Assembly: GCA_022865885.1 (NCBI GenBank)
Contig: JALHSQ010000055.1
Coordinates: forward strand, 61,618 to 125,617
Reading direction: 5' to 3'
DNA from: Candidatus Bathyarchaeota archaeon
GTDB lineage: Archaea > Thermoproteota > Bathyarchaeia > Bathyarchaeales > Bathycorpusculaceae
Length of the DNA stretch: 64,000 nucleotides
Shown: piece after piece, positions 1-64,000 of the stretch
Position numbering within the stretch: the stretch's first letter is position 1
How the letters are laid out: each line of letters starts with the position of its first letter
The notes under the pieces: generated by a model
The model's input: the letters and a program-made list of their open reading frames with translations, nothing else
Database searches by the model: none
Told to the model about the DNA's origin: nothing
Position numbers and translations under genes: made by a program

Positions 1-11
1 CGGAGCTTGCT

Positions 12-1595
12 TTGATGTATCTGCCCTACCTTCAGTTCAAGTCTGGAGAACGATTCTTTCCCGTAGTCATAAGTTACCATCTGAACAACTCTATTCTCAA
101 GTTGAGATCAGGGGAAACCGTTACACCAGTGGACATGTCACCGACAATCAGTGCAATAGCATCCAGAGGCGAAGGTTACTTCTTGGCTAACAAGCTTGGA
201 AACCTGACGGAGATAGCGGCAGACTACGAACAGAAAAGAGCGTCTATTGGCTACACGGTCTATTGCCGAGTCACAAAGGAATCTACATCCATTGTTGTTC
301 AATACTGGTTCTTCTATGCATACAATGACGCACCTCTCAATGTACACGAAGGAGATTGGGAAATGATCCAGATCCTTCTTGACAGTTCTGAGAACCCCGT
401 TTCAGCAGTCTACTCCCAACACCTGCGAGGACAGAGAGCCGCATGGGGCGACGTGGAAAAACTGGAAACTACTCATCCACGAGTCTACGTAGCCAGAGGT
501 TCTCACGCCAACTACTTCCGCCCATACCAAGGCAAATTGGGCCTAGAAGGCGACGAGGTGGGCGCGGATGGGTTCGTTTTGAATCCTTCTGACTTGCAGA
601 TTGTTCTGCTTGGAGAATTAGGATCAGGTGGGCATGGGCCATCTCAAGATTGGCTCGAGTTCGGTGGTCGATGGGGAAACTGGGAAAAGCTGGCTGATGC
701 AGCAGCTGGTTTCGCAGGTCCTTATGGTCCTGGCCAAGGAGACAACTATGAAAGGTGGTCTAACTCCATTTCTTGGGGCCAAAGCGTTTCAGTCGTCGAT
801 GGAACATGGTTTACTTTGAGTTGGTTTGCATCGAATTTCCTGTTGTTCTTCGTATGCGTCACCGTTCTCTTGTGTCTATGGAAGGTGTGGCGTATAGTCA
901 AACTCAAGAAAACTGGCGGTCTCAAGCTTCCTTCACTTTTGGGATCCAGGGCCTCTGCAGGTATAGCCCTCGGAATCATTGCAATGGCATTGACAGTGGG
1001 TGGGATGCTATTGCCGTGGTATACAGTTAGGGCAAACGTCCAGACATCGCTGATCTCAACTCAGGGAGAAGCTGATCTCTTGGTTCTAGACGGTCAAAGA
1101 GGGGTCCTAGTGAACTTGCTGGTCGGTGGCAATGGATTATCTCCAATTTTCAGCCTTCAAATACCCTTAGGCATTCTTCTTCTCGCTGGCATCGTTCTTG
1201 GTCTGTTGGACATAGTTGGAGCAAAAACAGCTAAGGGCCTTGGCAATAAATATCTCATGGGCGGCATAACCTTTTTAGTTGTATTTGTTCTTCTCATCGT
1301 TTTCATCATACAACTAGCTTTCATGATCCAATCCCTGGCAAACGCGATGGGAATGTCCCTTCCTTCTGAGGCTTCAGAGATGGCTAAAACTGTGGCTCAA
1401 CAGCCTCTTCAGGGGACACAAACAAGGACCATTGGCGACTTTGGATTTGTGAATCTATCTTGGGGTTTGGGTCTAGGTGCTTACATGTTTCTTGCCTCTG
1501 CAATAATGAAGCTGGTTGGAGGCATAATCCTCAGAACAACGAAGAGTCTTCAACCGGAAAAGTCACCGTTGCCACCACCGCCTCCACTCACATGA
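12..1595 (+). CDS. Hypothetical membrane protein: N-terminal Vps62/DUF946-like domain (HEGDWE motif), multi-TM C-terminal half, Pro-rich tail. Reading frame is open to the window edge, so the gene may be 5'-partial
   Basis: Motif YWFFYAYNDAPLNVHEGDWEMIQILLD resembles the GDWEH signature of the Vps62/PF06101 family. Long hydrophobic segments follow aa 260. Ends PLPPPPPLT. Confidence 0.45.
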   Translation: MMYLPYLQFKSGERFFPVVISYHLNNSILKLRSGETVTPVDMSPTISAIASRGEGYFLANKLGNLTEIAADYEQKRASIGYTVYCRVTKESTSIVVQYWFFYAYNDAPLNVHEGDWEMIQILLDSSENPVSAVYSQHLRGQRAAWGDVEKLETTHPRVYVARGSHANYFRPYQGKLGLEGDEVGADGFVLNPSDLQIVLLGELGSGGHGPSQDWLEFGGRWGNWEKLADAAAGFAGPYGPGQGDNYERWSNSISWGQSVSVVDGTWFTLSWFASNFLLFFVCVTVLLCLWKVWRIVKLKKTGGLKLPSLLGSRASAGIALGIIAMALTVGGMLLPWYTVRANVQTSLISTQGEADLLVLDGQRGVLVNLLVGGNGLSPIFSLQIPLGILLLAGIVLGLLDIVGAKTAKGLGNKYLMGGITFLVVFVLLIVFIIQLAFMIQSLANAMGMSLPSEASEMAKTVAQQPLQGTQTRTIGDFGFVNLSWGLGLGAYMFLASAIMKLVGGIILRTTKSLQPEKSPLPPPPPLT

Positions 1596-1894
1596 TTGCT
1601 TAAATAAGAGGAAATCATCGCTACTCTGCTTTTTGCCCTCGAAATCAACGCAAGAAATCGGAAAACTACCGTGGTTAACACTGAGAGATTGCGATTCCAT
1701 AGTCCAGAGTGTATTCTGGTAAGAAATCCTGCTGTCGCGAGTGGTAGATGATTCGAGCTCGATTTGAGCAGCGAGAGTGTGTTTGCTTCTAGTGCAGCTG
1801 CGATTATGACTGTACAAGCGCAGAACACCATAGACGGTGAAGTGTATGTTATCAAAACCCGAAACAGATGAAAGAACACATCACGCTTGCACTA

Positions 1895-4804
1895 CTAACT
1901 TCTTGTCTGGTTTTCCTTGTTCTTCCAATATTCCCTGGTTCGTAGAAACTGAATCTTCGCTTTCAACAGATCCATATAGAACTCGCCTTCTTCAGGATGC
2001 ATTTTTCCAAGAATCCTAGATGCCGTTTCAGGGCCTATTCCTTTCACTTCCATTGCTATAATTGCTTTCTTGCCGTAGCTCAAAACAAGATCAGCTGTTC
2101 GTCTGGCCTGAGTCAACTCCTTAAGCTCTTCTTCCATTAATCCCTTCCCACTGTGTCTTTTCGTCAAGATCTCCTGCAAATGCTCAACGTCTTGACCTGG
2201 ATAAAGGAGTGTCAGGAGTCTCGATCCACATTTTCCGCACACAGGCTGTTCTGGTAAGCTCTTAATTCTATTCTCAGTGATCCATTCGTTGCATGACACA
2301 CACGACAATCTAACTGTTCGGGCCTCGATCGTTTTTTTCATCTTGTCAATGTTGCTCAGCAAGATCTCTTCGGGAGCCATCAACTCTGATACATCAGCGT
2401 ATTTCTCAAGAATATGATATGCCAACGGTGTTGGCTTTTCAGCGCGACATGCTGTGCTGATCTTCCATTTTCCACTTCTGATTTCTCTCATTATCTCTTT
2501 GGCCTTTTCAAGATCGACCTTTTCCAATGTTGCCTCACGCAAAGTTTCATCGTATATTGGCGTGTTCGCGAATTGGTGCGACAGTTGGCTCAGTCTTTCA
2601 TATCCCATAGTCTTTCCACGCGGTAGCGCCCCGAACCTAGCAGCCACGAATCTCATCCTGTCGGAGAAAGGAAACTTGGCTTTCAAATAGTCGTTGAAAG
2701 CTTTCTCAACTTCCTCATCTGTCAGATTGAAGAGAGTCGCAGAGATCTTTTTTGCGTCTTCACACGTCAATTTGCGCCTTGTCTCGATTAAAATACGATA
2801 TGCGTCATTCCACCAACCAATTATGATCTCCATGTTTGAAAGTACAGTGTCAAAAATGCCGCCAAGGGTGCGGTTTACGGTTTCGCCGACGCACGAATGC
2901 ACTATTAGATACTTGTCGAAAGCTTCGACGACGATTCTGTTCTGCGTCGGTAGCGGTGCCCCTTGCTTCACGTGGTCTTCTATTTCTCGGACAGCATCGA
3001 GCAAGGAGGCTTTGTCTGTGTTCAGTTTCTCTGCAAGTGTTTCCGCTGCTATCTCGGCATTTCCGTAGTTTCTTAACGCTTCCAAGATTTCTTCTCGCAG
3101 CGCTCCCGTCTCTTGTGCCAGATCGAAAGGCACTGGAATCATCTCACCATCCCAACCTGGAATCGCTGCTAGCGGGTCTTCTGATGGGACAATGTAGACG
3201 TTTCCCGTTTCCTCTTCGATTTGCACGATTCGCCAAACTCTTCCTTTGACGATGAAATTCAGTCCTATGCGGGCATGCAAGGCCATGAATTCGTCGCCTA
3301 GGGTACCGATCTTTCTGTCTGAGATCACGTTGATTATCGGATAACGTTTTTCATCTGGTATCATGCTCAGGTTCTCGTAGTAGTATTGTCTGGTTCTTCG
3401 GTTTCTTCGCAAGTCTTTTCCTTCTTGATCGAATTCTATTTCATCTAGACTGTCTAAGAAGTGTATTACGCTTATGAGAGCATCTTGTGAAAGATGCCGA
3501 TAGGGGTAGGCTTTCCGCAAAGCGGCCAAGACATCTTCTAGGTTCATGGCGCCTTTGTCCATCAGCCACCCGGCAACTTGATGGGCCAAAACGTCTAGAG
3601 CTCCTTCATGAATCAGAAGGGGTTCAAGCTTGTTTTCATAGGCGTTTCTGGTAGCAGCAATGGATTCCAATGTGTCATCTGGAAAGGCCGTCATGATTAT
3701 GCCTTCGGAGAGCTTGTTCAAGCGATGGCCACTGCGTCCTACTCTTTGAATTAGGCTGTTGATCTGCCTCGGTGAGAGGTACTGTACAACCAGATCGACG
3801 TTGCCAATGTCAATGCCTAACTCTAGAGTGCTCGTGCAGATTAGAGACTTCAGGGTTCCCGCCTTGAACTCATCTTCAATCTGTGTACGTTCTTCCTTTG
3901 ACAATGAGCCATGATGAACTGCAATATCTGTTCTCCCAAGCTGATTGAACCTGTAACCTAGCATCTCTGCGTTTTGCCTGCTATTCACAAAGATTAACGT
4001 TGACTTGTGGCTGTCAACGAGTTCAGTTATGCGTCTAACCCTAGCTGCTGCTTCTGGTGACGTCCTAAGCTTTCCAGCCAATTCATAATCGGCATCAGTT
4101 GGATTTGGGTTCTCAACGTGATAAGCATAGCGTTTGTCTAGTGTCGCCTGGATTATCTTGATGGTTCTATTTGTTCCTGCAACAAAACCTGCAACTTCTT
4201 CAGGATTACCCACAGTGGCTGACAACCCAATTCTCTGGTATTCGCCTCCCGCTGCGTTGCTTAAACGTTCCAATGCTACTGTAAGCTGGACTCCTCGTTT
4301 GCTTGATGCGAGTTCATGCACTTCGTCGATGATGACGAATTGGGGGTGGCTCAAGTGTTGTCTCATGCGTTTGCCTGGGAGAATAGCTTGCAGAGTTTCT
4401 GGAGTTGTCACAAGCATCTGGGGAGGAGAGATTGCTTGCTTTCTGCGGCTTTTCACATCAGTATCGCCGTGTCTGATCTCGATTGAAATGCCAAGCCTGT
4501 TAGCCCAAAAATCAAGGCGCTTCAACAAATCTCGGTTTAAGGCTCTAAGCGGGGTTACGTATACAACCGATATTCCCTTTTTTCCTTCCTGTTGGACCAG
4601 TTTGGAGAAGATCGGCAAGAGAACTGCTTCCGTCTTCCCGCTACCAGTAGGCGCAATCAAGAGTATATTTTCTCCATCAAGAATCTGCGGAATCGCCAGT
4701 GTCTGTGGTAGAGTCGGTTCTGAGAATTCCAGTTCGGCTAAGGCCTCACGTACTGGTTTGGCAAGGAGTTGGAAGACGTTAGGATTTGGATTCTTCGCGT
4801 GCAT
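1895..4804 (-). CDS. lhr: Lhr-type large ATP-dependent helicase (superfamily 2, DEAD/DEAH box)
   Basis: Motif I APTGSGKTEA, motif II DEVHE and SAT motif III are present. The 969-aa length and C-terminal Lhr-specific region match archaeal Lhr. Confidence 0.85.
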   Translation of the reverse strand: MHAKNPNPNVFQLLAKPVREALAELEFSEPTLPQTLAIPQILDGENILLIAPTGSGKTEAVLLPIFSKLVQQEGKKGISVVYVTPLRALNRDLLKRLDFWANRLGISIEIRHGDTDVKSRRKQAISPPQMLVTTPETLQAILPGKRMRQHLSHPQFVIIDEVHELASSKRGVQLTVALERLSNAAGGEYQRIGLSATVGNPEEVAGFVAGTNRTIKIIQATLDKRYAYHVENPNPTDADYELAGKLRTSPEAAARVRRITELVDSHKSTLIFVNSRQNAEMLGYRFNQLGRTDIAVHHGSLSKEERTQIEDEFKAGTLKSLICTSTLELGIDIGNVDLVVQYLSPRQINSLIQRVGRSGHRLNKLSEGIIMTAFPDDTLESIAATRNAYENKLEPLLIHEGALDVLAHQVAGWLMDKGAMNLEDVLAALRKAYPYRHLSQDALISVIHFLDSLDEIEFDQEGKDLRRNRRTRQYYYENLSMIPDEKRYPIINVISDRKIGTLGDEFMALHARIGLNFIVKGRVWRIVQIEEETGNVYIVPSEDPLAAIPGWDGEMIPVPFDLAQETGALREEILEALRNYGNAEIAAETLAEKLNTDKASLLDAVREIEDHVKQGAPLPTQNRIVVEAFDKYLIVHSCVGETVNRTLGGIFDTVLSNMEIIIGWWNDAYRILIETRRKLTCEDAKKISATLFNLTDEEVEKAFNDYLKAKFPFSDRMRFVAARFGALPRGKTMGYERLSQLSHQFANTPIYDETLREATLEKVDLEKAKEIMREIRSGKWKISTACRAEKPTPLAYHILEKYADVSELMAPEEILLSNIDKMKKTIEARTVRLSCVSCNEWITENRIKSLPEQPVCGKCGSRLLTLLYPGQDVEHLQEILTKRHSGKGLMEEELKELTQARRTADLVLSYGKKAIIAMEVKGIGPETASRILGKMHPEEGEFYMDLLKAKIQFLRTREYWKNKENQTRS

Positions 4805-4848
4805 TGGTGAATGCCTAGAATCCTAAAGTTGTAGAAGGGTTTATTCTT

Positions 4849-5634
4849 TTACGTTGGAACCGGAAAAGAAAGTCTAAGGCCAACGTCCTCTTGATATTGA
4901 ATCGAAATTCTCTCCCTAAATCTGCCATCTTCAAGAATACCGCTGAACTCTTCGACTAACGGTTCTTTCCTAGAACAGAAGACTACTTCGTTTTGGTCAT
5001 TGGCCCATATTGTCAAGCCTCTTGTCTTTCCTTTGTGAATGAAATGCAAGTAAGCGTCTTCTCCGCGCATCAGCAAAATGCAGATTGCCCCAGAACCATG
5101 AATCGCACAGAAAAGCGCGTTCAAGGCCTCATTTACTTCTCCCTTTTCGCTTAGTAGTTCATCGAAAAGATGTGGGATCACTTCTGAGTCGATAAGCTCC
5201 ACTTTTTCAGACTCAAGAACGGGGGTCTCTCTGAGACTCTTTCTGAGTTCCTGATAATTCTCCACCTTACCATTATGGATTGAGACGATCTTCCACTTCT
5301 TGTTTCGTTGGACGAAGTAAGGCTGCGCCGTTTCCTTGAACCTTGCATTGTCCATAAACTCAGGACTTGGCATCCGCACATGAGCAACCAAAACACGTGT
5401 TTCCCCGGTTTTGACGGTACTTGCCAGCAGTCTTGCTGGAGATACTTCACCAGGTTTCCCGATTTTTTCAAGCGCGATTCCTCCATCGCTTTGTAGGAAA
5501 GCTAGACCTGCACCGTATCCCCCAACCGGTCTTGGTTCATATGGATACTGATGGACTTCCAGTTTTTCAAGGACTTTAAGAGCGTCAGCTAGAGGTCTTG
5601 GTTTCTTGAGTGCAAAGCCAAATATCCCACACAT
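4849..5634 (-). CDS. Class II (Ntn-type) glutamine amidotransferase domain protein
   Basis: N-terminal MCGIFG with the catalytic Cys2 is typical of the GATase class II fold (GlmS/PurF/AsnB N-domain). The 261-aa stand-alone domain has no synthase half. Confidence 0.65.
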   Translation of the reverse strand: MCGIFGFALKKPRPLADALKVLEKLEVHQYPYEPRPVGGYGAGLAFLQSDGGIALEKIGKPGEVSPARLLASTVKTGETRVLVAHVRMPSPEFMDNARFKETAQPYFVQRNKKWKIVSIHNGKVENYQELRKSLRETPVLESEKVELIDSEVIPHLFDELLSEKGEVNEALNALFCAIHGSGAICILLMRGEDAYLHFIHKGKTRGLTIWANDQNEVVFCSRKEPLVEEFSGILEDGRFRERISIQYQEDVGLRLSFPVPT

Positions 5635-6098
5635 CTAGCGTCGCTTCTTCAACAGTATTCCGACTTCTCTTTATTCGATATACGGTTAGCTTAACCTTTT
5701 GTTGCTGCTAGCATTGATTTGGCGAACTTGCTCTATGATAGGTTTGCAATATTGCCGTTTTCAGAGAGAGGGACGTTTGGAATGCTCATATGGCTCTAGT
5801 AGGCTTGTTGTAATCATGGTTTTGCATGTATTCGTTGTTAAGCATGTTAAGCACACCTTCATCGTGGCTGCAAGAGCTGAATTCGCAGATATCCAAGAAC
5901 CTACCAGTATTAGCGTTCAAAAGATTCTTTTGATTTTTTTTCAACTCTTCCTCAAAGAATAGCATAATGTGACATTACAATACAGGATTCGTGTGAAATC
6001 GCTCCGTTTGTCTGAAATCAGGATTTCCATTTCATATGAGTTAAAAGCATCTGTCCGCGACTACTTTCCATGAATAACACGTTACGGAAGCTGCTGAA

Positions 6099-8966
6099 AT
6101 GTCGTCTCTGGACTTGATGAGCAGCATCGTTGGGTTAGCGTCGGCTGCGATATGGTTTGCCTCTGCCTTTCTTGTGTATCGTAAGAGGCACATTAGGCCA
6201 TACATTCCGCTGTTTCTTCTGTTCTGGGGCTGCGCTTCTTTTCTGGACGTACTTTACAAATTTCTCCATGAGCCTTTGGTGGCGGCTTCTTTTTACTCAT
6301 CCTGCTTTTTTGCTTTCATATTCATCGCCAAATCTATCTCAGAGCCACTGGGAAATCATGTTTGGACAAAGTCTGCGGATTCATCCAAGACTAGAAGGCT
6401 GAGACTTGATCTAGCTTCATTTATTATGACCTATGCAGCAATGATGGGTCTAGCAGCATTTGTCCCAGGCGCCATATCGACTCAAAGGATGGTGGCAGAT
6501 TGGTATTTTGTAGGTACAATTGGTTTCTTCATCAGTTATTATCCTGTGTTTTCTTGGATTTTCTGGAGGTATTGGAAACTCAGAGAAACGATTGCAAAAG
6601 CTTCTACGATAACAGGCCACAAGCTGGTGGTCGGTTCATTCATCATCGGCTTCTTTATGTTTCCGCTTGTGACGGCCTTCCAGTTCGGCACTTCACTTTT
6701 GCCAGAATGGATTGTAGACACTTTGGTTGCGGTGCTTACGGTAACAATAATCACTCCTTCGATAATGCTTGGCGAGAGCAGATCATCTTTCGACCGCCTT
6801 TATTGGGCGTTCTCAAACAAGAGACAGCTCGAACTCCTAAGAATCGCCGTTCAGCAGAGTACCGATGGCATAGCGATAACGGATATGTCTGGTCGAATCA
6901 TCTTCACCAACTCTGGTTGGGAGCAAATGCATGGATACGAAAAAGATGAGTCGTTAGGCAAGAATCTTAGTGCCATTCAAGACAAACCGTTGCAAAAAAC
7001 TGGAACTGCACCAAAGACACTATTGTCGGAGGGTTCGTGGACAAGAGAAATCAATCATTCGAAGAAGGATGGCACGGTATTTCCAGCACTAACCACGATG
7101 AGTCTTCTGAAAGACATCGAAGGAAAACCACTGGCTACTCTTACCATTAGTAGAGACATAACTGAACGCAAGCGGACAGAGCGAATATTGAGGGAAAGTG
7201 AAGCAAGATACCGAGACCTTTCCGCAAGACTGGAGAGCCTGATGAGAAGTTCAGCAGTCATGCTTCGCACCGTGGACTTGCGCAAAAGGCTCAAGGCTAT
7301 CGCCGAAGCCGTCCATGAACAAGGCTGGGGTAGAGTAGTAATATCCTTGAGAGACGAAAATCTAAACACCATAGACGTGGTGACTGCTGGTTTAAGCTCA
7401 AGAGAGGAGATCTATTTGATGGAGCATCAGTCGCCAGGACACGTGTGGCGAGAACGTTTAGGTTCTTTGTTTGAACGTTATCGCATAGGCGATTTCTACT
7501 ATCTTCCTTGGAACGATCCTCTTGTCCAAGACCAATTCAAGAACGTGCTTCCCAGCAAGGTATCTAAGAAGGAAGTGATTGACTGGAACCCAGATGATCT
7601 GTTGTACATTCCCCTGCAATTGCCTACAGGGCAAGTGGTAGGCATAATGAGCATGGATGATCCGGCAAGCGGTCGACGTCCCACAAAGGACTCGCTTGCT
7701 CCTATCGAGCTATTCGCTCATCAAGCCGCTGCAGCTATAGAAAATGCGCGTCTGGTTCAGGAGCTGAACCAAGCGAAAAATCAATTGAGTGAATACTCAA
7801 CACGTCTCGAAGAAAAAGTTGAAGAGAAGGCGACTGATTTGAGGAGAAGCGAAGAGAAGCTCAGAAGCATGATTGCGGCTTCTCCCGATGCTATGTTCGC
7901 GGTTGATCTTAATGGGAACATAATCGAATGCAATGATCAACTGTGGAAAATGCATGGCTATTCTTCTGGAAAAGAGGTAATGGGCAAAAACTGTCTTGAG
8001 TTGGTGCCCAAAAGAGATCACTCAAAGATCAGGGAATTCATGAAGCTTATCATGAAACAAGGTTCAATCAGAAACAGAGAATGCGCTTTTCTGACGAAGT
8101 ATGGTCACGAATTCGCAGGAGAGATTTCCGCAAGTCTTATCCAGACTGAGACTGGCGGACCAACAGGTTTCGTGGCAATAACCAAAGACTTGACTGAGCG
8201 CAAACAAATGGAGCAGCAGCTTCTCAAATCAGAGAAATTCGCTGCCATCGGAGAATTAGCCACCATGATCGGACATGACTTGCGAAATCCACTTACAGGC
8301 ATTAATAATGCAACGTACTACCTGAAAACAAGATACGGCGCAAGGCTGGATTCTAAGGGAATGGAGATGCTTGAACTCACTGAGAAGTGTATCGAATATT
8401 CCAACAAAATCGTTGACGATCTCTTGGAATACTCGCGAGACATACGATTGGATACGACGATTGTCACCCTTAGATCTATGATAGAAGACTCTCTGTCAAT
8501 CCTTGCAATCCCAAAGACAATTCAAGTCGTAAACTTGACGAAAAACAAGCCAATGGTTAAGGTTGATCCGGGAAGACTCAAGAGAGCATTCATCAACATC
8601 ATCAAGAACGCCATAGATGCCATGCCTAGAGGGGGCACCCTAACAATAAGGAATAGAATATCGAATGACAACGTGGAGTTTCTCTTTGTTGACACGGGAA
8701 TGGGTATGCCGAAAGATCTGATTGAAAAGCTCTTCACTCCACTGTTCACAACAAAGGCGAAGGGGATGGGTTTTGGTCTAGCGATATGCAAACGCATAGT
8801 CGAAGCGCATGGAGGCAAAATCACAGTAGCAAGCTCGATAGGTAAAGGAACCACATTCACCGTAACGATACCTATCAATCACAGGTCAACGGAAGACGAG
8901 AACGTATTCGTGGAGTTGCCTAAATCCCCGTCACTGGATACAAGACCCGTCAGGGAATGCAAATAA
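6099..8966 (+). CDS. Multi-domain sensor histidine kinase: N-terminal approx 7-TM sensor, several PAS/GAF modules, HisKA and HATPase_c
   Basis: H-box IGHDLRNPLT, N-box IKNAIDAM, G-boxes DTGMGMP and GMGFGLAICKRIVEAHGG. The PAS domains show repeated PAS-like blocks such as ITDMSGRIIFTNSGWEQMHGY and VDLNGNIIECNDQLWKMHGY. No adjacent response regulator. Confidence 0.85.
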   Translation: MSSLDLMSSIVGLASAAIWFASAFLVYRKRHIRPYIPLFLLFWGCASFLDVLYKFLHEPLVAASFYSSCFFAFIFIAKSISEPLGNHVWTKSADSSKTRRLRLDLASFIMTYAAMMGLAAFVPGAISTQRMVADWYFVGTIGFFISYYPVFSWIFWRYWKLRETIAKASTITGHKLVVGSFIIGFFMFPLVTAFQFGTSLLPEWIVDTLVAVLTVTIITPSIMLGESRSSFDRLYWAFSNKRQLELLRIAVQQSTDGIAITDMSGRIIFTNSGWEQMHGYEKDESLGKNLSAIQDKPLQKTGTAPKTLLSEGSWTREINHSKKDGTVFPALTTMSLLKDIEGKPLATLTISRDITERKRTERILRESEARYRDLSARLESLMRSSAVMLRTVDLRKRLKAIAEAVHEQGWGRVVISLRDENLNTIDVVTAGLSSREEIYLMEHQSPGHVWRERLGSLFERYRIGDFYYLPWNDPLVQDQFKNVLPSKVSKKEVIDWNPDDLLYIPLQLPTGQVVGIMSMDDPASGRRPTKDSLAPIELFAHQAAAAIENARLVQELNQAKNQLSEYSTRLEEKVEEKATDLRRSEEKLRSMIAASPDAMFAVDLNGNIIECNDQLWKMHGYSSGKEVMGKNCLELVPKRDHSKIREFMKLIMKQGSIRNRECAFLTKYGHEFAGEISASLIQTETGGPTGFVAITKDLTERKQMEQQLLKSEKFAAIGELATMIGHDLRNPLTGINNATYYLKTRYGARLDSKGMEMLELTEKCIEYSNKIVDDLLEYSRDIRLDTTIVTLRSMIEDSLSILAIPKTIQVVNLTKNKPMVKVDPGRLKRAFINIIKNAIDAMPRGGTLTIRNRISNDNVEFLFVDTGMGMPKDLIEKLFTPLFTTKAKGMGFGLAICKRIVEAHGGKITVASSIGKGTTFTVTIPINHRSTEDENVFVELPKSPSLDTRPVRECK

Positions 8967-9154
8967 AGCAGGAAGATCACTCAAGAAGCTGGACGATGAG
9001 GTAATCGAGGTACGCGGACGCCTTGCGGATGACGTCTTTTTCCGCTCCTGAGTCCAAAACAGCTAAGAGAATAGTAGAGTGAAATTGGGGAAAAATCGAT
9101 CGGGTTTTCTATGCTTTTTCCGGTTGGGGCAAAGAAAGGAGAAGGGAGAAGGTT

Positions 9155-9373
9155 CTAGCGTTCTTGAGATCCGGTTATGTAGGCCCAAACGCTCACTAGG
9201 ACAAGTGTTAGACAGGCACCGGCAAATCCAGATAGCAAGTATCTAGCGCTGAGGAATGACGGTAGGATAGTCATCAGAGCCGGGATCACGTATGCTGAAG
9301 TTAGGTCTGCTACGACTCCTGCAAAGAACCCCAAGATAGCCACCAATATGAAGATCTTTATTCTTTCACCCAT
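9155..9373 (-). CDS. Small two-TM membrane protein (hypothetical)
   Basis: 72 aa with two hydrophobic helices. No recognisable motifs. Confidence 0.25.
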   Translation of the reverse strand: MGERIKIFILVAILGFFAGVVADLTSAYVIPALMTILPSFLSARYLLSGFAGACLTLVLVSVWAYITGSQER

Positions 9374-9563
9374 TCAATTCACCTTTTGAATAGCAATTCA
9401 ATTCACGCCTCTTTTTAGTCTAACTTACACATTTTTGTCTATTACGCCAAAACCAGCAACCTGCTCTTTTAGTTATTGAATTAAAGCCTAAAAACATTTT
9501 CACTCTGCCATATAGCCCCACATATATACCCGCATGTTTCCAACATATTAACAACGTATAAGA

Positions 9564-10268
9564 TTGTTCCGTGCGACCTCTGTTCTGGAGGTAATTAACT
9601 TGTCAGAGAGATTCGCGAAAAAATGGGAAACTAGAAGAGAAGAACAACCATTCACAAACCGCATTAAAGAGGCAGTAAAGCCACCAGGACCGCTGAAACC
9701 AAGATTGGACTTTGCCGTCAGACGCATAGAACTGCAAGTGCAAAAACTGGACCAAGCAACCGACAGATTCGGCCAACGGGACAAGACAATTTTCGCTAGA
9801 ATAGTTGACGCTTACACGAAGCATGACACTGCACGCGCAAACGTGTTTGCCAACGAGTTAGCAGAAATACGCAAGATGGAAAGACTCATAATAAATGCAA
9901 GACTCGCGCTTGAACAGATAGTATTGAGACTACGTACAGTGGCAGAGCTTGGAGATGTTGTCTCCACATTAGGACCAGCAGTTGGAGTCTTGAGATCAGT
10001 CAGAGCAGGTCTAGTGAGCGTTTTCCCTGAAGCTGAAAATGAACTTGGCGAAATAGGCAATATGCTGAGCGGAATAATGATGGAGGCCGGCCAGGGTTCA
10101 GGCATGACACTAAACTTTGCCTCAGTGAATGAGGATGCTTCCCAAATACTTACAGAAGCATCAACAGTTGCGGAGCAGAGAATCAAAGAGAAATTCCCGG
10201 ACTTGCCCCCAGGAATGCCAGGAATCCCAACGAGCGCAATAGGCGAAAAGACCACCGAAACCTCGTAA
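9564..10268 (+). CDS. cdvB: ESCRT-III/Snf7-family protein (CdvB paralog 1) with Pro-rich MIM2-like C-terminus
   Basis: Snf7-like helical core (ANVFANELAEIRKMERLIINARLALEQIVLRL). C-terminal DLPPGMPGIP proline motif. Sits in a cdv locus with CdvA and Vps4. Confidence 0.7.
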   Translation: MFRATSVLEVINLSERFAKKWETRREEQPFTNRIKEAVKPPGPLKPRLDFAVRRIELQVQKLDQATDRFGQRDKTIFARIVDAYTKHDTARANVFANELAEIRKMERLIINARLALEQIVLRLRTVAELGDVVSTLGPAVGVLRSVRAGLVSVFPEAENELGEIGNMLSGIMMEAGQGSGMTLNFASVNEDASQILTEASTVAEQRIKEKFPDLPPGMPGIPTSAIGEKTTETS

Positions 10269-10286
10269 GAGTGAGGATGGAGAAAA

Positions 10287-11027
10287 ATGTCGCAAAACTC
10301 CAATCTTTTTCTTTTTGTTGGAAAGCAAGTTGAGGACGAATACGGACGCGTGATTGGTAAAGTAGCAACCTTCGTCGTGACTCCTAGCGGAAGATTCGAT
10401 TCTGTATTTATGGAGCAAGGTGACGGACGATTCATAAAGCACTCTGTAGAACACTTGAAAGTCGATGGTACCGGAGTAACCCTTCTCTCAAAGATGAAAT
10501 CAGAAGCAGGAATTCTCTGTGACCACATTCCCCTCATATGGCGCAAAGACCAAGCCCTTCACGAATTGTCTGGAAAGAAGAAAATCTCACCCGAACTCTA
10601 CGATCAACTGCATAATTGCTTCGACGGCGCACTTACCCAACTGAAAAGCGAAGCCCAAAAACTTGGAGAAGACATAGACAAAGAGATCAGCAGGTGTGCT
10701 GAAGAGATCAAGGCGCTGAACTATGCATTAATACATCTTGAAATTGAACGCGAAGTAGGGAAGATAGATGACAAAAACTATGAATCAGCCTTCACCATAA
10801 TCCAAGACAACCTCAAACACGTCAACCTAGAAAAAAGCGACCTGGAAGTGACAAAGAACAAGCTCTCCAACATTCTGCTGGGCGACAAGCTAGGCAAAGT
10901 TGAGAACATAGGCACAAAAGCAAAAGAACAGATCTCCAGAAGCTCCACTGTAGCCTATTCCTCTCCAGAGCTTCCAGAGCCACCCGTGGTCGTGTACGTG
11001 AAGGAAATCGGAAAGACTGGAATATAG
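10287..11027 (+). CDS. cdvA: CdvA cell-division protein (PRC-barrel N-domain, coiled coil, C-terminal ESCRT-III-binding tail)
   Basis: PRC-barrel-like N-terminus (LFVGKQVEDEYGRVIGKVATFVV), long coiled coil, C-terminal PELPEPPVVVYVKEIG tail. Flanked by CdvB paralogs and Vps4. Confidence 0.7.
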   Translation: MSQNSNLFLFVGKQVEDEYGRVIGKVATFVVTPSGRFDSVFMEQGDGRFIKHSVEHLKVDGTGVTLLSKMKSEAGILCDHIPLIWRKDQALHELSGKKKISPELYDQLHNCFDGALTQLKSEAQKLGEDIDKEISRCAEEIKALNYALIHLEIEREVGKIDDKNYESAFTIIQDNLKHVNLEKSDLEVTKNKLSNILLGDKLGKVENIGTKAKEQISRSSTVAYSSPELPEPPVVVYVKEIGKTGI

Positions 11028-11048
11028 CCAACCACAAGAAGATGACGG

Positions 11049-11963
11049 GTGGAGGAAAAGAAAATCAAAGGATTCATTCGTTCTAACCCCCCACCACTTT
11101 GTGAAACCGTTGCCAGATCAGTGCAAACCCTAAAAGTCCAGCGCAACAAGCTCCAACAGACAAACTTTAGACTCAGGGAAAGAGACAAAGCCCTTTTTCA
11201 AACATGCATCACAGCACTAAACAATAAGAACAGAGAGAGAGCTGCGATTTTTGCGAATGAAGTCGCAGAAGTCCGAAAACTGATAACCTTCCTCTACAAC
11301 GTTGAACTTGCTATCGAACGGGTTATCATTAGACTTGAAACAATCAAGGAACTAAGCGACGTAGTTACAGACCTCAAGCCCGCACTACGGTTGCTTCAGA
11401 GTGTCTCTCAAGAATTGTTTGCCTTCTTGCCAGATGTGTCTACCGAGCTGAGCACTGTCAACGAAACGATTAACGAAACACTCTATTCAACAAAGATAAC
11501 GACAGATGAATCAATGATACCTGTTGACAGAAAAACGCCTGGAGGAGAAGAAATACTGAGAGAAGTAACAGGCCTTCTTGAGCGGAAAATTGCCGACGAT
11601 CTTCCCGAACCACCCGCCACAATAAGAACCCTTGAGACTGGACAGACTACGCTGAAAAAGATGGTTACCTTGACCGCGACATGTTCAGAAGCGACAAACC
11701 ATGAAACCGTTGAAGAATCCACGTTTGATTCTTCTCAAACCCTCCTTTCTTATACGAAAGCTGAGATTAAGGAAATCTCGTTGACGGTTGAAAGGCCGTC
11801 ATTGGAAGATGCACTTCTTGGTTACGTCAAGAAGAGTAATGGTGAAATTGATTTAACACGTTGTTCAGTAGAATTGGAAAGCTCGCATGAGGAAATTGAA
11901 AAAGCCCTTGAGAGTCTAGGGACGAAGGGCAAAATCAAGATTGAATTAAAGACAGGTGAGTAG
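11049..11963 (+). CDS. cdvB: ESCRT-III/Snf7-family protein (CdvB paralog 2) with approx 130-aa C-terminal extension, possibly a winged helix
   Basis: Snf7 core (AAIFANEVAEVRKLITFLYNVELAIERVIIRL). DLPEPPATI MIM2-like motif. The C-terminal region LLGYVKKSNGEIDLTRCSVELESSHEEIEKALESLG has a wH-like pattern. Confidence 0.65.
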   Translation: MEEKKIKGFIRSNPPPLCETVARSVQTLKVQRNKLQQTNFRLRERDKALFQTCITALNNKNRERAAIFANEVAEVRKLITFLYNVELAIERVIIRLETIKELSDVVTDLKPALRLLQSVSQELFAFLPDVSTELSTVNETINETLYSTKITTDESMIPVDRKTPGGEEILREVTGLLERKIADDLPEPPATIRTLETGQTTLKKMVTLTATCSEATNHETVEESTFDSSQTLLSYTKAEIKEISLTVERPSLEDALLGYVKKSNGEIDLTRCSVELESSHEEIEKALESLGTKGKIKIELKTGE

Positions 11964-11975
11964 GAGGAAAACTAA

Positions 11976-13145
11976 GTGAGTGCTTCGCAGGAACTCGAAA
12001 AAGCGGCAACTCGACACGCGTTGGAAGCGGTGCGCCTGGACAAGCAAGGTTCAAAAGGCTTGGCCATAACGATGTATCAAAAGGCCATAGAAAGCCTTCT
12101 TCAGTTGAGTCAACTCTACCCTGAATATAGTCTCAACAAAGTTTACATACAAAGGGCAATAGCCTACCAAGAACGAATAAAAGCATTGCAGGGAGCAGTG
12201 ATGTCAACTGAACCGAGAACAGGAGAGACTAACAACACTGAATGCACCGGAAAAACCCATGAAGGCGGAAAATCAACCTACGAAGAACTAATAGTCATGG
12301 AAAAACCGAAAGTCAAATGGGAAGAAGTGGTAGGACTAGACCCAGCGAAGAAAGCAGTAAAAGAAGCAATCGTCTATCCTGTTCAAAGACCCGATCTTTT
12401 CCCATTAGGGTGGCCGAGAGGAATACTGCTGTTCGGACCGCCAGGCTGTGGCAAAACTTTGCTGGCTGCAGCGGTAGCCACGGAGATAGACGCCACATTT
12501 GTCTCAATAGATGCTGCCTCGATAATGTCTAAATGGTTAGGCGAAGCAGAACAGAACGTTGCGAAGCTTTTCGGTTCAGTAAGAAAGTCTGCAATAGAAG
12601 GCAAGCCATCAATAGTCTTCATTGACGAACTGGAATCCCTGATGGGAAAACACTCAAATGAAGTTGGTGGAGAAATCCGTGTCCGGAACCAATTCCTGAA
12701 AGAGATGGATGGCATTGTTGACAAAGGCAAGAATATCCACGTTTACGTTATTGGCGCAACCAACAAACCATGGGACTTGGACTGGGGATTCATACGAAGA
12801 TTCCAAAAAAGAATACTCGTGCCCCTTCCTGATCACCACACCAGACTTATGATGTTCAAACTCTACACGACAAACCTGCAACTAACAACTGACGTTGACC
12901 TACATGAACTGGCCAGAATCTCAGAGGGCTTCTCAGGAAGCGACATACGAGACGTTTGTCAATCAGCTCAGCTAAAACTCATAGGCGAATTCTTCGAAAC
13001 TGGCCAAGCTAACAACAAACAAGCTAAACCACGACTGCTTACGATGGACGATTTCAGGCAAATCCTGGAAGAGAGAAAGCCAAGTGTGTCTCTAGACATG
13101 CTGTCACTGTACAACAGATGGTCTGAAGCCTTCAAAGCTCTGTAG
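11976..13145 (+). CDS. cdvC: Vps4/CdvC AAA+ ATPase with N-terminal MIT domain
   Basis: Walker A GPPGCGKT, Walker B IVFIDELE and an N-terminal MIT-like helical domain. 389 aa. Confidence 0.9.
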   Translation: MSASQELEKAATRHALEAVRLDKQGSKGLAITMYQKAIESLLQLSQLYPEYSLNKVYIQRAIAYQERIKALQGAVMSTEPRTGETNNTECTGKTHEGGKSTYEELIVMEKPKVKWEEVVGLDPAKKAVKEAIVYPVQRPDLFPLGWPRGILLFGPPGCGKTLLAAAVATEIDATFVSIDAASIMSKWLGEAEQNVAKLFGSVRKSAIEGKPSIVFIDELESLMGKHSNEVGGEIRVRNQFLKEMDGIVDKGKNIHVYVIGATNKPWDLDWGFIRRFQKRILVPLPDHHTRLMMFKLYTTNLQLTTDVDLHELARISEGFSGSDIRDVCQSAQLKLIGEFFETGQANNKQAKPRLLTMDDFRQILEERKPSVSLDMLSLYNRWSEAFKAL

Positions 13146-13272
13146 GAGGAGACAGAGAACTCATCAAGTATCGGGTGGAAAGGTTTGGAGAAACAATCAC
13201 TTTTTGAGGAATTCTCCTTTCTCCCCTCTCAAAAAAATCTCCAAACCCCACAACCCATCTTAAGAGCACAAC

Positions 13273-13698
13273 TCATGAGTGTTCTCTTGCAATAATCCTC
13301 TCAATCAAGTCTACAATCCCTGCAGGGTTTTCGAGTACGTCCACATATGGCGCTTTCAGGTTTAGACTTCTTGTCGAATAGGGTCCCGTAAAACACAGTA
13401 TTGGCTCGAAATCCTTAGTCGCTTCCAAAGCCTCATCAGCAGACTTTGCAACAATGATCTTGAACACTTGCCTATTTTTGGCCACAATTCTCTTGAATCC
13501 TTCCAAGAAGATTGCGCCGCTGTCTCTGCACCTTTGCAGGATTTCATCAATCGGAATGTTCATCGTATCCGTTCTCTCTATTGTAGCGATTTCGCCTCGC
13601 GACACGCTAATAATGGTTCTTGCTCCTGCCTGTGCGAATCTCCAAGTGTCCTTTCCTCTAGTGTCGATCGTGAAGTCCGATTCCGAGACGTGTTTCAC
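13273..13698 (-). CDS. mobB: MobB-like molybdopterin-guanine dinucleotide biosynthesis adapter. The ORF as called from its GTG lacks the P-loop, which is encoded in frame immediately upstream (to 13812)
   Basis: Called ORF has HVSESDFTIDTRGKDTWRFAQAGA (a MobB motif). The in-frame upstream translation VETVVIAVVGSKKSGKTTTIEALTRELSERGHRVAAVKH contains the Walker A loop. Confidence 0.65.
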   Translation of the reverse strand: MKHVSESDFTIDTRGKDTWRFAQAGARTIISVSRGEIATIERTDTMNIPIDEILQRCRDSGAIFLEGFKRIVAKNRQVFKIIVAKSADEALEATKDFEPILCFTGPYSTRSLNLKAPYVDVLENPAGIVDLIERIIAREHS

Positions 13699-13815
13699 CG
13701 CAGCGACTCTGTGGCCTCTTTCTGAAAGCTCTCTAGTCAGGGCTTCTATTGTTGTCGTTTTTCCGGATTTCTTGCTTCCTACGACCGCTATTACTACCGT
13801 TTCAACTCCCTCGAA

Positions 13816-14295
13816 TCATTTCATTTCTTCCGAGAAGATCTCGACCAGCGTCTTGTTGTTTATCGAAAGTTTTTCCGAGAGGTTCCTTACCCACTTTACG
13901 TATGCCCTAAAAAGATTCAGTAGTATTTCGGCTTTTTCCTTCCCTGACAATTCCTTCTCGTCTGCAAGCAGAAGAGCAAACCATCTGCCTGTATCTGAAA
14001 GCTGGTAAGCTTTGACCCACACCGTTCGTCCATCCTTTTCTGTTTTCTCCATATCTTCATTCAGGATCTTCAGCTTAGTGAGCGACTTCAAATTCCCGAT
14101 AACCGTCTTATTTGAGTAAGCAAGCTTGGTGACTAGATCCCTCTGGTAAATCCTGTTTGAAATGCCTTGATGAAGTGAGAAGTTCAGAATGTCAACGGCT
14201 GCCCTTGAACCGAAGATTGCTCCTAAGATCTTTGTCTTTTGTTCAGATGGAAGGAAAACTACATACGGATGCAGATCATCGCTCAATTCGTGCAC
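13816..14295 (-). CDS. Winged helix-turn-helix DNA-binding protein (putative transcription regulator)
   Basis: HTH IYQRDLVTKLAYSNKTVIGNLKSL followed by the wing DGRTVWVKAY. The TGA stop at 13813-13815 is in the same frame as the MobB P-loop. Confidence 0.45.
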   Translation of the reverse strand: MHELSDDLHPYVVFLPSEQKTKILGAIFGSRAAVDILNFSLHQGISNRIYQRDLVTKLAYSNKTVIGNLKSLTKLKILNEDMEKTEKDGRTVWVKAYQLSDTGRWFALLLADEKELSGKEKAEILLNLFRAYVKWVRNLSEKLSINNKTLVEIFSEEMK

Positions 14296-14499
14296 TCAGA
14301 CTTGACTGTTAGGTACATCTTAAAAACTGTTTCTTATGCAATAGATTTTTCTGAGTGTTAAATACATCTTTTTCAAAGGTGTTTTTGGACGACTTTCGCA
14401 ACATGGACCCCTACAGATGGTGACACTTTTGGTACTGAAGAAGGGTTCATATTCAACGTCTTCGGGTATGAACACCCAAATGACAGGGTTTTCGCCTTC

Positions 14500-15414
14500 T
14501 TGAAATACATACCAACGAGATTCAAGACACTTTTCGATATTGATTTTCTGGGAAGAACTTGGGAATATGGAGGAGTAACCCTCTTACGAGCCGAGAAACT
14601 CTATACAGCAAATAACTATAGGGCCTTCCTCAGTGCTTTTCGAGACAACTTCCCAGAATACGTGTATTTCTGTCCATTCAGGAAAAAGGAAGTGATCAGC
14701 GCTCCTTTGGATACAGTGAAGAGAGTCTACGTTCCACGAGAGTCACTGCGTTCTTTAGTTGAGCTTGGAAGCAGAGACAGCCTGCAGGAGACGACACTAG
14801 ATCTTGTCAATCTGCTGTCAGACAAATCCGGTATTGCCATTCAGGATTTCGGCGTTCACGGCTCTATAGCTTTGGACATGTACACGGACAAATCCGATAT
14901 TGACATAGTCGTCTATGGAGCCAAAAATTTCCGCGTCTTGGAGAGAACGATAGATGTTCTTGTTAAGACAAAAGCGTTGACCTATCAAACCAAGAACAGA
15001 CTTGATGCTGTTCGACACTTCCGGGGACGCTATAGTCGCAAGATCTTCATGTACAACGCGGTTCGAAAACCGGAAGAGGTCAGCATTGAATATGGTGCGC
15101 TTGAGTATTCCCGAATTCATCCATTGAGGTTTCGTTGTACAGTCAAAGATGACAGTGAAGCAATGTTTCGTCCAGCAACCTATGAAATAGAAGACTACAA
15201 ACCATCTAATACGCGGTCTGAGATTTCAAAGGGTTTGATGCCGAGACTTGTGGTTTCGATGATTGGCTGTTATAGGAACGTTGCGAGAAAAGGCGACAAA
15301 ATTGAGGTCTCGGGAACATTGGAGCGTGCAGCTAACACCAAAACGGGTGAAGCTTTCTATCAAGTCGTTGTTGGAACAGGCGTCAGTGAGGAAGAGAGTA
15401 TTTGTCCGATTTGA
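14500..15414 (+). CDS. Pol-beta-superfamily nucleotidyltransferase-fold protein with C-terminal OB-like domain (paralog A). Conserved N-terminal segment continues in frame upstream of the TTG start
   Basis: NTase motif [24 protein letters not shown] (GS...DxD). Shares FP(E/R)Y and GL/I blocks with paralogs B and C. Upstream in-frame [22 protein letters not shown] matches the B N-terminus. Confidence 0.55.
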
Positions 15415-16469
15415 AACTCCGAGACCGCGACGCAATTGTGACGAAGGAAGGGTTGATCTTTCGCGTTTTCGGATATTCACATCCATCAGATTCTTACATC
15501 TGCGACGCTGAATATGCGCCGGCATCGATATTCAAGTCTGACAATCCAAAGGCGTTTAGAAACAAGGGACATAGCGTTTTCTACAAATTCTATGAAGATG
15601 AGGGCTGGCAGCTAGTCCACGACAGATTTCCAAGGTATTTGGTTTTCCATGAGATGCTGCAACGGAACATTGTTGGGGTCAGCCACAACGACATTGTGAA
15701 GGTTCGAAAGCCGGAAGCGGCTCTGAAGAAGTTGATTTTCAGAAAACCTAGAGATAAACTTGAAACGGCTATGCAAGATGTTCTAGGACTAGTAACGGAG
15801 CATTCGGGTCTGCACTTTGACAATTTTGGAGTCTTTGGCTCAATGCTTCACAATTTCCATCATCCAGACTTCTCGGATGTGGACCTTACAATCTATGGAA
15901 GAGAGAAAACTGCTAGATTACGTACGACTTTGCAGAAGCTGTATGAAGATGGCTCTTTCCCGCTTACAAACGAATTCGCAACAGCCAAATCATTGAGGGG
16001 CAAGTCTTGGAGGTTCCGCAATCTCAATCCAAAAGAATTTGTGTGGCATCAACGCAGGAAAATGATCTACTCGTTGTTCAGCGACGAAAAGAGCGGAAGG
16101 ATCATCAAGGTAGAATTTGAGCCCGTGAAGGACTGGGTTGAAATCACCAGTGATTATGATCCAGAGACTAGAATCGTGCAGAAAGGCTGGGCTAGGATGC
16201 TTTGCGTCATTGTAGAAGCAAGTGATGCTCCTTTCATTCCATCAGTCTACAGTGTTAAGCCTCTAGAGATTCTTTGCGGAAAAGATGCTGGAGAGGTGAC
16301 TCGCGTTGTCTCCTACATGGAAGAATTTCGGTTGCAGGCAAATAGAGGAGAAAAGGTCTATGTGGAAGGGAATCTGGAAGAAGTCATTACTTCAAAAGGG
16401 CACTTCCATCAGGTTGCATTGACTTATTGCGCGAGATATTATGAGCAGGTTTTGAAAGTTGCTTTCTAG
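15402..16469 (+). CDS. Pol-beta-superfamily nucleotidyltransferase-fold protein with N-terminal domain and C-terminal OB-like domain (paralog B)
   Basis: Motif [26 protein letters not shown]-terminal [32 protein letters not shown] is OB-like. Overlaps the end of paralog A by 13 nt. Confidence 0.55.
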
Positions 16470-17485
16470 TCTAGCTTAGCTAGAATCACAAAGTCTGACG
16501 GATTGTTTCCTAGCAGAAGCCTGAACCATTCGCGATTGTGCTTGTTGTCAATGACACGCTCAACTTTTCCTTGAGCAACAACGGTTTCACCGTTTCTTGC
16601 TTGTTCACAGAATCTGCCCCGGAAAGACGCAATCTCTTGTATTGGAAGACCAGTTCCTTCAATAACCGTCACTTGCTCGATCTTGTATTTGCAGGGCGTG
16701 AAAATCGACTCAGAACAATCACTGATCACGGCTTTGATTCTTGCATAGCCAACATTCTTGTATTGAATATCACCATATTTCTCGTCAATCTCATTCCAGT
16801 CTTTCACAAAACGCACAAAATAATCCGTTCCCATAAACTTGCCTTGTATGGCCTTCCTCGATTCAGTTCGAACAAAATCTTTGAAACCCGTAGTTGTGTC
16901 CTTCGAACGAAAATCGAACAAGGTCCTTAATTCCTCCTTAGTGTAGGATTTGAATGTTTCATTCTCACTGTTCAGGAGTTCTCTCAGCGTCGAATGGACT
17001 CTGTAGCAGTTTTCGGAACCATAGATTATAGGGTCAATGTCTGACTTTGGCGTGTGAAGCCCAATCAGAATCGAGCCGGAAATTCCAACCGAGTTATGGG
17101 GAATGTTTGCTCTTTCTCTCAAAGCATCTGTCAGCTGTAAGGCTTTGCTTCCAAGTTCGTCCAAGTGGCTGGAAGCATGTAGCTCCCGAAGGCCATCACA
17201 GGGTTTGTAGTGTTTCTTAATCTCATTGACTGGGACTTCACAAATTGTTTCATCAAGAACAGGGTCATAGACGAGATATCGTGGAAACCTCGCCTTCAAC
17301 AGCGCGTATCTTTCTGGAAGAGAGTAGATCTTCTCAAAGGCTATTCCGTTCTTTCTTCTTTTTCCTTCCAGATCTGGGAAATACCGAATGAAGGCGACTA
17401 TTCGATTCGCAGGATGGATCAAGCCTTTTACGTCAAAAAGAATTCTTGCATCAGTTTCTACGATGTCGCCTTCTCTTCCATTCAT
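16466..17485 (-). CDS. Pol-beta-superfamily nucleotidyltransferase-fold protein (paralog C). Likely true start is the internal Met at 17485, although the open frame runs to 17626
   Basis: Motif VGISGSILIGLHTPKSDIDPIIYG. N-terminal MNGREGDIVETDARILFDVKGLIHPANRIVAF aligns with the B N-terminus. RFPRYLVYDPVLDETICEV is conserved with B. Confidence 0.55.
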   Translation of the reverse strand: MNGREGDIVETDARILFDVKGLIHPANRIVAFIRYFPDLEGKRRKNGIAFEKIYSLPERYALLKARFPRYLVYDPVLDETICEVPVNEIKKHYKPCDGLRELHASSHLDELGSKALQLTDALRERANIPHNSVGISGSILIGLHTPKSDIDPIIYGSENCYRVHSTLRELLNSENETFKSYTKEELRTLFDFRSKDTTTGFKDFVRTESRKAIQGKFMGTDYFVRFVKDWNEIDEKYGDIQYKNVGYARIKAVISDCSESIFTPCKYKIEQVTVIEGTGLPIQEIASFRGRFCEQARNGETVVAQGKVERVIDNKHNREWFRLLLGNNPSDFVILAKLD

Positions 17486-18303
17486 TTTGCCGCGTCCAGC
17501 AGATCTATTGCGAGGACCTTCAGATTCGCTCTTTTCAAAGCTAGAAGCACGGCAGTTCCAATAATGGCTCCTGCAAGGCAGTTCATGGAATCTGCGATGG
17601 CGTAGTAAATGGTCATCGGCGCCCAATAAGGATACATTTCAGGAACGCCCCAATTCAGTACCCAGACTCCGATGTTGTTTCCAGTTGCAACGTCGCCGCC
17701 TATTCGAGAGATCCAAGCCAAGCACCATAGGGCAAGAGGCAGATTATGCAAATCCCTTCTGATGATGGAGTTGATGATCCATTTCCTTATTGGAGGAATG
17801 ACGATGAACGCTAGGACAACCCAGTACTGCCAAGTTATGAGCGGCATAGCTCCATACCATGCGAAGGGGTGCGAAAACCATATTGCCATTTCTAAGCCGA
17901 AAATCAGCATTGCCTCTTTCCACTTGTTGAACAACACTAGACCACTCATCAATGCGGCTATCGTCGGGCTAAGGAACGTAAGTAGGCCAATAGATGTCTG
18001 CGGATTCACGTATGGGACAATCCATCCGAAGACAAAGCCTGAGAGACCTCCCCATAATGGCCCCAACATAGGAGCGGTCAAACCTGAGAATACGATATTA
18101 GACAAAGTGATGACTGCAGGAGTTCCAAAAACCGGGTAGGCGGGATACCAGACGCAGGCAAGTACTAGAGCAACCCAGATTCCTGTTAAGGCCAAGAGCA
18201 AAACGTTGCTGACATATTTGGGAACCATAGAATTCTGGCGTCCAATGTCAATTTTTCCATTAGAGTGTAACTTTTTACACAACGTTAATAAAACTTTCCA
18301 CAC
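17482..18303 (-). CDS. Polytopic membrane protein (about 7 TM), transporter-like, co-oriented immediately upstream of NTase paralog C
   Basis: Hydrophobic throughout. Its end overlaps the putative Met start of paralog C by 4 nt (ATGA). No diagnostic motif recognised. Confidence 0.45.
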   Translation of the reverse strand: MWKVLLTLCKKLHSNGKIDIGRQNSMVPKYVSNVLLLALTGIWVALVLACVWYPAYPVFGTPAVITLSNIVFSGLTAPMLGPLWGGLSGFVFGWIVPYVNPQTSIGLLTFLSPTIAALMSGLVLFNKWKEAMLIFGLEMAIWFSHPFAWYGAMPLITWQYWVVLAFIVIPPIRKWIINSIIRRDLHNLPLALWCLAWISRIGGDVATGNNIGVWVLNWGVPEMYPYWAPMTIYYAIADSMNCLAGAIIGTAVLLALKRANLKVLAIDLLDAAK

Positions 18304-18324
18304 GAAGCTTCATGAGAATGAACT

Positions 18325-19275
18325 ATGCAAATTGATCCGCATGATTCTGCCACGCGTGTTTCACAGTGTCTAGAATTGGCTATTCTCTTGGAAGCTAGTG
18401 CCCATAAACCTGGAAACGTGACTGTAGTTACTGACTTTGAGAGGACACGTTACGAGCATTTTCTAGCTTCCGCCGTCGCTGCGACACCTACTTTTGAGTA
18501 CGCTGCTACGCGAGGTGTTGCAGTTTCCAAAGGCGTCATTCAAGTGGTAGATGTTGGCGTCGGGAGCATCATCAGAGATTGTGTGGCAAACATTAACGTG
18601 TGGCAGCACGGTGGCAACACACTGCTTGGCACAGTTATCTTGCTTTCGCCAATCGCGGTTGCTGCTGGCATGATTCTAACTGGAAATGCTCTGGAGATTC
18701 CACAGCTTAGAGAGAAGTTGAGGCTCGTTGTGGAGTCGACGACGCCTGAGGATGCTGTAGCTGTTTATGAAGCAATAAAGATCGCTAATCCTGGTGGGCT
18801 TGGCAAAGCTGCGAGACTCGACGTTAACGATCCTGATTCGATAAACACGATTCTTGAGGAGAAAATTTCGTTATATGCGGTTTTCAAGATGGCTGAGAAG
18901 TATGATACGATTTGCTCTGAATGGGTTAACGATTATGCTGTGACATTTGATCTTGCTTATCCCACTTTGATCAAGCACATTGGAAAGACGGATGACTTGA
19001 ATGTGGCTATAATTCACACTTTCTTGAGTGTTCTGGCGGATTGTCCTGACACGTTTATAGCTAGAAAGACAAGTCCTGAAAAAGCTATGGAGATCTCATC
19101 TAGAGCTAAAGAGGTTTTGAACCTTGGAGGGCTTGAAACTCCGAATGGAGAGAGAAGTCTTAGGCGATTTGATCTGCAACTTAGGAAGTCGAGTAACCTT
19201 TTGAATCCAGGCACTACTGCAGACATTATCGCAGCTGCATTGGCCTTGTGTGTTCTCGGTGGATACAGGCCCTAG
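18325..19275 (+). CDS. CitG/MdcB-family (triphosphoribosyl-dephospho-CoA synthase-like) protein
   Basis: N-terminal LLEASAHKPGNVTVVTDF resembles the CitG xKPGLVD signature. 316 aa. Confidence 0.5.
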   Translation: MQIDPHDSATRVSQCLELAILLEASAHKPGNVTVVTDFERTRYEHFLASAVAATPTFEYAATRGVAVSKGVIQVVDVGVGSIIRDCVANINVWQHGGNTLLGTVILLSPIAVAAGMILTGNALEIPQLREKLRLVVESTTPEDAVAVYEAIKIANPGGLGKAARLDVNDPDSINTILEEKISLYAVFKMAEKYDTICSEWVNDYAVTFDLAYPTLIKHIGKTDDLNVAIIHTFLSVLADCPDTFIARKTSPEKAMEISSRAKEVLNLGGLETPNGERSLRRFDLQLRKSSNLLNPGTTADIIAAALALCVLGGYRP

Positions 19276-19283
19276 TTGCCACT

Positions 19284-19518
19284 TTTGAACCCATCTCTTG
19301 TATAGAAGAACCCCAACCGCGTACACGCCAAGTGCTGTGATCGTAACGGTTGTTAGTGGCAAAGATATGTCGCTCAATGTAGCATTGCGAATCATCACGT
19401 CTCTAATTGCTTGAGTCGCGTAGGTCATCGGAATGACGCGTCCGATTTGCTGAAGGTAAGTCGGGAGGTAATCTATTGGGAAATACATGCCTGTGAAGAA
19501 CTGAAGGATTATGCCCAT
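19284..19518 (-). pseudogene. C-terminal remnant of an ABC-2-type permease (gene fragment lacking the N-terminal approx 280 aa)
   Basis: ILQFFTGMYFPIDYLPTYLQQIGRVIPMTYATQAIRDVMI aligns to the C-terminus of the intact permease at 41921..43015 (FPMMFLAGTFFPISLMPAYLQSFAHVLPLFYIIEGLNAVMI). No upstream coding continuation. Chance read-through into the antisense of the CitG-like gene. Confidence 0.5.
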
Positions 19519-19598
19519 GGTTGTTGCGCGCGCTAACGGCTTTCACATCAAGATTTAAGGGTATCCAGTCCCTAAAGAAGAAGGACTGAGGCTGGTGA

Positions 19599-20003
19599 AT
19601 GCAAGCGAAGTCTAAACTGCTAGTAACACTGGTTACTGGTCGAACAATAGAGCAAGGCGTCGGCAAGGAACAAGGGAAAACCTCAAAAGAGTATGTGGAA
19701 AGCGTTTCGATCTGTTTTGTTGACTCAGAGGATTTGAAAAAGCTCGGGATTAAAGAGAAGACTAACGTTCTGGTTTCAACGAAATATGGTTCTGTCGTGA
19801 TCAAGGCTTTGAGATCGCTGTGTGGTTCACATCCAGGAGTGATTTTTGTGCCTTATGGTCCGTGGGCGAATGTCTTAGTCTGTCCTGAAACTGATAGTAT
19901 CGGCATGCCGTCCATGAAGGGAATTCCGGCACAGATTGTCCCGGCAGTAGATAAGCCTATTTTGAGTCTGAAAATGCTTCTCAAGAGGCAATTTGGAAAA
20001 TAG
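19599..20003 (+). CDS. fwdD: Formylmethanofuran dehydrogenase subunit D (molybdopterin dinucleotide-binding domain)
   Basis: LVTLVTGRTIEQG, GPWAN, TDSIGMP and KGIPA are typical FwdD/FmdD motifs. 134 aa. Confidence 0.8.
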   Translation: MQAKSKLLVTLVTGRTIEQGVGKEQGKTSKEYVESVSICFVDSEDLKKLGIKEKTNVLVSTKYGSVVIKALRSLCGSHPGVIFVPYGPWANVLVCPETDSIGMPSMKGIPAQIVPAVDKPILSLKMLLKRQFGK

Positions 20004-20142
20004 TTGCCAACAATCGTCTGGTGCTTCTTCTTGCGTGTATTGCCCTTCATTTGTCTCGATTTCAAGCTTACGCGTATTCACGGTTTGACTTGCTCTCGAG
20101 TTTAATTTAAATATCCAACTCGCGTAGTAAGATTGATGGAAT

Positions 20143-20643
20143 ATGACTTGGCATTGTCCCAAATGTGGAAATGTAGTTCTGGAAAACGCTGGTTTTTGCG
20201 CGTACTGCGGTACACCGATTAGAATCGTTCAACCAGTAGAGATTAGGAGATCAGGTCTTCCAGTGGCGGGAGGCATTCTACAGATAATCTCAGCGTGCAT
20301 ATGCGTGATTGTCGCAACGATTAGCATGGCAATTCTTGCCACGTCCTCCTACTCCTACTATTACTACTACTATTCGCCGTGGGGGTTCTGGTTTGTTGGA
20401 GCATTTGGGTTGATTGGGTTCGCATTTGGGCTAGTGGGCGGAATCCTCACGTTAAGGAGGAAGTATTTCGAGACGGCATTGATCGGCGCGAGCCTCGTAA
20501 TGATTTCAGGCCTGATCAGCGTTACAGCGTGGGGAGCGCTGCCATACAGCGGCTTCGTTTTCGCCCTGTTCGGAATACCAACAATCATCCTTTCAGCACT
20601 AAGCCTGATTTTCATTGCAGCATCCAAAATGGAGTTCGCCTGA
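20143..20643 (+). CDS. Zinc-ribbon (CPKCG...CAYCG) membrane protein with Tyr-run (SSYSYYYYYYSPWGFWF)
   Basis: N-terminal double CxxC, four predicted TM helices, Y6 run encoded by tac/tat repeats at approx 20350-20375. Confidence 0.45.
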   Translation: MTWHCPKCGNVVLENAGFCAYCGTPIRIVQPVEIRRSGLPVAGGILQIISACICVIVATISMAILATSSYSYYYYYYSPWGFWFVGAFGLIGFAFGLVGGILTLRRKYFETALIGASLVMISGLISVTAWGALPYSGFVFALFGIPTIILSALSLIFIAASKMEFA

Positions 20644-20827
20644 CCTAACAGTATCCGAGATCATTTCGAATTTGCCAGGCAGACTGAAGAATCACTTCAG
20701 GCTTCAAACCCAACACTTCGCTGGCGGATGCTCACGTTTGGAGAAGACTTGTGATCTTGGATAAACCAAAAGATTTAATGATTGAACCAAGAAGTTTAGG
20801 CATCCAAGTATAAGGTGCGCCAAAGCT

Positions 20828-22285
20828 TTGGTGCTTCGTTTAGAGGCTATTACGTGTCCCGTTTGTGGATGTTTGTGCGATGACATAGAGCTAACCATCC
20901 GAGGCGGGAGAATTGCCAAGATCAAAAATGGTTGTGCAATGTGTGAATCAAAGTTCTTGGGATATTCTCGTCATAGACTTCTGAAACCCCTAATCAGGCG
21001 AAGGGGCAGATTGGTTGAGGTTTCTCTTGATGAGGCCATAACAAAGGCTGCTAAGATACTTGCCGAAGCAAATTACCCCCTGTTTTATGGTTGGAGTTCA
21101 ACGAGTTGTGAGGCTATACGCGTCGGACTCGAGTTGGCAGAGGAGACTGGTGGAGTAATCGATAATACGTCAACAGTCTGCCATGGACCATCTGAGCTTG
21201 CCGTACAAGACGTAGGCATTTCGACCTGCACGCTTGGGCAGGTAAGGCACAGAGCAGACTTGATGGTTTATTGGGGAAGCAACCCTTGGAGTGCTCATCC
21301 CCGGCACATCGAAAGATACACGAACCTTTCAGAAGGCAGATTCGAAAGAAGCGAATGGAAAAGCTACCTTAACAGGGCTAAAGCATCAAACGCTAGGAAA
21401 AAGGTCGAAACTGTACTGCGAAGAGTCTGGCCAAAAGAGGGACAGCTTTCAAGATCTCCAACCACAAAGGAGCCATTTCCAGCCCTTTTGAAGGAAGGAA
21501 GAAAACTAGTAGTGGTTGATGTAAGGAAGACCAGATCCGCAGAAATAGCTGACTACTTCATCCAAGTTGAACCCAACAGAGACTACGAGCTACTTCAAGC
21601 ACTTAGAGCCCTAGTTCTCGATCAAGAGCTTGACGTTGACCAGGTTGCAGGGGTACCAGTAGGATACTTGGAGGAAGTCGCCGAAGTAATGATTAACTGC
21701 AAATTCGGTGTGATCTTTTTCGGACTTGGACTCACAATGAGCAATGGAAAGCTGAGGAATGTGGATGCTGCCCTCTCCTTAACCCGGGATTTGAACAGAC
21801 GCACGAAATTTGTGATAATGCCCATGAGAGGACACTTTAACGTTACAGGTGCAGACACTGTTTTCACTTGGCAAACAGGCTATCCCTTTGCAGTTGACTT
21901 CTCACAGTGTTATCCGCGATATAATCCGGGAGAGACAACGGCCGTTGACATTTTGTTGCGCAAGGAATCAGATGCGGCTTTGGTTGTGGCTTCCGATCCG
22001 GTCGCAAACTTGCCGAGAAAAGCTGTTAAGCATCTTGTCAAGAACCCTTTGATAGTCATAGACCCGCACATGAATGCCACTTCACAAATGGCTGACATCG
22101 TTTTTCCCTCAGCCTTTGTCGGGATAGAAGCCGCTGGAACAGCTTATCGCATGGATCATGTACCACTTCCGCTCAAACAAGTGGTTGTGCCGCCAAAAGG
22201 AATACTGTCAGACAAAGAGATCCTAATGAGAATACTCTCCGAAGTCAAAAAGAAGAGAATCGCTGACAAGGCGGAGGCGTCATAG
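20828..22285 (+). CDS. fwdB: Formylmethanofuran dehydrogenase subunit B (Mo/W-bis-MGD catalytic subunit)
   Basis: N-terminal CPVCGCLCDDIEL [4Fe-4S] motif typical of FwdB. MopB-fold length. Confidence 0.85.
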   Translation: MVLRLEAITCPVCGCLCDDIELTIRGGRIAKIKNGCAMCESKFLGYSRHRLLKPLIRRRGRLVEVSLDEAITKAAKILAEANYPLFYGWSSTSCEAIRVGLELAEETGGVIDNTSTVCHGPSELAVQDVGISTCTLGQVRHRADLMVYWGSNPWSAHPRHIERYTNLSEGRFERSEWKSYLNRAKASNARKKVETVLRRVWPKEGQLSRSPTTKEPFPALLKEGRKLVVVDVRKTRSAEIADYFIQVEPNRDYELLQALRALVLDQELDVDQVAGVPVGYLEEVAEVMINCKFGVIFFGLGLTMSNGKLRNVDAALSLTRDLNRRTKFVIMPMRGHFNVTGADTVFTWQTGYPFAVDFSQCYPRYNPGETTAVDILLRKESDAALVVASDPVANLPRKAVKHLVKNPLIVIDPHMNATSQMADIVFPSAFVGIEAAGTAYRMDHVPLPLKQVVVPPKGILSDKEILMRILSEVKKKRIADKAEAS

Positions 22286-23977
22286 TTGGATCTTCTGATC
22301 AGCAACGGTTTCGTTTATGACCCTGTCAACGGTGTCAACGGCGAAAAAATGGATATTGCAATCAGAAATGGCAAGATTGTCGAAAGAATCAATACGCGCG
22401 GAGTCCACAAGATAGATGCTTCAGGGATGGTAGTCATGCCAGGCGGAGTGGATATTCATTGCCACATTGCTGGTTCGGAAGTCAATACTGGAAGACTCTT
22501 GAGGCCCGAAGACCACTTCAGAGACGTTGAATGTAAGACGTCTGTGACACGATCGGGAGTTGGACGTTCGATTCCCTCTACTTTTGCTACTGGCTATCGA
22601 TATGCAAGAATGGGTTACACTACAATAATGAATCCTTCAATGGCTCCTCTGGAGGCTAAACACACGCATGAAGAGTTGAATGACACTCCAATGGTTGACA
22701 AAGCTACATACCCGCTTCTGGGCGACTGGTGGTTTGTGCTCGAATACTTACGACAGGGAGAAATGAAGGAGCTTGCAAGACACGTCGGTTGGCTAATGAC
22801 TTCTACAAAAGGATATGCAGTGAAAATTGTTAACCCCGGGGGTTTGGAGGCATGGGGCTTCGGGCATAATGTTCACAGTTTGGATGATCAGGTTCCATAT
22901 TTCTGTATAACACCGCGTGAAATCATTCGCGGTCTATGCAAGGCGAATAAGCTTCTAAACTTGCCTCACACTATTCACGTTCATACGAATAATCTTGGAC
23001 AGCCCGGCAATTACGTTACTGCTTTGGAGACGATGAGGTGCGTTGAGGATTTGGCTGTTGGTGACAAGCCGGTGATTCACATCACTCACTGCCAGTTTAG
23101 TGCTTTCAAAGGTGAGGACTGGCGAACACTGAAATCGGGTGCAGAAGAAATCGCGAATTATGTCAACTGTCACAGTCATGTAACGTTGGATATGGGCCAA
23201 ATCATTTTCGGCGACACAACCACCATGACGGCTGATGGCCCATTCCAATTTGAGCTTTCAGAATTAACTAAGAATAAATGGGTAAATCACGATGTTGAAA
23301 CTGAGACAAGCGCAGGCATCGTGCCTTTCCACTATCGCCGCAAAAGCTACGTCCATGCAATCCAATGGTCAATAGGCTTGGAACTGGCCTTGCTTGTCAA
23401 GAATCCGTGGAGAATCTTCATGACAACAGATCACCCGAATGCTGGACCGTTTACCCAGTATCCTAGAATCCTTGCTTGGCTAATGAGCAGAAAGGCCAGA
23501 GAAGCCACCTTGAAGAGAGTTAATTCTAGGGCTAGATGCGCTAGTCTTCTCCCTTCAATAAGCCGTGAGCTAGGGTTCTACGAGATTGCAGTCGTCACGA
23601 GAGCTGGGCAAGCAAAAGCTCTAGGTCTCAAGAACAAAGGACACCTAGGTGTCGGTGCAGATGCAGACGTAGCCATATACCACGTGAACCCTGAGACCAC
23701 AGATCCTGCAAGAGAATACAAGACTGTGCGTAAGGCGTTCAAGCATGCAGCCTACACTATTAAGGCTGGCGAGATCGTTGTCAAAAACGATGAAATAGTG
23801 AAACATGTGAAGGGTTCTACAATGTGGCTTGACGTGCAGACCTCGGAACCTGCTAAATTGACAGATGACATGAAGAGAAGGTTCAGGGAATATTGGACGG
23901 TTGAATACGAAAACTACCCAGTGACAGAGGAATATGTCGAAGTTTCATGTCCTCGAATTGTGAAGGCTGACGTTTAA
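22286..23977 (+). CDS. fwdA: Formylmethanofuran dehydrogenase subunit A (amidohydrolase)
   Basis: MPGGVDIHCHIAG metal-binding motif. 563 aa. TTG start abutting the fwdB stop. Confidence 0.85.
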   Translation: MDLLISNGFVYDPVNGVNGEKMDIAIRNGKIVERINTRGVHKIDASGMVVMPGGVDIHCHIAGSEVNTGRLLRPEDHFRDVECKTSVTRSGVGRSIPSTFATGYRYARMGYTTIMNPSMAPLEAKHTHEELNDTPMVDKATYPLLGDWWFVLEYLRQGEMKELARHVGWLMTSTKGYAVKIVNPGGLEAWGFGHNVHSLDDQVPYFCITPREIIRGLCKANKLLNLPHTIHVHTNNLGQPGNYVTALETMRCVEDLAVGDKPVIHITHCQFSAFKGEDWRTLKSGAEEIANYVNCHSHVTLDMGQIIFGDTTTMTADGPFQFELSELTKNKWVNHDVETETSAGIVPFHYRRKSYVHAIQWSIGLELALLVKNPWRIFMTTDHPNAGPFTQYPRILAWLMSRKAREATLKRVNSRARCASLLPSISRELGFYEIAVVTRAGQAKALGLKNKGHLGVGADADVAIYHVNPETTDPAREYKTVRKAFKHAAYTIKAGEIVVKNDEIVKHVKGSTMWLDVQTSEPAKLTDDMKRRFREYWTVEYENYPVTEEYVEVSCPRIVKADV

Positions 23978-24790
23978 ATGATAACCATTTACCCATTGAG
24001 AGAGTTCAAGCTTCCAATAACTGTTGATTGCGTGAATCCTGACATCTTTCAAAATGGGCATTGCAGAGAAATAGTAGACTCGAAAGTCTGGGAAGGAAAC
24101 AAGCAGAAGAAACTCAGAGAGCTTTTCAGAATAGAGGAAGCTGGGCTTGAAGATTCAACGATAGCAGTCTGTGGTGATGTAAGCAAAGTTCGTAGGATAG
24201 GAGCATGCATGACGAGTGGGACAGTAATCATTAACGGAGATGTCGGCATGCATTTGGGAGAAGAAATGAAAGGTGGCAAGATAATCGTAAACGGAAACGT
24301 GGGCAGTTGGGCTGGCTCTATGATGAAAGGTGGCGAAATCAAGATCCATGGCAATGTCGGAGACTATCTGGGCGCCCCATACCGAGGAAGCGATGAAGGC
24401 ATGGCTAAAGGACGTATAATTGTTTATGGGACTGTAGGAAATGAAGCGGGAGCACACATGAAGAGTGGCATGCTGAAGATCTATGGAAGTGTCGGTCAAT
24501 TCACCGGTTTTCGAATGCATGACGGAACGATATACGTTCAGAAGGACTGTGCAGGAAGAGTTGGTGCTTGCATGGAGGGCGGTAAGATCATCATCGGTGG
24601 ATGCTTGGAGTCTGTTCTGCCTACTTTTACGATTGATAGTGTCAAGGCTAAAGTCAAGATTGAGGAAGGCGAAATTGTTGGGAAGCCATTCTATGTCTTC
24701 CTTGGGGATCTTGCAGAGAACGGGAATGGCAAGCTTTATGTTTTGAAAGAGAAGAACCCACAACTAAGTCATTTCGAAAGGTTTCTTTGA
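23978..24790 (+). CDS. fwdC: Formylmethanofuran dehydrogenase subunit C (GXGXG-repeat beta-helix)
   Basis: Repeated G-x-V-G-x-x-x-G-x-x-M-K-G-G-x-I blocks (e.g. NGDVGMHLGEEMKGGKIIVNGNVGSWAG). Confidence 0.85.
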   Translation: MITIYPLREFKLPITVDCVNPDIFQNGHCREIVDSKVWEGNKQKKLRELFRIEEAGLEDSTIAVCGDVSKVRRIGACMTSGTVIINGDVGMHLGEEMKGGKIIVNGNVGSWAGSMMKGGEIKIHGNVGDYLGAPYRGSDEGMAKGRIIVYGTVGNEAGAHMKSGMLKIYGSVGQFTGFRMHDGTIYVQKDCAGRVGACMEGGKIIIGGCLESVLPTFTIDSVKAKVKIEEGEIVGKPFYVFLGDLAENGNGKLYVLKEKNPQLSHFERFL

Positions 24791-24803
24791 GGAGAACTGC
24801 AAA

Positions 24804-25763
24804 GTGGAAAGGAATCTGAGCGTGAACCGTCTGGCATGGACTCTCGTAGGAAAACTGGTTGAGAACCACGCGTTCTACGGCGTTAAGGTGAGCAAGGTAG
24901 ATTCTGGGGCAACAATCGTAGATGCTGGCATAGATGCGAAGGGCGGCTTTGAAGTGGGAAGACTTGTGACTGAAATCTGCATGGGAGGCTGCGGAAAAGC
25001 AGACTTGACCAACAAGAGATATGGAGATTTGGAGCTTCCATCCATATTTGTTTACACTGACCATCCGGCTATCGCAACCTTGGGCTCTCAATATGCAGGT
25101 TGGCAAATAAGTGAGGGAGGCTATTTTGCGATAGGTTCTGGGCCGGCAAGAGCCTTAGCTTTGAAACCGAAGGGGATTTACCGCGAAATAAAATACCGCG
25201 ACAGCTTTGAGAAAGCCGTTGTCGTTCTTGAAACTGATAGAATTCCACCAGCGAGGATAGTTGAACGAATCGCTGAGGACTGCAGGATCAGCAGTGAAAA
25301 CTTGACGCTAATCCTAACTCCGACAGCTAGTATCGCTGGAGCAACCCAAGTATCAGGGAGAGTAATTGAAACTGGGATTCACAAGCTGAGAAAATTGGGG
25401 CTAGATCCCGGCGTGATCCTGAGTGCGTGGGGATGCGCTCCTATACCACCAATCCATCCTGTATTCGCAAACGCAATGGGGAGAGCAAATGACGCTATAC
25501 TCTACGGCGGAATTGCCTATTATGCTGTTGAACACGACCATGAGGAGAGACTAGAGAATATCGTACAAAATTCTGCTTCAAGGTACTCCAAGGATTACGG
25601 GAAACCATTCTTTGAGATTTTCAAAAAAGCGGAATTCGATTTTTACAAGATCGATCCTAATCTCTTCGCGCCAGCTATTATGATAGTCAATAATGCGAAG
25701 ACAGGCCACACGTTCAGGAGCGGTGAAATCAACGTCGATGCACTTGCGAAGTCGTTTTGCTGA
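24804..25763 (+). CDS. mch: Methenyltetrahydromethanopterin cyclohydrolase
   Basis: ICMGGCG, TDHPAIATLGSQYAGWQI, FAIGSGPARALALKPK, YGKPFFEIFK and FYKIDP match remembered Mch blocks. 319 aa. Confidence 0.8.
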   Translation: MERNLSVNRLAWTLVGKLVENHAFYGVKVSKVDSGATIVDAGIDAKGGFEVGRLVTEICMGGCGKADLTNKRYGDLELPSIFVYTDHPAIATLGSQYAGWQISEGGYFAIGSGPARALALKPKGIYREIKYRDSFEKAVVVLETDRIPPARIVERIAEDCRISSENLTLILTPTASIAGATQVSGRVIETGIHKLRKLGLDPGVILSAWGCAPIPPIHPVFANAMGRANDAILYGGIAYYAVEHDHEERLENIVQNSASRYSKDYGKPFFEIFKKAEFDFYKIDPNLFAPAIMIVNNAKTGHTFRSGEINVDALAKSFC

Positions 25764-25779
25764 TTTGCCAATCGGCTTC

Positions 25780-26340
25780 TTAGGATTTGATATAGAGATT
25801 GACGGATCTTGCTACAGAACATCCTATTGGAATAGTGTAAAGAGCCAACGTTACGTTGAATAGCACCACAAGTGGAACCATCGCAACTATCGCTTCCTCA
25901 GGAAGACTGTAACCAACAGGCGGTGCAAAACGAAGCAACGCGTAATTAAGCAATGCCATGAAACCTGCCCTTAAAGCAACACCAGCCGCCGTGAACGACG
26001 CGGAAACAATAACACCATGCTTTGGTAACCGCTTTTCCAGAAGAACCTTCACCATTCCGACACCCAACAGCATGCTAAGAACGGCCGCGCAATTGTAGAG
26101 TGGTCCAGTAGGAAGAGCTCCTGGGTATAAAGCCATCAGTGTCAGAGTATTAACAACCGTGATTAGAAACCCTACTCTGGCGCCATAGAGCAGGAAAGCT
26201 GTAACTATCGGGATTTCCCAGATCTGATATATGAGAAACGGCGCATAAGGAGCCGGAATTTTAAAAGGAGATAGGTTAAGGGCGATGGCAAGGGCAGCGA
26301 AGACAACTATGGCTACAACAGTTTTTGTTTTCATTTCCAT
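25780..26340 (-). CDS. Small polytopic membrane protein, ECF-transporter S-component-like
   Basis: 186 aa with 5-6 TM helices. No specific signature. Confidence 0.35.
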   Translation of the reverse strand: MEMKTKTVVAIVVFAALAIALNLSPFKIPAPYAPFLIYQIWEIPIVTAFLLYGARVGFLITVVNTLTLMALYPGALPTGPLYNCAAVLSMLLGVGMVKVLLEKRLPKHGVIVSASFTAAGVALRAGFMALLNYALLRFAPPVGYSLPEEAIVAMVPLVVLFNVTLALYTIPIGCSVARSVNLYIKS

Positions 26341-26456
26341 CCCTCTAGGCGTGACTCACCCCTTCTTGTAGAGTAGCTATTTAAGAGTAGCTACTCAGAA
26401 AAGAGTGTGGTCTGAGGGCATGCTGAAAGATAAATATCGCTGACGCATATTCCTTA

Positions 26457-27716
26457 GTGGGAAAGCGCTTGTCTGACGTCTTGGAATTCAACTCGAAGAA
26501 CATTAAGGCTTGGCTTGAACGGGAAACGGGTTCACTCTTTATACCAATCCATTCGAAGAGTCAAAAACTGCTTGACAGCATGCGCAAAAGCCTTGAGGAT
26601 CTGTCTGATGTCTCGAAAATGCTATTGGAGGACAGTGGGAAAGAGATCGAAAAGAGAAACATGAGAGTTTACGGACGCGCCAGAGCATTGAACAAACTTG
26701 CACGACTTTTTGTTGATAGAACGAAACTGATAAGGATCCCAGACAAGGTCACCTATGACAACCTCAACGGGTTCGTACAGGAGACGCAGAGAGCCTTTTT
26801 CGTTACAGAGACGGATGTGAAAAACTTTTTTCCTCGTGTTTCCCCGTTCTTCATTCTTGACAGGAGGAAGTTTCAAGCAGTTTTCGAGAAAGCAAGAGAA
26901 TCTTTGAGAGAACTCAACGGTTTCTTGACAAGGGAATATGTTAAGACCAAGACGCTGGAGGAAACATTTCAGATTATTGGTGAACTCCAAGTTCTTGAAG
27001 AGCAAGCCGTCGTCCAGAAAGAACAAAAGACCACATCTGAAAGTGAGAAGGCCAAGATTGAACGAGAAATCGCTGAAACAGAGCAGAGAATGGCTAGCCT
27101 AAAGAACAAGGGAACCCTGAGCCTGCTAAACCAAATGAATATGGAAATAGATGCTTTGAGTGTGGAAATAAAGCACAGTTTGCAGCATCTTCAAAAACCT
27201 TTCATAAAGCTCCAATCACTTGCACTCCATGGCGAAGGAAGCGGTCTAACACTGGAAGAGATCAACAAACTGGGCAAGTACCTAGAGGATCCTTTTGACG
27301 CGTTTGCAACGGAAGAGGCTGGTTATCCACTACTAAAGCAGATCCTTGAGAAAATGCGGGAGGCCATATCTGAAGATAAACTTAAACTGAAACCTGAAAA
27401 GACGCGAAAGGCAGAGCAGGTTCTGGAAAGCATTCTAAACCAGAACTCTCTAGCAAGTCTTCATCAAAAGAGCGTCGATGTTTCGATGCGTAGAAAGCAG
27501 CTTTCTTCTTCTATCGAGGTGGCAGAGATTGAGAAAGATCTGTTAAAACTTAGAGAACAGGTCGAGGCACTTGAGCGGCGAAAGAGAATAGTCGAAGGAG
27601 AACAAATCACAAGAGAACGAGCCTACAGCGAAACAGTAGAGAAAATCCGAAATCACAAGACTGAAATCGAAAAGAACGTTTTCAACTTCATGAACAAGAA
27701 AATACGCGTAGGATAG
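26457..27716 (+). CDS. Coiled-coil protein (hypothetical)
   Basis: K/E/Q-rich heptad patterns throughout. No enzymatic motif. Confidence 0.45.
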   Translation: MGKRLSDVLEFNSKNIKAWLERETGSLFIPIHSKSQKLLDSMRKSLEDLSDVSKMLLEDSGKEIEKRNMRVYGRARALNKLARLFVDRTKLIRIPDKVTYDNLNGFVQETQRAFFVTETDVKNFFPRVSPFFILDRRKFQAVFEKARESLRELNGFLTREYVKTKTLEETFQIIGELQVLEEQAVVQKEQKTTSESEKAKIEREIAETEQRMASLKNKGTLSLLNQMNMEIDALSVEIKHSLQHLQKPFIKLQSLALHGEGSGLTLEEINKLGKYLEDPFDAFATEEAGYPLLKQILEKMREAISEDKLKLKPEKTRKAEQVLESILNQNSLASLHQKSVDVSMRRKQLSSSIEVAEIEKDLLKLREQVEALERRKRIVEGEQITRERAYSETVEKIRNHKTEIEKNVFNFMNKKIRVG

Positions 27717-27730
27717 CTGAGGCGTAGCGT

Positions 27731-28660
27731 TTGCAGACTAGTTTTTCGGAAATAGTTAGGGAGGCCTTTAAGGTTCGATGCGACGTTTTTGCCGAATTGC
27801 TTGAGGAAACCACGCAACTGATCTGTAAGGAGAGCAAAGACACCACAAGAATCGGTGTCTTAGGCAGACTTGCCAAACTTGAGCCTTCAGGAGAGGCGTT
27901 GATAGTCGGCGACTTACATGGAGATCTTGAAAGCCTTGTTGATATCTTTAACGAAAGCGGCTTCTTTCGGATTTTGAGTCGGAAAGAAGACGCTGTTCTA
28001 GTCTTCCTTGGGGACTATGGCGACCGTGGGGCATATTCAGCAGAAATATATTATGTTGTGTCAAGCTTGAAGCTTCTCTTTCCGGAGCAAGTCATTTTGA
28101 TGCGTGGAAACCATGAAGGACCCATGGATCTCTTGGCGGAACCACACGATTTGCCAGCGCAGCTCCAAACGAGGTTTGGCGAAAACTGGACAGAGGTCTA
28201 CTCGAAAATCAACAATCTATTCACTTGTTTGTACCTTGCGGTGACTGTTGAGGAGCGCTATCTGCTGGTCCATGGAGGCTTGCCTCCGCAAGTAGAGCGA
28301 CTTGAAGACTTGGCGTTCGCTCATAATGAGCACCCCAAGCAAAGTTTTCTGGAGGACTTGTTGTGGAGCGACCCAGATGAAATGATCAAGGGGACCTCTG
28401 CATCGCCACGGGGCGCAGGAAGACTTTTTGGCGAGAACGTAACACGGCAAGTGCTAGATAGGCTTAATGTTAGAATCCTGATAAGAGGTCATGAACCATG
28501 CCAAGACGGCTTCAAGATTGGTCACAACGGAAGAGTTTTAACTCTCTTTTCACGAAAAGGACCACCTTACTTCAATGCTTATGGTGCTTACTTGGATCTA
28601 AGACTCTCTGAAAGATACGAGCGTGCTGAGCAGCTAATTCCGTATATTCACAAATTCTAG
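27731..28660 (+). CDS. PPP-family serine/threonine protein phosphatase (calcineurin-like metallophosphoesterase)
   Basis: GDLHGD, GDYGDRG and GNHE motifs in canonical order. Confidence 0.8.
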   Translation: MQTSFSEIVREAFKVRCDVFAELLEETTQLICKESKDTTRIGVLGRLAKLEPSGEALIVGDLHGDLESLVDIFNESGFFRILSRKEDAVLVFLGDYGDRGAYSAEIYYVVSSLKLLFPEQVILMRGNHEGPMDLLAEPHDLPAQLQTRFGENWTEVYSKINNLFTCLYLAVTVEERYLLVHGGLPPQVERLEDLAFAHNEHPKQSFLEDLLWSDPDEMIKGTSASPRGAGRLFGENVTRQVLDRLNVRILIRGHEPCQDGFKIGHNGRVLTLFSRKGPPYFNAYGAYLDLRLSERYERAEQLIPYIHKF

Positions 28661-28739
28661 GCCTGCCTTTTCACGGAAACCTTAAGAACCTTAGCCCATC
28701 AAGCAGTCTCACAAGTTCAAGCTTGCAGAAGGCTCGTTC

Positions 28740-29618
28740 TTGAAATTTGGCATCGCAACACGAAATGAGAACTCTTGGAGTTCAACTCAAATCCGAGAAG
28801 CACTGGCCAAACGCCGCATTTCAAGCGAATGCTTTTGCCTTTCTCGCCTAGTTGCCCGTGTCGGATGTGCGCCTTACTTCGAAGCTGCTAACGTTGACGT
28901 CCAGAAAGAGCTAGATGCTCTGTTGATTCGTCCAATTGGTCGAGGATCCGTAGACGAACTGGTTTTCAGAATGGATGTCCTTTACCGCCTTCAACGTCTG
29001 GGTCTATACGTCATAAATTCTCCTGAAGCAATTGAACATTGTGTCGATAAGTATGATGTCCTCGCAATCTTGGAAGAGAATGGTGTTCCCGTCCCACGCA
29101 CCGCAACTACAGAAAACGTCAATGAAGCAATGAATGCTTTTTGTGAACTGGGCGGGGATGTTATAGTTAAACCACTCTTTGGCAGCAGAGGAGTAGGCGC
29201 AACGAGAGTAAGAGACAAAGATGTGGCTTCTACTGTCTTTAGGGCCATAACCTTTCATCATGGCGTGGTTTACCTTCAGGAATTCGTGAATCATGGTCAT
29301 TCAGATATTCGAGCCTTTGTAATTGGCAATCGTGTCATTGCAGCGATGAGGCGTATGGCAGATTGCTGGAAAACCAATTATAGCCAAGGAGCCCATCCAG
29401 CCCCAATTGAGCTTGACAAAATGATCGAAGGTCTATCCATCAAATCCGCGGAACTTGTTGGTTGCAAGATTGCTGGCGTAGATATTCTTGAAAGCCCGAA
29501 AGGTCCGGTTGTCGTTGAGGTTAACAGTCAGCCAGGTTGGCGAGGTCTGCAATCAGTTTCACGTGTTAATGTTGCTGATGAGATCGTTGACTTTGTTTTG
29601 TCGGAATTGAAGAAGTGA
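28740..29618 (+). CDS. RimK-family ATP-grasp alpha-L-glutamate ligase (MptN/CofF-like)
   Basis: ATP-grasp core IVKPLFGSRGVGATRV. About 290 aa. Sits in a methanopterin/C1 neighbourhood. Confidence 0.65.
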   Translation: MKFGIATRNENSWSSTQIREALAKRRISSECFCLSRLVARVGCAPYFEAANVDVQKELDALLIRPIGRGSVDELVFRMDVLYRLQRLGLYVINSPEAIEHCVDKYDVLAILEENGVPVPRTATTENVNEAMNAFCELGGDVIVKPLFGSRGVGATRVRDKDVASTVFRAITFHHGVVYLQEFVNHGHSDIRAFVIGNRVIAAMRRMADCWKTNYSQGAHPAPIELDKMIEGLSIKSAELVGCKIAGVDILESPKGPVVVEVNSQPGWRGLQSVSRVNVADEIVDFVLSELKK

Positions 29619-30409
29619 GCATCATGCTGAAGATTGATATTGTGAGAATCGACGTTCCATCTAGGAAAACATGCGAAGTAATCGACTATGTGGCTGAAGA
29701 AATACCGTTACAGATCGTCATAAACAAGACTCCCTACGCTACTCTTCGCTGTTCACCATCAAACCTGAAGGAACTGGCAATCGGTCACCTTCTGTCAGAA
29801 GGAATCCTGAAATCGGTTGACGAAATCGAAGGGCTGTCTTTGAGCGAGGAAGAAACAGTCTGCAGGGTCAAACTAAAGAAAGACATCAGCGCAGATAAGA
29901 GGTTGAGGCTCTCAAGGTCCTTTTCACGTGTAATCTTCTCAGCTTGCGGTGGTCGCTTGCCCTTTCGATCTGTGGGAAGACAACCCAAGATTCAGTCTGA
30001 TTTGATTGTCAAAGCTGAAGTGATAATGCAAGGTGTTGGTCGTCTTAACTCGGATGCCAAGATTTTCAGGAAAACAGGCGGAGTGCATGTTGCCGCAATG
30101 TATCTGAGTGATGGAACTCTCAAAGCTCTAGCTGAGGATGTCGGTAGGCACAATGCGGTTGACAAGGTGATTGGTGCCTGTGCTTTGGATAATACTGCTT
30201 TCAGTAGATGTTTTCTTGCTTTAAGCGGAAGATTGTCAGGGGACATAGTTCTCAAGGCAGCCAGAGTAGGTTTGCCAATAGTGGGCTCCTTGGCTGCGGC
30301 GATAGATTCAGGCATAGCAGTTGCAAAGAACGCTCACTTGACGTTGATAGGATTTGTGCGTGGAAATCGCATGAATGTTTACAGTGTGCCTGAGAGAATC
30401 TCTTTTTGA
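29615..30409 (+). CDS. fdhD: FdhD-family sulfurtransferase (formate dehydrogenase accessory protein)
   Basis: LAIGHLLSEGIL motif, catalytic SACGG loop, C-terminal LSGRLSGDIVLKAARVGLPIVGSLAA. Confidence 0.8.
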   Translation: MSIMLKIDIVRIDVPSRKTCEVIDYVAEEIPLQIVINKTPYATLRCSPSNLKELAIGHLLSEGILKSVDEIEGLSLSEEETVCRVKLKKDISADKRLRLSRSFSRVIFSACGGRLPFRSVGRQPKIQSDLIVKAEVIMQGVGRLNSDAKIFRKTGGVHVAAMYLSDGTLKALAEDVGRHNAVDKVIGACALDNTAFSRCFLALSGRLSGDIVLKAARVGLPIVGSLAAAIDSGIAVAKNAHLTLIGFVRGNRMNVYSVPERISF

Positions 30410-30469
30410 TTTTTACCAACGATGCGGGCATTGTTCACTTCAAGAAAAAGAGGGGAAGTTCTTGATTGA

Positions 30470-30964
30470 CTAAGTGTAGATGTAGAGCAGATCTCTTTTG
30501 AGCAGTGTGAAGATTATTATCGCGCTAACTATGAACTCTGGAACCAAGTATGTTGCGTTGTAGGCAGCTGAGTAGGCGACGACGTTCCAGCCTTCCCAAG
30601 CGTATTGTCCGAAGAAAACGATGCCTGATATGAAGTGGCAAATGAATCGACCAAGGATTCCTACTCCAACCCCTATGACGGGTCGCTTTTGGAAGGCGCC
30701 TGCCAAGCCCAAGGCGCCGAAAGCTAAGGGGTAGTCAAGCAGGATTTGTGTGGGATAGTAAATGTCTCCAGAGATGATCATGTGTACGAGTCCGTAAACT
30801 ATTCCTGCTTCTACTCCCCATCTGGGGCCTCGTCTCAATGCAAACCATAGTAGAGGGACCATACTTGCGATAGTTATGGTTCCGCCTTCTGGTAGTCTCA
30901 AGAAGGGAAGGTACAGTTTGCTTAGTATGTAGAGCACGTTTGCTAGGGCGATAAACACTATCAT
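30470..30964 (-). CDS. thiT: ThiT/YuaJ-like thiamine transporter (ECF S-component-type)
   Basis: LPEGGTITIASMVPLLWFAL resembles the YuaJ family. A TPP riboswitch sits immediately upstream on the same strand. Confidence 0.65.
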   Translation of the reverse strand: MIVFIALANVLYILSKLYLPFLRLPEGGTITIASMVPLLWFALRRGPRWGVEAGIVYGLVHMIISGDIYYPTQILLDYPLAFGALGLAGAFQKRPVIGVGVGILGRFICHFISGIVFFGQYAWEGWNVVAYSAAYNATYLVPEFIVSAIIIFTLLKRDLLYIYT

Positions 30965-31020
30965 TTCTGCTAGTATCTTCGATTCGACTGTGCTAGAAAC
31001 ATTGGGTCGTTTTATTTTTT

Positions 31021-31110
31021 TTTCCCACCGCCAGTATTATCTGGTTCAGGTTCTGTGGGTCGACAGTGTTCAACTGTCCTCTCAGCCGGGTCATTTTCCC
31101 AGCTCCCCTA
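31021..31110 (-). promoter_or_regulatory. TPP (THI-box) riboswitch in the 5' leader of the ThiT-like gene
   Basis: Minus-strand RNA GGGGAGCUGGG..GGCUGAGAGG..ACCCACAGAACCUGAACCAGAUAAUACUGGCGGUGGGAAA matches the THI element consensus (CUGAGA; ACCUGAUCUGGAUAAUGCCAGCG). Confidence 0.8.
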
Positions 31111-31300
31111 AACCTAGAGAGGGTAATTGCCCTGTCGGTATAAAAGCGTTTTGAGTGATACTTCATAATGTTACACCTTCTCTCTGGCATCAAGCAGCTC
31201 TTGTTTCTCATCATCTCTTTTAGCGGGTGCGCTTGTTTCATTAAACTTTAAATCCTTGGTAGGGTTGATTTGTTAAACTACAATATGGAGGAAGAATGAG

Positions 31301-32701
31301 ATGAACTTCGATTCAGTGACGATAGCGATGCTTGCAGGCATAGCTTTCTTGGCTGTCATTATTGTGATTGTCATCATTTCAAGAAGCTACACTGTTGTCA
31401 GAGCGCATGAAGCTCACATCGTCGTCAGAAGGAAGGGCAGAAAAGTATATTGTTCTAGGGAAGGGCAAAGAGCTGCCTATTGGTTTGTTCCTTATCTAAT
31501 GCAAAGATCGATCTTGCCGCTGGAGAACATTAAGCTCATGATCCCGAACGTTCCTTTGAGAGACATCGATATGGCAAAGTTTGCGGGTGACGTCAGGTGT
31601 TGGTTGAACATAGAGAATCCTGATCTTGCTGCAGAGAAGCTGGGCAAAGTGGAAACTGAAGAGAAAACGGGTTTTCCTGCGATACAGGCTGACGTCAAGG
31701 ACCTGATTGAAGCCGTTGCAAGGAACTCTTCTATGAAGATGGACGTCGTCAACATTATGAAGGACAGAGCCAAGTTCAGCCAGACAGTGAAGGACGAAGT
31801 GGCTCCTATCCTGAAGGCTGAATGGGGAATCAAGATTGCCGGTTTGGAAGTCATCTACTTCAGAGACATTGAGGGCTACACTATTATCAAGGATATTGAG
31901 GCTAGACAGGCAAAACTGATCGAGACGGAGACAAGGAAGCAGTTGGCAGACTATGAGAAGAACGCAGCTATAGTTGAGGCAATCACTAATCAGGAGAAAG
32001 AGACACAGAAGGCTCAGGCAGAAGAGGCATACAGAATCAGACAGATTCAGAAGGATCAGGCTATTGGGCAAAGCGATCAGCAGAAACAACAAAACATCGC
32101 CCAAGCTACTCAGGAGGCAAACAAGCAAACCGTAGAGGCTAACAGAATCTTGACTGTGGGAAATGCTGAGATTGAGAAGCAGGCTGCCGTAACCAAGGCC
32201 GAAGGAGAAGCCCAATCCAACGTAAGAAGAGGAGAAGGAACAGCTGCGGTCACAAAGCTGACGGGTTTTGCAGAAGCAGACGTGAACAAGCAGAAGCTCT
32301 TTGCAGAGGCAGAGGGAACTGAAAAGAAAGCCTTAGCCCTGAAGCAATATAATGAAGCGGGTCTATCCTTGGAAGTCATCAGAGCAAACCAAATCATCAA
32401 GCAGGCACAGTTTGCTGCCCTTGGCGAGGGACTGAAAGTCGCCAGAATCAACTTGGTCACAAGCGGTGAAAGCAACATTCTAGGCATTCCTGTGAGTGCA
32501 GAGATGGGAGCAGACCTTGGAGCTATGCTCATTGCGTTGCAGAATCAGGGAATAGACGTCAACGATCTTCTGAGAAAACTGCCAATATCTGAGACAGCTA
32601 AACTGGCAATAGCTGCAAAAGCAGGAATCATCATAGCCAAGGAAGGAACAAAGGAAGCAACCAAAGAATCCCAACCCAAAGGCAAGAAGGGATCTGAATG
32701 A
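31301..32701 (+). CDS. SPFH/band-7 flotillin-like protein with long EA/Q-rich coiled-coil tail
   Basis: N-terminal TM, SPFH core, C-terminal repeats (QKAQAEEAYRIRQIQKDQAIGQ). GGAGG RBS 10 nt upstream. Confidence 0.8.
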   Translation: MNFDSVTIAMLAGIAFLAVIIVIVIISRSYTVVRAHEAHIVVRRKGRKVYCSREGQRAAYWFVPYLMQRSILPLENIKLMIPNVPLRDIDMAKFAGDVRCWLNIENPDLAAEKLGKVETEEKTGFPAIQADVKDLIEAVARNSSMKMDVVNIMKDRAKFSQTVKDEVAPILKAEWGIKIAGLEVIYFRDIEGYTIIKDIEARQAKLIETETRKQLADYEKNAAIVEAITNQEKETQKAQAEEAYRIRQIQKDQAIGQSDQQKQQNIAQATQEANKQTVEANRILTVGNAEIEKQAAVTKAEGEAQSNVRRGEGTAAVTKLTGFAEADVNKQKLFAEAEGTEKKALALKQYNEAGLSLEVIRANQIIKQAQFAALGEGLKVARINLVTSGESNILGIPVSAEMGADLGAMLIALQNQGIDVNDLLRKLPISETAKLAIAAKAGIIIAKEGTKEATKESQPKGKKGSE

Positions 32702-32967
32702 CTCAAATAGATCTTGACAAGCTCAGTCCAAGGGCCAAAGACCTGTTGCAGATCTTTGCAAAGACAAGCGGAGTTGAAGATCTTGCAACAGTAGTTCAGG
32801 ATGAAACCTTCTCAATCTTTGAGCTCATGAAGCTGATCGACACTACGAGAGACCCGAAGATCTACCCGCAGGATGCCGCACTCGTCTTCAATACAGTGAA
32901 GGCGGTGCTAGCTAAATTCAGCAGATTTGGTCAGCCTACAAAAATCGCGGATCAAGAGCCCAAATAA
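32698..32967 (+). CDS. Small hypothetical protein translationally coupled (ATGA overlap) to the flotillin gene
   Basis: 89 aa. Start overlaps the flotillin stop. Confidence 0.35.
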   Translation: MTQIDLDKLSPRAKDLLQIFAKTSGVEDLATVVQDETFSIFELMKLIDTTRDPKIYPQDAALVFNTVKAVLAKFSRFGQPTKIADQEPK

Positions 32968-33235
32968 CCTCTCCCTCTTTTTGTGTAGAATCTGCTCTGC
33001 AGCTGAGAAAAATAGCGCCTGCCAGAACAGTGAAAACCTAACAGGCTTTGCTGTTGTTTCACAGCAAGAAATAGAATGAAAGTGTCAAGATCATAGTTAC
33101 ACCCGCGCAAGAATCGATTGGCAAGAAAAACGATGTAAAATGGTTGTAGAGTCGCATCCAGAAGGCTTTTTATTCTGTACATTTAATTTTCCTAGGCATA
33201 ATTGAAGATTGCGCTTTGGGTATGGTTGATGGAAA

Positions 33236-35695
33236 ATGAATGCGTTGCCTAAAGAGTTCGATGTTCTGTCGATTGAGAAGAAGTGGCAGAGTAAATGGGA
33301 AGAGATGGGCATTTACCATTTTGATAGGGAGGATAAGACGAGTCAGACGTTCTGCATCGATACTCCTCCGCCCTATCCTTCGGGCGATTTTCACATGGGA
33401 AACGTGTTAAACTGGTCATACTTTGATTTTGTCGCTAGATTCAAGCGGATGAGGGGATTCAACGTGTATTTCCCTCAGGGTTGGGACTGCCATGGTCTAG
33501 GCATTGAAGTTCAAGTCGAAAAGGAGCATAAAATCAGGAAAAGGGAAATGTCGCCTAACGAGTTCAGGAAACTGTGCGAGCTGATGGTTGAAAAATACAT
33601 TGCGATAATGAAAGAGGGGATTGTGCGTCTTGGCTGTAGCACTGATTGGACGACAGAATATCGAACCATGAATCCTGACTATTGGCGACGGACTCAATTG
33701 AGCTTCATACTTCTGCATAAGAAAGGCTTCATGTATCAGGGCACGCACCCAGTGAATTGGTGCCCGCGATGCGAGACAGCGATAGCAGATGCTGAAGTGA
33801 ACTATGAGGCGCATGAAGGCACGCTTCACTACATACGGTTCCCATTTGAGAAGAGCAAAGAACACCTTTTGATAGCGACGACACGTCCAGAACTCATACC
33901 CGCATGTGTGGCCGTTGCTGTATGTCCCACCGACGCTCGATTCAGCAAGTTTGCCGGACGGAAAATCATGGTGCCCATCATAGATCGCGCTGTTCCAATA
34001 ATCTTGGATGAGACAGTTGATCCAACCTTCGGCACAGGAGTCGTGATGATTTGCACTTACGGAGACAAGGCAGACGTGCGAACGGTACTTACGCATAAGC
34101 TTCCATCGAGGATAATACTAACCGAGAATGGTAGAATAAACGAGAACGGAGGAAAATACGCGGGATTGACCACAAGCGAAGCGAAGAAGGCAATAGTCAA
34201 CGATCTGGAGCAAGAGGGGCTGCTTGAGAAAACTGAAAAGCTCAAACAGGAAATTGGTTCATGCGATAGGTGCGAAACGCGTGTAGAGATTCTTGAGCTT
34301 GAGCAATGGTTTATGAAAACACGGGTTCTGACGGAGAAGGTTGAGAAGACGGCAAACGAAGTCGTGTGGTATCCTGACTACATGAAAACACGTTTGGTAG
34401 ACTGGGCACGCTCGCTTGACTGGGACTGGGTGATAAGTCGGCAACGCATTTTCGCTACGCCAATTCCGGTATGGTACTGCAAGAACTGTGGCGAAGTGCT
34501 TTTGGCTGAGGAGAGTTGGGTTCCGATTGACCCGAAAGCTGAAAAACCTCACATTGATAAGTGTCCCTCGTGTGCAGGCTCCGAGTTCACTCCAGAGACA
34601 GATGTTTTTGACACGTGGATGGACTCGTCAATATCATGTGCGGTTCATGCTGGCTGGCCTGACCGCAAAGACTGGAGAAGACTGTTTCCAGCAGATCTGC
34701 ACCCATCAGGCATAGACATCATACGAACTTGGGCATACTATCTCATGGTAAGGCACTTGGCACTATTCGATGAAACGCCGTATAAGATCTGTTTGATCAA
34801 TGGCATGGTTTTGGGTGAAGACGGCAGAAAAATGAGCAAGTCGCTCAAGAACTATGCTGCTGCTCCAGAAGTTCTGAACAAGTATGGTGCTGATGCCGCT
34901 AGACAGTGGGCTGCAGGTGGCGGTGCAACTGGATCAGACATACCTTTCCGCTGGCCAGACGTTGAATATGGCTGGCGTTTCCTAATCAAACTGTGGAACG
35001 CTGCAAGATTCGTGAGCAGTCTCTTGGAGGACTTCACGCTGAGAGAAGACGTGAAGTACCCGCTTCAACCATTGGACAAGTGGATTCTAAGCAAGACTGA
35101 AAGGCTCACTGAGAAAGTTACAGAAGCCTTTGACACATGCCAATTCAATATAGCATTGGAGGAGACTCGCAACTTTGCATGGCACGTTTTCTGTGACAGC
35201 TACATCGAGGCTGTGAAAGATAGGCTGTACAAACCGGAATTCTACGGTGAAGAAAAGAGAAGAGCAGCACAATACACTCTCTATACAGTACTATCTCGGA
35301 TTCTGCAGTTGCTTGCTCCAATAACGCCGCATGTGACAGAGGAAATCTATCAGATAATGTACGCTACAGAAGGAAAGTGCAAGAGCATACATCTATTGGC
35401 TTGGCCAACACCAGATGAAAAATGCGTGGATGAAGAGGCAGAAAATCACGGTGACCTCGTAATAGCCGTAATGAACGAGATTAGAAGGGAAAAATCTGAA
35501 AAACACCTCCCACTAAACACGCAGATCAAGAAACTGACGATCTACGCAGAAGGAAAGGATTCGAAATCGATTAAGGAGAGTAGAGAAGACATAGCTGGAA
35601 CATGCAAGGTTGCAGATTTTCAAGTTATATCTAAGAAGGGTGAAGGCAGAGAAGTAAAGCTCCACGAGAACATTCGCTTTGTCGCTGAATATTGA
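33236..35695 (+). CDS. valS: Valyl-tRNA synthetase
   Basis: HIGH-region PPPYPSGDFHMGN, KMSKS, CP1 editing block IATTRPELIPACVAVAVCPTDARF (ValRS-like ATTRPET..AVAV.P.D.RY), ISRQRIFATPIPVWYC. Confidence 0.8.
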   Translation: MNALPKEFDVLSIEKKWQSKWEEMGIYHFDREDKTSQTFCIDTPPPYPSGDFHMGNVLNWSYFDFVARFKRMRGFNVYFPQGWDCHGLGIEVQVEKEHKIRKREMSPNEFRKLCELMVEKYIAIMKEGIVRLGCSTDWTTEYRTMNPDYWRRTQLSFILLHKKGFMYQGTHPVNWCPRCETAIADAEVNYEAHEGTLHYIRFPFEKSKEHLLIATTRPELIPACVAVAVCPTDARFSKFAGRKIMVPIIDRAVPIILDETVDPTFGTGVVMICTYGDKADVRTVLTHKLPSRIILTENGRINENGGKYAGLTTSEAKKAIVNDLEQEGLLEKTEKLKQEIGSCDRCETRVEILELEQWFMKTRVLTEKVEKTANEVVWYPDYMKTRLVDWARSLDWDWVISRQRIFATPIPVWYCKNCGEVLLAEESWVPIDPKAEKPHIDKCPSCAGSEFTPETDVFDTWMDSSISCAVHAGWPDRKDWRRLFPADLHPSGIDIIRTWAYYLMVRHLALFDETPYKICLINGMVLGEDGRKMSKSLKNYAAAPEVLNKYGADAARQWAAGGGATGSDIPFRWPDVEYGWRFLIKLWNAARFVSSLLEDFTLREDVKYPLQPLDKWILSKTERLTEKVTEAFDTCQFNIALEETRNFAWHVFCDSYIEAVKDRLYKPEFYGEEKRRAAQYTLYTVLSRILQLLAPITPHVTEEIYQIMYATEGKCKSIHLLAWPTPDEKCVDEEAENHGDLVIAVMNEIRREKSEKHLPLNTQIKKLTIYAEGKDSKSIKESREDIAGTCKVADFQVISKKGEGREVKLHENIRFVAEY

Positions 35696-35720
35696 TAGCC
35701 TTCGCTTGAGGCGCTGAAGA

Positions 35721-36461
35721 ATGAAAAAAGTCGGGATCATAGGCTGTGGCGCAATAGGCACATTGATTGCAACCGCAGTTGAAAAAAGGATCGTCCCTTG
35801 CGACGAATTGGTCCTATATGACTGTAACATTGAAAAAGCAAAAGCACTCAAGAAATCGCTGAACTTTCCAGCTACACTCGTCGAAAGCCTCGAAGAAATG
35901 ATCAAGCGCAAACCAGCGATCATCGTTGAGGCAGCATCTCAACAAGCTGCCAAGGATTATTTACCTAGAATCTTGGCCGCGAAAGTTGAGGTGATAGTGA
36001 TGAGCGTGGGAGCACTCTTGGACATGGATGTGGAAAGCAGCAAGGTCCACATACCTTCAGGAGCCATCGGAGGTTTAGATGCTATTTTCAGTGCCTCGTT
36101 AGCTGGGATTGAAGAGGTTGTCTTGACTTCAAGAAAGAATCCAAAGGCTTTGGAGCTAGTCACTCGGGAAGAGAAGTTGGTTTACGAGGGCGTGGCAGAA
36201 GATGCGGCTAGACGTTTTCCTCGGGAAATGAACGTTGCTGCTATCTTGGCTTTAACTGTTAAGCCGGCGAAGGTGAGGGTAATGATAATTGCTGATCCAA
36301 AAGTAACCCGAAACACTCATGAAATAAAGGTAAGATGGAAGCATGGTGATATGCTCCTGAAGTTCTCTAATGACCCTCATCCGCAGAATCGGAAAACAAG
36401 CGCCTTAGCAGCGTGGTCTGCGATAGGGCTACTTAAGCGAATCTTGGAAAATCAATCTTAG
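35721..36461 (+). CDS. nadX: L-aspartate dehydrogenase (NadX family)
   Basis: MKKVGIIGCGAIG Rossmann start. About 245 aa. NadX-like C-terminal blocks. Confidence 0.7.
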   Translation: MKKVGIIGCGAIGTLIATAVEKRIVPCDELVLYDCNIEKAKALKKSLNFPATLVESLEEMIKRKPAIIVEAASQQAAKDYLPRILAAKVEVIVMSVGALLDMDVESSKVHIPSGAIGGLDAIFSASLAGIEEVVLTSRKNPKALELVTREEKLVYEGVAEDAARRFPREMNVAAILALTVKPAKVRVMIIADPKVTRNTHEIKVRWKHGDMLLKFSNDPHPQNRKTSALAAWSAIGLLKRILENQS

Positions 36462-37606
36462 CTGCACCGTTTGATTGCGCTGGTAAGCTTGTCGATCTCT
36501 TCTTCCGTGTTGTAGAAGTGTGGCGAAACTCTTATTCCATTGGATATGGCCGAGACGATTATGCCTTTGTTGCCCAGTTTTTCAGTTACCTTTTGCGGTT
36601 TGCCTATTTTGAAGTTGACTATTCCAGAGCGATATTGCTCTTCTTGTGGCGTTTGAATTTCAAGCTTCAAGCTTTTCAATGCGTCTATCAAATAGTCTGT
36701 TAGCTTCAGGATTCTTCTTCTGACGTTCTCGATTCCAAAATCTAGCAGTATCTTCATTGATTCTTTGGCTCCTACGTAGCTTATGCGACTTGGCGTGCCA
36801 GTTTCGAAGCGACTTGCTGTTTTTGAAAGCTCCATGTGCCATATGTCCCAGAAATCCGCGGTGTTGAAGGCTTCTTGTTTTACGCTTGCCCATCCTACGA
36901 ATGGAGGTTCAAGTTTCTCGATCAGATCCTCTTTAACATACAAGTACGCTGCACCAATTGGGCCTAGAAGCCACTTGTAGCATGAGGTTGTCATGAAATC
37001 AACGTCGTCTCTCTTGACGTCAACGTGCATGGTTCCGACTGATTGTATGGCGTCAACGATCAGGTATGCTCCGTGTTCATGGACTATTTCACTTAATACG
37101 CGCAGGTTGTGGCGGAAACCATTGGAGTATTCAACATGGCTTACTGCTACGGCAACGGTTTTGTCGTCAACTGCTTTCTCCACGTCGTCTAGCAGGATTT
37201 TTCCGTTGACGTTTTTCACGTAGCAGATTTTCACGCCAAGTTTCTTTCGAAGCCAAGGATAGACGACTGAAGGATATTCTAGGTCTGTGGTGACTATTTT
37301 TGACCCTGACGGATAGTTGAGTGCGTTTGCAGCTATGTTCAAGCCCGTAGACGTGTTTTCGACGAAGGCTGTTTCTTCGGGGGTTGCTCCGACTAGTTTT
37401 GCGAATAATGGTTTTCCGCCGTCATCCCATTCAGTCGAAGTTACGTCAGAGTTTGAGGCTTCGTCAACGTACTTGTGAATTGCGTCTGCAGCTGGTTTCG
37501 GTAGAGGAGATTGTGCAGCATGGTTTAGAAACGTCTTGGTCTTTGTGATTGGAAATAGTTCCCTTGTCTTCTTCATGTCTTCCATGAGAACGCCTTCTTT
37601 GGGCAT
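36458..37606 (-). CDS. Class V-fold PLP-dependent aminotransferase/desulfurase-like enzyme
   Basis: TSCYKWLLGP PLP-lysine motif. 382 aa. Confidence 0.7.
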   Translation of the reverse strand: MPKEGVLMEDMKKTRELFPITKTKTFLNHAAQSPLPKPAADAIHKYVDEASNSDVTSTEWDDGGKPLFAKLVGATPEETAFVENTSTGLNIAANALNYPSGSKIVTTDLEYPSVVYPWLRKKLGVKICYVKNVNGKILLDDVEKAVDDKTVAVAVSHVEYSNGFRHNLRVLSEIVHEHGAYLIVDAIQSVGTMHVDVKRDDVDFMTTSCYKWLLGPIGAAYLYVKEDLIEKLEPPFVGWASVKQEAFNTADFWDIWHMELSKTASRFETGTPSRISYVGAKESMKILLDFGIENVRRRILKLTDYLIDALKSLKLEIQTPQEEQYRSGIVNFKIGKPQKVTEKLGNKGIIVSAISNGIRVSPHFYNTEEEIDKLTSAIKRCS

Positions 37607-37698
37607 CTTTCAGAAATCATTGATAATAATGTCTAACTATTAAAGCCTCAAGGTTTGCCAAGCATTTGAGCGAAATCATTGAACGCCCTACTCGTGTT

Positions 37699-38796
37699 TT
37701 ATTGGACACCCGACATTGCGAAACCGCCGAAGCACGCCCAATGTTTTCTGAGCAGCCTTCTCAGTTCATCGATTGACTTTTCAACTTGCCCGCGGCATTG
37801 AAGCGGTTCAGTTGGCGGGGGGTGCTGTTCTTTGATGTTGATCTCTTGCATGTTTGTCATTCCTGCAATGAGTGCATACCAACAAGGCGGCAGGACTCTT
37901 GGATTGTATCCACTACCCGGAATCAGAACCAGTCTTCCATCGCATGCGTTTTCAGCCGTTTTCTTGATTAATCGTGAGATGTCAAAGAAGCCTTGAACTG
38001 TCAGACTTAGATTGCCGAGCATGTCTGCGAAGTGTGGGTCACTTCCTCCGTTTGCAATGATTATTTCGGGTTTGAACTCCTCAGCCAGTGGCACAAAGAT
38101 CTCGTTTAAGGCGTGAAGGTATGTTTTGTCGCCGGTTCCGGGTGGCAACGGTACGTTTACGTTGTAGCCTTCTCCTTTTCCTTCGCCGATTTGCCATGTG
38201 AATCCTGTTCCCGGGTAGATTGTGCGTGGGTCCTGATGCAATGAAGTGTAAAGCACAGTTGGGTCTCGATAGTAGATGTCGCTTGTTCCATTTCCAAAGT
38301 GAACGTCATAGTCAAGAACCAGAAACCGTTTAACGTTGTAACTGGTTCTCAGGTGTTCAATCAGGATGGCTATGTCATTGATAAGGCAAAATCCGCCGCC
38401 GTAGCTTCTCCCAGCGTGATGGTATCCTCCACCTATGGAAACTGCACGTTTTGCCTTACCTTCCAGAACGTGCTTGCCGCACTCGATTGCACCACCGACA
38501 ATGAGCAGGGCTGCTTCGAGGATTTCTGGGGTGACAGGTGTTTCAAAATCGTATGACTTCCTTTCTTGGGCTAATCGAAAGATTGACTTAACGTAGCCTC
38601 TTTCATGTACCCTCAGTAGATCTTCGGTTGACGCTGGTTTAGGTGTAACGATGGAGATTTCAGGGCGGTCAAATAGGTGTTGTTCTTGAAAGAATCTCAT
38701 CGCGTTCTGAAACCTGTCTCCTCTGAATGGGTGTCCTTCGCCAAGATCATACTGCTTGTATTTTTCGTGAAAAGTCAATATCATGTCCGTGGGCAA
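37699..38796 (-). CDS. Histone deacetylase/AcuC/acetylpolyamine amidohydrolase family protein
   Basis: GGGYHHAGRSYGGGFCLINDIAI and VLDYDVHFGNGT motifs. Confidence 0.85.
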   Translation of the reverse strand: MPTDMILTFHEKYKQYDLGEGHPFRGDRFQNAMRFFQEQHLFDRPEISIVTPKPASTEDLLRVHERGYVKSIFRLAQERKSYDFETPVTPEILEAALLIVGGAIECGKHVLEGKAKRAVSIGGGYHHAGRSYGGGFCLINDIAILIEHLRTSYNVKRFLVLDYDVHFGNGTSDIYYRDPTVLYTSLHQDPRTIYPGTGFTWQIGEGKGEGYNVNVPLPPGTGDKTYLHALNEIFVPLAEEFKPEIIIANGGSDPHFADMLGNLSLTVQGFFDISRLIKKTAENACDGRLVLIPGSGYNPRVLPPCWYALIAGMTNMQEINIKEQHPPPTEPLQCRGQVEKSIDELRRLLRKHWACFGGFAMSGVQ

Positions 38797-38908
38797 TCAT
38801 GACACGCTCATGCAAGGATGCGCTTAGGTGTTATTATGCCGTTTCGGAAAAAAAAGATGTTTTTTTTTGCTGAGAACAAAAAAGGGAGGGTTAAATGGTT
38901 CTGCGCTG

Positions 38909-39469
38909 CTATGCAGCTTGTTTCTCTTCACCCTCAGTTCCAGACTCTGCTGATTGCGGTGTCTCAAGTTCCTCCGGAGTTTCTTGCTGAGCTTCTGCGT
39001 TTGCTTCCTTGTTTTTTATGAATTCAATGATGGGTTCTTGCAGTTTCGTTTCCGCATTTTCGTTGTCTGCAAATGGGTTGCTGCTTGAAAGCTGGTTTGA
39101 TGCTTCTGTCATTGCGAACAGTTCTTGCCTTGAGGTGTCAAGTCCCATTGATAGCACGTTTATTTCACGTTGGTAGACTTGGTCTTCGACTTCGCCGATT
39201 ATGTGTTGGATCTCGAAGTTTGTAAGAAGGATTTCCAAGGTTTTGATTTGTTCACCGAGTTCGGTCATCTTTGAGTTCATTTTTTGCACCAAGTCTTTCC
39301 GCTGGTTTTCAATGTCTGCGATGGCTTCAGCTATTTCCTTGCTGAACAAGTCGTATGTGGCTTGAGAGATTTTTCCCGTATCCAACAAATTGTCCAAGGC
39401 TTGCTTCTTTTTCTTTGAGGTCTCGTATTCTTCGTTTAGTCTTTTGAAAGATGACTTCCACGAAATCAA
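38909..39469 (-). CDS. Coiled-coil protein with acidic C-terminal tail (hypothetical)
   Basis: Heptad-rich. Followed by a T-run terminator at approx 38850-38875. Confidence 0.4.
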   Translation of the reverse strand: MISWKSSFKRLNEEYETSKKKKQALDNLLDTGKISQATYDLFSKEIAEAIADIENQRKDLVQKMNSKMTELGEQIKTLEILLTNFEIQHIIGEVEDQVYQREINVLSMGLDTSRQELFAMTEASNQLSSSNPFADNENAETKLQEPIIEFIKNKEANAEAQQETPEELETPQSAESGTEGEEKQAA

Positions 39470-40142
39470 TTTTCTCGCACCGATCAGCTATCTGCAAAGA
39501 AGAGGAGATAACCTTTGTTAACATGCAGATATATCGGTGGCTGTTAAAAGAGCTGCCTTCACTATTTGGTCAAGGAGTCAGGCTTCAGAAATAGCCGTTT
39601 CCTGAAGGGATTCCTCAGTTAAGAGTTATCATTTCCACGTTCTCTCAACTCCCCCTTTCGAATTCAGAATGACTCTGATAATTTCAAGGCTTTTATCCAA
39701 ACAAGTCCTTGGTCAACGTGTACGTTAACCAGAAACTGGAGATATCTCCCGAAAACTCTAATCTTTTTCGGGTATCTGACATCCCCATCATCACAACTAT
39801 GAAAGGGTGAACCGCGAGATAAAGATTATTGGATGATTCTTCTATAATGAGCGCGGAGACTTTCCTGAAAAGCGCGGCAACTGTTCGATCAATTCCGTCG
39901 ACTGTAGGCCATGAATTCCCCAGTCACCGCGTGCGCGCTAAACAACTTATTACACTTTGTCATTCTTTCAACATTGCCAAAAAGTCTCCCAAAAACAGAA
40001 CTGTTACAAAAAGGTCGTGTAAGGAAATTTCTTGTGACGGATTGTGGCCGTCACAGGCTCAAGTCAGTTTTGCCTTAATCTCTGCTTAAGTGACCACACG
40101 TTTAGCGCGCATGCGTGTTCCGAAAATGGTGTAAAATGGTTT

Positions 40143-40517
40143 TTATTCTTCTTTTTTGATTTGAGGGCAGTCTTGAGCTTCGCATCCCTTTCTGGCTTGC
40201 TTGCAGTACCCGCCTTTCTCAAATCTGCAGAGGCGTTTGAGGCGACTGAAGGGTAAAGACACAATCTCAATCAACGGGTCCGAAAGAGCAGCGGAAACCT
40301 GCTGTCGCACTCTGGGCGGGATGAGATAGGCGAATTTTGGCCTTCCCAGCCCCGTTGTAGGCCTCTTTTCCTTCACTACGAGACCTTGATTTGCCAAATT
40401 CTCAAGGTGTAGCCTCAGCGTGTTATGGCTAAAGCCTGTTTCATCCAGTAGTTGGGTGAAGACCTTGGGTTTGCCGCCCTGAAGCGCGGTCAAAATGCGC
40501 TCATCAAACGGATCCAT
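40143..40517 (-). CDS. Winged-helix transcription regulator with Cys-rich C-terminus
   Basis: HTH FTQLLDETGFSHNTLRLHLENLANQGLV. Divergent from the ABC-2 transporter operon. Confidence 0.5.
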   Translation of the reverse strand: MDPFDERILTALQGGKPKVFTQLLDETGFSHNTLRLHLENLANQGLVVKEKRPTTGLGRPKFAYLIPPRVRQQVSAALSDPLIEIVSLPFSRLKRLCRFEKGGYCKQARKGCEAQDCPQIKKEE

Positions 40518-40559
40518 GGAACCGCTTATGCCGGACCGGACTTAAAACCATTTTTAACC

Positions 40560-40718
40560 AATTTAGGGACAAGGCAGCGCGCTTCCTGAGTTCCCTTCTT
40601 CAAGTATGAGAGGGTTGAGGCACATCTCCTGAGCGGCACTTCTCTCATCCCAAGGCACACAATTCTGCATAGACGAAGCTGAAGCACAAGCTGCCTCGCA
40701 AGCGAATTTAGGGACAAG
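40560..40718. repeat. Two copies of the direct repeat AATTTAGGGACAAG, each followed by a (C/T)(A/T)GCGCGCT element, 145 bp apart in the divergent promoter region
   Basis: Exact 14-mers at 40560-40573 and 40705-40718, each followed by a GCGCGCT element. Confidence 0.6.
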
Positions 40719-40925
40719 TATGCGCGCTAGGAATAAACATGCGCACCAAGTCATTTGAAACAAACCATGTTTTTTTCAACGTTGCTTGAAGAAGTCTCTA
40801 GAATTCAGATCGCTACAAGAGGCTGGTCAAATGCTAGCCGAAAGTCTTATTTTGGACATTAAATACTTCCAAGAACATAATCCATGACATTAGCTGTGCC
40901 GATTCCATGAAAATCTGGGGAAGAG

Positions 40926-41915
40926 ATGCTGAATGAGGCTGTGGTTCGAATGATTCCGATCGAGATTTCTTCTGTCAAAAAGTCCTATGGCGATCTGAAG
41001 GCAGTTGATGGGGTTTCGTTTTCGGTTAACGAGGGGGAAGTCTTCGCTCTTGTCGGCCCGAATGGCGCAGGGAAGACAACTCTAATAGAGATATTGGAGG
41101 GTTTACGAAAAAAGGACGAAGGCGCCGTCAAGATTTTGGGCCTTGATCCATGGGAAAATGGCTATGTGCTTCATAGAAGAATCGGGGTCATACCTCAAAA
41201 CTTCACTTTCTTTGACAAGGCAAATCCGACGGAAGCGGTGAAATACTACGCGGATCTCTTCGACGTCAAAGTGGATCCGGATGAGATCCTGAAGGAAGTT
41301 TTGCTGGAGGATTCGACTGGTGTCCTTTTCGAGAATCTTTCAGGAGGGCAAAAACAGAAGATGGGGCTTGCCCTCTCACTCGTGAATTCTCCTGAGCTTC
41401 TTTTCCTTGATGAACCGACTACGGGGCTGGATCCGACCGCGAGAAGGGCGATCTGGGACGTGATAAGAGGCTTGAGGAAAAAACGCAAGACGGTGATCTT
41501 AACCACTCATTATCTCGACGAGGCAGAGCAGCTTTCGGATAGAGTCGCAATCATGAATCATGGGCATATCGTAGCGATGGGGACTTCGGATGAAATCATT
41601 GCGGCTCACGGTTCAGGGGAAAGGCTTGAGATTCACGGGTCCGAGGAGTTGGCTACCTATGTTAGGGCGAACACGAATCTGAAGGTTGAGTACAGAGGCA
41701 AGGGTTTGATCAGCATAGCACTTACTCAAAAAACTGACGCACTGGCAGCCTTGGCGGCTGCTGAACAGTCGGGACTGGACTGGGGCGAAATTCACACGCG
41801 CCGTGACAGTTTGGATGACGTGTTTGTTAAACTGGTGAGCGGCACCATCGACGCGCACGGTGAAATTACAGTTGAGAACAATAATGATGGTTCGCCTGAT
41901 AAAAGGAGGTTATAG
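40926..41915 (+). CDS. ABC transporter ATP-binding protein (ABC-2/DrrA-like exporter)
   Basis: Walker A GPNGAGKTT, signature LSGGQKQ, Walker B LLFLDEPTTGLD. Confidence 0.9.
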   Translation: MLNEAVVRMIPIEISSVKKSYGDLKAVDGVSFSVNEGEVFALVGPNGAGKTTLIEILEGLRKKDEGAVKILGLDPWENGYVLHRRIGVIPQNFTFFDKANPTEAVKYYADLFDVKVDPDEILKEVLLEDSTGVLFENLSGGQKQKMGLALSLVNSPELLFLDEPTTGLDPTARRAIWDVIRGLRKKRKTVILTTHYLDEAEQLSDRVAIMNHGHIVAMGTSDEIIAAHGSGERLEIHGSEELATYVRANTNLKVEYRGKGLISIALTQKTDALAALAAAEQSGLDWGEIHTRRDSLDDVFVKLVSGTIDAHGEITVENNNDGSPDKRRL

Positions 41916-41920
41916 GAAGA

Positions 41921-43015
41921 ATGGTCAGTTTGAAAAGAATTTTGGCTGACCTTCGCTTATTTGGTCGCGGATATCTGAGAAACAGAGTCGGACTGTTCTT
42001 TGGTCTAATATTCCCCGTGATTCTCATTGCTATTTTCGGGGCTATTTTTTCAGGAGGCTCCTCCGGAACGATAAAGGTCTACGTTCAAAACCAAGACACT
42101 GGCCAAATCTCCACATCATTCGTAAATGCGATTAACGGTACAAGCACAGTTCGCGTGGAATTAGTGAGTGTTTCTGAAAACTTCTCGCAATATCTCTCGG
42201 ATCATTCTGCATCCGACGGGATAATTATCCCTGCAAATCTCTCTTCGAACTACATGGCTGGAACACCAGTCAACGTGACGGTCTATGGGAACCCCTCACA
42301 AAGCTCGAGTGCCATCGTAAGCGGAACAGTCACAGGAGTCATAAATGCGTTCAATCTGCAACGTTACGGCGGTTCACCAGTCATCGGCATAAGCCCGACC
42401 ACGGTCAACGCTCAGATCTACAAATACATCGATTTTCTAATTCCAGGACTCATCGGTTTTTCAATACTCGTGAGCCCCATGTTTTCTCTAGTAAACATAT
42501 CCTCGGAATACAAAAAGATAAAGCTGTTCAAGCAGTTATCCTTAACGCCTATGACCAAGATCGAGTGGCTATTATCCAAAGTCCTTTGGTACATATTCTT
42601 GTCAACGCTTTCTTTCTTGCTGATGGTAGCTGTGGGAGTTTTTGCTTTTGGCGCATATATCGCGCTGACATTGTGGCTAGTACCGTTCCTTATCCTCGGA
42701 CCGATGCTCTTCTGTTCATTGGGTATGCTGGTTGGAACCGTGACCAAAAGCACAGAGACGGCCAGCGTGATCGGAAACGTCATAACATTTCCAATGATGT
42801 TTCTTGCTGGTACATTCTTCCCCATTAGCCTAATGCCTGCCTACTTGCAATCGTTCGCACATGTGCTGCCGCTGTTCTACATAATCGAGGGACTTAATGC
42901 AGTTATGATATACGGCAACTACGGACAGGCAGTGCTAGACGTTGTCGTTGTCATGGCAATTACGATTGTTGTCTTTGTAGCTGCAGCGAAATTGTTCAAG
43001 TGGAGAGAAGACTAG
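41921..43015 (+). CDS. ABC-2-type transporter permease
   Basis: Six TM helices, ABC-2 C-terminal block FPMMFLAGTFFPISLMPAYLQ. Directly downstream of the ATPase. Confidence 0.8.
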   Translation: MVSLKRILADLRLFGRGYLRNRVGLFFGLIFPVILIAIFGAIFSGGSSGTIKVYVQNQDTGQISTSFVNAINGTSTVRVELVSVSENFSQYLSDHSASDGIIIPANLSSNYMAGTPVNVTVYGNPSQSSSAIVSGTVTGVINAFNLQRYGGSPVIGISPTTVNAQIYKYIDFLIPGLIGFSILVSPMFSLVNISSEYKKIKLFKQLSLTPMTKIEWLLSKVLWYIFLSTLSFLLMVAVGVFAFGAYIALTLWLVPFLILGPMLFCSLGMLVGTVTKSTETASVIGNVITFPMMFLAGTFFPISLMPAYLQSFAHVLPLFYIIEGLNAVMIYGNYGQAVLDVVVVMAITIVVFVAAAKLFKWRED

Positions 43016-43127
43016 CTTGCAGTAACAAGTACCATTAGTCTTCTCAGCGCACGCGCTCTAACATATGAAAACAGATATCACCATCTCCTTTTTGGAGTAA
43101 GGGGGCTAGTGTGTGCCACTCTTTCTT

Positions 43128-43607
43128 CTAACGCTTTTTCCTTAAGGAGTCAGCCTTTTCCGTCATTCCTTGCTTCTCATAGAACGAAATGGCTTCTAGC
43201 AGGTCTTCTCCTGCAAGTTCAATGCTGCCTTTAGCATCGTTGACCTTGGCCTTTAGTTCGTAGGCAGAAGCGACGCCTACCCAATTCTCAATAGCTTCAA
43301 GCGTCTTGATGGCTTCCAACAGGTTCTGTTCTGCCTGTGCCAACTTGCCCTGCTTGCAATAGAGTCCACCAAGATTGAGGAGTGCCCAACCGTAGCCTTG
43401 CTTGCTGTCGTAATCCGTGCCCTTGCAGAAAGATAATAGTGCTGCTTTCAACCTTTTTTCTCCTTCTTCAAGCCTATTGGTGGAGCCATAGAACACGCCG
43501 ACGCCAAGTTGAGCCCTAGCAATCATCAGCGAATTACATGATCGTTCAGCGCGCGCGCGCCCCGATTTCTTCTCCAGCATGAACAGGGACAACTGTAATC
43601 CTTCCAT
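43128..43607 (-). CDS. TPR-repeat protein. The annotated 5' end overlaps hicA, so the true start is probably an internal Met (approx 43526-43580)
   Basis: TPR-like helices (ALLNLGGLYCKQGKLAQAEQNLLEAIKTLEAI). Confidence 0.45.
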   Translation of the reverse strand: MEGLQLSLFMLEKKSGRARAERSCNSLMIARAQLGVGVFYGSTNRLEEGEKRLKAALLSFCKGTDYDSKQGYGWALLNLGGLYCKQGKLAQAEQNLLEAIKTLEAIENWVGVASAYELKAKVNDAKGSIELAGEDLLEAISFYEKQGMTEKADSLRKKR

Positions 43608-43713
43608 CAGAGTGTTTCATAACTACATGACTCCCTCGTTTTCTAACAACCATGAACCCCACGGCAGAAAGGGCTTTTATGATTTTCTTGGCAGGTTGGG
43701 GTCTCAAGCTCAT
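43546..43713 (-). CDS. hicA: HicA-family toxin (55 aa; missing from the ORF track because it is under 60 aa)
   Basis: Minus-strand translation MSLRPQPAKKIIKALSAVGFMVVRKRGSHVVMKHSDGRITVVPVHAGEEIGARAR matches the HicA pattern (KGSH...H...VPVH). ATGA overlap with the hicB stop. Confidence 0.6.
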   Translation of the reverse strand: MSLRPQPAKKIIKALSAVGFMVVRKRGSHVVMKHSDGRITVVPVHAGEEIGARAR

Positions 43714-43925
43714 TGAGCTGGAACCTCTACGAACTGAAATCCAACCAATTCGATACGTTCTCGCGGTTTTGTTCCTTCAGCCTCCAAGTAGGCTTGAATC
43801 GCTTTTTTGATTCTTTTGATCACTTCGTCCAAGTTTTTTGCTTGTGTGTGGCACCCGGGTAACTCTGGAACTGATGCAATGTAGTAACCGACTTCGTCTT
43901 TTTCCACGACAACACCGAATTTCAA
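43710..43925 (-). CDS. hicB: HicB-family antitoxin (UPF0150)
   Basis: GYYIASVPELPGCHTQAKNLDEVIKRIKKAIQAYLE is the HicB N-domain signature. Confidence 0.75.
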   Translation of the reverse strand: MKFGVVVEKDEVGYYIASVPELPGCHTQAKNLDEVIKRIKKAIQAYLEAEGTKPRERIELVGFQFVEVPAQ

Positions 43926-44254
43926 TCAATCACCACAAAGCATAGTTGATAGACTATTACTAAAGTCTTGTTTCCGCAAGTCTGCAAGAACCTGAGAAGA
44001 GTTGTCCGAAAGGTGTCCGCTGAGCTACGGATTACATTAGTAAAATTCAAATGTTGTTATAAACACTAATATTGTTGTGGAACGGAAGTCAATTTTTCCA
44101 AGAGATATAGAAGCGCGGCTGCACCTGCTTTTTGATATGATATAGAGCCAGCGATGGGAGTTTTGCCCTAGGCTTCCTGTTATGTGCATAGATGAATCGA
44201 AATGCTAAAAAGGCGCATTCCCAGATTCTAACGGACGAGAGAAAAGGCCCATGA

Positions 44255-44350
44255 GGGCCCGTAGCTCAGTAAGGATAGAGCACCGGACTTTTAAGCTGGA
44301 TGCTAAGCAAGGAAATCCGGGGGTCCCGGGTTCAAATCCCGGCGGGCCCG
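44255..44350 (+). tRNA. tRNA-Lys (anticodon UUU) with a 21-nt intron at the canonical 37/38 position. CCA not encoded
   Basis: Acceptor GGGCCCG/CGGGCCC. D-arm GCTC..GAGC. Anticodon stem CCGGA/TCCGG with loop CTTTTAA. The 21 nt between the loop and the 3' stem half (approx 44295-44315) is the intron. T-arm CCGGGTTCAAATCCCGG. Confidence 0.85.
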
Positions 44351-45758
44351 CTTCCATTCTCTTGGAAAGAACATGGGCTAAGAAATTCTGAACTAGTTTT
44401 CATTGTTATGAGCTTCAAGACAGTCTACAGTGGAACACAGAGCTTGTTATGTGGTTCTGTTTATGTTTAAGCCTTGGATTCTGGTCTCGCCTAGATCAAT
44501 TGATTGCCTATCTTCCTGGAGTCTCTTTCGCGTGCAAGCCTATCTGGAGCGTTGTCGTTCGAGTCTGGCGAGTTTTTTCTTCTTCCGTTTCCCCTCTCTT
44601 TCCTTCTTTTTCTGAGGCTGGAATTTTTGCTCTCTTGATTCATGTCTTTCGATGCTCAAGTGATTGTCTCCTTATTCACGTATTAAAACGGAGACTCTAA
44701 TCTCTTTTTCTCAAGACAGCGTGTGCTTCACTCTAGCGCCTTCAAGTCTGCGTTGTTAGCGCACGTGAAGGGCTAACTAGGATTGCATGTGCGTTTAGTC
44801 GCTATACGACATTCTCATCTTTCTCTTCCGTCTCTTTCATGCCAATTTCCCTGACTTTCGCCAATCCTTCTATCAACGCCATCTCCAATTCAATGACATA
44901 CACGTTTCCATATTCTTCTACCATTCTTTCAATAACTCCTAACACTTCTTGTTTCATTCTCTCCATTCGTTCCAAGTTTAGTTCTACAGTCATGATCGCC
45001 AACGTTTCACCCCCCCTTCTTCAGTCCATCTTTCTTCTTGGCCAGACTAAAGTTGCGCACAAGCCCTTAAATCATTCCACACTGGTGGGGCGACTTGCTT
45101 TGTTCTTCTGCGATGGTTCTTCTTCAGTGAATTCTGAATTCATCATGCTTATCTAGTCCGACGCGACTTGAATTCTATAGGTCCGGATAGATATGTCCCC
45201 GAGCGACAAGTCTGACGAATACTTGAGTTTCATGACCAGTTTCATGCAACATAGTAAAGGTCTTGGCGACGTTATCGCACGTTTACGCAAAGCCTTCGGG
45301 AATTCCTCTTCAAATGAAAAAAGCAACAAGATCAAGGACATTGAGAAGCGATATTCAGCCATTCAAGTTGACATCTTGAGTTTGATAACCTCAACATCTT
45401 CATCTCCAACGCCAAGTGGTCGAGATGAAGGCTTTCGTGGTCCTCCGGTGATAATAAGGTGCAGGCAATGGGAAGACTTCAAAGCCCAAGCAACCAACGC
45501 GAATACGGTTTCATTTCTGTACAAGAGCGAAGAACGATCTTTTCAGGTGGATGCTCTCAAGGAAGGGCGAGTCTACACCTTCAGTGGTCAATTACCCAAC
45601 GATCCTCATCTTTTGAGAATCTGGCTGTCAAAGGAGCTGAACGTTGAAGAGAGCAGAGTCCTAGAAGGTATCCTAGCAATAGGCTAGGAAAGAACGCCAC
45701 AGTGTGATGTAGCTTGCTTCAATAGTGCGACCGATTGGTCTTCCTTTCTTCTCTCTCT

Positions 45759-46289
45759 TTATCGAAGAAGGTATGGAAGCCACCACACTATCGAGAAAAA
45801 GTATATGACTGCTATTATTACGTATATTCCGAGTGGTACCGCTTTCTTTAACATGTCGGTTTGCAGATCGCCTGTGTCTTGGTTCTTCGTGATTTTTCTC
45901 GCGGCAAAGAGTACTAGACAAGCCGTCAGAAATATCAGCGGAGACGCCAAGTATGGACTCAGCCATAACGAAGCTATTGCAACGTACATGTTTGCCTCAT
46001 ATAGAGGCGAATTTCTCATATAGCTTATCAGCCTGAGTATTTCCTCAGAAACAACTAGAACGAATGCTACTGCAAACAGATTCTTCTGGATACCTGCAAT
46101 GCTCGTTCGCGATGGTTCTATTCTCTGCAGTTTCTTTTCCTCAGATGGCTTCGGGTACCGATCCGCGGGTTTCTGCCATGATTGACATGCATGCACGCTC
46201 GGATTACGGTGGCCAATGCAATAGTATTCTTTACAGTAAGGGCATATATGGGCTACGTATAGTTGTTTGTTACAGTGTTTACACTGCAC
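45759..46289 (-). CDS. AN1-type zinc-finger protein fused to a multi-TM domain
   Basis: CKHCNKQLYVAHICPYCKEYYCIGHRNPSVHAC matches AN1 Cys/His spacing. 3-4 TM helices follow. Confidence 0.45.
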   Translation of the reverse strand: MQCKHCNKQLYVAHICPYCKEYYCIGHRNPSVHACQSWQKPADRYPKPSEEKKLQRIEPSRTSIAGIQKNLFAVAFVLVVSEEILRLISYMRNSPLYEANMYVAIASLWLSPYLASPLIFLTACLVLFAARKITKNQDTGDLQTDMLKKAVPLGIYVIIAVIYFFSIVWWLPYLLR

Positions 46290-46338
46290 AGATCGTTCCG
46301 CCTTTGTTTATGTGTTGGGTGATATTCGGTAAAATCTG

Positions 46339-46971
46339 TTATGGTGTTTGTCCCGTCAGACGGTTTATGACGTCTGTCCAGAGCGGCATGTAGGCTGTCG
46401 CGTCAATTCTTGCTGTGAGTTCCTTGAACTTAATTGTCAGGGTCAATGTCATGCTTGAAAATCCCATGTTGATCGTTCTGCTTGAGTCTTGATAGTTAAC
46501 CAGTACCTTGCCAAGGACCATTACGCACGTTGTTACGTTATAGACTGTTTCTGTCGTGGTAACGCTTGCGTAGTCGGCCGTTGCGCGGAGTACGATCTGT
46601 CCTTCTGTGTAATTAATGCTGAACTGTGATATTGTGAAGTTTACTAGATTTATGTATGGCAGGATGTCTTTGACGGGATCTATTGAAGTCTCTGCTGCGA
46701 AAACTGTCACTGGGACAGGTATTTGCATTACTGATATGAGCGCAATCGTTGCGAGCATGGTTGCCGTTGCTGCTTGCCACCGCCAACTACCTACTCGGAG
46801 TTTCGGTGTTGCCCACTTTCGCTCGCGGACAGTTTTCACCGGTCGTGTTTCATCCATCTGCTCAGGAATACACCCGCATGAAAGGCATCTGTGGTACAAC
46901 TCGCTAAGGAAGCCTGATGCGTCTCTCCGACAAAGCACCATCATTTCATTGTTGCATTTCGGGCACTTCAA
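46339..46971 (-). CDS. Zn-ribbon (CPKCNN...CLSCGC) membrane-anchored protein (hypothetical)
   Basis: N-terminal CxxC x2, one TM, extracytoplasmic beta-rich domain. Confidence 0.35.
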   Translation of the reverse strand: MKCPKCNNEMMVLCRRDASGFLSELYHRCLSCGCIPEQMDETRPVKTVRERKWATPKLRVGSWRWQAATATMLATIALISVMQIPVPVTVFAAETSIDPVKDILPYINLVNFTISQFSINYTEGQIVLRATADYASVTTTETVYNVTTCVMVLGKVLVNYQDSSRTINMGFSSMTLTLTIKFKELTARIDATAYMPLWTDVINRLTGQTP

Positions 46972-47197
46972 GCTTTTCCCTTCTCTCCCTCTATCGTAGA
47001 AAGACTGAGTTTGCAGATATTTAACATGTTATGTAGAATAATTCTATATTCTCATGTACGACATATTGCACAGCGGACCATGACCCCCAGACTCAGAGAA
47101 CTTGGGTTTGCCATGGGCTTCATTAACCATTTTTCACTTTTCATGATCCTGATTGCCTCCCAAAGATTAATAGCTACCTTGGAAGGCAGCATAATCC

Positions 47198-47692
47198 ATG
47201 TCATACCACATGAGACGACAAGACAAAGAGATAACTGACCCAGCTGTTCTCAAGAAAATACTGAAATCCACGAAATATGTGACAATTGCCCTTTCACTGG
47301 ATAATCAGCCGTATCTTGTCTCATTAAGTCACGGCTACGACGAGAACCGAAACTGCATCTACTTCCACTGCGCCAAGGATGGCAAAAAACTCGACTACCT
47401 CAAATCAAACAACCAAATATGGGGACAAGCACTGCTGGATTATGGCTACTCCGAGGGCGAGTGCAACCATTTTTATGCGTCAGTTCATTTTCAAGGCAAA
47501 GTGACCCTAATTGACAAACCTGAAGAGAAACGCCAAGCTTTGGAGTGCATGACACGCCAGCTTGACAAGAACCCAGAACCCCTTGTCGCGAAGATACCGA
47601 AGATTGATCCAGAACGACTTAAGGGAACAGTCCTTGGCAGGATTGACATAGACTACATGAGTGGCAAGAAATCCAAAGAAGCAAACGTCTGA
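47198..47692 (+). CDS. Pyridoxamine 5'-phosphate oxidase-like FMN-binding split-barrel protein
   Basis: PNPOx-like family resemblance (VTIALSLDNQPYLVSLSHGYDE..IYFHCAKDGKK). Confidence 0.6.
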   Translation: MSYHMRRQDKEITDPAVLKKILKSTKYVTIALSLDNQPYLVSLSHGYDENRNCIYFHCAKDGKKLDYLKSNNQIWGQALLDYGYSEGECNHFYASVHFQGKVTLIDKPEEKRQALECMTRQLDKNPEPLVAKIPKIDPERLKGTVLGRIDIDYMSGKKSKEANV

Positions 47693-47756
47693 GACCGCTT
47701 GCTCTATTCTTGTATGCGATTAGTCTTAAATACAACTTGGTCATGACGCTTTTCCG

Positions 47757-48743
47757 GTGAACAGGATGGTTCTCTATCTTTCTCAAGATGAAGTCAAGCA
47801 AGTTCTGAACATGAAAACAACGATAGACGTCGTTGAAAACGGATTCAAAGAGATGGGCTTAGGACGCGTCGAAATGCCCACACGAATCTACCTTCATTTT
47901 GAGAAGTACAACGGAGTCCTAATCACAATGCCCGCTTACATCGAAGCTCTCGACGCCGCCGGAGTCAAAGTCGTGACCGTTCACCCAAACAACCCGTCAA
48001 AACACGGCCTTCCATCAGTCATCGCCAGAATAATCCTCAACGACCCAAAACAAGGAAGCCCCATCGCCATAATGGACGGAACATACATCACAATGCTGCG
48101 AACCGGAGCAGCAGGCGCCATCGGAATCAAGTACCTCTCAAGAAAAGACTCTGAAAACGCAGCAATCATCGGCCTAGGCGTACAAGGACGCTCACAACTA
48201 CTAGGATTGCGAGAGGTCCGCAACATCAAGAAGGTAAGAGTGTTCGACGCTCTCCCAGAAGCCCGCAATGAATACGTCAAAACAATGTCAAAAGAAACTC
48301 AGCTAGAAATCAAACCCGCAGACTCGGTTCAAGAAGCAGTGAAAGGGGCTGACATCGTCATTACGTGCACTCCGTCCAAAGAAGCCTTTCTGAAAGGTGA
48401 CATGCTCCGTGCGGGAACACATGTTTCAGCAATCGGTGCTGATACGAAGGACAAACGCGAACTAGATACAAGTGTGTTGCTTAGAGCTAACAAGATTGTC
48501 GTCGATTCTGCTGATCAAGCAGCAATAGTGGGCGACTTTGCGATTCCGATAGGAGAAGGTGCATTCACGAAGGAAAAGATGTATGCAGAGCTCTGTGAGG
48601 TCGTGGCCGGAAGGAAAAAAGGGCGAACGAACAGAGAGGAGATCACTGTTTTCAAAGCTACTGGTCTCGCGATGGAGGACATAGTGACAGCCCACAGAGT
48701 GTACCAGCTGGCAAAGGAGAAGGGTATTGGTAGAGAAATCTAG
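47757..48743 (+). CDS. Ornithine cyclodeaminase/mu-crystallin family protein (archaeal alanine dehydrogenase type)
   Basis: Rossmann AIIGLGVQGRSQL. OCD family length and blocks. Confidence 0.75.
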   Translation: MNRMVLYLSQDEVKQVLNMKTTIDVVENGFKEMGLGRVEMPTRIYLHFEKYNGVLITMPAYIEALDAAGVKVVTVHPNNPSKHGLPSVIARIILNDPKQGSPIAIMDGTYITMLRTGAAGAIGIKYLSRKDSENAAIIGLGVQGRSQLLGLREVRNIKKVRVFDALPEARNEYVKTMSKETQLEIKPADSVQEAVKGADIVITCTPSKEAFLKGDMLRAGTHVSAIGADTKDKRELDTSVLLRANKIVVDSADQAAIVGDFAIPIGEGAFTKEKMYAELCEVVAGRKKGRTNREEITVFKATGLAMEDIVTAHRVYQLAKEKGIGREI

Positions 48744-48761
48744 CCAATCTGTATTAGCCCT

Positions 48762-49187
48762 TCATGTTTTTCTCATTAGTTCCTTTGACTTGGTGAAGAG
48801 TTTCTCAAAATATGTCTTCTTGAGTTCACGTCCTTTCCTGATGCACGGGCACTCTTCAGTGTACGCGAAAACGTAGTTACCTTTGATGTTCCCAAGTTCG
48901 AATGGATAAAACCTGCAGATCAATGGCCTCGTTCTGTAGATAGCACATCTGCTGTCTTGCAGAAACATGCATTTTCCATTCGCGGCTTTCCTCATAACGT
49001 AAACGTACGGTTCAAAACTCTCGATCCTTTCAGCAAAATCCTCAACACTCATCTTGGTCTTTTGCGATATGCGCTCCGCCTCTATCTTCAGAAGCAGAAT
49101 CGTCCTCACTTTGTTCTCAGTATCACCGCAACATATTGCGCATCTGTCGCATCTAAAACGAAAACCTTTTGGATACTCAAATCTCAA
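48762..49187 (-). CDS. YkgJ/UPF0153 family CxxCxxCC zinc/iron-chelating domain protein
   Basis: FRCDRCAICCGD is the N-terminal CxxCxxCC signature. Additional conserved Cys. Confidence 0.7.
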   Translation of the reverse strand: MRFEYPKGFRFRCDRCAICCGDTENKVRTILLLKIEAERISQKTKMSVEDFAERIESFEPYVYVMRKAANGKCMFLQDSRCAIYRTRPLICRFYPFELGNIKGNYVFAYTEECPCIRKGRELKKTYFEKLFTKSKELMRKT

Positions 49188-49214
49188 GAACCCACGCGCC
49201 GAACAATCTTTTTC

Positions 49215-49745
49215 TCAGTATTGGCCTACTCTCTTTCCTGCTTTGTAATAGAATCCTTCTTCGCCTTGCCACTTTAGCAGCAAACCGTCACTCCAATCAT
49301 AGTCTTCTCGCAGGTGTGCAGCCAGAACTTCACCAATAAACCAAACATGATCTCCGACTTCAACTTCCTTGACGACCCTACACTCGATGCTAACTGGACT
49401 TTCTTCAATAAGCGGTGCCTTGACCTTGACACCAGTCACCGGCGTAAGCTTCGTCGCTTCAAACTTCTCTGTGTCTCGACCTGATTTCTCGCCGCAAACT
49501 CGTACAGCGTCCATTAGCCTATCGTCAACCACGTTAACTACATATTCCTTGCTCTTACGGATCAGATCAAAAGAGTATCTTGAAGGCGCCAAGCCGACAC
49601 CCACAAGAGATGGCTTTCCCGAGAAGACCGCGAACATGCCGACGGTTATAATGTTCTTCTTTCCTTCATACTGAGCCGAAACCAAGTAAATTGGCCTGAT
49701 AGGGAATTGTCTCAAACCAGCCGTGACAGAAGCTTCGTTTTTCAC
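49215..49745 (-). CDS. Flavin reductase-like FMN-binding domain protein
   Basis: PF01613-like pattern (IITVGMFAVFSGKPSLVGV...SIECRVVKEVEVGDHVWFIGEV). Confidence 0.7.
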   Translation of the reverse strand: MKNEASVTAGLRQFPIRPIYLVSAQYEGKKNIITVGMFAVFSGKPSLVGVGLAPSRYSFDLIRKSKEYVVNVVDDRLMDAVRVCGEKSGRDTEKFEATKLTPVTGVKVKAPLIEESPVSIECRVVKEVEVGDHVWFIGEVLAAHLREDYDWSDGLLLKWQGEEGFYYKAGKRVGQY

Positions 49746-49805
49746 TTAAGAGCAGGCTCCTGAGAGATCTCCATGTGCGAATCCGTTATTTAATGATTTA
49801 CCAGA

Positions 49806-50282
49806 GTGGATTCCGATCCTCCGACCAAGCATGTCATGCGGAAATGCATTTTCTGTAGCTTATTTTTCATCTTTAGAATCACACTCAGGCATGTGGCATT
49901 CGGGGATAAAATTAAATTAGTGGAAGCAGCATCAAGCGTAGCCGTGAACCTCAAAACAGTAGTAGGCGCAATTGCTGTTACACTTTTCTTCTTTTTCGGC
50001 GTAATCTTAGCCTTAGCCACGAACTATTGGCCAACAAGCCTAGTGGTTGCTGCATTATTCTTCGTCGTAGGTTTTGGCATAATCGTCTTCATAGCTCGAA
50101 ACCCTGAAACGATCGTTCAAAAGCTGGAAGTCTCAGGCGAAATGAAGGCAGCTGGATTGAAATGTCCAAACTGTGGGGCTTCTGTGGATGCAAGTAGGTT
50201 TAAGATGATTTCTGGGGTGCCCTACGCAACGTGTTCTTACTGTGGGCACACGTTTGAGATTGCTGAGGAACCCAAATGGTGA
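49806..50282 (+). CDS. Membrane protein with C-terminal zinc ribbon (CPNCG...CSYCGH), start uncertain. Overlaps the start of the next gene
   Basis: Two or three TM helices then double CxxC. 7-nt overlap with 50276. Confidence 0.4.
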   Translation: MDSDPPTKHVMRKCIFCSLFFIFRITLRHVAFGDKIKLVEAASSVAVNLKTVVGAIAVTLFFFFGVILALATNYWPTSLVVAALFFVVGFGIIVFIARNPETIVQKLEVSGEMKAAGLKCPNCGASVDASRFKMISGVPYATCSYCGHTFEIAEEPKW

Positions 50283-51907
50283 GGTCTCTTTCTTTCTCGG
50301 CCATATTGATCGTTGCCTTCTTTCTGCTGTCATCTTTTGGCGCGATAGACGCGCAAGCACGAGAGTATCATTTTGATCAAGAATGGGCAAAGATCTGGAT
50401 AAACCAAGATGGAAGCATCGACCTATTCTATAACATTAGCATAACACTGGATAGTGGTAGCGAGATACATTACATAAGTGTCGGTCAACCTAAGGGCGAC
50501 TTCTCAATAGGTGCAGCCACGGATCAGTACAATAACACCTTGATGACATCGGATGCAAGCTCCGGAAGCGACTATAAGGCTCAAGTCAATCTAACTCCAC
50601 CATTGGAAGCCGGACAAACCATCTGGTTCACCATTACTACTAATGTTGCTCACATGATCATGGAGGACACGCAGAACCCCGGTAACGTTGGAATGCAGTT
50701 CAAGCCAACTTGGTGGTCGGAGGCAGAAGTGACTGATCTTCGCGTATCTGTAGTCCTACCCCCTAACGTCACCACAGAGAACGTCAAGACTCTTGTGGAT
50801 TGGGACAGCACATCGATGGAAAGCGGTCAACTGGTGATCTTTTGGGAGAGGCAAAACCTACCTCCAGACCAACAGTACACGTTCGGTCTTTCTTTCCCAA
50901 AGGAGTACGTGCAAACATACGGCACACAACCTTCAGGTGTACTCGTATTCTTCTCGAACTATGGATTCTGGCTAGCGGTGGGTGCTTTTTTTGTCGGCTT
51001 GGTCGTCATCATCATAGTCGTGGCCAGCAAAAGCCCTTACTCAACGCCAAGCATCAGTATGGAAACCTTAGGCGTGAGACGCGGTCTGACTGCTGTCGAA
51101 GCCTCTTGCCTGCTGGACCTTACACCACCAAAGATAGTTACAGAAATCCTCTACAGCCTCCTACAAAAGAGAGCCATTTGGGTGGAGTCCACAACGCCTT
51201 CACTCAAGCTCAAGATAATGAAACCCTTTGAGGGGAAAACAGGAACACGAGAAACACCTCTTCGATACTATGAAATCGATTTCCTCAACGCAGTCAAAGA
51301 GGATGGAATGTTGGACGAAGAAAAACTCGCTCACACAATAATGCGCCTTAGAGATAACTTGGAAGAAAAGACGCGTGGCTACTGCAGACGTGACACCATC
51401 GCCTACTATGAGAGTATAGTCAAGAAGGCCTGGGAACAAGTTGAGCAAGCAGGCACACCAGGATTAGCTTCCAACGCATACAACGAACAGCTTTTATGGC
51501 TGATGCTTGATCCCGAATATCAGTCAAGAACTCAAACATCATTTCGCGACAGAGTCTTCGAACCAAGCCCAATGTGGCTTTGGTTCTGGTATGGTTATCA
51601 ACACTATTACCCTCATCCAACGTACAAGCCTAATGTTGAGACGCCAACGCAGGGTGGACAACCACCTGTAATTCCAGGTTCTGACTTTGCAAACAATGTC
51701 ACGGCAGCCTTGACAAACACTTCCAACAACATTGTGGCTAATCTTGAAAAGTTCGCTAATTCCATATTGCCCGTGCCTGCTGGCGGAAGGGCTTCTCATG
51801 AACCTGCTCACAGTGATGCTACCTGTGTCTGTGCGTGTGCTGCGTGCGCGTGTGCTTGCGCTTGCGTGTCATGTGCATGTGCTTGCGCTGGGGGAGGAGT
51901 AGGATGA
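50276..51907 (+). CDS. Signal-peptide + single-TM protein (extracytoplasmic N-domain, cytoplasmic C-domain) ending in a Cys-Ala repeat tail. Candidate substrate of the downstream radical SAM/SPASM enzyme
   Basis: N-terminal signal peptide LSFSAILIVAFFLLSSFGAIDAQA. TM FWLAVGAFFVGLVVIIIVVA. C-terminus TCVCACAACACACACVSCACACAGGGVG encoded by a (TGYGCN)n repeat. Confidence 0.6.
   Translation: MVRSLSFSAILIVAFFLLSSFGAIDAQAREYHFDQEWAKIWINQDGSIDLFYNISITLDSGSEIHYISVGQPKGDFSIGAATDQYNNTLMTSDASSGSDYKAQVNLTPPLEAGQTIWFTITTNVAHMIMEDTQNPGNVGMQFKPTWWSEAEVTDLRVSVVLPPNVTTENVKTLVDWDSTSMESGQLVIFWERQNLPPDQQYTFGLSFPKEYVQTYGTQPSGVLVFFSNYGFWLAVGAFFVGLVVIIIVVASKSPYSTPSISMETLGVRRGLTAVEASCLLDLTPPKIVTEILYSLLQKRAIWVESTTPSLKLKIMKPFEGKTGTRETPLRYYEIDFLNAVKEDGMLDEEKLAHTIMRLRDNLEEKTRGYCRRDTIAYYESIVKKAWEQVEQAGTPGLASNAYNEQLLWLMLDPEYQSRTQTSFRDRVFEPSPMWLWFWYGYQHYYPHPTYKPNVETPTQGGQPPVIPGSDFANNVTAALTNTSNNIVANLEKFANSILPVPAGGRASHEPAHSDATCVCACAACACACACVSCACACAGGGVG
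51824..51889 (+). repeat. Coding simple-sequence repeat (tgt/tgc-gcn)n encoding alternating Cys-Ala (12 Cys in 22 residues)
   Basis: tgtgtctgtgcgtgtgctgcgtgcgcgtgtgcttgcgcttgcgtgtcatgtgcatgtgcttgcgct. Confidence 0.9.
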
Positions 51908-51926
51908 GAGTGAGCGTGGTCGAGCA

Positions 51927-53270
51927 ATGAATCTGCTCCGAAAGGTACTTGGTGGTACGATTCCTGAGGGTCGCTTCACCTATCGAGGGAAAGACAAGTT
52001 CACTGGGTTGGCGCTTCAACTTCGGGTTGAGCCTAAAGGGCTTGGTCTTCTCGTGATTAACGCAAATACTGTTCTTTACTTGAATGAAACTGCTACTGCC
52101 CACGCCTACTTCTTCATGCAGGGAATGCCGACAGATGAGGCTGTAAAGAAGATCAAGCGAATATACAGCGTGAACGCGGAAACCGCAAGGAAAGAGCATG
52201 AGAAATTAATCTACACTGTCAGTACATTGGCCCAGACAGAAAAGGTTTGCCCCATCTCGTTTCTTAACGTCAAAAGCATTGAACCGTTCACACAGCAGTA
52301 TTCAGCTCCTCTCCGCATGGACTTGGCGCTCACCTTCAGGTGCCAAAACAACTGCATCCACTGCTACGCCGGAGGCCCACATGAAACGAAGGAATTGACT
52401 ACTGAACAATGGAAAACAGTCATAGACCGCCTCCATGAGATCGGCATATTCATAGTCACTTCCACTGGGGGCGAACCAACTCTCAGAGATGATTTGCCAG
52501 AGCTTTTGGAATACGCACAGAATAAGGGAATAGTCACAGGGCTTGTCACGAACGGCAGAAAACTCAAGGATAGAAACTACGTGAAGATTCTTGAGAAAGC
52601 TGGACTAGATTTCGTGCAAGTAACCCTCGAATCACACAAAGCCGAAATCCACGACAAGATGACAGAAACTAAAGGAAGCTGGAAAGAAACAGTTCAAGGC
52701 ATCAAGAACGCGGTTTCCACCCAGATCTACGTGACGACAAACACAACCCTGAGCAAGCACAACGCGACAAGTTTTCTCGAAACGATCGACTTCCTAAAAG
52801 AGTTGGGCGTCGCAAGCTTCGGATGTAACAGCCTTATCTATTCCGGAAAAGGCGAAAAAATAGGCGACGAGTTTGTCCTTTCGTTGGAGATGCTCAATGA
52901 ATTGCTGCCAGAAGTCCAGGACAAGGCCAACAAGCTTGGCTTAAAGTTCCTTTGGTATACACCCACGCAATACTGTCGCTTCAACCCTGTAACTTATGGG
53001 CTAGGCATCAAATCCTGTACTGCAGCGATGATTAACATGTGTGTTGGACCAGACGGCGAAGTCTACCCCTGCCAAAGCTACTTTGAAAGCCTAGGCAACA
53101 TTCTCAAAGTCAGTTGGCAATCAATCTGGAACAATCCGCTCGCAGTAAGCATTCGAAAAAGAGAATACGCAGAACCCAAGTGCAAGAGCTGTCCGCAGAT
53201 TCAGCTATGCGGCGGTGGATGCCCACTTGAACTGAAAGAAAAGAAATACCTTTGTGCTGAGTCACAGTGA
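51927..53270 (+). CDS. Radical SAM enzyme with C-terminal SPASM domain and N-terminal PqqD-like RRE (peptide/protein-modifying maturase)
   Basis: CQNNCIHC (Cx3Cx2C). SPASM motif CKSCPQIQLCGGGC (Cx2Cx5Cx3C) plus upstream Cys. N-terminal LNETATAHAYFFMQGMPTDEAVKKIKRIYSVNAETARKEHEKLIYTV is PqqD/RRE-like. Confidence 0.85.
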   Translation: MNLLRKVLGGTIPEGRFTYRGKDKFTGLALQLRVEPKGLGLLVINANTVLYLNETATAHAYFFMQGMPTDEAVKKIKRIYSVNAETARKEHEKLIYTVSTLAQTEKVCPISFLNVKSIEPFTQQYSAPLRMDLALTFRCQNNCIHCYAGGPHETKELTTEQWKTVIDRLHEIGIFIVTSTGGEPTLRDDLPELLEYAQNKGIVTGLVTNGRKLKDRNYVKILEKAGLDFVQVTLESHKAEIHDKMTETKGSWKETVQGIKNAVSTQIYVTTNTTLSKHNATSFLETIDFLKELGVASFGCNSLIYSGKGEKIGDEFVLSLEMLNELLPEVQDKANKLGLKFLWYTPTQYCRFNPVTYGLGIKSCTAAMINMCVGPDGEVYPCQSYFESLGNILKVSWQSIWNNPLAVSIRKREYAEPKCKSCPQIQLCGGGCPLELKEKKYLCAESQ

Positions 53271-53383
53271 CTCAACAGTTTACCGGTTTTCTCCACGCTC
53301 GCGGTTTCCAGACTCTGCGCACTATAATAAGCTTAATATAAGAAAACCAATAGACTGCACACCAACAAGAAAGGTGGAAAAAC

Positions 53384-53803
53384 TTGGCATCGAAGAAATT
53401 GTTAGACTTGCTAAACGCAGGCATTGCTAGAGAGATGCAAGTTGCAGTGCAATATATGTGGCAGCACGTTCAATGGATCGGGGTTAAGGGTTTCGCGACA
53501 AAAGACGCATTCCAAGAGATAGCTGTGGCTGAAATGAAGCATGCCGAAGCGATTGCAGAGAGACTCTTCTACTTAGGCGCTATACCTACCACGAAGCCGG
53601 ATCCGATCAACGTTGGCAAAACCTTGAAAGAAATGATCGCGCAAGACGTGAAAGACGAGGAAAAGGCAATAACACTTTACAAACAGATCATAGAACTGGC
53701 CAGAAAAGAGAATGATGAGACAACTGCATTTCTTTTCATGGGAATCCTGAAGGACGAGGAAGACCATCACGATACATTCACAACCTTGCTGGAGCAAGTA
53801 TAG
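53384..53803 (+). CDS. Ferritin-like di-iron protein (bacterioferritin/Dps-like four-helix bundle)
   Basis: Glu/His ligand spacing E17, E51xxH54, E94, E127xxH130 (AREMQVAVQY; EMKHAEAIAERL; DEEKAITLY; DEEDHHDTF). Confidence 0.65.
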   Translation: MASKKLLDLLNAGIAREMQVAVQYMWQHVQWIGVKGFATKDAFQEIAVAEMKHAEAIAERLFYLGAIPTTKPDPINVGKTLKEMIAQDVKDEEKAITLYKQIIELARKENDETTAFLFMGILKDEEDHHDTFTTLLEQV

Positions 53804-54283
53804 GGCAAGCGTTGAAGCTATAGCGGACTTTGAAAACTCGTCTAGACAGTGAATTCAACGTCTTCACTATTTTCTTCTTTTTTGTTGTACCTCGAGAAGA
53901 TGTCAATGAATGTATCAGGCTCGCTTGATTTCGTGCTCTTGACAAACGCCATCACTAGATGAAAAGTGGAAACCTAGGAATGGGCTTATGTGGTTTTTGG
54001 AAGCTTTGAATCTGAAACGAAAGAACCGCACGGAATATGGACAAAGTGCATCAATCACAGCAGAATGGTCCAATGTTTCCAATGGCAAGGAAAACACGCG
54101 TTGTCGACAGGTACAACCTCAGCAATCTACTTGCTTGCACACATGAAAATGGGCGAGTTACTTTACCTCACCGTGCTGAAAGGAGAAAGGCAAGGTATAG
54201 TAAGCTCAACCACTGAGAATGATACTGCTGAATTATAGTATAAGGTAGATTTCAAGCAGATCAATATGTCGAAGTCTGAGTGA

Positions 54284-54841
54284 ATGCTAACCGCAAGCTG
54301 CTACAGACAACATCAAAAGCAATTAATAGTTGAGCAGGGTTCCAACAAAGAAGACACAACGTTCAATGAATCTGTAACGCGCCTTCAACGTGTGAGAGAA
54401 TTGAGCTTAAAAGAGTATTGGGACAAGAGAAGGTTTGACAAAACCGTCGAACCAAAAGGAGACATTAAATTGGGGAAAGGGAGCATTTATGTGATTCAAA
54501 AACACGCTGCTACTCACCTACATTACGATCTGCGTCTGGAATTAGACGGCGTATTGAAAAGTTGGGCAATTCCCAAAGAGCCACCGACCGAACCCGGCAT
54601 CAAAAAGCTTGCTGTACAAGTAGAGGATCATCCTCTGGAGTATGCTGGATTTGAAGGCACAATTCCAGATGGTGGGTATGGGGCAGGTACCGTTGAAATC
54701 TGGGACAAGGGCACCTATGAATTGACAAGTCGAAAAGATAACATGTTTATCGTGGAAATTAACGGCGCCAAGCTGAAGGGCACTTACGTGCTTCTAAGGT
54801 TCAAAGAAAAGAAGAACTGGCTCTTCTTTAAGAAAAAGTAG
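54284..54841 (+). CDS. Stand-alone LigD-type 3'-phosphoesterase (PE) domain protein
   Basis: YVIQKHAATHLHYDLRLELDGVLKSWAIPKEP, VEDHPLEYAGFEGTIPDGGYGAGTVEIWD and KLKGTYVLLR match the LigD PE signature. Confidence 0.75.
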   Translation: MLTASCYRQHQKQLIVEQGSNKEDTTFNESVTRLQRVRELSLKEYWDKRRFDKTVEPKGDIKLGKGSIYVIQKHAATHLHYDLRLELDGVLKSWAIPKEPPTEPGIKKLAVQVEDHPLEYAGFEGTIPDGGYGAGTVEIWDKGTYELTSRKDNMFIVEINGAKLKGTYVLLRFKEKKNWLFFKKK

Positions 54842-54908
54842 CATGCCTTGGAGTCACATCCACACAGAAGTACCTTGCCAATGATGAAGGTCGAAGTTTC
54901 TTCGCAGT

Positions 54909-55208
54909 TTACTCAACTGTCAGTTTTCCGTATTTTCCTATGTTTAACTGTATTTCTCCCCTGAAGCTCGTGACATAGCCGTTCTCTATCTTGACAGTGT
55001 TGCCAACACTCACTTGGTCAATCTGTTCATTCCACAGAGTCAGTTTTATTGTACCCGTATCATCGGCGATAACTGCACTAGCAACTTTGAGCGCTTGATC
55101 CTTGAACCTAGATGTGACTTCACGCGTCTCATCTTTCTCGGTAACCTCAGCTTCAATGCTTACTCTTTTCATACCATCTCGCAATTCCTTTACCTTCACT
55201 TCAATCAT
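54909..55208 (-). CDS. OB-fold nucleic-acid-binding protein (RPA/SSB-like)
   Basis: 99 aa with OB-like pattern (GTIKLTLWNEQIDQVSVGNTVKIENGYV). Confidence 0.5.
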   Translation of the reverse strand: MIEVKVKELRDGMKRVSIEAEVTEKDETREVTSRFKDQALKVASAVIADDTGTIKLTLWNEQIDQVSVGNTVKIENGYVTSFRGEIQLNIGKYGKLTVE

Positions 55209-55214
55209 TCCTCC

Positions 55215-55349
55215 CTAAACAATTCTTTCGCTACCGAATTTTCCACCAACTGATCGGATTCTGACTCTAACGCGTTCCCCTATCTTGCCATTTGGAACAA
55301 AAATCAGGTAGCTTTTCCTGACATTGTGCACTTCGAGTATGGTTGCCAT
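55215..55349 (-). CDS. Short TRAM-domain-like protein (44 aa, not in the ORF track), immediately upstream of the OB-fold gene
   Basis: MATILEVHNVRKSYLIFVPNGKIGERVRVRIRSVGGKFGSERIV resembles the C-terminal half of archaeal TRAM proteins (FVPG..GE.V.V.I). Confidence 0.35.
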   Translation of the reverse strand: MATILEVHNVRKSYLIFVPNGKIGERVRVRIRSVGGKFGSERIV

Positions 55350-55409
55350 TGCGTAGAAAGGCGATCGCTTGAGTTTAAAAACCTTGCTTGCGAAATCTGC
55401 TGGTTCACT

Positions 55410-56558
55410 TTATGCGAAGAACAGTAGAACGTAGTGAGGTAGGAACGCGATCACGGACATAATCATGCAGTTGCGTAATGGGAGACTGAATCCTGCTCGC
55501 AAGGCTAATGCAGCGAGCACTATCGACCATATTGGCACTAGGAGTGTTATGTAGTAGCTGAATGTGACAACGTTGTTGTAGGCGGATAGTGGGGTGACAG
55601 TGTCGAGCGAGAAGTACATGGGCGAAGACGAAAGATACATGACGCTGAACAGTAGCTGCATGAATACAAAGGCCATTAGTGAGTATCCTATTATTATGAA
55701 GAGCGTTTTGAGATCTGTCTTGATCTTGAATATTTTGGAAGCGACAAAGAGCACAAGGCCGAATATCATCCAGTTTACTGCAAAAGTCATTACTGCTGAT
55801 ACGACTGATATCGGGTAGTTACTGCCTATGCTGTCCAGCAGCAGACTGAACCTATCAGATTGGAAGAACACTTGGTCAACGCGAACAGTCAGATTCGATC
55901 TGTTTGATTCTGCCCAAGTTGCCTCGAATCCTAAGCCAGTAACATTACCCCAACTCGGTTGGGAGCCATCGTCCAGCCATCCTTCTGCAGTGGGTCCAAG
56001 CGGAATCGTAAGATTTTCCCATTGGCCGTTTCCCGTCGCATTAATGAAGCCGGACAGATCGCGAGAGAAGTGCGATGTCGCATTCATGGTATAGACGTTT
56101 AGACTTAGGTTTTGGGGTGCGCTCAAGGTTGGGTGGATCCATCTCATACTGAAAGTCAGGTTGCCATATCCATCCCCACTTGAGCAGTCTATCGTGCCGA
56201 TGCTTTTGAGTTCACACCATATTGTGGTATCATTCGTGGCGTCGAATTGAATGCTTCCTGATCCAATGATTCTGTCATTATTGGCGAGCGTTATGTTGGC
56301 GTTGGATTGCCACATTGCCGCGTTTTCAGTCCAAGGATCGGGATTCGTGGAATCAAGTGAGTCTGGCAGCAACATTTGCACGTAGATCCTAGAAGCTCTT
56401 GCGTATTCGCTTCCAACACTCGCTAGAATGAACAAAACCATTATTATGATCGGTCCGAACACCTTCGGTTTCCGCATTATCTCTTTGAAGGCCTTGTGTG
56501 GGGCATAAATGATCTTGAGTACTCCATGTGCAAACAATCGTTCATGCTCCTTCTGCAT
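55410..56558 (-). CDS. Membrane protein with large N-glycosylation-sequon-rich extracytoplasmic domain and C-terminal multi-TM region
   Basis: N-terminal TM, many N-x-S/T sequons, 4-5 C-terminal TM helices. Confidence 0.4.
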   Translation of the reverse strand: MQKEHERLFAHGVLKIIYAPHKAFKEIMRKPKVFGPIIIMVLFILASVGSEYARASRIYVQMLLPDSLDSTNPDPWTENAAMWQSNANITLANNDRIIGSGSIQFDATNDTTIWCELKSIGTIDCSSGDGYGNLTFSMRWIHPTLSAPQNLSLNVYTMNATSHFSRDLSGFINATGNGQWENLTIPLGPTAEGWLDDGSQPSWGNVTGLGFEATWAESNRSNLTVRVDQVFFQSDRFSLLLDSIGSNYPISVVSAVMTFAVNWMIFGLVLFVASKIFKIKTDLKTLFIIIGYSLMAFVFMQLLFSVMYLSSSPMYFSLDTVTPLSAYNNVVTFSYYITLLVPIWSIVLAALALRAGFSLPLRNCMIMSVIAFLPHYVLLFFA

Positions 56559-56587
56559 TAGACTGTTGCAGGTTCTTTAACGTTTTT

Positions 56588-58099
56588 CTACATTCCAAGC
56601 TTTAGCCGCCTGTACGTCGTATAATCCACATATTCTAGGAAAGGATTTTCTGCTTGGTATTTAACTGTTAGTTTTTGTCGTTGCCTTTTCTCTAGGATTT
56701 GACTTGTGGTGATGAGTGAGTAGGCGTCGCTTCCTGCTCCTGAACCATAACTGGCAACTAGGATACGTTTTTCAGGTTCAGCCACATCTAGGACAGCCGC
56801 TAAGCCTAGGGGTGACGCGGCGGAATACGTGTTGCCAAACTTGATCACCTGCAATGATGGTGAGTATTGTTCTTCTTTGAATCCAAGTTCTTTCGCGATT
56901 CTTGCAGGAAATTGCGGGTTAGGTTGGTGGGCGACGAAGTAGTCAATGTCGTTGGGTCGCAAGTTGAGACGTTCCATCAGTTTCTTGGCTGCTTTTCTGA
57001 CGTGTTTGAAATATGCGGGGTCGCCTGTGAATCTTCCCCCGTGCATGGGAAATGGTTCGCCGTCTCTGCGCCAAAAATCAGGAGTGTCTGAAGTGCATGA
57101 GTACCATCCTTCGATTTCGGCAACTACGTCGGTTTTTCCGAAAATACAGGCTGCTGCTCCGTAGCCAACGAACATGTCCAGTTCTCCGCCTGGGCTATCT
57201 CTAGGCGCTGCTTGAGAGTTGTCTGTGCCTATTACCATGGCATTCTTCACGTTCGATTTCGAGTAGTTGACGAGTGAAGCCGCGTCCTTGAAGACGCTGG
57301 TTGCAGCCTTACAAGCAAACTCTGTGTCCACAGCGTCAACTCCTTGCACGTCGTCTTCATCTTCTTCTCCGAGTTTTAGGACCTGAGCAACCTTTGAGGC
57401 TATGGGTTTAACGGCGTACGGGTTGGACTCTGAGCCCACGTAGATCTTGCCTACAAGCGAGTTGTCGATTCCAGAGTGGATAAGCGCCAGTTTACCAGCT
57501 TCCACGGCAGCTGTTATGGCGTCTTCATCAATAAAGGGAACTGCGCGTTGTATGCTGCCTTCTTTCACCCTGAACCTTGAAGAATAAAAACCGTAACCCA
57601 CGATTCCAGCATTGTCATACTCCTTGTTCTTCTTAGCAATGCTGTATTCTTGGTATGGGTAGTACTCGTCGGCGAAAGTAAACGCCAGGGAAATTGTTGG
57701 GATGATATCGTTTCTGTCAACAGAATAGCGTCTTCTGAATCTCGGAACGACTGGTCTTCCTTCTAAAGCTGAGAAGTCGACGATTTCGTTGTTTTTTATC
57801 ATGCGGTCAGTTAGTCTTCCTGGTACGCGTATCTTTCCTTCGTGAAACGAGACTATACCATAAATGTAGCTGCCCAGTTTCGTGAACTTGTTTGTGGGCT
57901 CGTTGACGAGGGTGCTTACTTCAAGATTTCCAACATCATAGAAAAGGTCTGAGTCGATCATTTTTCTATAGCTTTTCCTTCCACAGTTGCCACAATAGTC
58001 TCTTATTTCAAAGTATTCTTTTCCGCAAATCTGGCAGCGCGTTCCTCTTAATCTGTCGCCGAGGTAAGACACTCTTCTTTCTATCGGTTCACTGCTCAT
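56588..58099 (-). CDS. HMG-CoA synthase with N-terminally fused DUF35 (Zn-ribbon + OB-fold) domain
   Basis: DUF35 is CQICGKEYFEIRDYCGNCG plus the OB segment. HMGCS is GIVGYGFY..., GSESNPYAVKP, EFACKAATSV. Confidence 0.8.
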   Translation of the reverse strand: MSSEPIERRVSYLGDRLRGTRCQICGKEYFEIRDYCGNCGRKSYRKMIDSDLFYDVGNLEVSTLVNEPTNKFTKLGSYIYGIVSFHEGKIRVPGRLTDRMIKNNEIVDFSALEGRPVVPRFRRRYSVDRNDIIPTISLAFTFADEYYPYQEYSIAKKNKEYDNAGIVGYGFYSSRFRVKEGSIQRAVPFIDEDAITAAVEAGKLALIHSGIDNSLVGKIYVGSESNPYAVKPIASKVAQVLKLGEEDEDDVQGVDAVDTEFACKAATSVFKDAASLVNYSKSNVKNAMVIGTDNSQAAPRDSPGGELDMFVGYGAAACIFGKTDVVAEIEGWYSCTSDTPDFWRRDGEPFPMHGGRFTGDPAYFKHVRKAAKKLMERLNLRPNDIDYFVAHQPNPQFPARIAKELGFKEEQYSPSLQVIKFGNTYSAASPLGLAAVLDVAEPEKRILVASYGSGAGSDAYSLITTSQILEKRQRQKLTVKYQAENPFLEYVDYTTYRRLKLGM

Positions 58100-58101
58100 T
58101 T

Positions 58102-59310
58102 CTAGTCGCTCCCAAAAATGTAGACGTAACCTTTGGTTCCGAAACCTTCGATTTCAAGCATGCATCCGTGCTTCAGTTCTTCGTCACTCTTGACTTGTCT
58201 ATCGCATGCTTCACCTCTCAATTGCTTGAAGAGTTCAAACACTTGGGCGCCGCCTGTAGCCCCTAGTGGATTTCCATCTGCCTTTAATCCGCCATTCATG
58301 TTTACGTAGAGTGGCTTCCCATCTACATTGTAGAAGCCGTCATAGTTTTGGCAGCTTTCATAAATGCTTCTCCACGCTTTCCCTGCTTCGAGGAACCCCA
58401 AGTCCTCCAGTGACACCATTTCCATAACCGTGGATTGGTCGTAAAGCTCGACGAGATGCAAGTCGGACAAGCTCACTCCAGCCATCTTCAGGGCATTTGT
58501 CATTGCCAACTTGCTTACAACAAAGTGAGTCAGGTCCTCCCTAGCTGGAAACGTTAGAAAATCTGTTGCAGAGGAAGAACCTAGAACGTGGACTGGCTTG
58601 TCTGTGAAGCTCTTAGCAACCTTGTCACTAGTCAAGACCAGTATAGCAGCCCCGTCAGAGACTGGAGCGTAATCGTAAAGGCCTAATAACTTGCGTGCTT
58701 CTTTTCTAGCGTTCAAGACATTCTCAACTGTAATCTTCCTTTGGTATTGAGCATACTCGTTCTTGGTTGCGTGCAAGTGATTCTTGACGGAGATCTGTGC
58801 CAAAGCGATGTAGAGTTTCTCAAGGTCTCCGCCTGATATGCCATATTTTTTTGTGTATGCTCGAAGCAGCAATTCATGATTTGCTTCCGGTGTGCAACCG
58901 GCATAGTAGCTCCATGGGTCTTCTAGTAGCATAAGGTCATCGCGGATCTTGTCCCATCGATCCGTCATTTTCTCTATGCCGCCAACCAAAACCATGTCAT
59001 ATCTGCCGGCGTTGATTGCGTTGCACGCGTTTGACAAAGCTGAGCTGAAGGAACGTGTAACCTCCATGGGAACGTGAAGCTCTGTGAGTTCAGAAAGAAA
59101 GCCTTCTTCGAGGCCAAGTTTGTTAGTAATTGGGAGGAAATAGTCTGAGAGGTAGCAGGCTTCTAAGTCTTTGCGCTCTATGCTGGTTTCAGCGGATGCT
59201 TTGAGCCATGCCTCTTCGATTAGAGTTTCAGGTTCCTTCTCGTAGTGTTCGCCGAATCTGGTTCTCCCAGCGGCAACCATGGCTGGTCGAATATGCATAT
59301 TCTCATACAT
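58102..59310 (-). CDS. Thiolase-family protein (archaeal acetoacetyl-CoA thiolase type), operonic with the HMGCS fusion
   Basis: Thiolase-like blocks, C-terminal NGGLKADGNPLGATGGAQ. 2-nt gap to the downstream gene. Confidence 0.75.
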   Translation of the reverse strand: MYENMHIRPAMVAAGRTRFGEHYEKEPETLIEEAWLKASAETSIERKDLEACYLSDYFLPITNKLGLEEGFLSELTELHVPMEVTRSFSSALSNACNAINAGRYDMVLVGGIEKMTDRWDKIRDDLMLLEDPWSYYAGCTPEANHELLLRAYTKKYGISGGDLEKLYIALAQISVKNHLHATKNEYAQYQRKITVENVLNARKEARKLLGLYDYAPVSDGAAILVLTSDKVAKSFTDKPVHVLGSSSATDFLTFPAREDLTHFVVSKLAMTNALKMAGVSLSDLHLVELYDQSTVMEMVSLEDLGFLEAGKAWRSIYESCQNYDGFYNVDGKPLYVNMNGGLKADGNPLGATGGAQVFELFKQLRGEACDRQVKSDEELKHGCMLEIEGFGTKGYVYIFGSD

Positions 59311-59542
59311 CCTTCATTTTAGTTAGCAATATCGCTTCAGGAATGGCTTTTAAGGGTTTGCCAAGACCACTTTAGTACTTGTGGTTCAGCTATTTGAGCA
59401 GAACGTTATGCTGTCCTGGGCGAACCCTGCAACCAATCGGTTGGGATTTGCTGCCTCTTCGCTCTTCTTATTATCGAGTCGTACATTCGCTTCCAAGAAC
59501 CTTATCAAAATCCTTGATCAAGTCTTGTTGTTGGATGTTCGC

Positions 59543-60688
59543 TTATTCTATTGTCGTCTCTTCAACTAATCTTATGCCGCGTCTTCCAAGTTCATTGATG
59601 AACATGTTAAAAAGTTCCTCTTTCATGCCTATCCTTTCTGGGGCGACTATGCCTGTCTCTTTTATGGATTTCTTAAGCATCAGTTGCGCGATGATCGAGG
59701 CTGGATATGCAGTTGTTCTAGCCATTGCTGTGATTCCGTGTTTTCTGTCAAAGAAGTCCAATAGGTGGTAAGAAAGAACTGTCTTCCTTCGATTCTTGGT
59801 GCCTTGCACACTGACCTCTAACACGACTATGTCTTTGATCCTAGGCATCCGGAGTTTTTGTCCCAGAAGCTTCGCAGTTAGTTTTCTTGGTGCTACTTTC
59901 AGGCCTCCGACGTCAACTTGTTTTTCATCAAATAACCCAAGGACTTTGAGGGTTTTGATCTTTTCAACGTGTCCCGGATATCTGAGTGTTTTCTCCCACA
60001 TGTCATCTACCCCAGTGATGGTGAAGAGTAGAGTTCTCAGTCCGTCAGTGTAAAATGCTTCAAGCTTGCCGACTTTCGGGATTTCGATTTCTTCCAAACC
60101 GCTTAGGGCTTGTATGTCCTTTCTCATGCCTTCTTTTACTATTCTTGCTTTCCGCGTGTATTCGTCGATGAGGCTTTCCGGAGACCACGTAATCGTGTAG
60201 CCTAAAGGCGGTACGGGTTTTTCTGGAAGTCCGCCAACCATCAGGTGGATGGCGTTGGTCTTATTCATCTGCTCTGTGGCGTGTCCAACTAGGACGTTGC
60301 TAATGCCTGGTGCTAGGCCGCAGTCAGGCACGATCGTGACACCTGCTTTCTTTGCTTTCTCATCTAGTGCCAAGGGGTTTTCAACCATGTAGGAAACGTC
60401 AACCAGATCCTTTTTGGCGCCAATGCATGCTTCGATGAAGTGATAACCCAGTTTTCCAGGTAGGAAGCCCATGATCAAGTCAAAGCCTCGTAAGGCTTGA
60501 GTGAGTTGATCGTGGTTTGTTACGTCAAGTTGAATCCACGAAGTGTTGTCAGTTCCGATGTTTTCAGCCACGATCTTGGCTCTTGTTCTGTCGTTGTCCG
60601 CGACGGTGACTTCATGGCTTGTGTTCTTAGCAAGATCGTCTGCTGCTGCAGAACCAATGTTTCCGCAACCGACTAATAGTACTCTCAT
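59543..60688 (-). CDS. Saccharopine dehydrogenase-family NAD(P)-dependent oxidoreductase
   Basis: MRVLLVGCGNIGSAAA Rossmann. Family length and blocks. Confidence 0.75.
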   Translation of the reverse strand: MRVLLVGCGNIGSAAADDLAKNTSHEVTVADNDRTRAKIVAENIGTDNTSWIQLDVTNHDQLTQALRGFDLIMGFLPGKLGYHFIEACIGAKKDLVDVSYMVENPLALDEKAKKAGVTIVPDCGLAPGISNVLVGHATEQMNKTNAIHLMVGGLPEKPVPPLGYTITWSPESLIDEYTRKARIVKEGMRKDIQALSGLEEIEIPKVGKLEAFYTDGLRTLLFTITGVDDMWEKTLRYPGHVEKIKTLKVLGLFDEKQVDVGGLKVAPRKLTAKLLGQKLRMPRIKDIVVLEVSVQGTKNRRKTVLSYHLLDFFDRKHGITAMARTTAYPASIIAQLMLKKSIKETGIVAPERIGMKEELFNMFINELGRRGIRLVEETTIE

Positions 60689-60815
60689 GGGTGCTACTGA
60701 TGAGTTTGTTTACAATAAAGCTTTCCTGACCAGTGACCGGGACTACATATTCCGATGATTGAGCATTATTTTGAAAGTCTTAAATACCGCAGTGCCAGTT
60801 ATACGTCTGAGCATC

Positions 60816-61124
60816 ATGGTTGAGATTTGTCCAACTTGCGGGCTTCCCAAGGACTTGTGCGCTTGCGGCGATATTGAAAAGGAACAGCAACGGATTCGCA
60901 TAAGGCTTGAAACACGAAAATACGGCAGACCAACTACTATAGTAGATGGTATCGACAACAAGACAACAGATCTAGCTGGAATGGCTCAAAAACTGAAGAA
61001 TTTCTGTGCTTGTGGAGGAACAGCAAAGAACGGTTTGGTTATCCTTCAAGGAGACCACAGAGACAAGATTCGCCAATTTCTGCTAGCTGCAGGTTATCCA
61101 GACGAAAACATACAGCTTCAGTAG
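60816..61124 (+). CDS. Translation initiation factor aSUI1/eIF1. Start taken at the internal ATG; the open frame begins at 60759
   Basis: ICPTCGLPKDLCACGDIEKEQQRIRIRLETRKYGRPTTIVDG...FCACGGTAKNGLVILQGDHRDKIRQFL is the SUI1 signature. Confidence 0.85.
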   Translation: MVEICPTCGLPKDLCACGDIEKEQQRIRIRLETRKYGRPTTIVDGIDNKTTDLAGMAQKLKNFCACGGTAKNGLVILQGDHRDKIRQFLLAAGYPDENIQLQ

Positions 61125-61140
61125 ACACAGCACAAAACGT

Positions 61141-61374
61141 GTGATCCTAAGGATGGGAAGACTAGGGAGCGTACGTGAGATTCTCAGAATATTGAAGCAT
61201 AGACGTCCATCGAAGATTTATTGCCCGAGATGTGCTGGGTCAAACATCCACTTGTCCAGCAGCCTTGACACTTGGTTGCTGCCACAGAGATACGTCTGTG
61301 AGGATTGCGGATACGCTGGCTCCATTGTGATGGAACTTGAAAAAGAGGAAACTGGAGAGCCTCATTCTTCCTAG
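61141..61374 (+). CDS. Small zinc-ribbon protein (CPRCAG...CEDCGYAG)
   Basis: Two CxxC pairs. 77 aa. Confidence 0.4.
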   Translation: MILRMGRLGSVREILRILKHRRPSKIYCPRCAGSNIHLSSSLDTWLLPQRYVCEDCGYAGSIVMELEKEETGEPHSS

Positions 61375-62309
61375 TCTGGAACCAACAGACATAGTTGTCT
61401 CTTAAGCGTTTTGTACCTGTTTCGAACAGTGACTTCAGTCACTCCAGCGGCTTCAGCTATGTCCTTCTGAGTTTTCTTCTCGTTGTTTTGCAGGCATGCG
61501 ATGTAAAGTGCTGCTGCGGCCAAGCCCATTGGGTCTTTGCCGGCGGCTGCCCTTCTTTTTCTGGCCTCTCTAAGGATTTGTATGGCTTTTCCTTGGGTTT
61601 TGCCTGATATTCCAGTGTTTTCAGCAATCTTCGAAACATAGGTTAATGGGTCAGCGATAGGCATGTGAACATCTAATTCGCGGAGTAGTAGTCTGTAGCA
61701 TCGTGCAACGTCTTTCTTGTTGACTAGGCTCGCTTCTGCTATCTCGCGGAGTGTTCTGGGTGTTCCGCTCCCGCGACAAGCTGCGTAGAGTGAGGCTGCG
61801 GCTATAGCTGCGATAGATCTGCCTCGTACCAAGCCTTTGTCTAGGGCTTTGCGGTAGACGACTGCTGCCTTCTCCTTAATTGGAGGTGGAATGTAGACTT
61901 TGTCTGAGAGCCTGTCAAGCTCTGCCATGGCTTGTGCCAGGTTTCTGTCGATTGAGGAATGTACCCTGGATCGTATCTGCCACTTTCTCAGACGCCACAT
62001 TTGGAGGCGTGTTGATAGAGGGAGTTTTCTACCAAAAGCGTCTCGGTCAACTTGACTTATGGCCGTTGAAAGTCCTTTATCGTGAACAGAGTAGGATGTG
62101 GGCACGCCGACTCGGCTTCTTGACGCTTTTTCTTCTTGTGTAAATGCTCGCCATTCTGGCCCTTTGTCCATCATTTGCTCGTATACAACGAGACCGCAGT
62201 CGCCGCAGACAGTCTCGCCGGTGTCATAATCGTGAACGAGGTTTGAACTTCCGCATTCTGGACACTTGTCAACTAGACGTTGATGGGTTCTGGTTTCTTT
62301 CTTGCTCAA
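61371..62309 (-). CDS. tfb: Transcription initiation factor IIB (TFB)
   Basis: N-terminal Zn ribbon CPECGSSNLVHDYDTGETVCGDCG. Two cyclin-fold repeats. Confidence 0.9.
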   Translation of the reverse strand: MSKKETRTHQRLVDKCPECGSSNLVHDYDTGETVCGDCGLVVYEQMMDKGPEWRAFTQEEKASRSRVGVPTSYSVHDKGLSTAISQVDRDAFGRKLPLSTRLQMWRLRKWQIRSRVHSSIDRNLAQAMAELDRLSDKVYIPPPIKEKAAVVYRKALDKGLVRGRSIAAIAAASLYAACRGSGTPRTLREIAEASLVNKKDVARCYRLLLRELDVHMPIADPLTYVSKIAENTGISGKTQGKAIQILREARKRRAAAGKDPMGLAAAALYIACLQNNEKKTQKDIAEAAGVTEVTVRNRYKTLKRQLCLLVPD

Positions 62310-62519
62310 TTTCTTTGCTCCGGCTGACAGTGCGTAGAACCGTCACTTTCATTTTCCTATTTAGGGATTCGGAATCAGAAAAATGTCCATCCGGTCCCCG
62401 CGTGCCTTTTTACGTGAGCAGTCTTAATATATAAGCTTTACGATTTCTTCAAGAGTATTTGAATCAGAAATCCTGAATACTTAGGTTCGATTACGATTTG
62501 GCAAAGGAACATGGTTTAA

Positions 62520-63623
62520 GTGATAAGGCTACCTGAAAAGATAAGGAGAACACTGGAACGATTAGTTAATGGGCTTCAGAAGAAGGAATCCGTCTACGGA
62601 ATCGGCTTGTTTGGAAGTTGGAGTCGAGGCGATGCAGCACCGTCAAGCGACGTTGACCTCCTCATAGTTGACAGAGACTTGATTGATGAGGAATTCGTGG
62701 AACGTCTTGTGGTCGGCGGTCTGCATGTGGACTTGGACCATGTTCCGAAGAAATGGATTTGCGACGTGATCCCCCCGAGCTTGGATCAGAAACTTTATGA
62801 GATGCAAATCCTCTACGACCGTGACTGGTCACTGACCAACTCGAAGATGCTGATGACTAAACCTTATGGTTCAGCCGACAGAGTTCAGATCAGGACGGAA
62901 GCTCACGTCGTAGACTCGGACATATATTTGAGTCGTGCGACCTCCACTTTCGCAAGAGGCGACTATCGCAGTGGATGTCTCTTTGCGTCAACGGCTACTG
63001 AAAGCGTTTTTAGAGTTTTAGTCGAGATAGCGATGGTCCCATTTTCAAACAGCCACGCAATGGAATGCCTCGAGAGTTCAACGACAAAACTGGGAATGCA
63101 TGATCGGTTTAACCGATTCCTTGAGACATCAAGACTATGTGGTGCTGAGAGCGCAAAGGACAAGCTTAAACTGTTCAAGACAATCTCGAATGAATTCAGT
63201 GCAACCATTAAGCGTCGTCCACATGAGTTGAAGCAGGCTCAATTCAAAGTCCGATCCAACCTTGACTATTGCCTAAATCCTGATTTTCAGCATGGAATGA
63301 TCATGCGTACTAGTGCTTTGATTGATTCTGACAGGATGATTGAGGCGTTGCATTACATGAGCGGTGTTCTAATGGAGATCATTCAGAATAGTGTGTGGCT
63401 GAGGTCTTCAACCGGCAAAGCTAGAGTGGACAGTTCAATTCTCATGCGGTCTCTGGAAAACTTGGAAGAGAAGAACCCGAGAAACTACAAACAAGTCGTC
63501 GAGTTTCTGAATCTAGATAACGTTGAAAAGAATGACGCTACTCGTGCGATCAAGGAAACTCGGGAAACTATGCGTGTGGTACGCAGAAACAGGAAGGCTC
63601 TAATCGAAAAGCACTTATCCTGA
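62520..63623 (+). CDS. Nucleotidyltransferase-domain protein (MNT-like N-terminus with about 280-aa helical C-terminal region)
   Basis: GIGLFGSWSRGDAAPSSDVDLLIV. Confidence 0.55.
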   Translation: MIRLPEKIRRTLERLVNGLQKKESVYGIGLFGSWSRGDAAPSSDVDLLIVDRDLIDEEFVERLVVGGLHVDLDHVPKKWICDVIPPSLDQKLYEMQILYDRDWSLTNSKMLMTKPYGSADRVQIRTEAHVVDSDIYLSRATSTFARGDYRSGCLFASTATESVFRVLVEIAMVPFSNSHAMECLESSTTKLGMHDRFNRFLETSRLCGAESAKDKLKLFKTISNEFSATIKRRPHELKQAQFKVRSNLDYCLNPDFQHGMIMRTSALIDSDRMIEALHYMSGVLMEIIQNSVWLRSSTGKARVDSSILMRSLENLEEKNPRNYKQVVEFLNLDNVEKNDATRAIKETRETMRVVRRNRKALIEKHLS

Positions 63624-64000
63624 GTCTTCTCATGGATTTCCATCTTTTCAGCGTGCTTCGTTGATGCTCTTGGCAACGTTTTTATTCAGCTACTTTCAGC
63701 TTTGGATGGGTTTCACGGTTCAATCCAGCAAATGCAGCCTACGCCTGTTGGTTGCGACATGGTTTGAACCGTTGAAACCCTCTTCCTCAATTTCGATGAA
63801 ACATGCACGTCACGCGGGCTGCCGACTTGAAGTTCTGAACCAGAAATACTAGCGTGTAGCCTTGGATTGAACGAAACTCGACTGACAGCACGATAGCGGG
63901 GAAGACTTAAATTACTTCCAACTTCCTTTATTGGATTTCGAGGCTCAATACACCATAAGAATCTGAATTTACAACCCGCTTAATCAAGAACCGACTAGAA

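Follow-up and report, generated by a model that had tools for sequence, protein, structure and literature searches.

The locus and its genes

The window (the whole 64-kb stretch of DNA analyzed) contains three tandem genes, A, B, and C (Table 1). As the original prediction had proposed, they are homologous: their products are true paralogs with 24–30% pairwise identity (E = 1e-19 to 1e-33). The trio sits in a 17-kb island together with MobB, a CitG-like gene, FwdDBAC, Mch, a RimK-like ligase, and FdhD. The Fwd and Mch genes of 19599..25763 encode methanofuran- and tetrahydromethanopterin (H4MPT)-dependent one-carbon (C1) enzymes; the ATP-grasp ligases of C1 cofactors have been covered elsewhere (PMC8141765). 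The gene C product is 100% identical to a Bathyarchaeota protein at NCBI (P0001), and genes of this family currently carry the labels "hypothetical" or "nucleotidyltransferase domain-containing."

Table 1. Features of the locus, in window positions
Feature	Position	Strand	Remarks
MobB	13273-13698	-	syntenic with gene A in Bathyarchaeia
Small winged-helix (wHTH) protein	13816-14295	-	syntenic with gene A in Bathyarchaeia; wHTH recurs in other loci
Shine-Dalgarno-like GGTG and probable non-canonical ACG start of gene A	14378..14391	+	GGTG 14378-14381; ACG 14389-14391
Gene A	14389..15414	+	NTase-OB paralog, clade A; 341 aa if the ACG start is used
Gene B	15402..16469	+	NTase-OB paralog, clade B; 355 aa; 13-nt overlap with A
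Gene C	16466..17485	-	NTase-OB paralog, clade C; 339 aa
ECF-transporter S-component-like membrane protein	17482..18303	-	closest to folate-binding FolT
CitG-family (PF01874) protein	18325..19275	+	Pfam E = 1.5e-66, full length; subfamily apart from bona fide CitG/MdcB
FwdD	19599-20003	+	
Zn-ribbon membrane protein	20143-20643	+	
FwdB	20828-22285	+	
FwdA	22286-23974	+	
FwdC	23978-24787	+	
Mch	24804-25763	+	
Metallophosphoesterase	27731-28660	+	
RimK-like ATP-grasp ligase	28740-29618	+	MptN/MyfA-MyfB type
FdhD	29615-30409	+	

Gene callers place gene A at 14500..15414 (304 aa); no in-frame ATG, GTG, or TTG occurs between the stop codon at 14359-61 and position 14500. Of 66 distinct regions upstream of orthologs, about 58 have an in-frame ACG at the homologous site, and about six have ATG instead. 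The conserved ACG is preceded by GGTG, AGGT, or GAGG at a distance of 7–9 nt, and in five ortholog loci a stop codon stands immediately before it. Orthologs, 327–345 aa long, share with the gene A product the N-terminal W-x-P-x-DGDTF..[13 protein letters not shown] motif. Translation of gene A appears to begin at the conserved ACG codon, so that annotation systematically truncates the gene. A frameshift or assembly error at its 5′ end, where a CCCC run lies at 14408-11, was considered and rejected because the missing canonical start and the conserved ACG recur in many independent genomes.

Domain architecture of the NTase-OB family

Each of the three proteins consists of an N-terminal beta domain, a Pol-beta nucleotidyltransferase (NTase) core, and a C-terminal OB fold (AlphaFold pLDDT 93); in the gene C product these occupy residues 1–93, ~95–235, and ~240–335, respectively. 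The NTase motif and OB domain first proposed from the sequence are thus present in all three. The core adopts the alpha-beta-alpha-beta NTase fold of the Pol-beta superfamily and carries an hG[GS] motif followed by the metal-binding [DE]h[DE]h motif. Conservation of this GS...DxD signature in homologs was checked and found to be 99–100% for both G134-x-x-G137-S138 and S148-D149-x-D151 (137 sequences), and PF01909 (NTP_transf_2) was matched in 65 of 68 family members. The original prediction could not assign the family, and profile and structure searches agree: no Pfam or NCBIfam family covers the full length, no solved structure matches A, B, or C over the full length, and single-sequence and profile searches against the PDB gave nothing significant. 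Searches of the literature returned no paper that deals with the family or with what the archaeal CitG-like gene does.

Strands 214–227 hold no conserved acidic residue; position E232 is acidic in 93% of sequences, and E309 of the OB domain is 100% conserved. Across the archaeal clades, the OB domain also keeps G306 (100%), P264 (99%), and Y267 (97%). This invariance suggests to us that the OB domain contributes to an active site for small molecules and does not act as a generic nucleic-acid binder. The earlier suggestion of an RNA-modifying family, in which the proteins would modify or tail RNA or tRNA with the OB fold binding RNA, draws on the structural neighbors of the domains (GLD2, poly(A) polymerases, Cid1, and the anticodon-binding OB of Lys/Asp/Asn-tRNA synthetases), but it found no further support. 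The gene neighborhoods described below point to methanopterin-type cofactor synthesis instead, and we consider an RNA substrate very unlikely.

Distribution of the family and the FolT-like membrane protein

The family is mainly archaeal, with proteins of ~340 residues. More than 80 Bathyarchaeia species (84 loci) have the A/B/C trio as a core locus in conserved synteny, and the best 80 matches of a contig profile scan all came from Bathyarchaeia. Homologs from Thermoproteota, Korarchaeota, Asgard, and Methanofastidiosia group into four ancient clades (A, B, C, and U). G-x-x-GS and SD-x-D are conserved in every one of these, and clade C is the most widely spread. A metagenome scan was run with the U-clade alignment. 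The taxonomy of distant members was sampled by 30 cluster look-ups, in which the named members belonged to Bathyarchaeia, Korarchaeota/Thermoproteota, Vulcanisaeta, Thor- and Promethearchaeota, and Methanofastidiosia.

A divergent NTase-OB branch is found on Streptomyces plasmids. There, the homolog lies in a cassette beside genes for a histidine phosphatase, an APH-type kinase, and a 382-aa protein that has no Pfam, PDB, or family match.

Gene C had been noted to overlap the co-oriented membrane gene by 4 nt; indeed, the two are translationally coupled via an ATGA overlap. The membrane protein is homologous to S-component families and structures. Its profile matched FolT in the PDB (4z7f, 1.7e-5; 5d0y, 8.9e-5; and 5d3m) as well as RibU. 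PF07155 was matched in 13 of 22 orthologs (best E = 6.9e-31) and PF12822 was also matched among them; the window copy itself falls below Pfam thresholds. No EcfA/T genes are present among the annotated ORFs of the window. The protein would serve in the binding or uptake of a pterin-type compound.

In having a Pol-beta NTase core and, in the window, a membrane protein that is co-transcribed, the locus resembles CD-NTases (cGAS/DncV-like), and the original prediction saw a lead toward nucleotide signaling or anti-phage defense with a membrane effector. This reading is largely refuted, and we give it almost no weight. PADLOC produced no CD-NTase or effector matches, only a marginal 30-residue MNT-like match for A, and no phage homologs were found. 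Unlike a CD-NTase system, this is a housekeeping locus, fixed and syntenic throughout the Bathyarchaeia species above, and its membrane protein is an ECF S-component like the vitamin-binding FolT, not an effector. Moreover, loci that lack the FolT-like gene still keep the A/B/C trio.

Association with a CitG-like gene and with C1 cofactor genes

The gene on the strand opposite to gene C, previously recognized as CitG-family, does match PF01874 over its full length. It scores 28–48 bits against the NCBIfam CitG/MdcB equivalog models, whose cutoffs are 272–477, and its neighbors are Fwd, Mch, and the NTases. A CitG-like gene is the commonest direct neighbor of the NTase-OB family across archaea: 19 NTase/CitG-like pairs lie less than 400 nt apart, 13 of them on the same strand and several overlapping. 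Among 35 clade C cases, 13 have it as the adjacent gene. The pair in the window is divergent (17482-19275). The overlapping NTase-then-CitG layout mirrors that of E. coli, where citX and citG share 26 nt.

In a methylotroph, a CitG-family gene adjoins mch and a glutamate ligase gene (PMC11533326), and orf5 is the glutamate ligase MyfB, not the CitG homolog (PMC8141765). Methylotrophs make dephospho-H4MPT, which is without the phosphate and hydroxyglutarate (PMC8141765, PMC6193120). Their possession of a CitG-like gene fits this product; none of the NTase-OB homologs found could be attributed to a methylotroph.

Elsewhere, homologs neighbor Ftr, Fwd, Mch, MfnB/MfnF-like, and MptH/MptA-like genes. 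A C1 or cofactor gene lies within 5 kb in 56 of 87 non-Bathyarchaeia loci, and in 28 of the 43 such loci that have at least 3 kb on both flanks. In Vulcanisaeta, MptE-like, Ftr, FwdBDAC, Mch, and ATP-grasp genes precede an NTase gene overlapping a CitG-like gene, and ATP-grasp_3, MfnB, MfnF-like, hydantoinase-like, and Fae genes follow the pair. The order in Promethearchaeota is DUF447, DUF1464, flavoprotein, MptH-like, MptA-like, then NTase; in Methanofastidiosia, the NTase comes directly after Cdh (CODH/ACS) genes. Methanofastidiosia and Asgard loci have clade C only, in H4MPT-type contexts. In one protein (P0392), HPPK, a pterin pyrophosphokinase (PF01288, E = 3e-40), is fused to a clade-C NTase-OB; a PF02441 flavoprotein gene and then an MptH-like gene follow. 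Clade U adjoins methanofuran genes (MfnB, MfnF-like, and ATP-grasp) about as often as the CitG-like gene.

The MobB, FdhD, and Fwd genes nearby, in the window and in many other loci, could be taken to indicate MobA-like enzymes active in molybdo/tungstopterin dinucleotide formation or in maturation of formylmethanofuran dehydrogenase. We regard this as very unlikely. The HPPK fusion, the MptH/MptA/DUF447/flavoprotein neighbors, and the FolT-like S-component point to a 6-substituted pterin of the folate/methanopterin kind, not to molybdopterin, and the Methanofastidiosia gene lies beside Cdh with no Fwd nearby.

A proposed role in methanopterin-type cofactor synthesis

Tetrahydromethanopterin and methanofuran serve as one-carbon carriers in methanogenesis, in the anaerobic oxidation of methane and alkanes, and in the archaeal Wood-Ljungdahl pathway. 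We know of no assigned enzyme for several steps in their synthesis, among them ribosyl-phosphate addition, hydroxyglutarate attachment, phenol-to-aniline conversion, and the methanofuran side chain. Very probably, the NTase-OB family consists of enzymes of methanopterin-type cofactor biosynthesis, possibly also acting in that of methanofuran; the gene neighborhoods and the HPPK fusion support this general role well. The original observation of a paralogous NTase-OB cluster is confirmed, and its functional reading holds in part, its defense/signaling and RNA versions having found no support.

The homology, fold, motif conservation, gene neighborhoods, HPPK fusion, and nature of the membrane protein are established; the substrates, the specific step, and a partnership with the CitG-like enzyme are inferred, and assignment of a step is tentative. 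The citrate lyase prosthetic group and the H4MPT side chain both contain the unit X-O-alpha-ribose-5-phosphate-O-Y. The CitG-like enzyme would use ATP to place a 5-triphospho-alpha-ribosyl group onto the ribitol hydroxyl of a pterin-arylamine intermediate, in parallel to CitG acting on dephospho-CoA. An NTase-OB enzyme, the best candidate being clade C, would then play a CitX-like part: an acceptor hydroxyl would attack the alpha-phosphate and pyrophosphate would be released. With (S)-2-hydroxyglutarate as the H4MPT acceptor, the product would be the ribose-5-phosphodiester of the side chain, formed by the type of reaction that CitX/MdcG catalyze once CitG/MdcB have acted. The A-B pair and U may catalyze similar nucleotidyl-transfer or phosphodiester reactions with different intermediates or acceptors, methanofuran synthesis being one possible setting.

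Several observations count against this explanation. The family has no detectable sequence relation to CitX, so the analogy is functional only. Classical methanogens, which make the hydroxyglutarate phosphodiester, are absent among the named members in the 30 cluster look-ups. Some Thorarchaeota and some Korarchaeota loci are without C1 context, the Streptomyces plasmid branch lies in an unrelated cassette, and the clade U neighborhoods are divided as described above. A third carboxylate conserved in the NTase strands is not evident. In addition, cell-extract work by White in 1996 reportedly pointed to PRPP, not ATP, as the ribosyl donor. Role and mechanism taken together, we nevertheless find the explanation moderately probable.

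An alternative within the same pathway area is that the enzymes activate an intermediate by adenylylating one of its hydroxyls or phosphates. One candidate substrate is ribofuranosyl-hydroxybenzene phosphate, whose phenolic OH would be activated ahead of its displacement by aspartate in phenol-to-aniline conversion. Others, in methanofuran synthesis, are F1-phosphate or building blocks of the side chain, where the enzymes would offer an alternative to MfnE. The frequent proximity of clade U to MfnB, MfnF-like, and RimK/ATP-grasp_3 ligase genes is consistent with this, and the HPPK fusion and MptH/MptA neighbors belong to the early, pterin-arylamine stage. The existence of four paralog clades implies that the family catalyzes more than one reaction, several ATP-dependent H4MPT/methanofuran steps are without an assigned enzyme (PMC8141765), and the Streptomyces cassette pairs the NTase-OB homolog with a small-molecule-type kinase and a phosphatase. 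However, the single most frequent direct same-strand neighbor is the CitG-like gene, methanofuran contains neither ribose nor phosphodiester, and the loci of Methanofastidiosia and Asgard hold only clade C, in H4MPT-type contexts. We consider adenylylation unlikely, though worth keeping in view.

Returning to the phosphodiester route, it is possible, if speculative, that the NTase-OB and CitG-like proteins are the long-missing enzymes of methanopterin side-chain assembly, with the invariant OB glutamate completing the active site of a novel kind of Pol-beta enzyme and hydroxyglutarate or other compounds as acceptors. If true, the four paralog clades would account for diverse methanopterin-like cofactors in non-methanogenic archaea. 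The family and its CitG-like partner are concrete candidates for cofactor steps that lack enzymes, and they come from lineages (Bathyarchaeia, Thermoproteota, Korarchaeota, and Asgard) whose cofactors have been deduced only from genomes. The annotation of NTase-OB genes can be corrected and a false defense lead removed.

Comparison with known systems

The NTase-OB core (PF01909) belongs to the superfamily of Pol-beta NTases, which includes GLD2/PAP/Cid1, Pol X, aminoglycoside, and minimal NTases. The family differs from these in its unique three-domain architecture without a full-length structural match, in having no PAP-associated or helical substrate domain, in its invariant OB residues, and in the third carboxylate not being evident. 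Like TiaS, the tRNA-Ile2 agmatidine synthetase, it is archaeal and joins a catalytic domain to an OB fold; the TCKD kinase module, the Zn ribbon, and a match to the TiaS family model are all absent, in agreement with the earlier statement that these are not TiaS proteins. Class I CCA enzymes had also been set aside, correctly so: the proteins, ~340 aa including the OB fold, match only the generic PF01909, show neither the head-neck-body-tail architecture nor matches to the CCA family models, and have no CCA enzyme among their listed structural matches. The membrane partner matches FolT and RibU structures by profile but is longer than typical S-components.

The closest functional parallel is with CitX/MdcG. 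Both groups are encoded beside, and often overlapping, a CitG-family gene (19 adjacent pairs for NTase-OB), and both may share hydroxyl attack on the alpha-phosphate of a 5-triphospho-alpha-ribosyl compound with loss of pyrophosphate. Membership in the CitX family itself was rejected, hhalign of the NTase-OB alignment against E. coli CitX giving a probability of 0.8%. CitX is a protein of 183 aa that, unlike NTase-OB, has no OB or N-terminal beta domain, and its acceptor is an acyl-carrier protein serine, whereas that of NTase-OB would be a small hydroxy-acid. Finally, CitX/MdcG belong with citrate lyase or malonate decarboxylase genes, which are absent from the NTase-OB setting.

Three Paralogous NTase-OB Genes in a One-Carbon Cofactor Island

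Genes A, B, and C lie where the original prediction placed them and are, as it held, mutually homologous well beyond chance: A and B share 24% identity (E 1e-19), B and C 30% (E 1e-33), and A and C 25% (E 5e-30). All three match PF01909 marginally, yet above cutoff, and an NCBIfam search with the three gave no match. The window is from a Bathyarchaeota genome, and at NCBI a "Candidatus Bathyarchaeota archaeon" protein (P0001 in our numbering) matches protein C with 100% identity. A runs 13 nt into B, and B and the convergent C share 4 nt. The predicted 4-nt overlap of C with a membrane protein gene proved to be an ATGA with the membrane gene upstream, and the CitG-family gene expected beside the trio is present, divergent from the membrane gene.

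The trio belongs to a one-carbon (C1) island that also encodes MobB, the FolT-like membrane protein, the CitG-like protein, FwdD/B/A/C, Mch, a metallophosphoesterase, a RimK-like ligase, and FdhD; the remainder of the window carries unrelated housekeeping genes. Two ORFs between Mch and the metallophosphoesterase could be further cofactor-pathway genes.

Features of the window in and around the C1 island
Feature	Position	Strand	Remarks
Cdv cell-division cluster	9552-13145		CdvA, ESCRT-III-like CdvB, Vps4; adjoins island
C1 island	~13.2 to ~30.4 kb		
Gene A	14500..15414 (as called)	+	PF01909 match
Gene B	15402..16469	+	PF01909 match
Gene C	16466..17485	-	PF01909 match
Membrane gene	17482..18303	-	putative ECF-type S-component
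CitG-like gene	18325..19275	+	PF01874
Two-ORF region	25780-27716		no Pfam match
186-aa ORF		-	in two-ORF region
419-aa ORF	26457-27716		in two-ORF region
Second ECF-type S-component	30470-30964	-	Thia_YuaJ/ThiT-like, E 3.4e-42; island edge
Second CdvA-like gene	38912-39487		

Public gene calls for many A proteins are shortened to 304 aa. No in-frame ATG, GTG, or TTG occurs in gene A from the stop codon at 14359-61 to the TTG at 14500, and the conserved N-terminal domain is encoded upstream of this TTG, in the stretch lacking a canonical start. An in-frame ACG stands 3-6 codons ahead of a conserved Trp in about 58 of 66 distinct A-ortholog upstream regions, and ATG replaces it at the same position in about six. 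GGTG, AGGT, or GAGG lies 7-9 nt 5' of the ACG (in the window, a Shine-Dalgarno-like GGTG 7 nt 5' of ACG 14389), and at five loci a stop codon immediately precedes it. The missing canonical start, the conserved ACG, the upstream motif, and the stops directly before it together indicate that ACG 14389 is very probably the initiation codon of gene A.

Architecture and Spread of the Family

The AlphaFold model of C, built with 68 homologs, is confident (pLDDT 93, pTM 0.90). By Foldseek, no PDB entry resembles this model over its full length (best E 3.9e-3, TM <=0.21); PDB searches by sequence and by profile were empty. Among 137 family members, G134, G137-S138, S148-D149-x-D151, and G156 of the NTase core and P264, Y267, G306, and E309 of the OB domain are conserved at 97-100%, as are H24 and Y35 (97-99%) and P25 (96%) of the N-terminal domain; no conserved classical third carboxylate was found in the NTase sheet. 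The presence of invariant residues in all three domains suggests a composite active site of small-molecule type. The NTase-OB proteins are a new variant within the Pol-beta NTase superfamily, with a new architecture. Curated families and solved structures do not cover them, and a literature check confined to a searchable library turned up no paper on them.

At ~60-66% identity, the ortholog groups of C, B, and A comprise 2927, 2071, and 1808 hits, respectively. Searching 1.84 billion representative proteins with a profile returned 1559 clusters, nearly all full length and 502 of them at E <=1e-30, and a scan of GTDB species genomes returned 502 relatives, the best 80 of which are all on Bathyarchaeia contigs, a few of these wrongly named as bacterial MAGs. 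Named members beyond Bathyarchaeia belong to Korarchaeota/Thermoproteota, Vulcanisaeta, Thorarchaeota, Promethearchaeota, and Methanofastidiosia. Distance clustering gave four clades, A, B, C, and U, in each of which the nucleotidyl-transfer site is intact. Clade C is the most widespread, taking in the Asgard and Methanofastidiosia members, and U is the Vulcanisaeta type; A usually neighbors B, and C neighbors U, with three clades together at some loci.

Four GTDB genome contigs (L016, L052, L056, L067) with the archaeal block of Cdv genes, Fwd, and NTase trio are filed as bacterial MAGs (Acidiferrales, Krumholzibacteriaceae, Acidoferrum, Limnocylindrales), and some proteins bear a Zixibacteria label; these labels probably reflect binning contamination.

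The Trio Occupies a Core Locus

Fwd, CitG-like, membrane gene, C (forward), B and A (reverse), wHTH, MobB, Vps4, CdvB, and CdvA follow one another in this order almost without exception across 84 Bathyarchaeia loci. The trio locus is core rather than part of a variable island. Individual departures were seen: B is missing in L005 and L007, L048 has an additional C copy, L079 has wHTH, CitG-like, and S-component genes between C and A-B, and in L010, L013, L020, and L027 C has no adjoining CitG-like gene or S-component.

The membrane gene lies directly upstream of C in 66 of the 84 loci and was found again in 19 others; the trio is also kept in loci without it. A profile of 22 orthologs matches the folate-binding FolT structures 4z7f (1.7e-5) and 5d0y (8.9e-5), then 5d3m and RibU, and 13 of the 22 match PF07155 (best E 6.9e-31). 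By these matches the protein is classed as an ECF-type S-component, not the effector once envisaged, and its role may be to bind a pterin-type compound or take it up; the annotated ORFs of the window include no EcfA/T genes. A defense or signaling operon, one reading of the original prediction, is not borne out, given the syntenic core locus, a PADLOC search with nothing relevant, the lack of detected phage homologs, and the S-component. Its other reading, an RNA-modifying enzyme family, was not supported either.

Genomic Association with C1 and Cofactor Genes

Gene order differs among lineages, but the companion genes remain alike. In Vulcanisaeta, a single homolog is flanked on one side by an ATP-grasp ligase and on the other by a CitG-like gene that overlaps it, in an island with MptE-like, Ftr, FwdBDAC, and Mch and, further along, ATP-grasp_3, MfnB, MfnF-like, hydantoinase-like, Fae, and SHMT genes. 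In Promethearchaeota, the homolog is the last gene of an operon that encodes DUF447 and DUF1464 proteins, a flavoprotein, an MptH-like dihydropteroate-synthase-type protein, and an MptA-like cyclohydrolase; in Methanofastidiosia it comes after CODH/ACS genes, and on a 666-kb contig an ATP-grasp_3 ligase precedes three paralogs. The 80 metagenomic loci retrieved by searching with a profile of clade U repeatedly carry Ftr, Fwd, Mch, RimK-like ligase, MfnB, and MfnF-like genes, as well as DUF447, DUF1464, flavoprotein, MptH-like, and CitG-like genes. A C1/cofactor gene lies within 5 kb at 56 of 87 non-Bathyarchaeia loci, or 28 of 43 when >=3 kb of flank is required on both sides, both lower bounds since neighbors were labeled by single-sequence phmmer. 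Most often, the immediate neighbor is the CitG-like gene (19 pairs, 13 same-strand, several overlapping). A few loci show no informative context.

One protein (P0392; L172 5626-9086) fuses a bacterial-type HPPK, a pterin pyrophosphokinase (PF01288, E 3e-40), to a clade-C NTase-OB; a PF02441 flavoprotein and then an MptH-like gene follow in the operon. Such flavoproteins may be equivalent to AfpA/DmrB, archaeal-like flavoproteins related to dihydromethanopterin reductases (PMC6193120). NTase-OB proteins are genomically tied to pterin/C1-cofactor genes and a CitG-family enzyme.

On 22 Streptomyces plasmids, among them NZ_CP016084.1 and NZ_CP109318.1 (cassettes at L175 9237-13017 and L176 9238-13014), the family has a divergent member that is full length (27% identity, hhalign probability 99.6%) and in which the invariant OB-domain Glu is replaced. 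There, a conserved four-gene cassette encodes a histidine phosphatase, a 382-aa protein, an APH-family kinase, and then the NTase-OB protein. The cassette fits small-molecule phosphate chemistry and shows that the family extends beyond C1 metabolism.

A Proposed Role in Tetrahydromethanopterin Synthesis

Tetrahydromethanopterin (H4MPT) contains ribitol-O-alpha-ribofuranose-5-phosphate-O-hydroxyglutarate, and shares the arrangement X-O-alpha-ribose-5-P-O-Y with the citrate lyase prosthetic group. In making the latter, CitG forms the alpha-glycosidic bond from ATP, leaving the 5-triphosphate, and CitX then moves the group onto a hydroxyl with release of PPi. From this chemistry and the H4MPT structure we propose that the archaeal CitG-like enzyme would perform a CitG-type step on a methanopterin precursor and an NTase-OB paralog, clade C being the best candidate, a CitX-type step. 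A function of the archaeal family in C1-cofactor biosynthesis is highly likely; the particular CitX-like step, drawn by analogy, is put forward tentatively. Clade U has methanofuran genes for neighbors about as often as it has the CitG-like gene. Some paralogs may therefore serve methanofuran synthesis or a different ATP-dependent step toward H4MPT, e.g., the phenol-to-aniline conversion. The role predicted for the NTase-OB proteins is specific and testable, and the pathway concerned has long-standing gaps.

CitX has no detectable homology to NTase-OB. The overlapping NTase-then-CitG order of Vulcanisaeta matches citX-citG of E. coli. One methylotroph has a CitG-family gene beside mch and a glutamate ligase (PMC11533326); methylotrophs make dephospho-H4MPT, without the phosphate and hydroxyglutarate (PMC8141765, PMC6193120), and we found no NTase homolog attributable to a methylotroph. 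Both the E. coli-like gene order and these methylotroph findings fit the proposed two-step role.

Follow-up and report, generated by a model that had tools for sequence, protein, structure and literature searches.

The E. coli thiM-type TPP riboswitch is a translational OFF switch that works by sequestering the Shine-Dalgarno site. In other bacterial TPP riboswitches, described as using "direct translation attenuation," the ribosome-binding site is concealed within the aptamer core itself, at its purine-rich 3′ end (Barrick and Breaker 2007, PMC2258182), and these riboswitches occur mostly in Actinobacteria and Cyanobacteria (PMC2258182). The thiT TPP riboswitch of L. lactis, RSthiT, depends on a U-stretch (PMC8862789). 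TPP riboswitches have also been reported in archaea (PMC3020362). For Bathyarchaeota or Bathyarchaeia, no riboswitch description was found in the searchable literature. The element analyzed here lies directly upstream of a thiT gene in a 64,000-nucleotide stretch of Candidatus Bathyarchaeota DNA, hereafter called the window. Bathyarchaeia are an uncultured, globally abundant archaeal class. The architecture of the window element most likely matches a category already described in bacteria, and the element most likely regulates ThiT, as in Firmicutes. We propose that it probably shuts off thiT translation directly, with one strand of its own P4 helix serving as the ribosome-binding site and without a separate expression platform.

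When the 64-kb window was searched with cmscan against 4227 Rfam families, only two matches exceeded the gathering score, RF00059 (TPP) and one tRNA. The TPP riboswitch aptamer lies on the minus strand at 31119..31006 and scored 57.3 bits (E 1.3e-8), compared to a gathering score of 54.3, with the match covering model positions 1-105 of 105. An earlier note on this DNA had proposed a TPP riboswitch on the minus strand, to be sought with the RF00059 covariance model, and the search returned a significant, full-length match on that strand. The motifs quoted in the note, GGCUGAGAGG at 31087..31078 and AACCUGAACCAGAUAAUACUGGCGGUGGGAA at 31052..31022, are on the minus strand, and its interval of 31021..31110 takes in the core of the aptamer, with the P2 G-run (31108) at one end and GGGAA (31022) at the other. 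The CUGAGA, ACCUGA, GCG, and GGGA motifs are all present. The archaeal setting that had been suggested also held. An identical ThiT protein is named Candidatus Bathyarchaeota, the relatives are Bathyarchaeia MAGs, and the window carries a tRNA-Lys (anticodon UUU; 44255..44351, plus strand) with an intron of ~22-26 nt after the anticodon loop. Introns at this location are an archaeal hallmark. On these three grounds, the host was taken to be a Bathyarchaeia archaeon.

Structural alignment of 33 archaeal aptamers with RNAalifold independently recovered helices P2, P3, P3a, P4, and P5. On the minus strand of the window, P2 pairs 31108..31106 with 31059..31057 and encloses P3, the CUGAGA motif, and P3a (31057..31108). 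P3 pairs 31104..31098 with 31090..31084, the CUGAGA pyrimidine-sensor motif, evident from the sequence and the alignment, occupies 31085..31080, and P3a pairs 31078..31074 with 31066..31062. The pyrophosphate-sensor arm (31025..31050) consists of P4, in which CCU at 31050..31048 faces UGG at 31027..31025 with a U-U mismatch (31048:31027) in the window, and P5, which pairs 31044..31041 with 31034..31031. With the structure fixed, P2-P5 were 97.6-100% paired across the 33 aptamers, and 13 pairs were altered on both sides. Compensatory changes were found in P3, P3a, and P5; for example, P5 pair 85:94 is AU in 22 of the sequences and GC in the other 11. The covariation score was 0.206 compared to 0.120 for shuffled alignments, and none of 500 shuffles reached 0.206. 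When the helices were slid out of register, pairing was found in at most 56% of the cells in every register.

Of the P1-P5 fold suggested in the earlier note, P2-P5 were thus confirmed, whereas P1 appears weak. In the Rfam register, P1 was paired in only 50.9% of the cells across the 33 aptamers, and a search for complementarity specific to the cognate 5′ and 3′ flanks found none, with 885 of 2000 permutations doing as well. A mini-helix of the UUU/AAA type is plausible as the sole P1 in the window. Set against the RF00059 family, the window element shares the full-length match, the motifs, the covariation-supported P2/P3/P3a/P4/P5, and a thiamine transporter gene downstream. It differs from the family in its P1, which is very short, A/U-rich, and without covariation support, in the U-U mismatch in P4, and in its Bathyarchaeia host. 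Judged from its sequence, it is a bona fide RF00059 member with a weak P1 and an ordinary member of a well-known RNA family.

The arrangement is widely conserved. A scan of species-representative genomes yielded 36 Bathyarchaeia thiT loci, the next-nearest relatives being Clostridia. In 32 Bathyarchaeia genome loci, an RF00059 aptamer scoring 55-74 bits immediately precedes thiT, and 45 or more orthologous loci, including further metagenome loci, scored above the gathering score. Because the TPP element recurs in this position in 32 loci, the window match is far beyond chance. Every Bathyarchaeia locus with enough upstream DNA had the aptamer except for one (L031), in which no TPP match was found in the ample DNA upstream of the Bathyarchaeota thiT gene. 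A tRNA gene lies just downstream in that locus. The description of TPP riboswitches as sparse in archaea does not extend to this lineage, in which they are the rule upstream of thiT. A second TPP aptamer was seen on one Bathyarchaeota contig (L034, 1183-1290; 65.9 bits). The 431-aa open reading frame (ORF) downstream of it (1431-2726) is presumably ThiC-like, as judged by its sequence motifs, and the ORF preceding it is one that we take by eye to be ThiL/AIR-synthase-like.

The gene downstream of the window aptamer is thiT, encoding an ECF-type thiamine S-component (minus strand; conserved frame 30470..31015; annotated start ATG 30964..30962, 164 aa). The ThiT/YuaJ-like transporter predicted in the earlier note was confirmed. 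The ORF at 30470..30964 matched Pfam Thia_YuaJ (PF09515) with an E value of 3.4e-42 and 145 bits compared to a cut-off of 25.8. It also matched the solved structures 3RLB/4MES (E about 6e-18) in alignments that include the motifs HF..G, QYAW.GW, and AYS.A.N, and a 100% identical protein (P0001) carries the name energy-coupled thiamine transporter ThiT of Candidatus Bathyarchaeota. For annotation purposes, the substrate of this transporter is thiamine.

The distance between the aptamer and the gene requires a different reading. A gap of about 55 nt had been noted, which is correct for the annotated ATG at 30964 only and not for the conserved frame, which reaches 31015. Most ThiT homologues are 181 aa long, not 164, and start with M-K-Q-T...E-T-K-I-L-A-E. 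The window frame is open upstream of ATG 30964 and reads I-K-R-P-N-V-S-S-T-V-E-S-K-I-L-A-E-M, and this in-frame translation (IKRPNVSSTVESKILAEM) is collinear with that of relatives (MSKTAVSSAVETKILAEM). At the position of the relatives' ThiT start, the window has an ATA codon (31015..31013, minus strand), a candidate near-cognate start that sits 7 nt after the aptamer's GGGA. Of 34 genome loci, 28 (about 80-85% of relatives) have ATG, GTG, or TTG in frame 5-10 nt past GGGA. Among 70 unique compact-type loci, 54 had such a codon within 16 nt, almost all at 5-10 nt with a mode of 5-7. Between GGGA and the start codon, relatives have an A-rich spacer alone, and the 5′ untranslated region would thus consist essentially of the aptamer. 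What had been described as an A-rich linker and ORF-free leader is mostly conserved ThiT coding sequence plus the spacer between the Shine-Dalgarno site and the start. Because of this, and with ATA as the start codon, the riboswitch would abut the translation start rather than lie 55 nt away from it. The ThiT start in the window's clade would accordingly be annotated beside the aptamer. A hairpin around ATG 30964, tried on a 186-nt fold, was rejected: its z-score was only -2.37, 6 of 200 shuffles folded equally well, and the frequency of the minimum free energy (MFE) structure was 0.007.

The window is not alone in lacking a canonical codon at the start position. ACG was found there in L003, in L015/L099, in L020/L030, in the P0018 lineage (L156-L161, six independent assemblies), and in L162-L166/L089/L134, and ATA was found in the window and L155, in L034 (2937-2939), and in L097. 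No other noncanonical codon was seen at this position among the loci compared. In all, about eight lineages, the window included, have ACG or ATA where the start codon would be, 3-8 nt after GGGA; the frames are open, and each aptamer checked scored above the gathering score. Such codons beside intact aptamers are mildly novel, and a search of the literature for ACG starts in archaea found nothing relevant. Low-level initiation at ACG or AUA beside a strong Shine-Dalgarno site would fit these observations. We tentatively suggest, at somewhat less than even odds, that the compact TPP riboswitch of Bathyarchaeia drives such initiation, with the start codon lost and the aptamer, GGAGG, frame, and N-terminal peptide kept in these roughly eight lineages. 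If this is true, it would represent natural, recurrent ACG/AUA initiation in an archaeon, possibly as a way to hold a vitamin transporter at very low levels under riboswitch control, and the N-terminal peptide (M/I)KRPNVSSTVESK would be expected, or TKEKLAVQ in the P0018 lineage. The recurrence of ACG and ATA is in any case a small, concrete lead on archaeal start-codon usage. The N-terminal extension of the ACG lineages has 4 synonymous and 4-5 nonsynonymous variable sites, a rough and underpowered count. In some ACG lineages (L162-L166, L089, and L134, with GGGAaATGAACCACG, and L020, with GGGAgaATGTACGAGCGGTAA), an out-of-frame ATG 2-3 nt after GGGA marks the start of a 4- to 8-codon mini-ORF overlapping the in-frame ACG.

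A rather less likely reading, though one with some weight, is that ThiT of the window starts at ATG 30964 and has 164 aa. The 51 nt before it would then be an untranslated linker, with the riboswitch acting at a distance or uncoupled from the translation start. This ATG is the first canonical in-frame start, and NCBI annotates the 164-aa form. Forms of this length also come from gene callers in several lineages, and family members with short N termini exist (P0060, MAEAIVF.., and P0082), which suggests that the N-terminal tail may be dispensable. A recent shift to the downstream Met, which the window has, is conceivable. However, the 17 codons upstream of ATG 30964 are open and collinear with VSS.VE.KILAE, with differences that are mostly synonymous or conservative, and ATG 30964 has no Shine-Dalgarno site (-1.1 kcal/mol) comparable to those of other window genes. 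Moreover, the aptamers of the ACG/ATA lineages are intact (56.6-63.2 bits), an unexpected outcome had the aptamer lost contact with the start. L003 and L030 offer no further canonical in-frame start until >125 nt downstream, by which point the reading frame is within the membrane domain.

The Shine-Dalgarno-like sequence for a start beside the aptamer is the 3′ strand of P4, identified by alignment. It reads GGUGG in the window (31025..31029, minus strand; 9 nt before the codon at 31015), GGAGG in most relatives, and GAAGG in a minority, and in relatives it is located 7-12 nt from the start. GGAGG also precedes the starts at 41921, 31301, 11976, and 9600 in the window by 8-11 nt. The window is alone in having T at 31027, where the other 32 of the 33 aligned sequences have A (column 100), and it is also the only one with a broken P4 pair, in which U-A becomes U-U. 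In the exact window sequence, the Shine-Dalgarno site and P4 are both weakened by GGUGG. An independent assembly with an identical ThiT (L155) is identical to the window over the 84 nt upstream of ATG 30964 except at 31027, where it reads GGAGG; a contig end stops this comparison within P4/P5. The U is therefore a strain-level single-nucleotide polymorphism or a consensus error, whereas the ATA, which the two assemblies have in common, is real.

These window-specific features might also be taken to mean that the riboswitch is a decaying relic in this genome and that thiT is expressed constitutively or poorly. The window aptamer is among the lowest-scoring orthologues in Rfam (57.3 bits, compared to 55-74 in relatives), and it combines the only broken P4 pair in the 33 sequences with a weakened Shine-Dalgarno site and ATA in place of ATG. 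We consider decay improbable, as the GGAGG of L155 reduces the broken pair to a polymorphism or an error, all other conserved aptamer positions are intact in the window, the score is still above the gathering score, and both ATA and ACG recur elsewhere beside intact aptamers.

A putative archaeal promoter completes the arrangement. A TATA-like box, CTTTTATA (31139..31146, minus strand), ends 30 nt upstream of the P2 G-run. A similar A/T-rich TATA-like block, read from anchored sequences of relatives, precedes P2 by 27-32 nt in every related locus. Because of this spacing, the transcript probably begins near 31115, which would place its start only a few nucleotides before the aptamer. The aptamer folds into P2/P3/P3a and P4/P5, as shown by the covariation among relatives. 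The purine-rich 3′ strand of P4 (GGAGG; GGUGG in the window) is predicted, from its geometry and from the use of GGAGG elsewhere in the genome, to be the ribosome-binding site. With TPP bound, P4 and the adjoining short P1 would be locked, the Shine-Dalgarno site and the start region would be hidden, and less transporter would be made. With TPP absent, the Shine-Dalgarno site would be exposed, perhaps helped, though this is tentative, by pairing of AGGUUU in the leader with AACCU of the P4 5′ strand. In thermodynamic folds of the ligand-free ensemble, the Shine-Dalgarno 5-mer was indeed 0.86-0.97 unpaired in the window's clade. In the window's lineage, either ATA would initiate with low efficiency or translation would begin at the ATG 51 nt downstream. 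Whether the window belongs to the direct-attenuation class hinges on whether ATA initiates, because the window has ATA together with GGUGG. Several observations temper the assignment of the P4 strand as the ribosome-binding site. First, the Shine-Dalgarno-like sequence at P4 is partly forced by the fold, because AGGGA is universal in TPP aptamers. Second, some bacterial relatives with distant starts (L037, L039, and L040) also have GGAGG. Third, some compact loci have GAAGG.

The candidate anti-P4 (antisequestor) strand is the 5′ leader UAGGUUU (31110..31116, minus strand), nominally the 5′ strand of P1, which is complementary to GAACCUG at 31053..31047. The ligand-free MFE structure pairs this leader with 31053..31047 in place of P4. 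The duplex between the leader and the P4 5′ strand averaged -4.57 kcal/mol compared to -2.15 kcal/mol for shuffled leaders (n = 82), and its core pairs were formed in 21-26 of 33 sequences. No covariation is possible for this helix because the partner segment is invariant. No such helix is present in the second compact sub-clade. The leader is conserved as (A/U)AGGUUU. We hypothesize that AGGUUU may act as an anti-P4 switch strand.

It is also conceivable that the riboswitch acts on transcription elongation, on termination, or on mRNA stability instead of translation initiation. Firmicute thiT riboswitches use a U-stretch terminator (PMC8862789), and how natural archaeal riboswitches work has hardly been examined by experiment, with the T. 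kodakarensis fluoride riboswitch as the sole case (PMC8241225). This explanation appears remote, as the start codon of relatives comes a mere 5-10 nt after the aptamer, a search for T-runs of at least 5 on the mRNA strand from the promoter to +120 of the coding sequence found none, and a sister Bathyarchaeia clade has an explicit Shine-Dalgarno-sequestering hairpin. Translational control by the P4 strand remains the probable mechanism.

That sister clade shows a second thiT design. Its loci (L118, L120, L123, L126-L132, L135, L136, L139, L140, L148, L150, and L153; NCBI-named Bathyarchaeia) scored 59-74 bits in Rfam and have a canonical GCGUAGGGA core and a 4-bp P4. They carry a platform of ~100 nt in which a conserved hairpin, ACCUUC(A)...(U)GGAGGU, sequesters the full GGAGGUGA located 9 nt before a GUG start. 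Because of this sequestration, Shine-Dalgarno masking is evidently how Bathyarchaeia control thiT. Translational OFF control by masking of the Shine-Dalgarno site is common to the E. coli thiM type and this second clade (L118, L130, L135, and others), and probably also to the window. The former two use a separate anti-Shine-Dalgarno/Shine-Dalgarno hairpin ~100 nt downstream (ACCUUCA...UGGAGGUGA), whereas the window would use the aptamer's own P4 strand. Bathyarchaeia have two contrasting thiT designs, one with the Shine-Dalgarno site embedded in the aptamer and one with a separate Shine-Dalgarno hairpin, and the two yield testable predictions on Shine-Dalgarno-dependent initiation and riboswitch control. 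In the second clade, the aptamer 5′ flank, UGAAGGUACC, is complementary to the anti-Shine-Dalgarno sequence GGUAACCUUCA and is a possible antisequestor.

The similarity to the bacterial direct-attenuation class is closest in the archaeal relatives of the window: the aptamer core would supply the ribosome-binding site at its 3′ end, a start codon comes a few nucleotides later, and there is no platform. The differences are the archaeal host, a promoter position that would make the aptamer the first element of the mRNA, and the start-position codon, which is ATA in the window and ACG or ATA across the eight or so lineages. We know of no description of an anti-P4 leader such as the one considered here for the bacterial cases. 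Compared to L. lactis RSthiT and the thiT leaders of Clostridia (L036-L074), the aptamer class and the transporter family are the same. In the Clostridia leaders, by contrast, a separate AAGGAGG and a T-run immediately precede the ATG, 40-180 nt past the aptamer, according to a spacer analysis that is approximate because the core or start was mis-picked in a few loci. Unlike these terminator or dual types, the window version is without a platform, AAGGAGG, or a U-run. The Clostridia ThiT proteins (L036-L074) are the closest nonarchaeal relatives, at 44-52% identity, and three of the loci (L037, L039, and L040) have an aptamer core, CCGGCGGAGGGA, identical to that of one Bathyarchaeia sub-clade. 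This shared core hints that riboswitch and transporter may have moved together between Clostridia and Bathyarchaeia.

Recognition of the aptamer also settles a gene call. The 82-aa ORF at 30993..31241 (minus strand), which overlies the promoter and the aptamer, had been dismissed in the earlier note as spurious, and the comparison with relatives agrees. By tblastn, similarity was limited to residues ~40-79, which are encoded by the aptamer, and was interrupted by in-frame stops and frame switches, and the N-terminal half, which covers the TATA box and promoter region, was not conserved. That this ORF is a real small protein is hardly credible, although its frame is open and ATG initiated; its only Pfam match, to malate synthase, is below threshold (E 0.0027; 17.2 bits compared to a cut-off of 26.4). 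Public ThiT calls of 207-213 aa (P0058, P0099, and P0116) read upstream through the riboswitch (e.g., ...LRGQLN...AGGG...) and are the mirror image of this error. For annotation, both the 82-aa ORF and the 207- to 213-aa ThiT calls that read through the aptamer should be dropped.

The surroundings of thiT contain several recognizable genes. An FdhD/NarQ-family gene (29615..30409, plus strand, in the window) converges on thiT in the relatives examined (among L155-L166). A divergent SPFH/Band-7 gene (31301..32701, plus strand) with a clear GGAGG Shine-Dalgarno site lies on the other side, and beyond it is a class-I aminoacyl-tRNA synthetase of 819 aa (33236..35695, plus strand). In the P0018 lineage, a class-I aminoacyl-tRNA synthetase is directly upstream of thiT. 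The sole ABC-type ATPase-like ORF in the window, with Walker A GPNGAGKT and the signature LSGGQ, is at ~40950..41915 on the plus strand.

Follow-up and report, generated by a model that had tools for sequence, protein, structure and literature searches.

We find that a locus in a Bathyarchaeia genome is one copy of a widespread and undescribed three-gene module that points to an undescribed protein modification. Within the analysed stretch of 64,000 nucleotides (the window), the module consists, in order and all on the + strand, of a small Zn-ribbon membrane protein with two transmembrane (TM) helices (ZnTM; 49806..50282), a 543-aa single-pass membrane protein with a (Cys-Ala)n tail (50276..51907), and a 447-aa radical SAM/SPASM enzyme with an N-terminal RRE (rSAM; 51927..53270). 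All open reading frames proved to be as originally predicted: the reading frame of the 543-aa protein shares its first 7 nt with the end of ZnTM, and the rSAM gene begins 19 nt past the stop of the 543-aa protein. We propose, with a probability of about 0.6, that the tail undergoes an in-situ RiPP-like modification, most likely thioether cross-linking, because enzyme and tail are found together whichever of the two is used as the starting point, the tail is exceptionally conserved, the enzyme has the architecture of a RiPP maturase, and the tail follows a motif-linker arrangement with no other conserved neighbour beside it. We found no Pfam or NCBIfam model and no paper that describes the combination of tail protein and rSAM, in agreement with the original prediction that it belongs to no described family.

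The C-terminal end of the 543-aa protein reads TCVCACAACACACACVSCACACAGGGVG, and the tail itself, CVCACAACACACACVSCACACAGGGVG (residues 517-543; 51824..51904, + strand; from homologue alignments and codon comparison), contains 10 Cys in blocks of 3+4+3 rather than the 12 first counted. Exactly 10 Cys are kept in 120/120 closest homologues, and conservation within the protein peaks in the tail, at 96% identity versus 64-74% in the folded domains and 43% in the linker. The tail-coding sequences of the window and 36 related loci are all distinct as DNA; across these 37 sequences every tail Cys and Ala codon is synonymously saturated, all four Ala codons occur at the Ala positions, and the amino acids do not vary. 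Judged from these coding sequences, the tail is under selection at the amino-acid level. Both an origin as a slippage microsatellite, the label initially given to it, and an assembly artefact were rejected on the basis of this saturation, the constant Cys number and the TRF result, which consists only of weak 16/21-nt periods. The tail is terminal in 97/104 full-length representatives (50% clustering) and internal, with a further domain after it, in two.

The body of the tail protein is conserved, comprises several domains and evolves under purifying selection; the protein has no Pfam or NCBIfam match (in Pfam, none even at E <= 10). Homologue comparison, hydropathy, AF2 and Foldseek were used to describe it, and hydropathy and AF2 agree with the layout read from the sequence at the outset: a signal peptide (residues 1-28), an extracytoplasmic beta-sandwich domain (residues 29-221, about 30-210; 50360..50938, + strand; AF2 pLDDT about 90), one TM helix (residues about 226-250, AF2 helix 222-256; 50951..51025, + strand), a cytoplasmic domain and the tail. 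The positive residues SKSPYSTPSISMETLGVRRG in the flank after the TM helix place the C-terminal half in the cytoplasm. Foldseek matches the ectodomain to ribophorin I/Ost1 (8b6l_O at 1.1e-9, 8pn9_E, 6s7t_E, 6ezn_A) and also to the N-domain of M1 aminopeptidases/LTA4H. DUF2207 (PF09972) and Ost1/ribophorin I share with the tail protein the series of signal peptide, beta-sandwich ectodomain, single TM helix and cytoplasmic C-terminal part, and some homologues are named “DUF2207” or “OST subunit 1” by NCBI and UniRef. The best homologue, however, scores 23.9 bits against the DUF2207 cut-off of 24.4, the module lacks an OST catalytic subunit, and to our knowledge neither a Cys-Ala tail nor an rSAM partner is a feature of DUF2207 or Ost1.

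In its sequence, the cytoplasmic C-terminus is laid out like a RiPP precursor, with a conserved motif, a flexible linker and a (Cys-Ala)n core. The motif, PGxxFA...E..S...V....F...(I/V)..P (residues 466-499; 51671..51772, + strand), is conserved throughout the family when the C-termini of 98 representatives are aligned. It sits about 20-40 residues before the tail, and Bathyarchaeia homologues share 71% identity across it versus 43% across the variable linker that follows (residues 500-516; 51773..51823, + strand; from homologue alignments). The linker is Gly/Ser-rich in other lineages, and every lineage of the alignment has the conserved motif and then the variable linker ahead of the tail. 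We consider the motif a candidate for leader-like recognition by the RRE. Such a layout might also belong to a true RiPP pathway, in which the preceding 515 residues would be one giant leader, from which the modified Cys-Ala peptide would be cleaved and released: the core is C-terminal, the next gene encodes a maturase with an RRE, as is the case in RiPP clusters, and long leaders exist, for example in the NHLP/Nif11 families. This is nevertheless very unlikely, since the “leader” would be the conserved membrane protein described above, the tail is predicted by hydropathy and AF2 to be cytoplasmic and membrane-tethered, it is followed by a further domain in two representatives, and a neighbourhood comparison of about 150 loci revealed no further conserved neighbour (small precursor, protease or exporter). 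No small separate precursor gene is conserved beside the rSAM in the same comparison; such a gene would have spoken against the original prediction.

The enzyme matches Radical_SAM (1.1e-26) and SPASM (3.3e-11) in Pfam, as anticipated, and its AF2 model has a pLDDT of 82.5 and a pTM of 0.85. The CX3CX2C motif CQNNCIHC (C139, C143, C146; 52341..52364, + strand), which would hold the SAM-binding [4Fe-4S] cluster, is invariant in 74/74 homologues. The SPASM region (52974..53255, + strand; Pfam and homologue alignment) carries the motif CKSCPQIQLCGGGC, and C350, C364, C382, C419, C422, C428 and C432 are invariant in the 74 homologues, with C443 present in 56/74, a set sufficient for two auxiliary clusters. 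A further near-invariant Cys in this alignment, C300, lies outside the cluster motifs on a strand of the radical-SAM core predicted by AF2. The PqqD-like RRE (residues about 15-103; 51969..52235, + strand), with four beta-strands followed by three helices, was upheld with a correction: in the window protein PqqD is the top match but below the Pfam threshold (E 0.043, 14.6 bits, residues 45-95), a point that weighs against our proposal, whereas a 47%-identical orthologue passes the cut-off at the equivalent position (29 bits vs 23.4) and the fold is also seen in the AF2 model of the window enzyme. There are precomputed PF05402 matches among the orthologues, and “PqqD family peptide modification chaperone” also occurs there as an NCBI name. 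Foldseek ranks SkfB, SuiB and CteB at the top, SuiB aligning over 452-477 columns (the full length including the RRE), and a profile search of PDB sequences places SkfB first at 6.9e-29; these three closest solved relatives match the enzyme from end to end. The assignment of the enzyme as an RRE, radical-SAM and SPASM protein of RiPP-maturase type is thus supported. No NCBIfam equivalog cut-off is reached, and the sactisynthase and ranthipeptide-maturase models are nowhere near theirs (bits/cut-off: SkfB 95/300, AlbA 91/850, StsB 80/625); the NirJ2, AhbD, MftC and PqqE models score at least as high as SkfB and AlbA. These scores count against our proposal.

The module occurs in many anaerobic archaea and bacteria, including Bathyarchaeia, Thermoplasmatota, Methanocella, Korarchaeota, Asgard Ranarchaeia, Anaerolineae and Ca. 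Zymogenus. A genome scan with the rSAM found a tail protein immediately upstream in 37 Bathyarchaeia loci and in one Thermoplasmatota locus, whose rSAM is 41% identical; in the sole exception (L036) a run of N interrupts the locus, and two Anaerolineae orthologues have an identical gene layout. From the tail side, we chose 120 metagenome loci solely by a DNA pattern for CACACAGCACACAGGGR, 100 of which have at least 600 nt of downstream sequence. In 95/100, an rSAM orthologue is found no more than 2 kb away on the same strand: in 84 it starts within 400 nt of the tail gene (median gap 47 nt; 42-50% identical), and in a further 11, where insertions (for example a second tail-protein paralogue or a transposase-like ORF) intervene, it lies at 0.6-1.9 kb. 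The link between rSAM and tail protein, which had been inferred from a single locus, is therefore conserved across phyla and both prokaryotic domains. In one lineage (L081, L147) neither an rSAM nor a ZnTM lies near the tail protein, an observation that counts against our proposal. The adjacency could in principle be merely operonic, the rSAM being a housekeeping cofactor enzyme of NirJ/AhbD type with no direct functional link to the tail; its best NCBIfam scores are indeed to the NirJ2, AhbD and AhbC models, and it is very conserved within Bathyarchaeia (75-82% identity). We give this very little credence: none of those scores reaches 30% of its equivalog cut-off, heme and d1 enzymes have no RRE, and the gene order persists in both prokaryotic domains and in 95 of the 100 loci picked by the tail motif alone.

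Of the two neighbours proposed as operon partners, only the upstream one held up. ZnTM has TM helices within residues about 43-101 (hydropathy) and a C-terminal CxxC...CxxC Zn ribbon with weak Pfam matches; its true start codon is uncertain, with homologues aligning only from about residue 24-50. It lies upstream of the tail protein in 59 of the 61 metagenome loci whose upstream sequence is long enough, and in 35/39 genome loci with an rSAM orthologue, which supports its being part of the unit. The ferritin-like gene (53384..53803) is present in the window but conserved beside the cassette in 0/39 related genome loci; we rejected it as a module member, and the argument for metal handling drawn from operon content falls with it. 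ZnTM ends in EEPKW-COOH in the window and in E-x-P-K-W in 105/106 loci across Archaea and Bacteria, and its Zn ribbon is found in 104/106. This invariant end is a second possible substrate. In that case the tail might remain unmodified and serve in redox reactions or, with its metallothionein-like CxC spacing, in binding metal or Fe-S clusters, while the rSAM would act on the EEPKW end, for example by a Lys/Trp cross-link, or on something other than protein, for instance a lipid. Metallothioneins typically show CxC spacing. SuiB, which cross-links Lys to Trp, ranks second among the structural matches, the score of the WgkB model is 111 bits, and the lipid-modifying GDGT-MAS also matches the rSAM core. 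We regard this as improbable, however: the Pfam scan shows no metallothionein family, metal binding alone leaves the invariance of the Ala positions unexplained when all four codons are used, the EEPKW end follows the folded Zn ribbon by only a few residues without a flexible linker, unlike the motif-linker-core layout of the tail, the GDGT-MAS match is limited to residues 128-233, and the RRE argues for a peptide substrate.

We therefore favor modification of the tail, in which the RRE would dock on the PGxxFA motif, the enzyme would thread the tail into its active site, and the Cys-Ala repeat would be modified by 5'-deoxyadenosyl-radical chemistry, the product remaining attached to the membrane protein. 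These products would most likely be intramolecular thioethers (sactionine or ranthionine type) from Cys sulfur to a carbon of a neighbouring Ala or Gly. For Cys-rich substrates of RRE-rSAM-SPASM enzymes, thioethers are the dominant precedent (AlbA, SkfB, CteB, PapB, QhpD), and SkfB and CteB, both thioether synthases, are among the closest matches. SkfB, AlbA, CteB and the PapB/SCIFF maturases share with the module enzyme the PqqD-like RRE, the CX3CX2C barrel and SPASM, as well as a Cys-rich substrate (presumed here) encoded beside the enzyme, and SkfB is its best match in both sequence profile and structure. Their substrates are short separate precursors that are cleaved and exported, whereas the presumed core here is the end of a conserved 543-aa membrane protein with no accompanying protease or exporter. 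Ala is an unusual thioether acceptor, we know of no sactipeptide precedent for a strict i/i+2 Cys spacing, and we know of none for a CxCxCxC pattern or for Ala acceptors among sactisynthase or ranthipeptide systems; these points count against thioethers. QhpD, a radical-SAM/SPASM enzyme that matures the gamma subunit (QhpC) of quinohemoprotein amine dehydrogenase, forms Cys thioether cross-links within a chain kept in a functional protein. By description, QhpC resembles our proposal in that the modified chain remains part of a protein and is not secreted, but it is a small soluble subunit cross-linked to Asp or Glu, without a membrane protein, Cys-Ala repeat or Zn-ribbon partner. Thioether-forming enzymes of the RRE-rSAM-SPASM type are reviewed elsewhere (PMC8326336, PMC8172795).

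Cys is also modified in other ways by SPASM enzymes, which weighs against the thioether reading: SbtM abstracts a C-beta H at a Gly-Cys motif to form a thio(seleno)oxazole (PMC9204691), and anSME forms formylglycine. The same tail may thus undergo SbtM- or anSME-like Cys C-beta oxidation to 5-thiooxazoles or formylglycine, or epimerisation of every second residue to an alternating L/D peptide, a possibility we hold to be real but unlikely. SbtM oxidises Cys at X-Cys, which could apply to an (Ala-Cys)n tail, and its model TIGR04082 gives orthologues of the rSAM 65-68 bits where the cut-off is 350; the substrate of SbtM itself is a short Sec/Cys peptide. MNIO-made thiooxazole peptides are reported to bind copper. 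For epimerisation, the strict two-residue period and C300, as a putative Cys H-atom donor, would fit, and YydG/EpeE is among the structural and sequence matches. All of these matches are far below family cut-offs and ranked behind SkfB, SuiB and CteB. Like the module enzyme, anSME is a SPASM radical-SAM enzyme acting on Cys in a full-length protein, but anSME-type enzymes lack an RRE and align only over the SPASM region (residues 370-433), and the tail lacks their C-x-(P/A)-x-R target (CxPxR or CxAxR). If the favored thioether reading is correct, the tail would form a rigid cross-linked ladder; a chain of thiooxazoles would instead make it a membrane-tethered metal chelator.

The original prediction placed four consecutive forward-strand open reading frames in this part of the window, and we find all four at those positions: a 158-residue protein in which two hydrophobic helices precede a C-terminal CPNC...CSYC zinc ribbon (ZnTM; 49806..50282), a 543-residue membrane protein ending in alternating Cys and Ala (the tail protein; 50276..51907), whose start overlaps the ZnTM stop by 7 nt, a 447-residue radical SAM enzyme (rSAM; 51927..53270) that begins 19 nt past the tail-protein stop, and, 113 nt downstream of rSAM, a ferritin/bacterioferritin-like gene (53384..53803; PF00210, 8.8e-29). 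An rSAM query against a single genome from each GTDB species gave 38 Bathyarchaeia-type loci (rSAM 66-77% identical) and, at 41% identity, one from Thermoplasmatota. Inspection of the neighbours of these rSAM homologues for Cys-Ala tails, as had been proposed, places a tail protein immediately upstream in 38 of the 39 genome loci, the exception being broken by a run of N. Although just 24-26% identical to its window counterpart, the Thermoplasmatota tail protein ends GGGGGCACACACACACAGGGR. Both the zinc-ribbon protein and the ferritin-like gene had been suggested as operon members. The first is retained, preceding the tail protein in 35/39 genome loci (the remaining four are truncated or interrupted upstream) and in 59/61 metagenome loci with enough sequence; the second adjoins the cassette in none of the 39 related genome loci by tblastn and is discarded, as are the flavin reductase, the CxxCxxCC protein and LigD_N, which are absent beside the cassette in the same comparison. 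The sole further neighbour match is a partial OCD in the related locus L039, ~6 kb off and on the opposite strand. Elsewhere in the window lie a tRNA-Lys(UUU) gene (44255..44351, forward strand), which probably contains an intron given its length of 97 nt, and a TPP riboswitch (RF00059; 31006..31119, reverse strand), which scores 57.3 bits where the gathering score is 54.3.

The linkage was also approached from the tail side, by scanning metagenome contigs with a DNA pattern for CACACAGCACACAGGGR alone, which gave at least 120 loci; counts refer to the 100 of the 120 loci listed that have 600 nt or more of downstream sequence. In 84 of these 100 motif-selected loci an rSAM orthologue (42-50% identity to the window enzyme) starts within 400 nt (median gap 47 nt), and in another 11 it lies 0.6-1.9 kb away on the same strand, for a total of 95 within 2 kb; the enzyme is on the opposite strand in one locus and missing from four. 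Where the gap is larger, it contains a further tail-protein paralogue in tandem, a repeat-associated transposase-like ORF (six loci) or unrelated genes. All-against-all ORF clustering over 120 loci finds only three conserved genes, shadow ORFs aside, and no conserved small peptide, protease, or exporter or transporter, on which basis we reject a hidden conserved protease or exporter as well as the separate small precursor that had been named among the findings that would refute a tail substrate.

To define the range of the family, we exhaustively searched 1.84 billion cluster representatives (E ≤ 0.001) and identified 572 tail-protein clusters at 50% identity; 97 of the 104 representatives listed with a length of 480 residues or more end in a Cys-Ala tail. 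Tails commonly take the form CACACACAGCACACAGGGR (7 Cys), the 10-Cys version typical of Bathyarchaeia proteins, or CACVSCACACVSCACACACAGGGGGCT, found in a Methanocella representative, with the related CACACACVSCACACACAGGGGCT. The family extends over five or more archaeal lineages, an Asgard class among them, and two or more bacterial ones; named carriers include Bathyarchaeia, Thermoplasmatota, Methanocella sp. CWC-04, Korarchaeota, Candidatus Ranarchaeia (Asgard), Anaerolineae and Candidatus Zymogenus saltonus. The homologue in Methanocella sp. CWC-04 / Methanooceanicella nereidis, which is in culture, is MCD1294824.1. Approached through the enzyme, two Anaerolineae orthologues again sit in this three-gene arrangement, with an identical type of tail.

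Individual loci depart from this arrangement in several ways. Tandem tail-bearing paralogues precede a single rSAM gene in L115 (6723..8456) and L138 (2371..4101), and in L052, L059, L062, L105, L120 and L143 a ~180-aa ORF (…FKKAPHNPPHLF…WNPVKHGL…), presumably akin to a REP-associated tyrosine (IS200-like) transposase, lies between the tail gene and rSAM, bordered by short repeats in L105 and L120. Around 15 motif-selected loci (L153, ~5520..6124; L132, L113, L059, L075 and others) have after rSAM a ~110-aa ORF (MTEIPWFKELPLAITICDAEGILLDMNDAAAKVFEEDGG…), specific to one lineage, that we take to be PAS-like. L081 (1475..3325) and L147 (9130..10974) encode near-identical tail proteins with no ZnTM or rSAM within 2.7-5 kb, and the module seems to be split in their lineage. 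The locus L001 (DATKLC010000030.1) is labelled Krumholzibacteriaceae and is probably mis-binned, because its cassette is 77% identical to the Bathyarchaeia one. In CP070835.1 (L036, L037) rSAM is in two widely separated pieces and a run of N is present, and apparent frameshifts affect rSAM in L038 and the tail protein in L039.

The enzyme had been described as having a Cx3Cx2C motif, a SPASM domain and an N-terminal PqqD-like RiPP recognition element (RRE), and Pfam, structure prediction, Foldseek and cysteine conservation bear out that architecture. Profiles for Radical_SAM (PF04055, 1.1e-26) and SPASM (PF13186, 3.3e-11) score above cut-off on the window protein; PqqD, the top Pfam match in its N-terminal 125 residues, is below it (E 0.043; 14.6 versus 23.4 bits; residues 45-95), so that this one element of the proposed profile check holds in the Anaerolineae orthologue L056 (29 bits versus the 23.4 cut-off, over the equivalent residues) and not in the window protein itself. 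Precomputed PF05402 assignments are present on most Anaerolineae orthologues, one of which NCBI names a “PqqD family peptide modification chaperone,” and the Thermoplasmatota orthologue has no Pfam match to PqqD. Over 74 sequences spanning Bathyarchaeia and Anaerolineae, the CX3CX2C cysteines (C139, C143, C146) are invariant, as are seven in the SPASM region (C350, C364...G377x4C382, C419x2C422x5C428x3C432), with an eighth, C443, kept in 56/74. Outside the three cluster motifs, C108 (VCPIS; window 52248..52250), in the linker between RRE and barrel, is present in 74/74 sequences, and C300 (GCNSLIYSG; window 52824..52826), in a predicted strand of the radical-SAM core, in 71/74; either could serve as an extra ligand or H-atom donor.

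The AlphaFold2 model of rSAM (pLDDT 82.5, pTM 0.85) has strands at residues 15-52 followed by three helices at 54-103 (pLDDT 80-93), and residues ~15-103 are thus modelled with an RRE fold. Foldseek matches in the PDB are led by SkfB (3.6e-17), SuiB (~2e-16) and CteB, followed by BlsE, PqqE, DesII, GDGT-MAS and anSME; the SuiB alignment extends over 452-477 columns and therefore includes the RRE. A profile search of PDB sequences likewise places SkfB first (6.9e-29) and PqqE next. As judged from its domains and predicted fold, the enzyme has the architecture of RRE-dependent rSAM/SPASM maturases, and because of the RRE fold and the leading matches to SkfB, SuiB and CteB, together with PqqD in orthologues, we did not find it to be anSME-like or another non-peptide rSAM without an RRE. 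Identity as an anSME is rejected on three counts: an RRE is present, the tail has no sulfatase-type motif C/S-x-P/A-x-R, and the anSME match is confined to the SPASM part.

No NCBIfam equivalog is reached by rSAM, the best being NirJ2 (145 bits versus a cut-off of 500). Models for sactisynthases and ranthipeptide enzymes (SkfB, 94.8 versus 300; AlbA, 90.8 versus 850; StsB, 80.3 versus 625) and for His-Xaa-Ser and GeoRSP systems (HxsC, 78.5 versus 267.9; GeoRSP, 104.6 versus 400) are all unmatched at their cut-offs, and rSAM_ACGX gives 58-62 bits on orthologues versus 400. When the three module proteins from each of three lineages are scanned against Pfam and NCBIfam, there is likewise no curated family assignment above cut-off; by these profile scores, rSAM belongs to no curated sub-family.

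The tail protein is predicted from hydropathy and AlphaFold2 to have a signal peptide (residues 1-28), an ectodomain (~30-210), a TM helix (~222-256) and a cytoplasmic remainder. The ectodomain is a confident beta-sandwich (pLDDT ~90), and the cytoplasmic domain and tail are modelled at low confidence (pLDDT below 50 from residue 393). Foldseek aligns the ectodomain with human RPN1 and yeast Ost1 chains at E 1e-9 to 6e-8, yet with TM-scores of 0.26-0.36, and matches to the N-domain of M1 aminopeptidases are as good as those to ribophorin I/Ost1, to which Pfam and PDB sequences show no sequence-level match. A search of PDB sequences with the membrane protein gave no relatives, a scan of the general Pfam-A library at E ≤ 0.01 gave nothing, metallothionein families included, and neither the protein nor its isolated domains match any Pfam family, DUF2207 included, even at E ≤ 10. 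Source records annotate some homologues as DUF2207 or “OST subunit 1”; the best scorer against DUF2207 (PF09972/YciQ-like), the Methanocella homologue, obtains 23.9 bits versus a gathering score of 24.4, and on such profile scores kinship to DUF2207 would be remote at best. Aligned across the family, the C-terminal 130 residues share a conserved motif, PGxxFA...E..S...V....F...V...TNPxP, at window residues 466-499, separated from the tail by a variable, often Gly/Ser-rich linker. This order of motif, linker and tail is that of leader, linker and core in RiPP precursors, but inside a full-length protein.

The tail itself, TCVCACAACACACACVSCACACAGGGVG, contains 10 Cys and not the 12 originally counted, and 120/120 of the closest homologues (63-97% identity) share this tail with exactly 10 Cys. 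The window derives from a Candidatus Bathyarchaeota genome, P0001 being a 100% match to NCBI MUP01_03290. We compared the tail codons of 37 coding sequences, comprising the window and 36 related loci that in nearly every case carry a Bathyarchaeia/Bathyarchaeota label. No two of the 37 tail DNAs are identical and the encoded amino acids are constant, with both codons used at every Cys position and all four at every conserved Ala position, and Tandem Repeats Finder detects weak 16/21-nt periods only, which refutes the label of coding microsatellite. Identity is 96% in the tail, 74% in the cytoplasmic domain, 64% in the ectodomain and 43% in the pre-tail linker. An assembly or microsatellite artefact, which would have undermined the prediction, is excluded by the constant Cys number in 120 homologues, the saturated synonymous codons of 37 distinct sequences and the weak periods. 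On this codon and homologue comparison, the tail is under protein-level purifying selection and is not a product of repeat slippage or mis-assembly. The tail is hydrophobic on the Kyte-Doolittle scale (2.25), as a tail-anchor TM helix would be, but we set that possibility aside because the common 7-Cys form is just 15 residues long and preceded by a Gly/Ser linker. In two homologues, P0271 (659 aa) and P0291 (675 aa), the Cys tail (CHCVCACVSCACVCACVSCACACASGGGF...) is internal, with an additional ~95-aa domain beyond it, so the tail is not confined to the very C terminus. Its CxC spacing resembles that of metallothioneins, a resemblance only.

From the module, its domain arrangement and the selection acting on the tail, which are observed directly, we infer a mechanism in which the RRE would dock on the conserved motif (residues 466-499), the flexible linker would give the tail access to the active site, and the Cys-Ala repeat would be modified in situ by 5'-deoxyadenosyl-radical chemistry. 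As the predicted modification we weakly favour thioether cross-links, by analogy, because these are the dominant precedent for Cys-rich substrates of the rSAM/SPASM class and because SkfB and CteB are among the closest relatives of rSAM. Other products are possible. The tail residues may be epimerised, to which the strict two-residue period of the tail and the near-invariance of C300 would be suited; anSMEs produce formylglycine, and a similar reaction may take place on the tail; and thiooxazoles may be formed, as by the SPASM enzyme SbtM, which converts X-Cys to thiooxazole (PMC9204691). The substrate could also be a different one: ZnTM ends in E-x-P-K-W-COOH in 105/106 loci from Archaea and Bacteria (EEPKW in 91; …FEIAEEPKW in the window), and this C terminus may be an alternative rSAM substrate or a docking peptide, but we rank it below the tail because it follows the folded ribbon without a linker.

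If the tail is indeed the substrate, rSAM acts on a large protein, whereas RiPP maturases act on short peptides, and in concept the closest counterpart is QhpD, whose cross-links are made in a protein subunit and not in a secreted peptide. Literature on DUF2207-, Bathyarchaeota-, RRE- or Cys-Ala-linked radical SAM enzymes yielded no description of the module, nor did Pfam or NCBIfam yield one of the family. We consider four aspects to be new: the putative substrate class, in which a conserved Ost1/DUF2207-like membrane protein would be modified on its cytoplasmic tail; the (Cys-Ala)n core, for which we know of no precedent; a Zn-ribbon/EEPKW partner taken to be obligate; and the broad spread of the module among anaerobes of both domains.

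We tentatively propose, at a probability of roughly three in ten, that the module is an ancient protein-maturation system, common to anaerobic Archaea (Asgard, Korarchaeota, Bathyarchaeia, methanogens) and Bacteria, that builds a previously unseen protein-derived structure on an Ost1/ribophorin-I-like cytoplasmic tail. If so, the structure could be a poly-thioether ladder, a thiooxazole chain or an alternating L/D segment, serving as an integral cofactor in the handling of metals, sulfur or electrons, or in transmembrane signalling, with ZnTM as obligate third subunit. To our knowledge, RRE-dependent radical-SAM/SPASM enzymes are known almost wholly as makers of small secreted peptides; here this machinery apparently serves only the end of a membrane protein that is conserved and housekeeping-like. 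With one enzyme and one peptide of ~100 residues, the module could reveal new radical chemistry on a (Cys-Ala)n substrate, would give the first functional handle on prokaryotic DUF2207/Ost1-like proteins, and would extend the leader-linker-core logic of RiPPs to the modification of proteins in situ.
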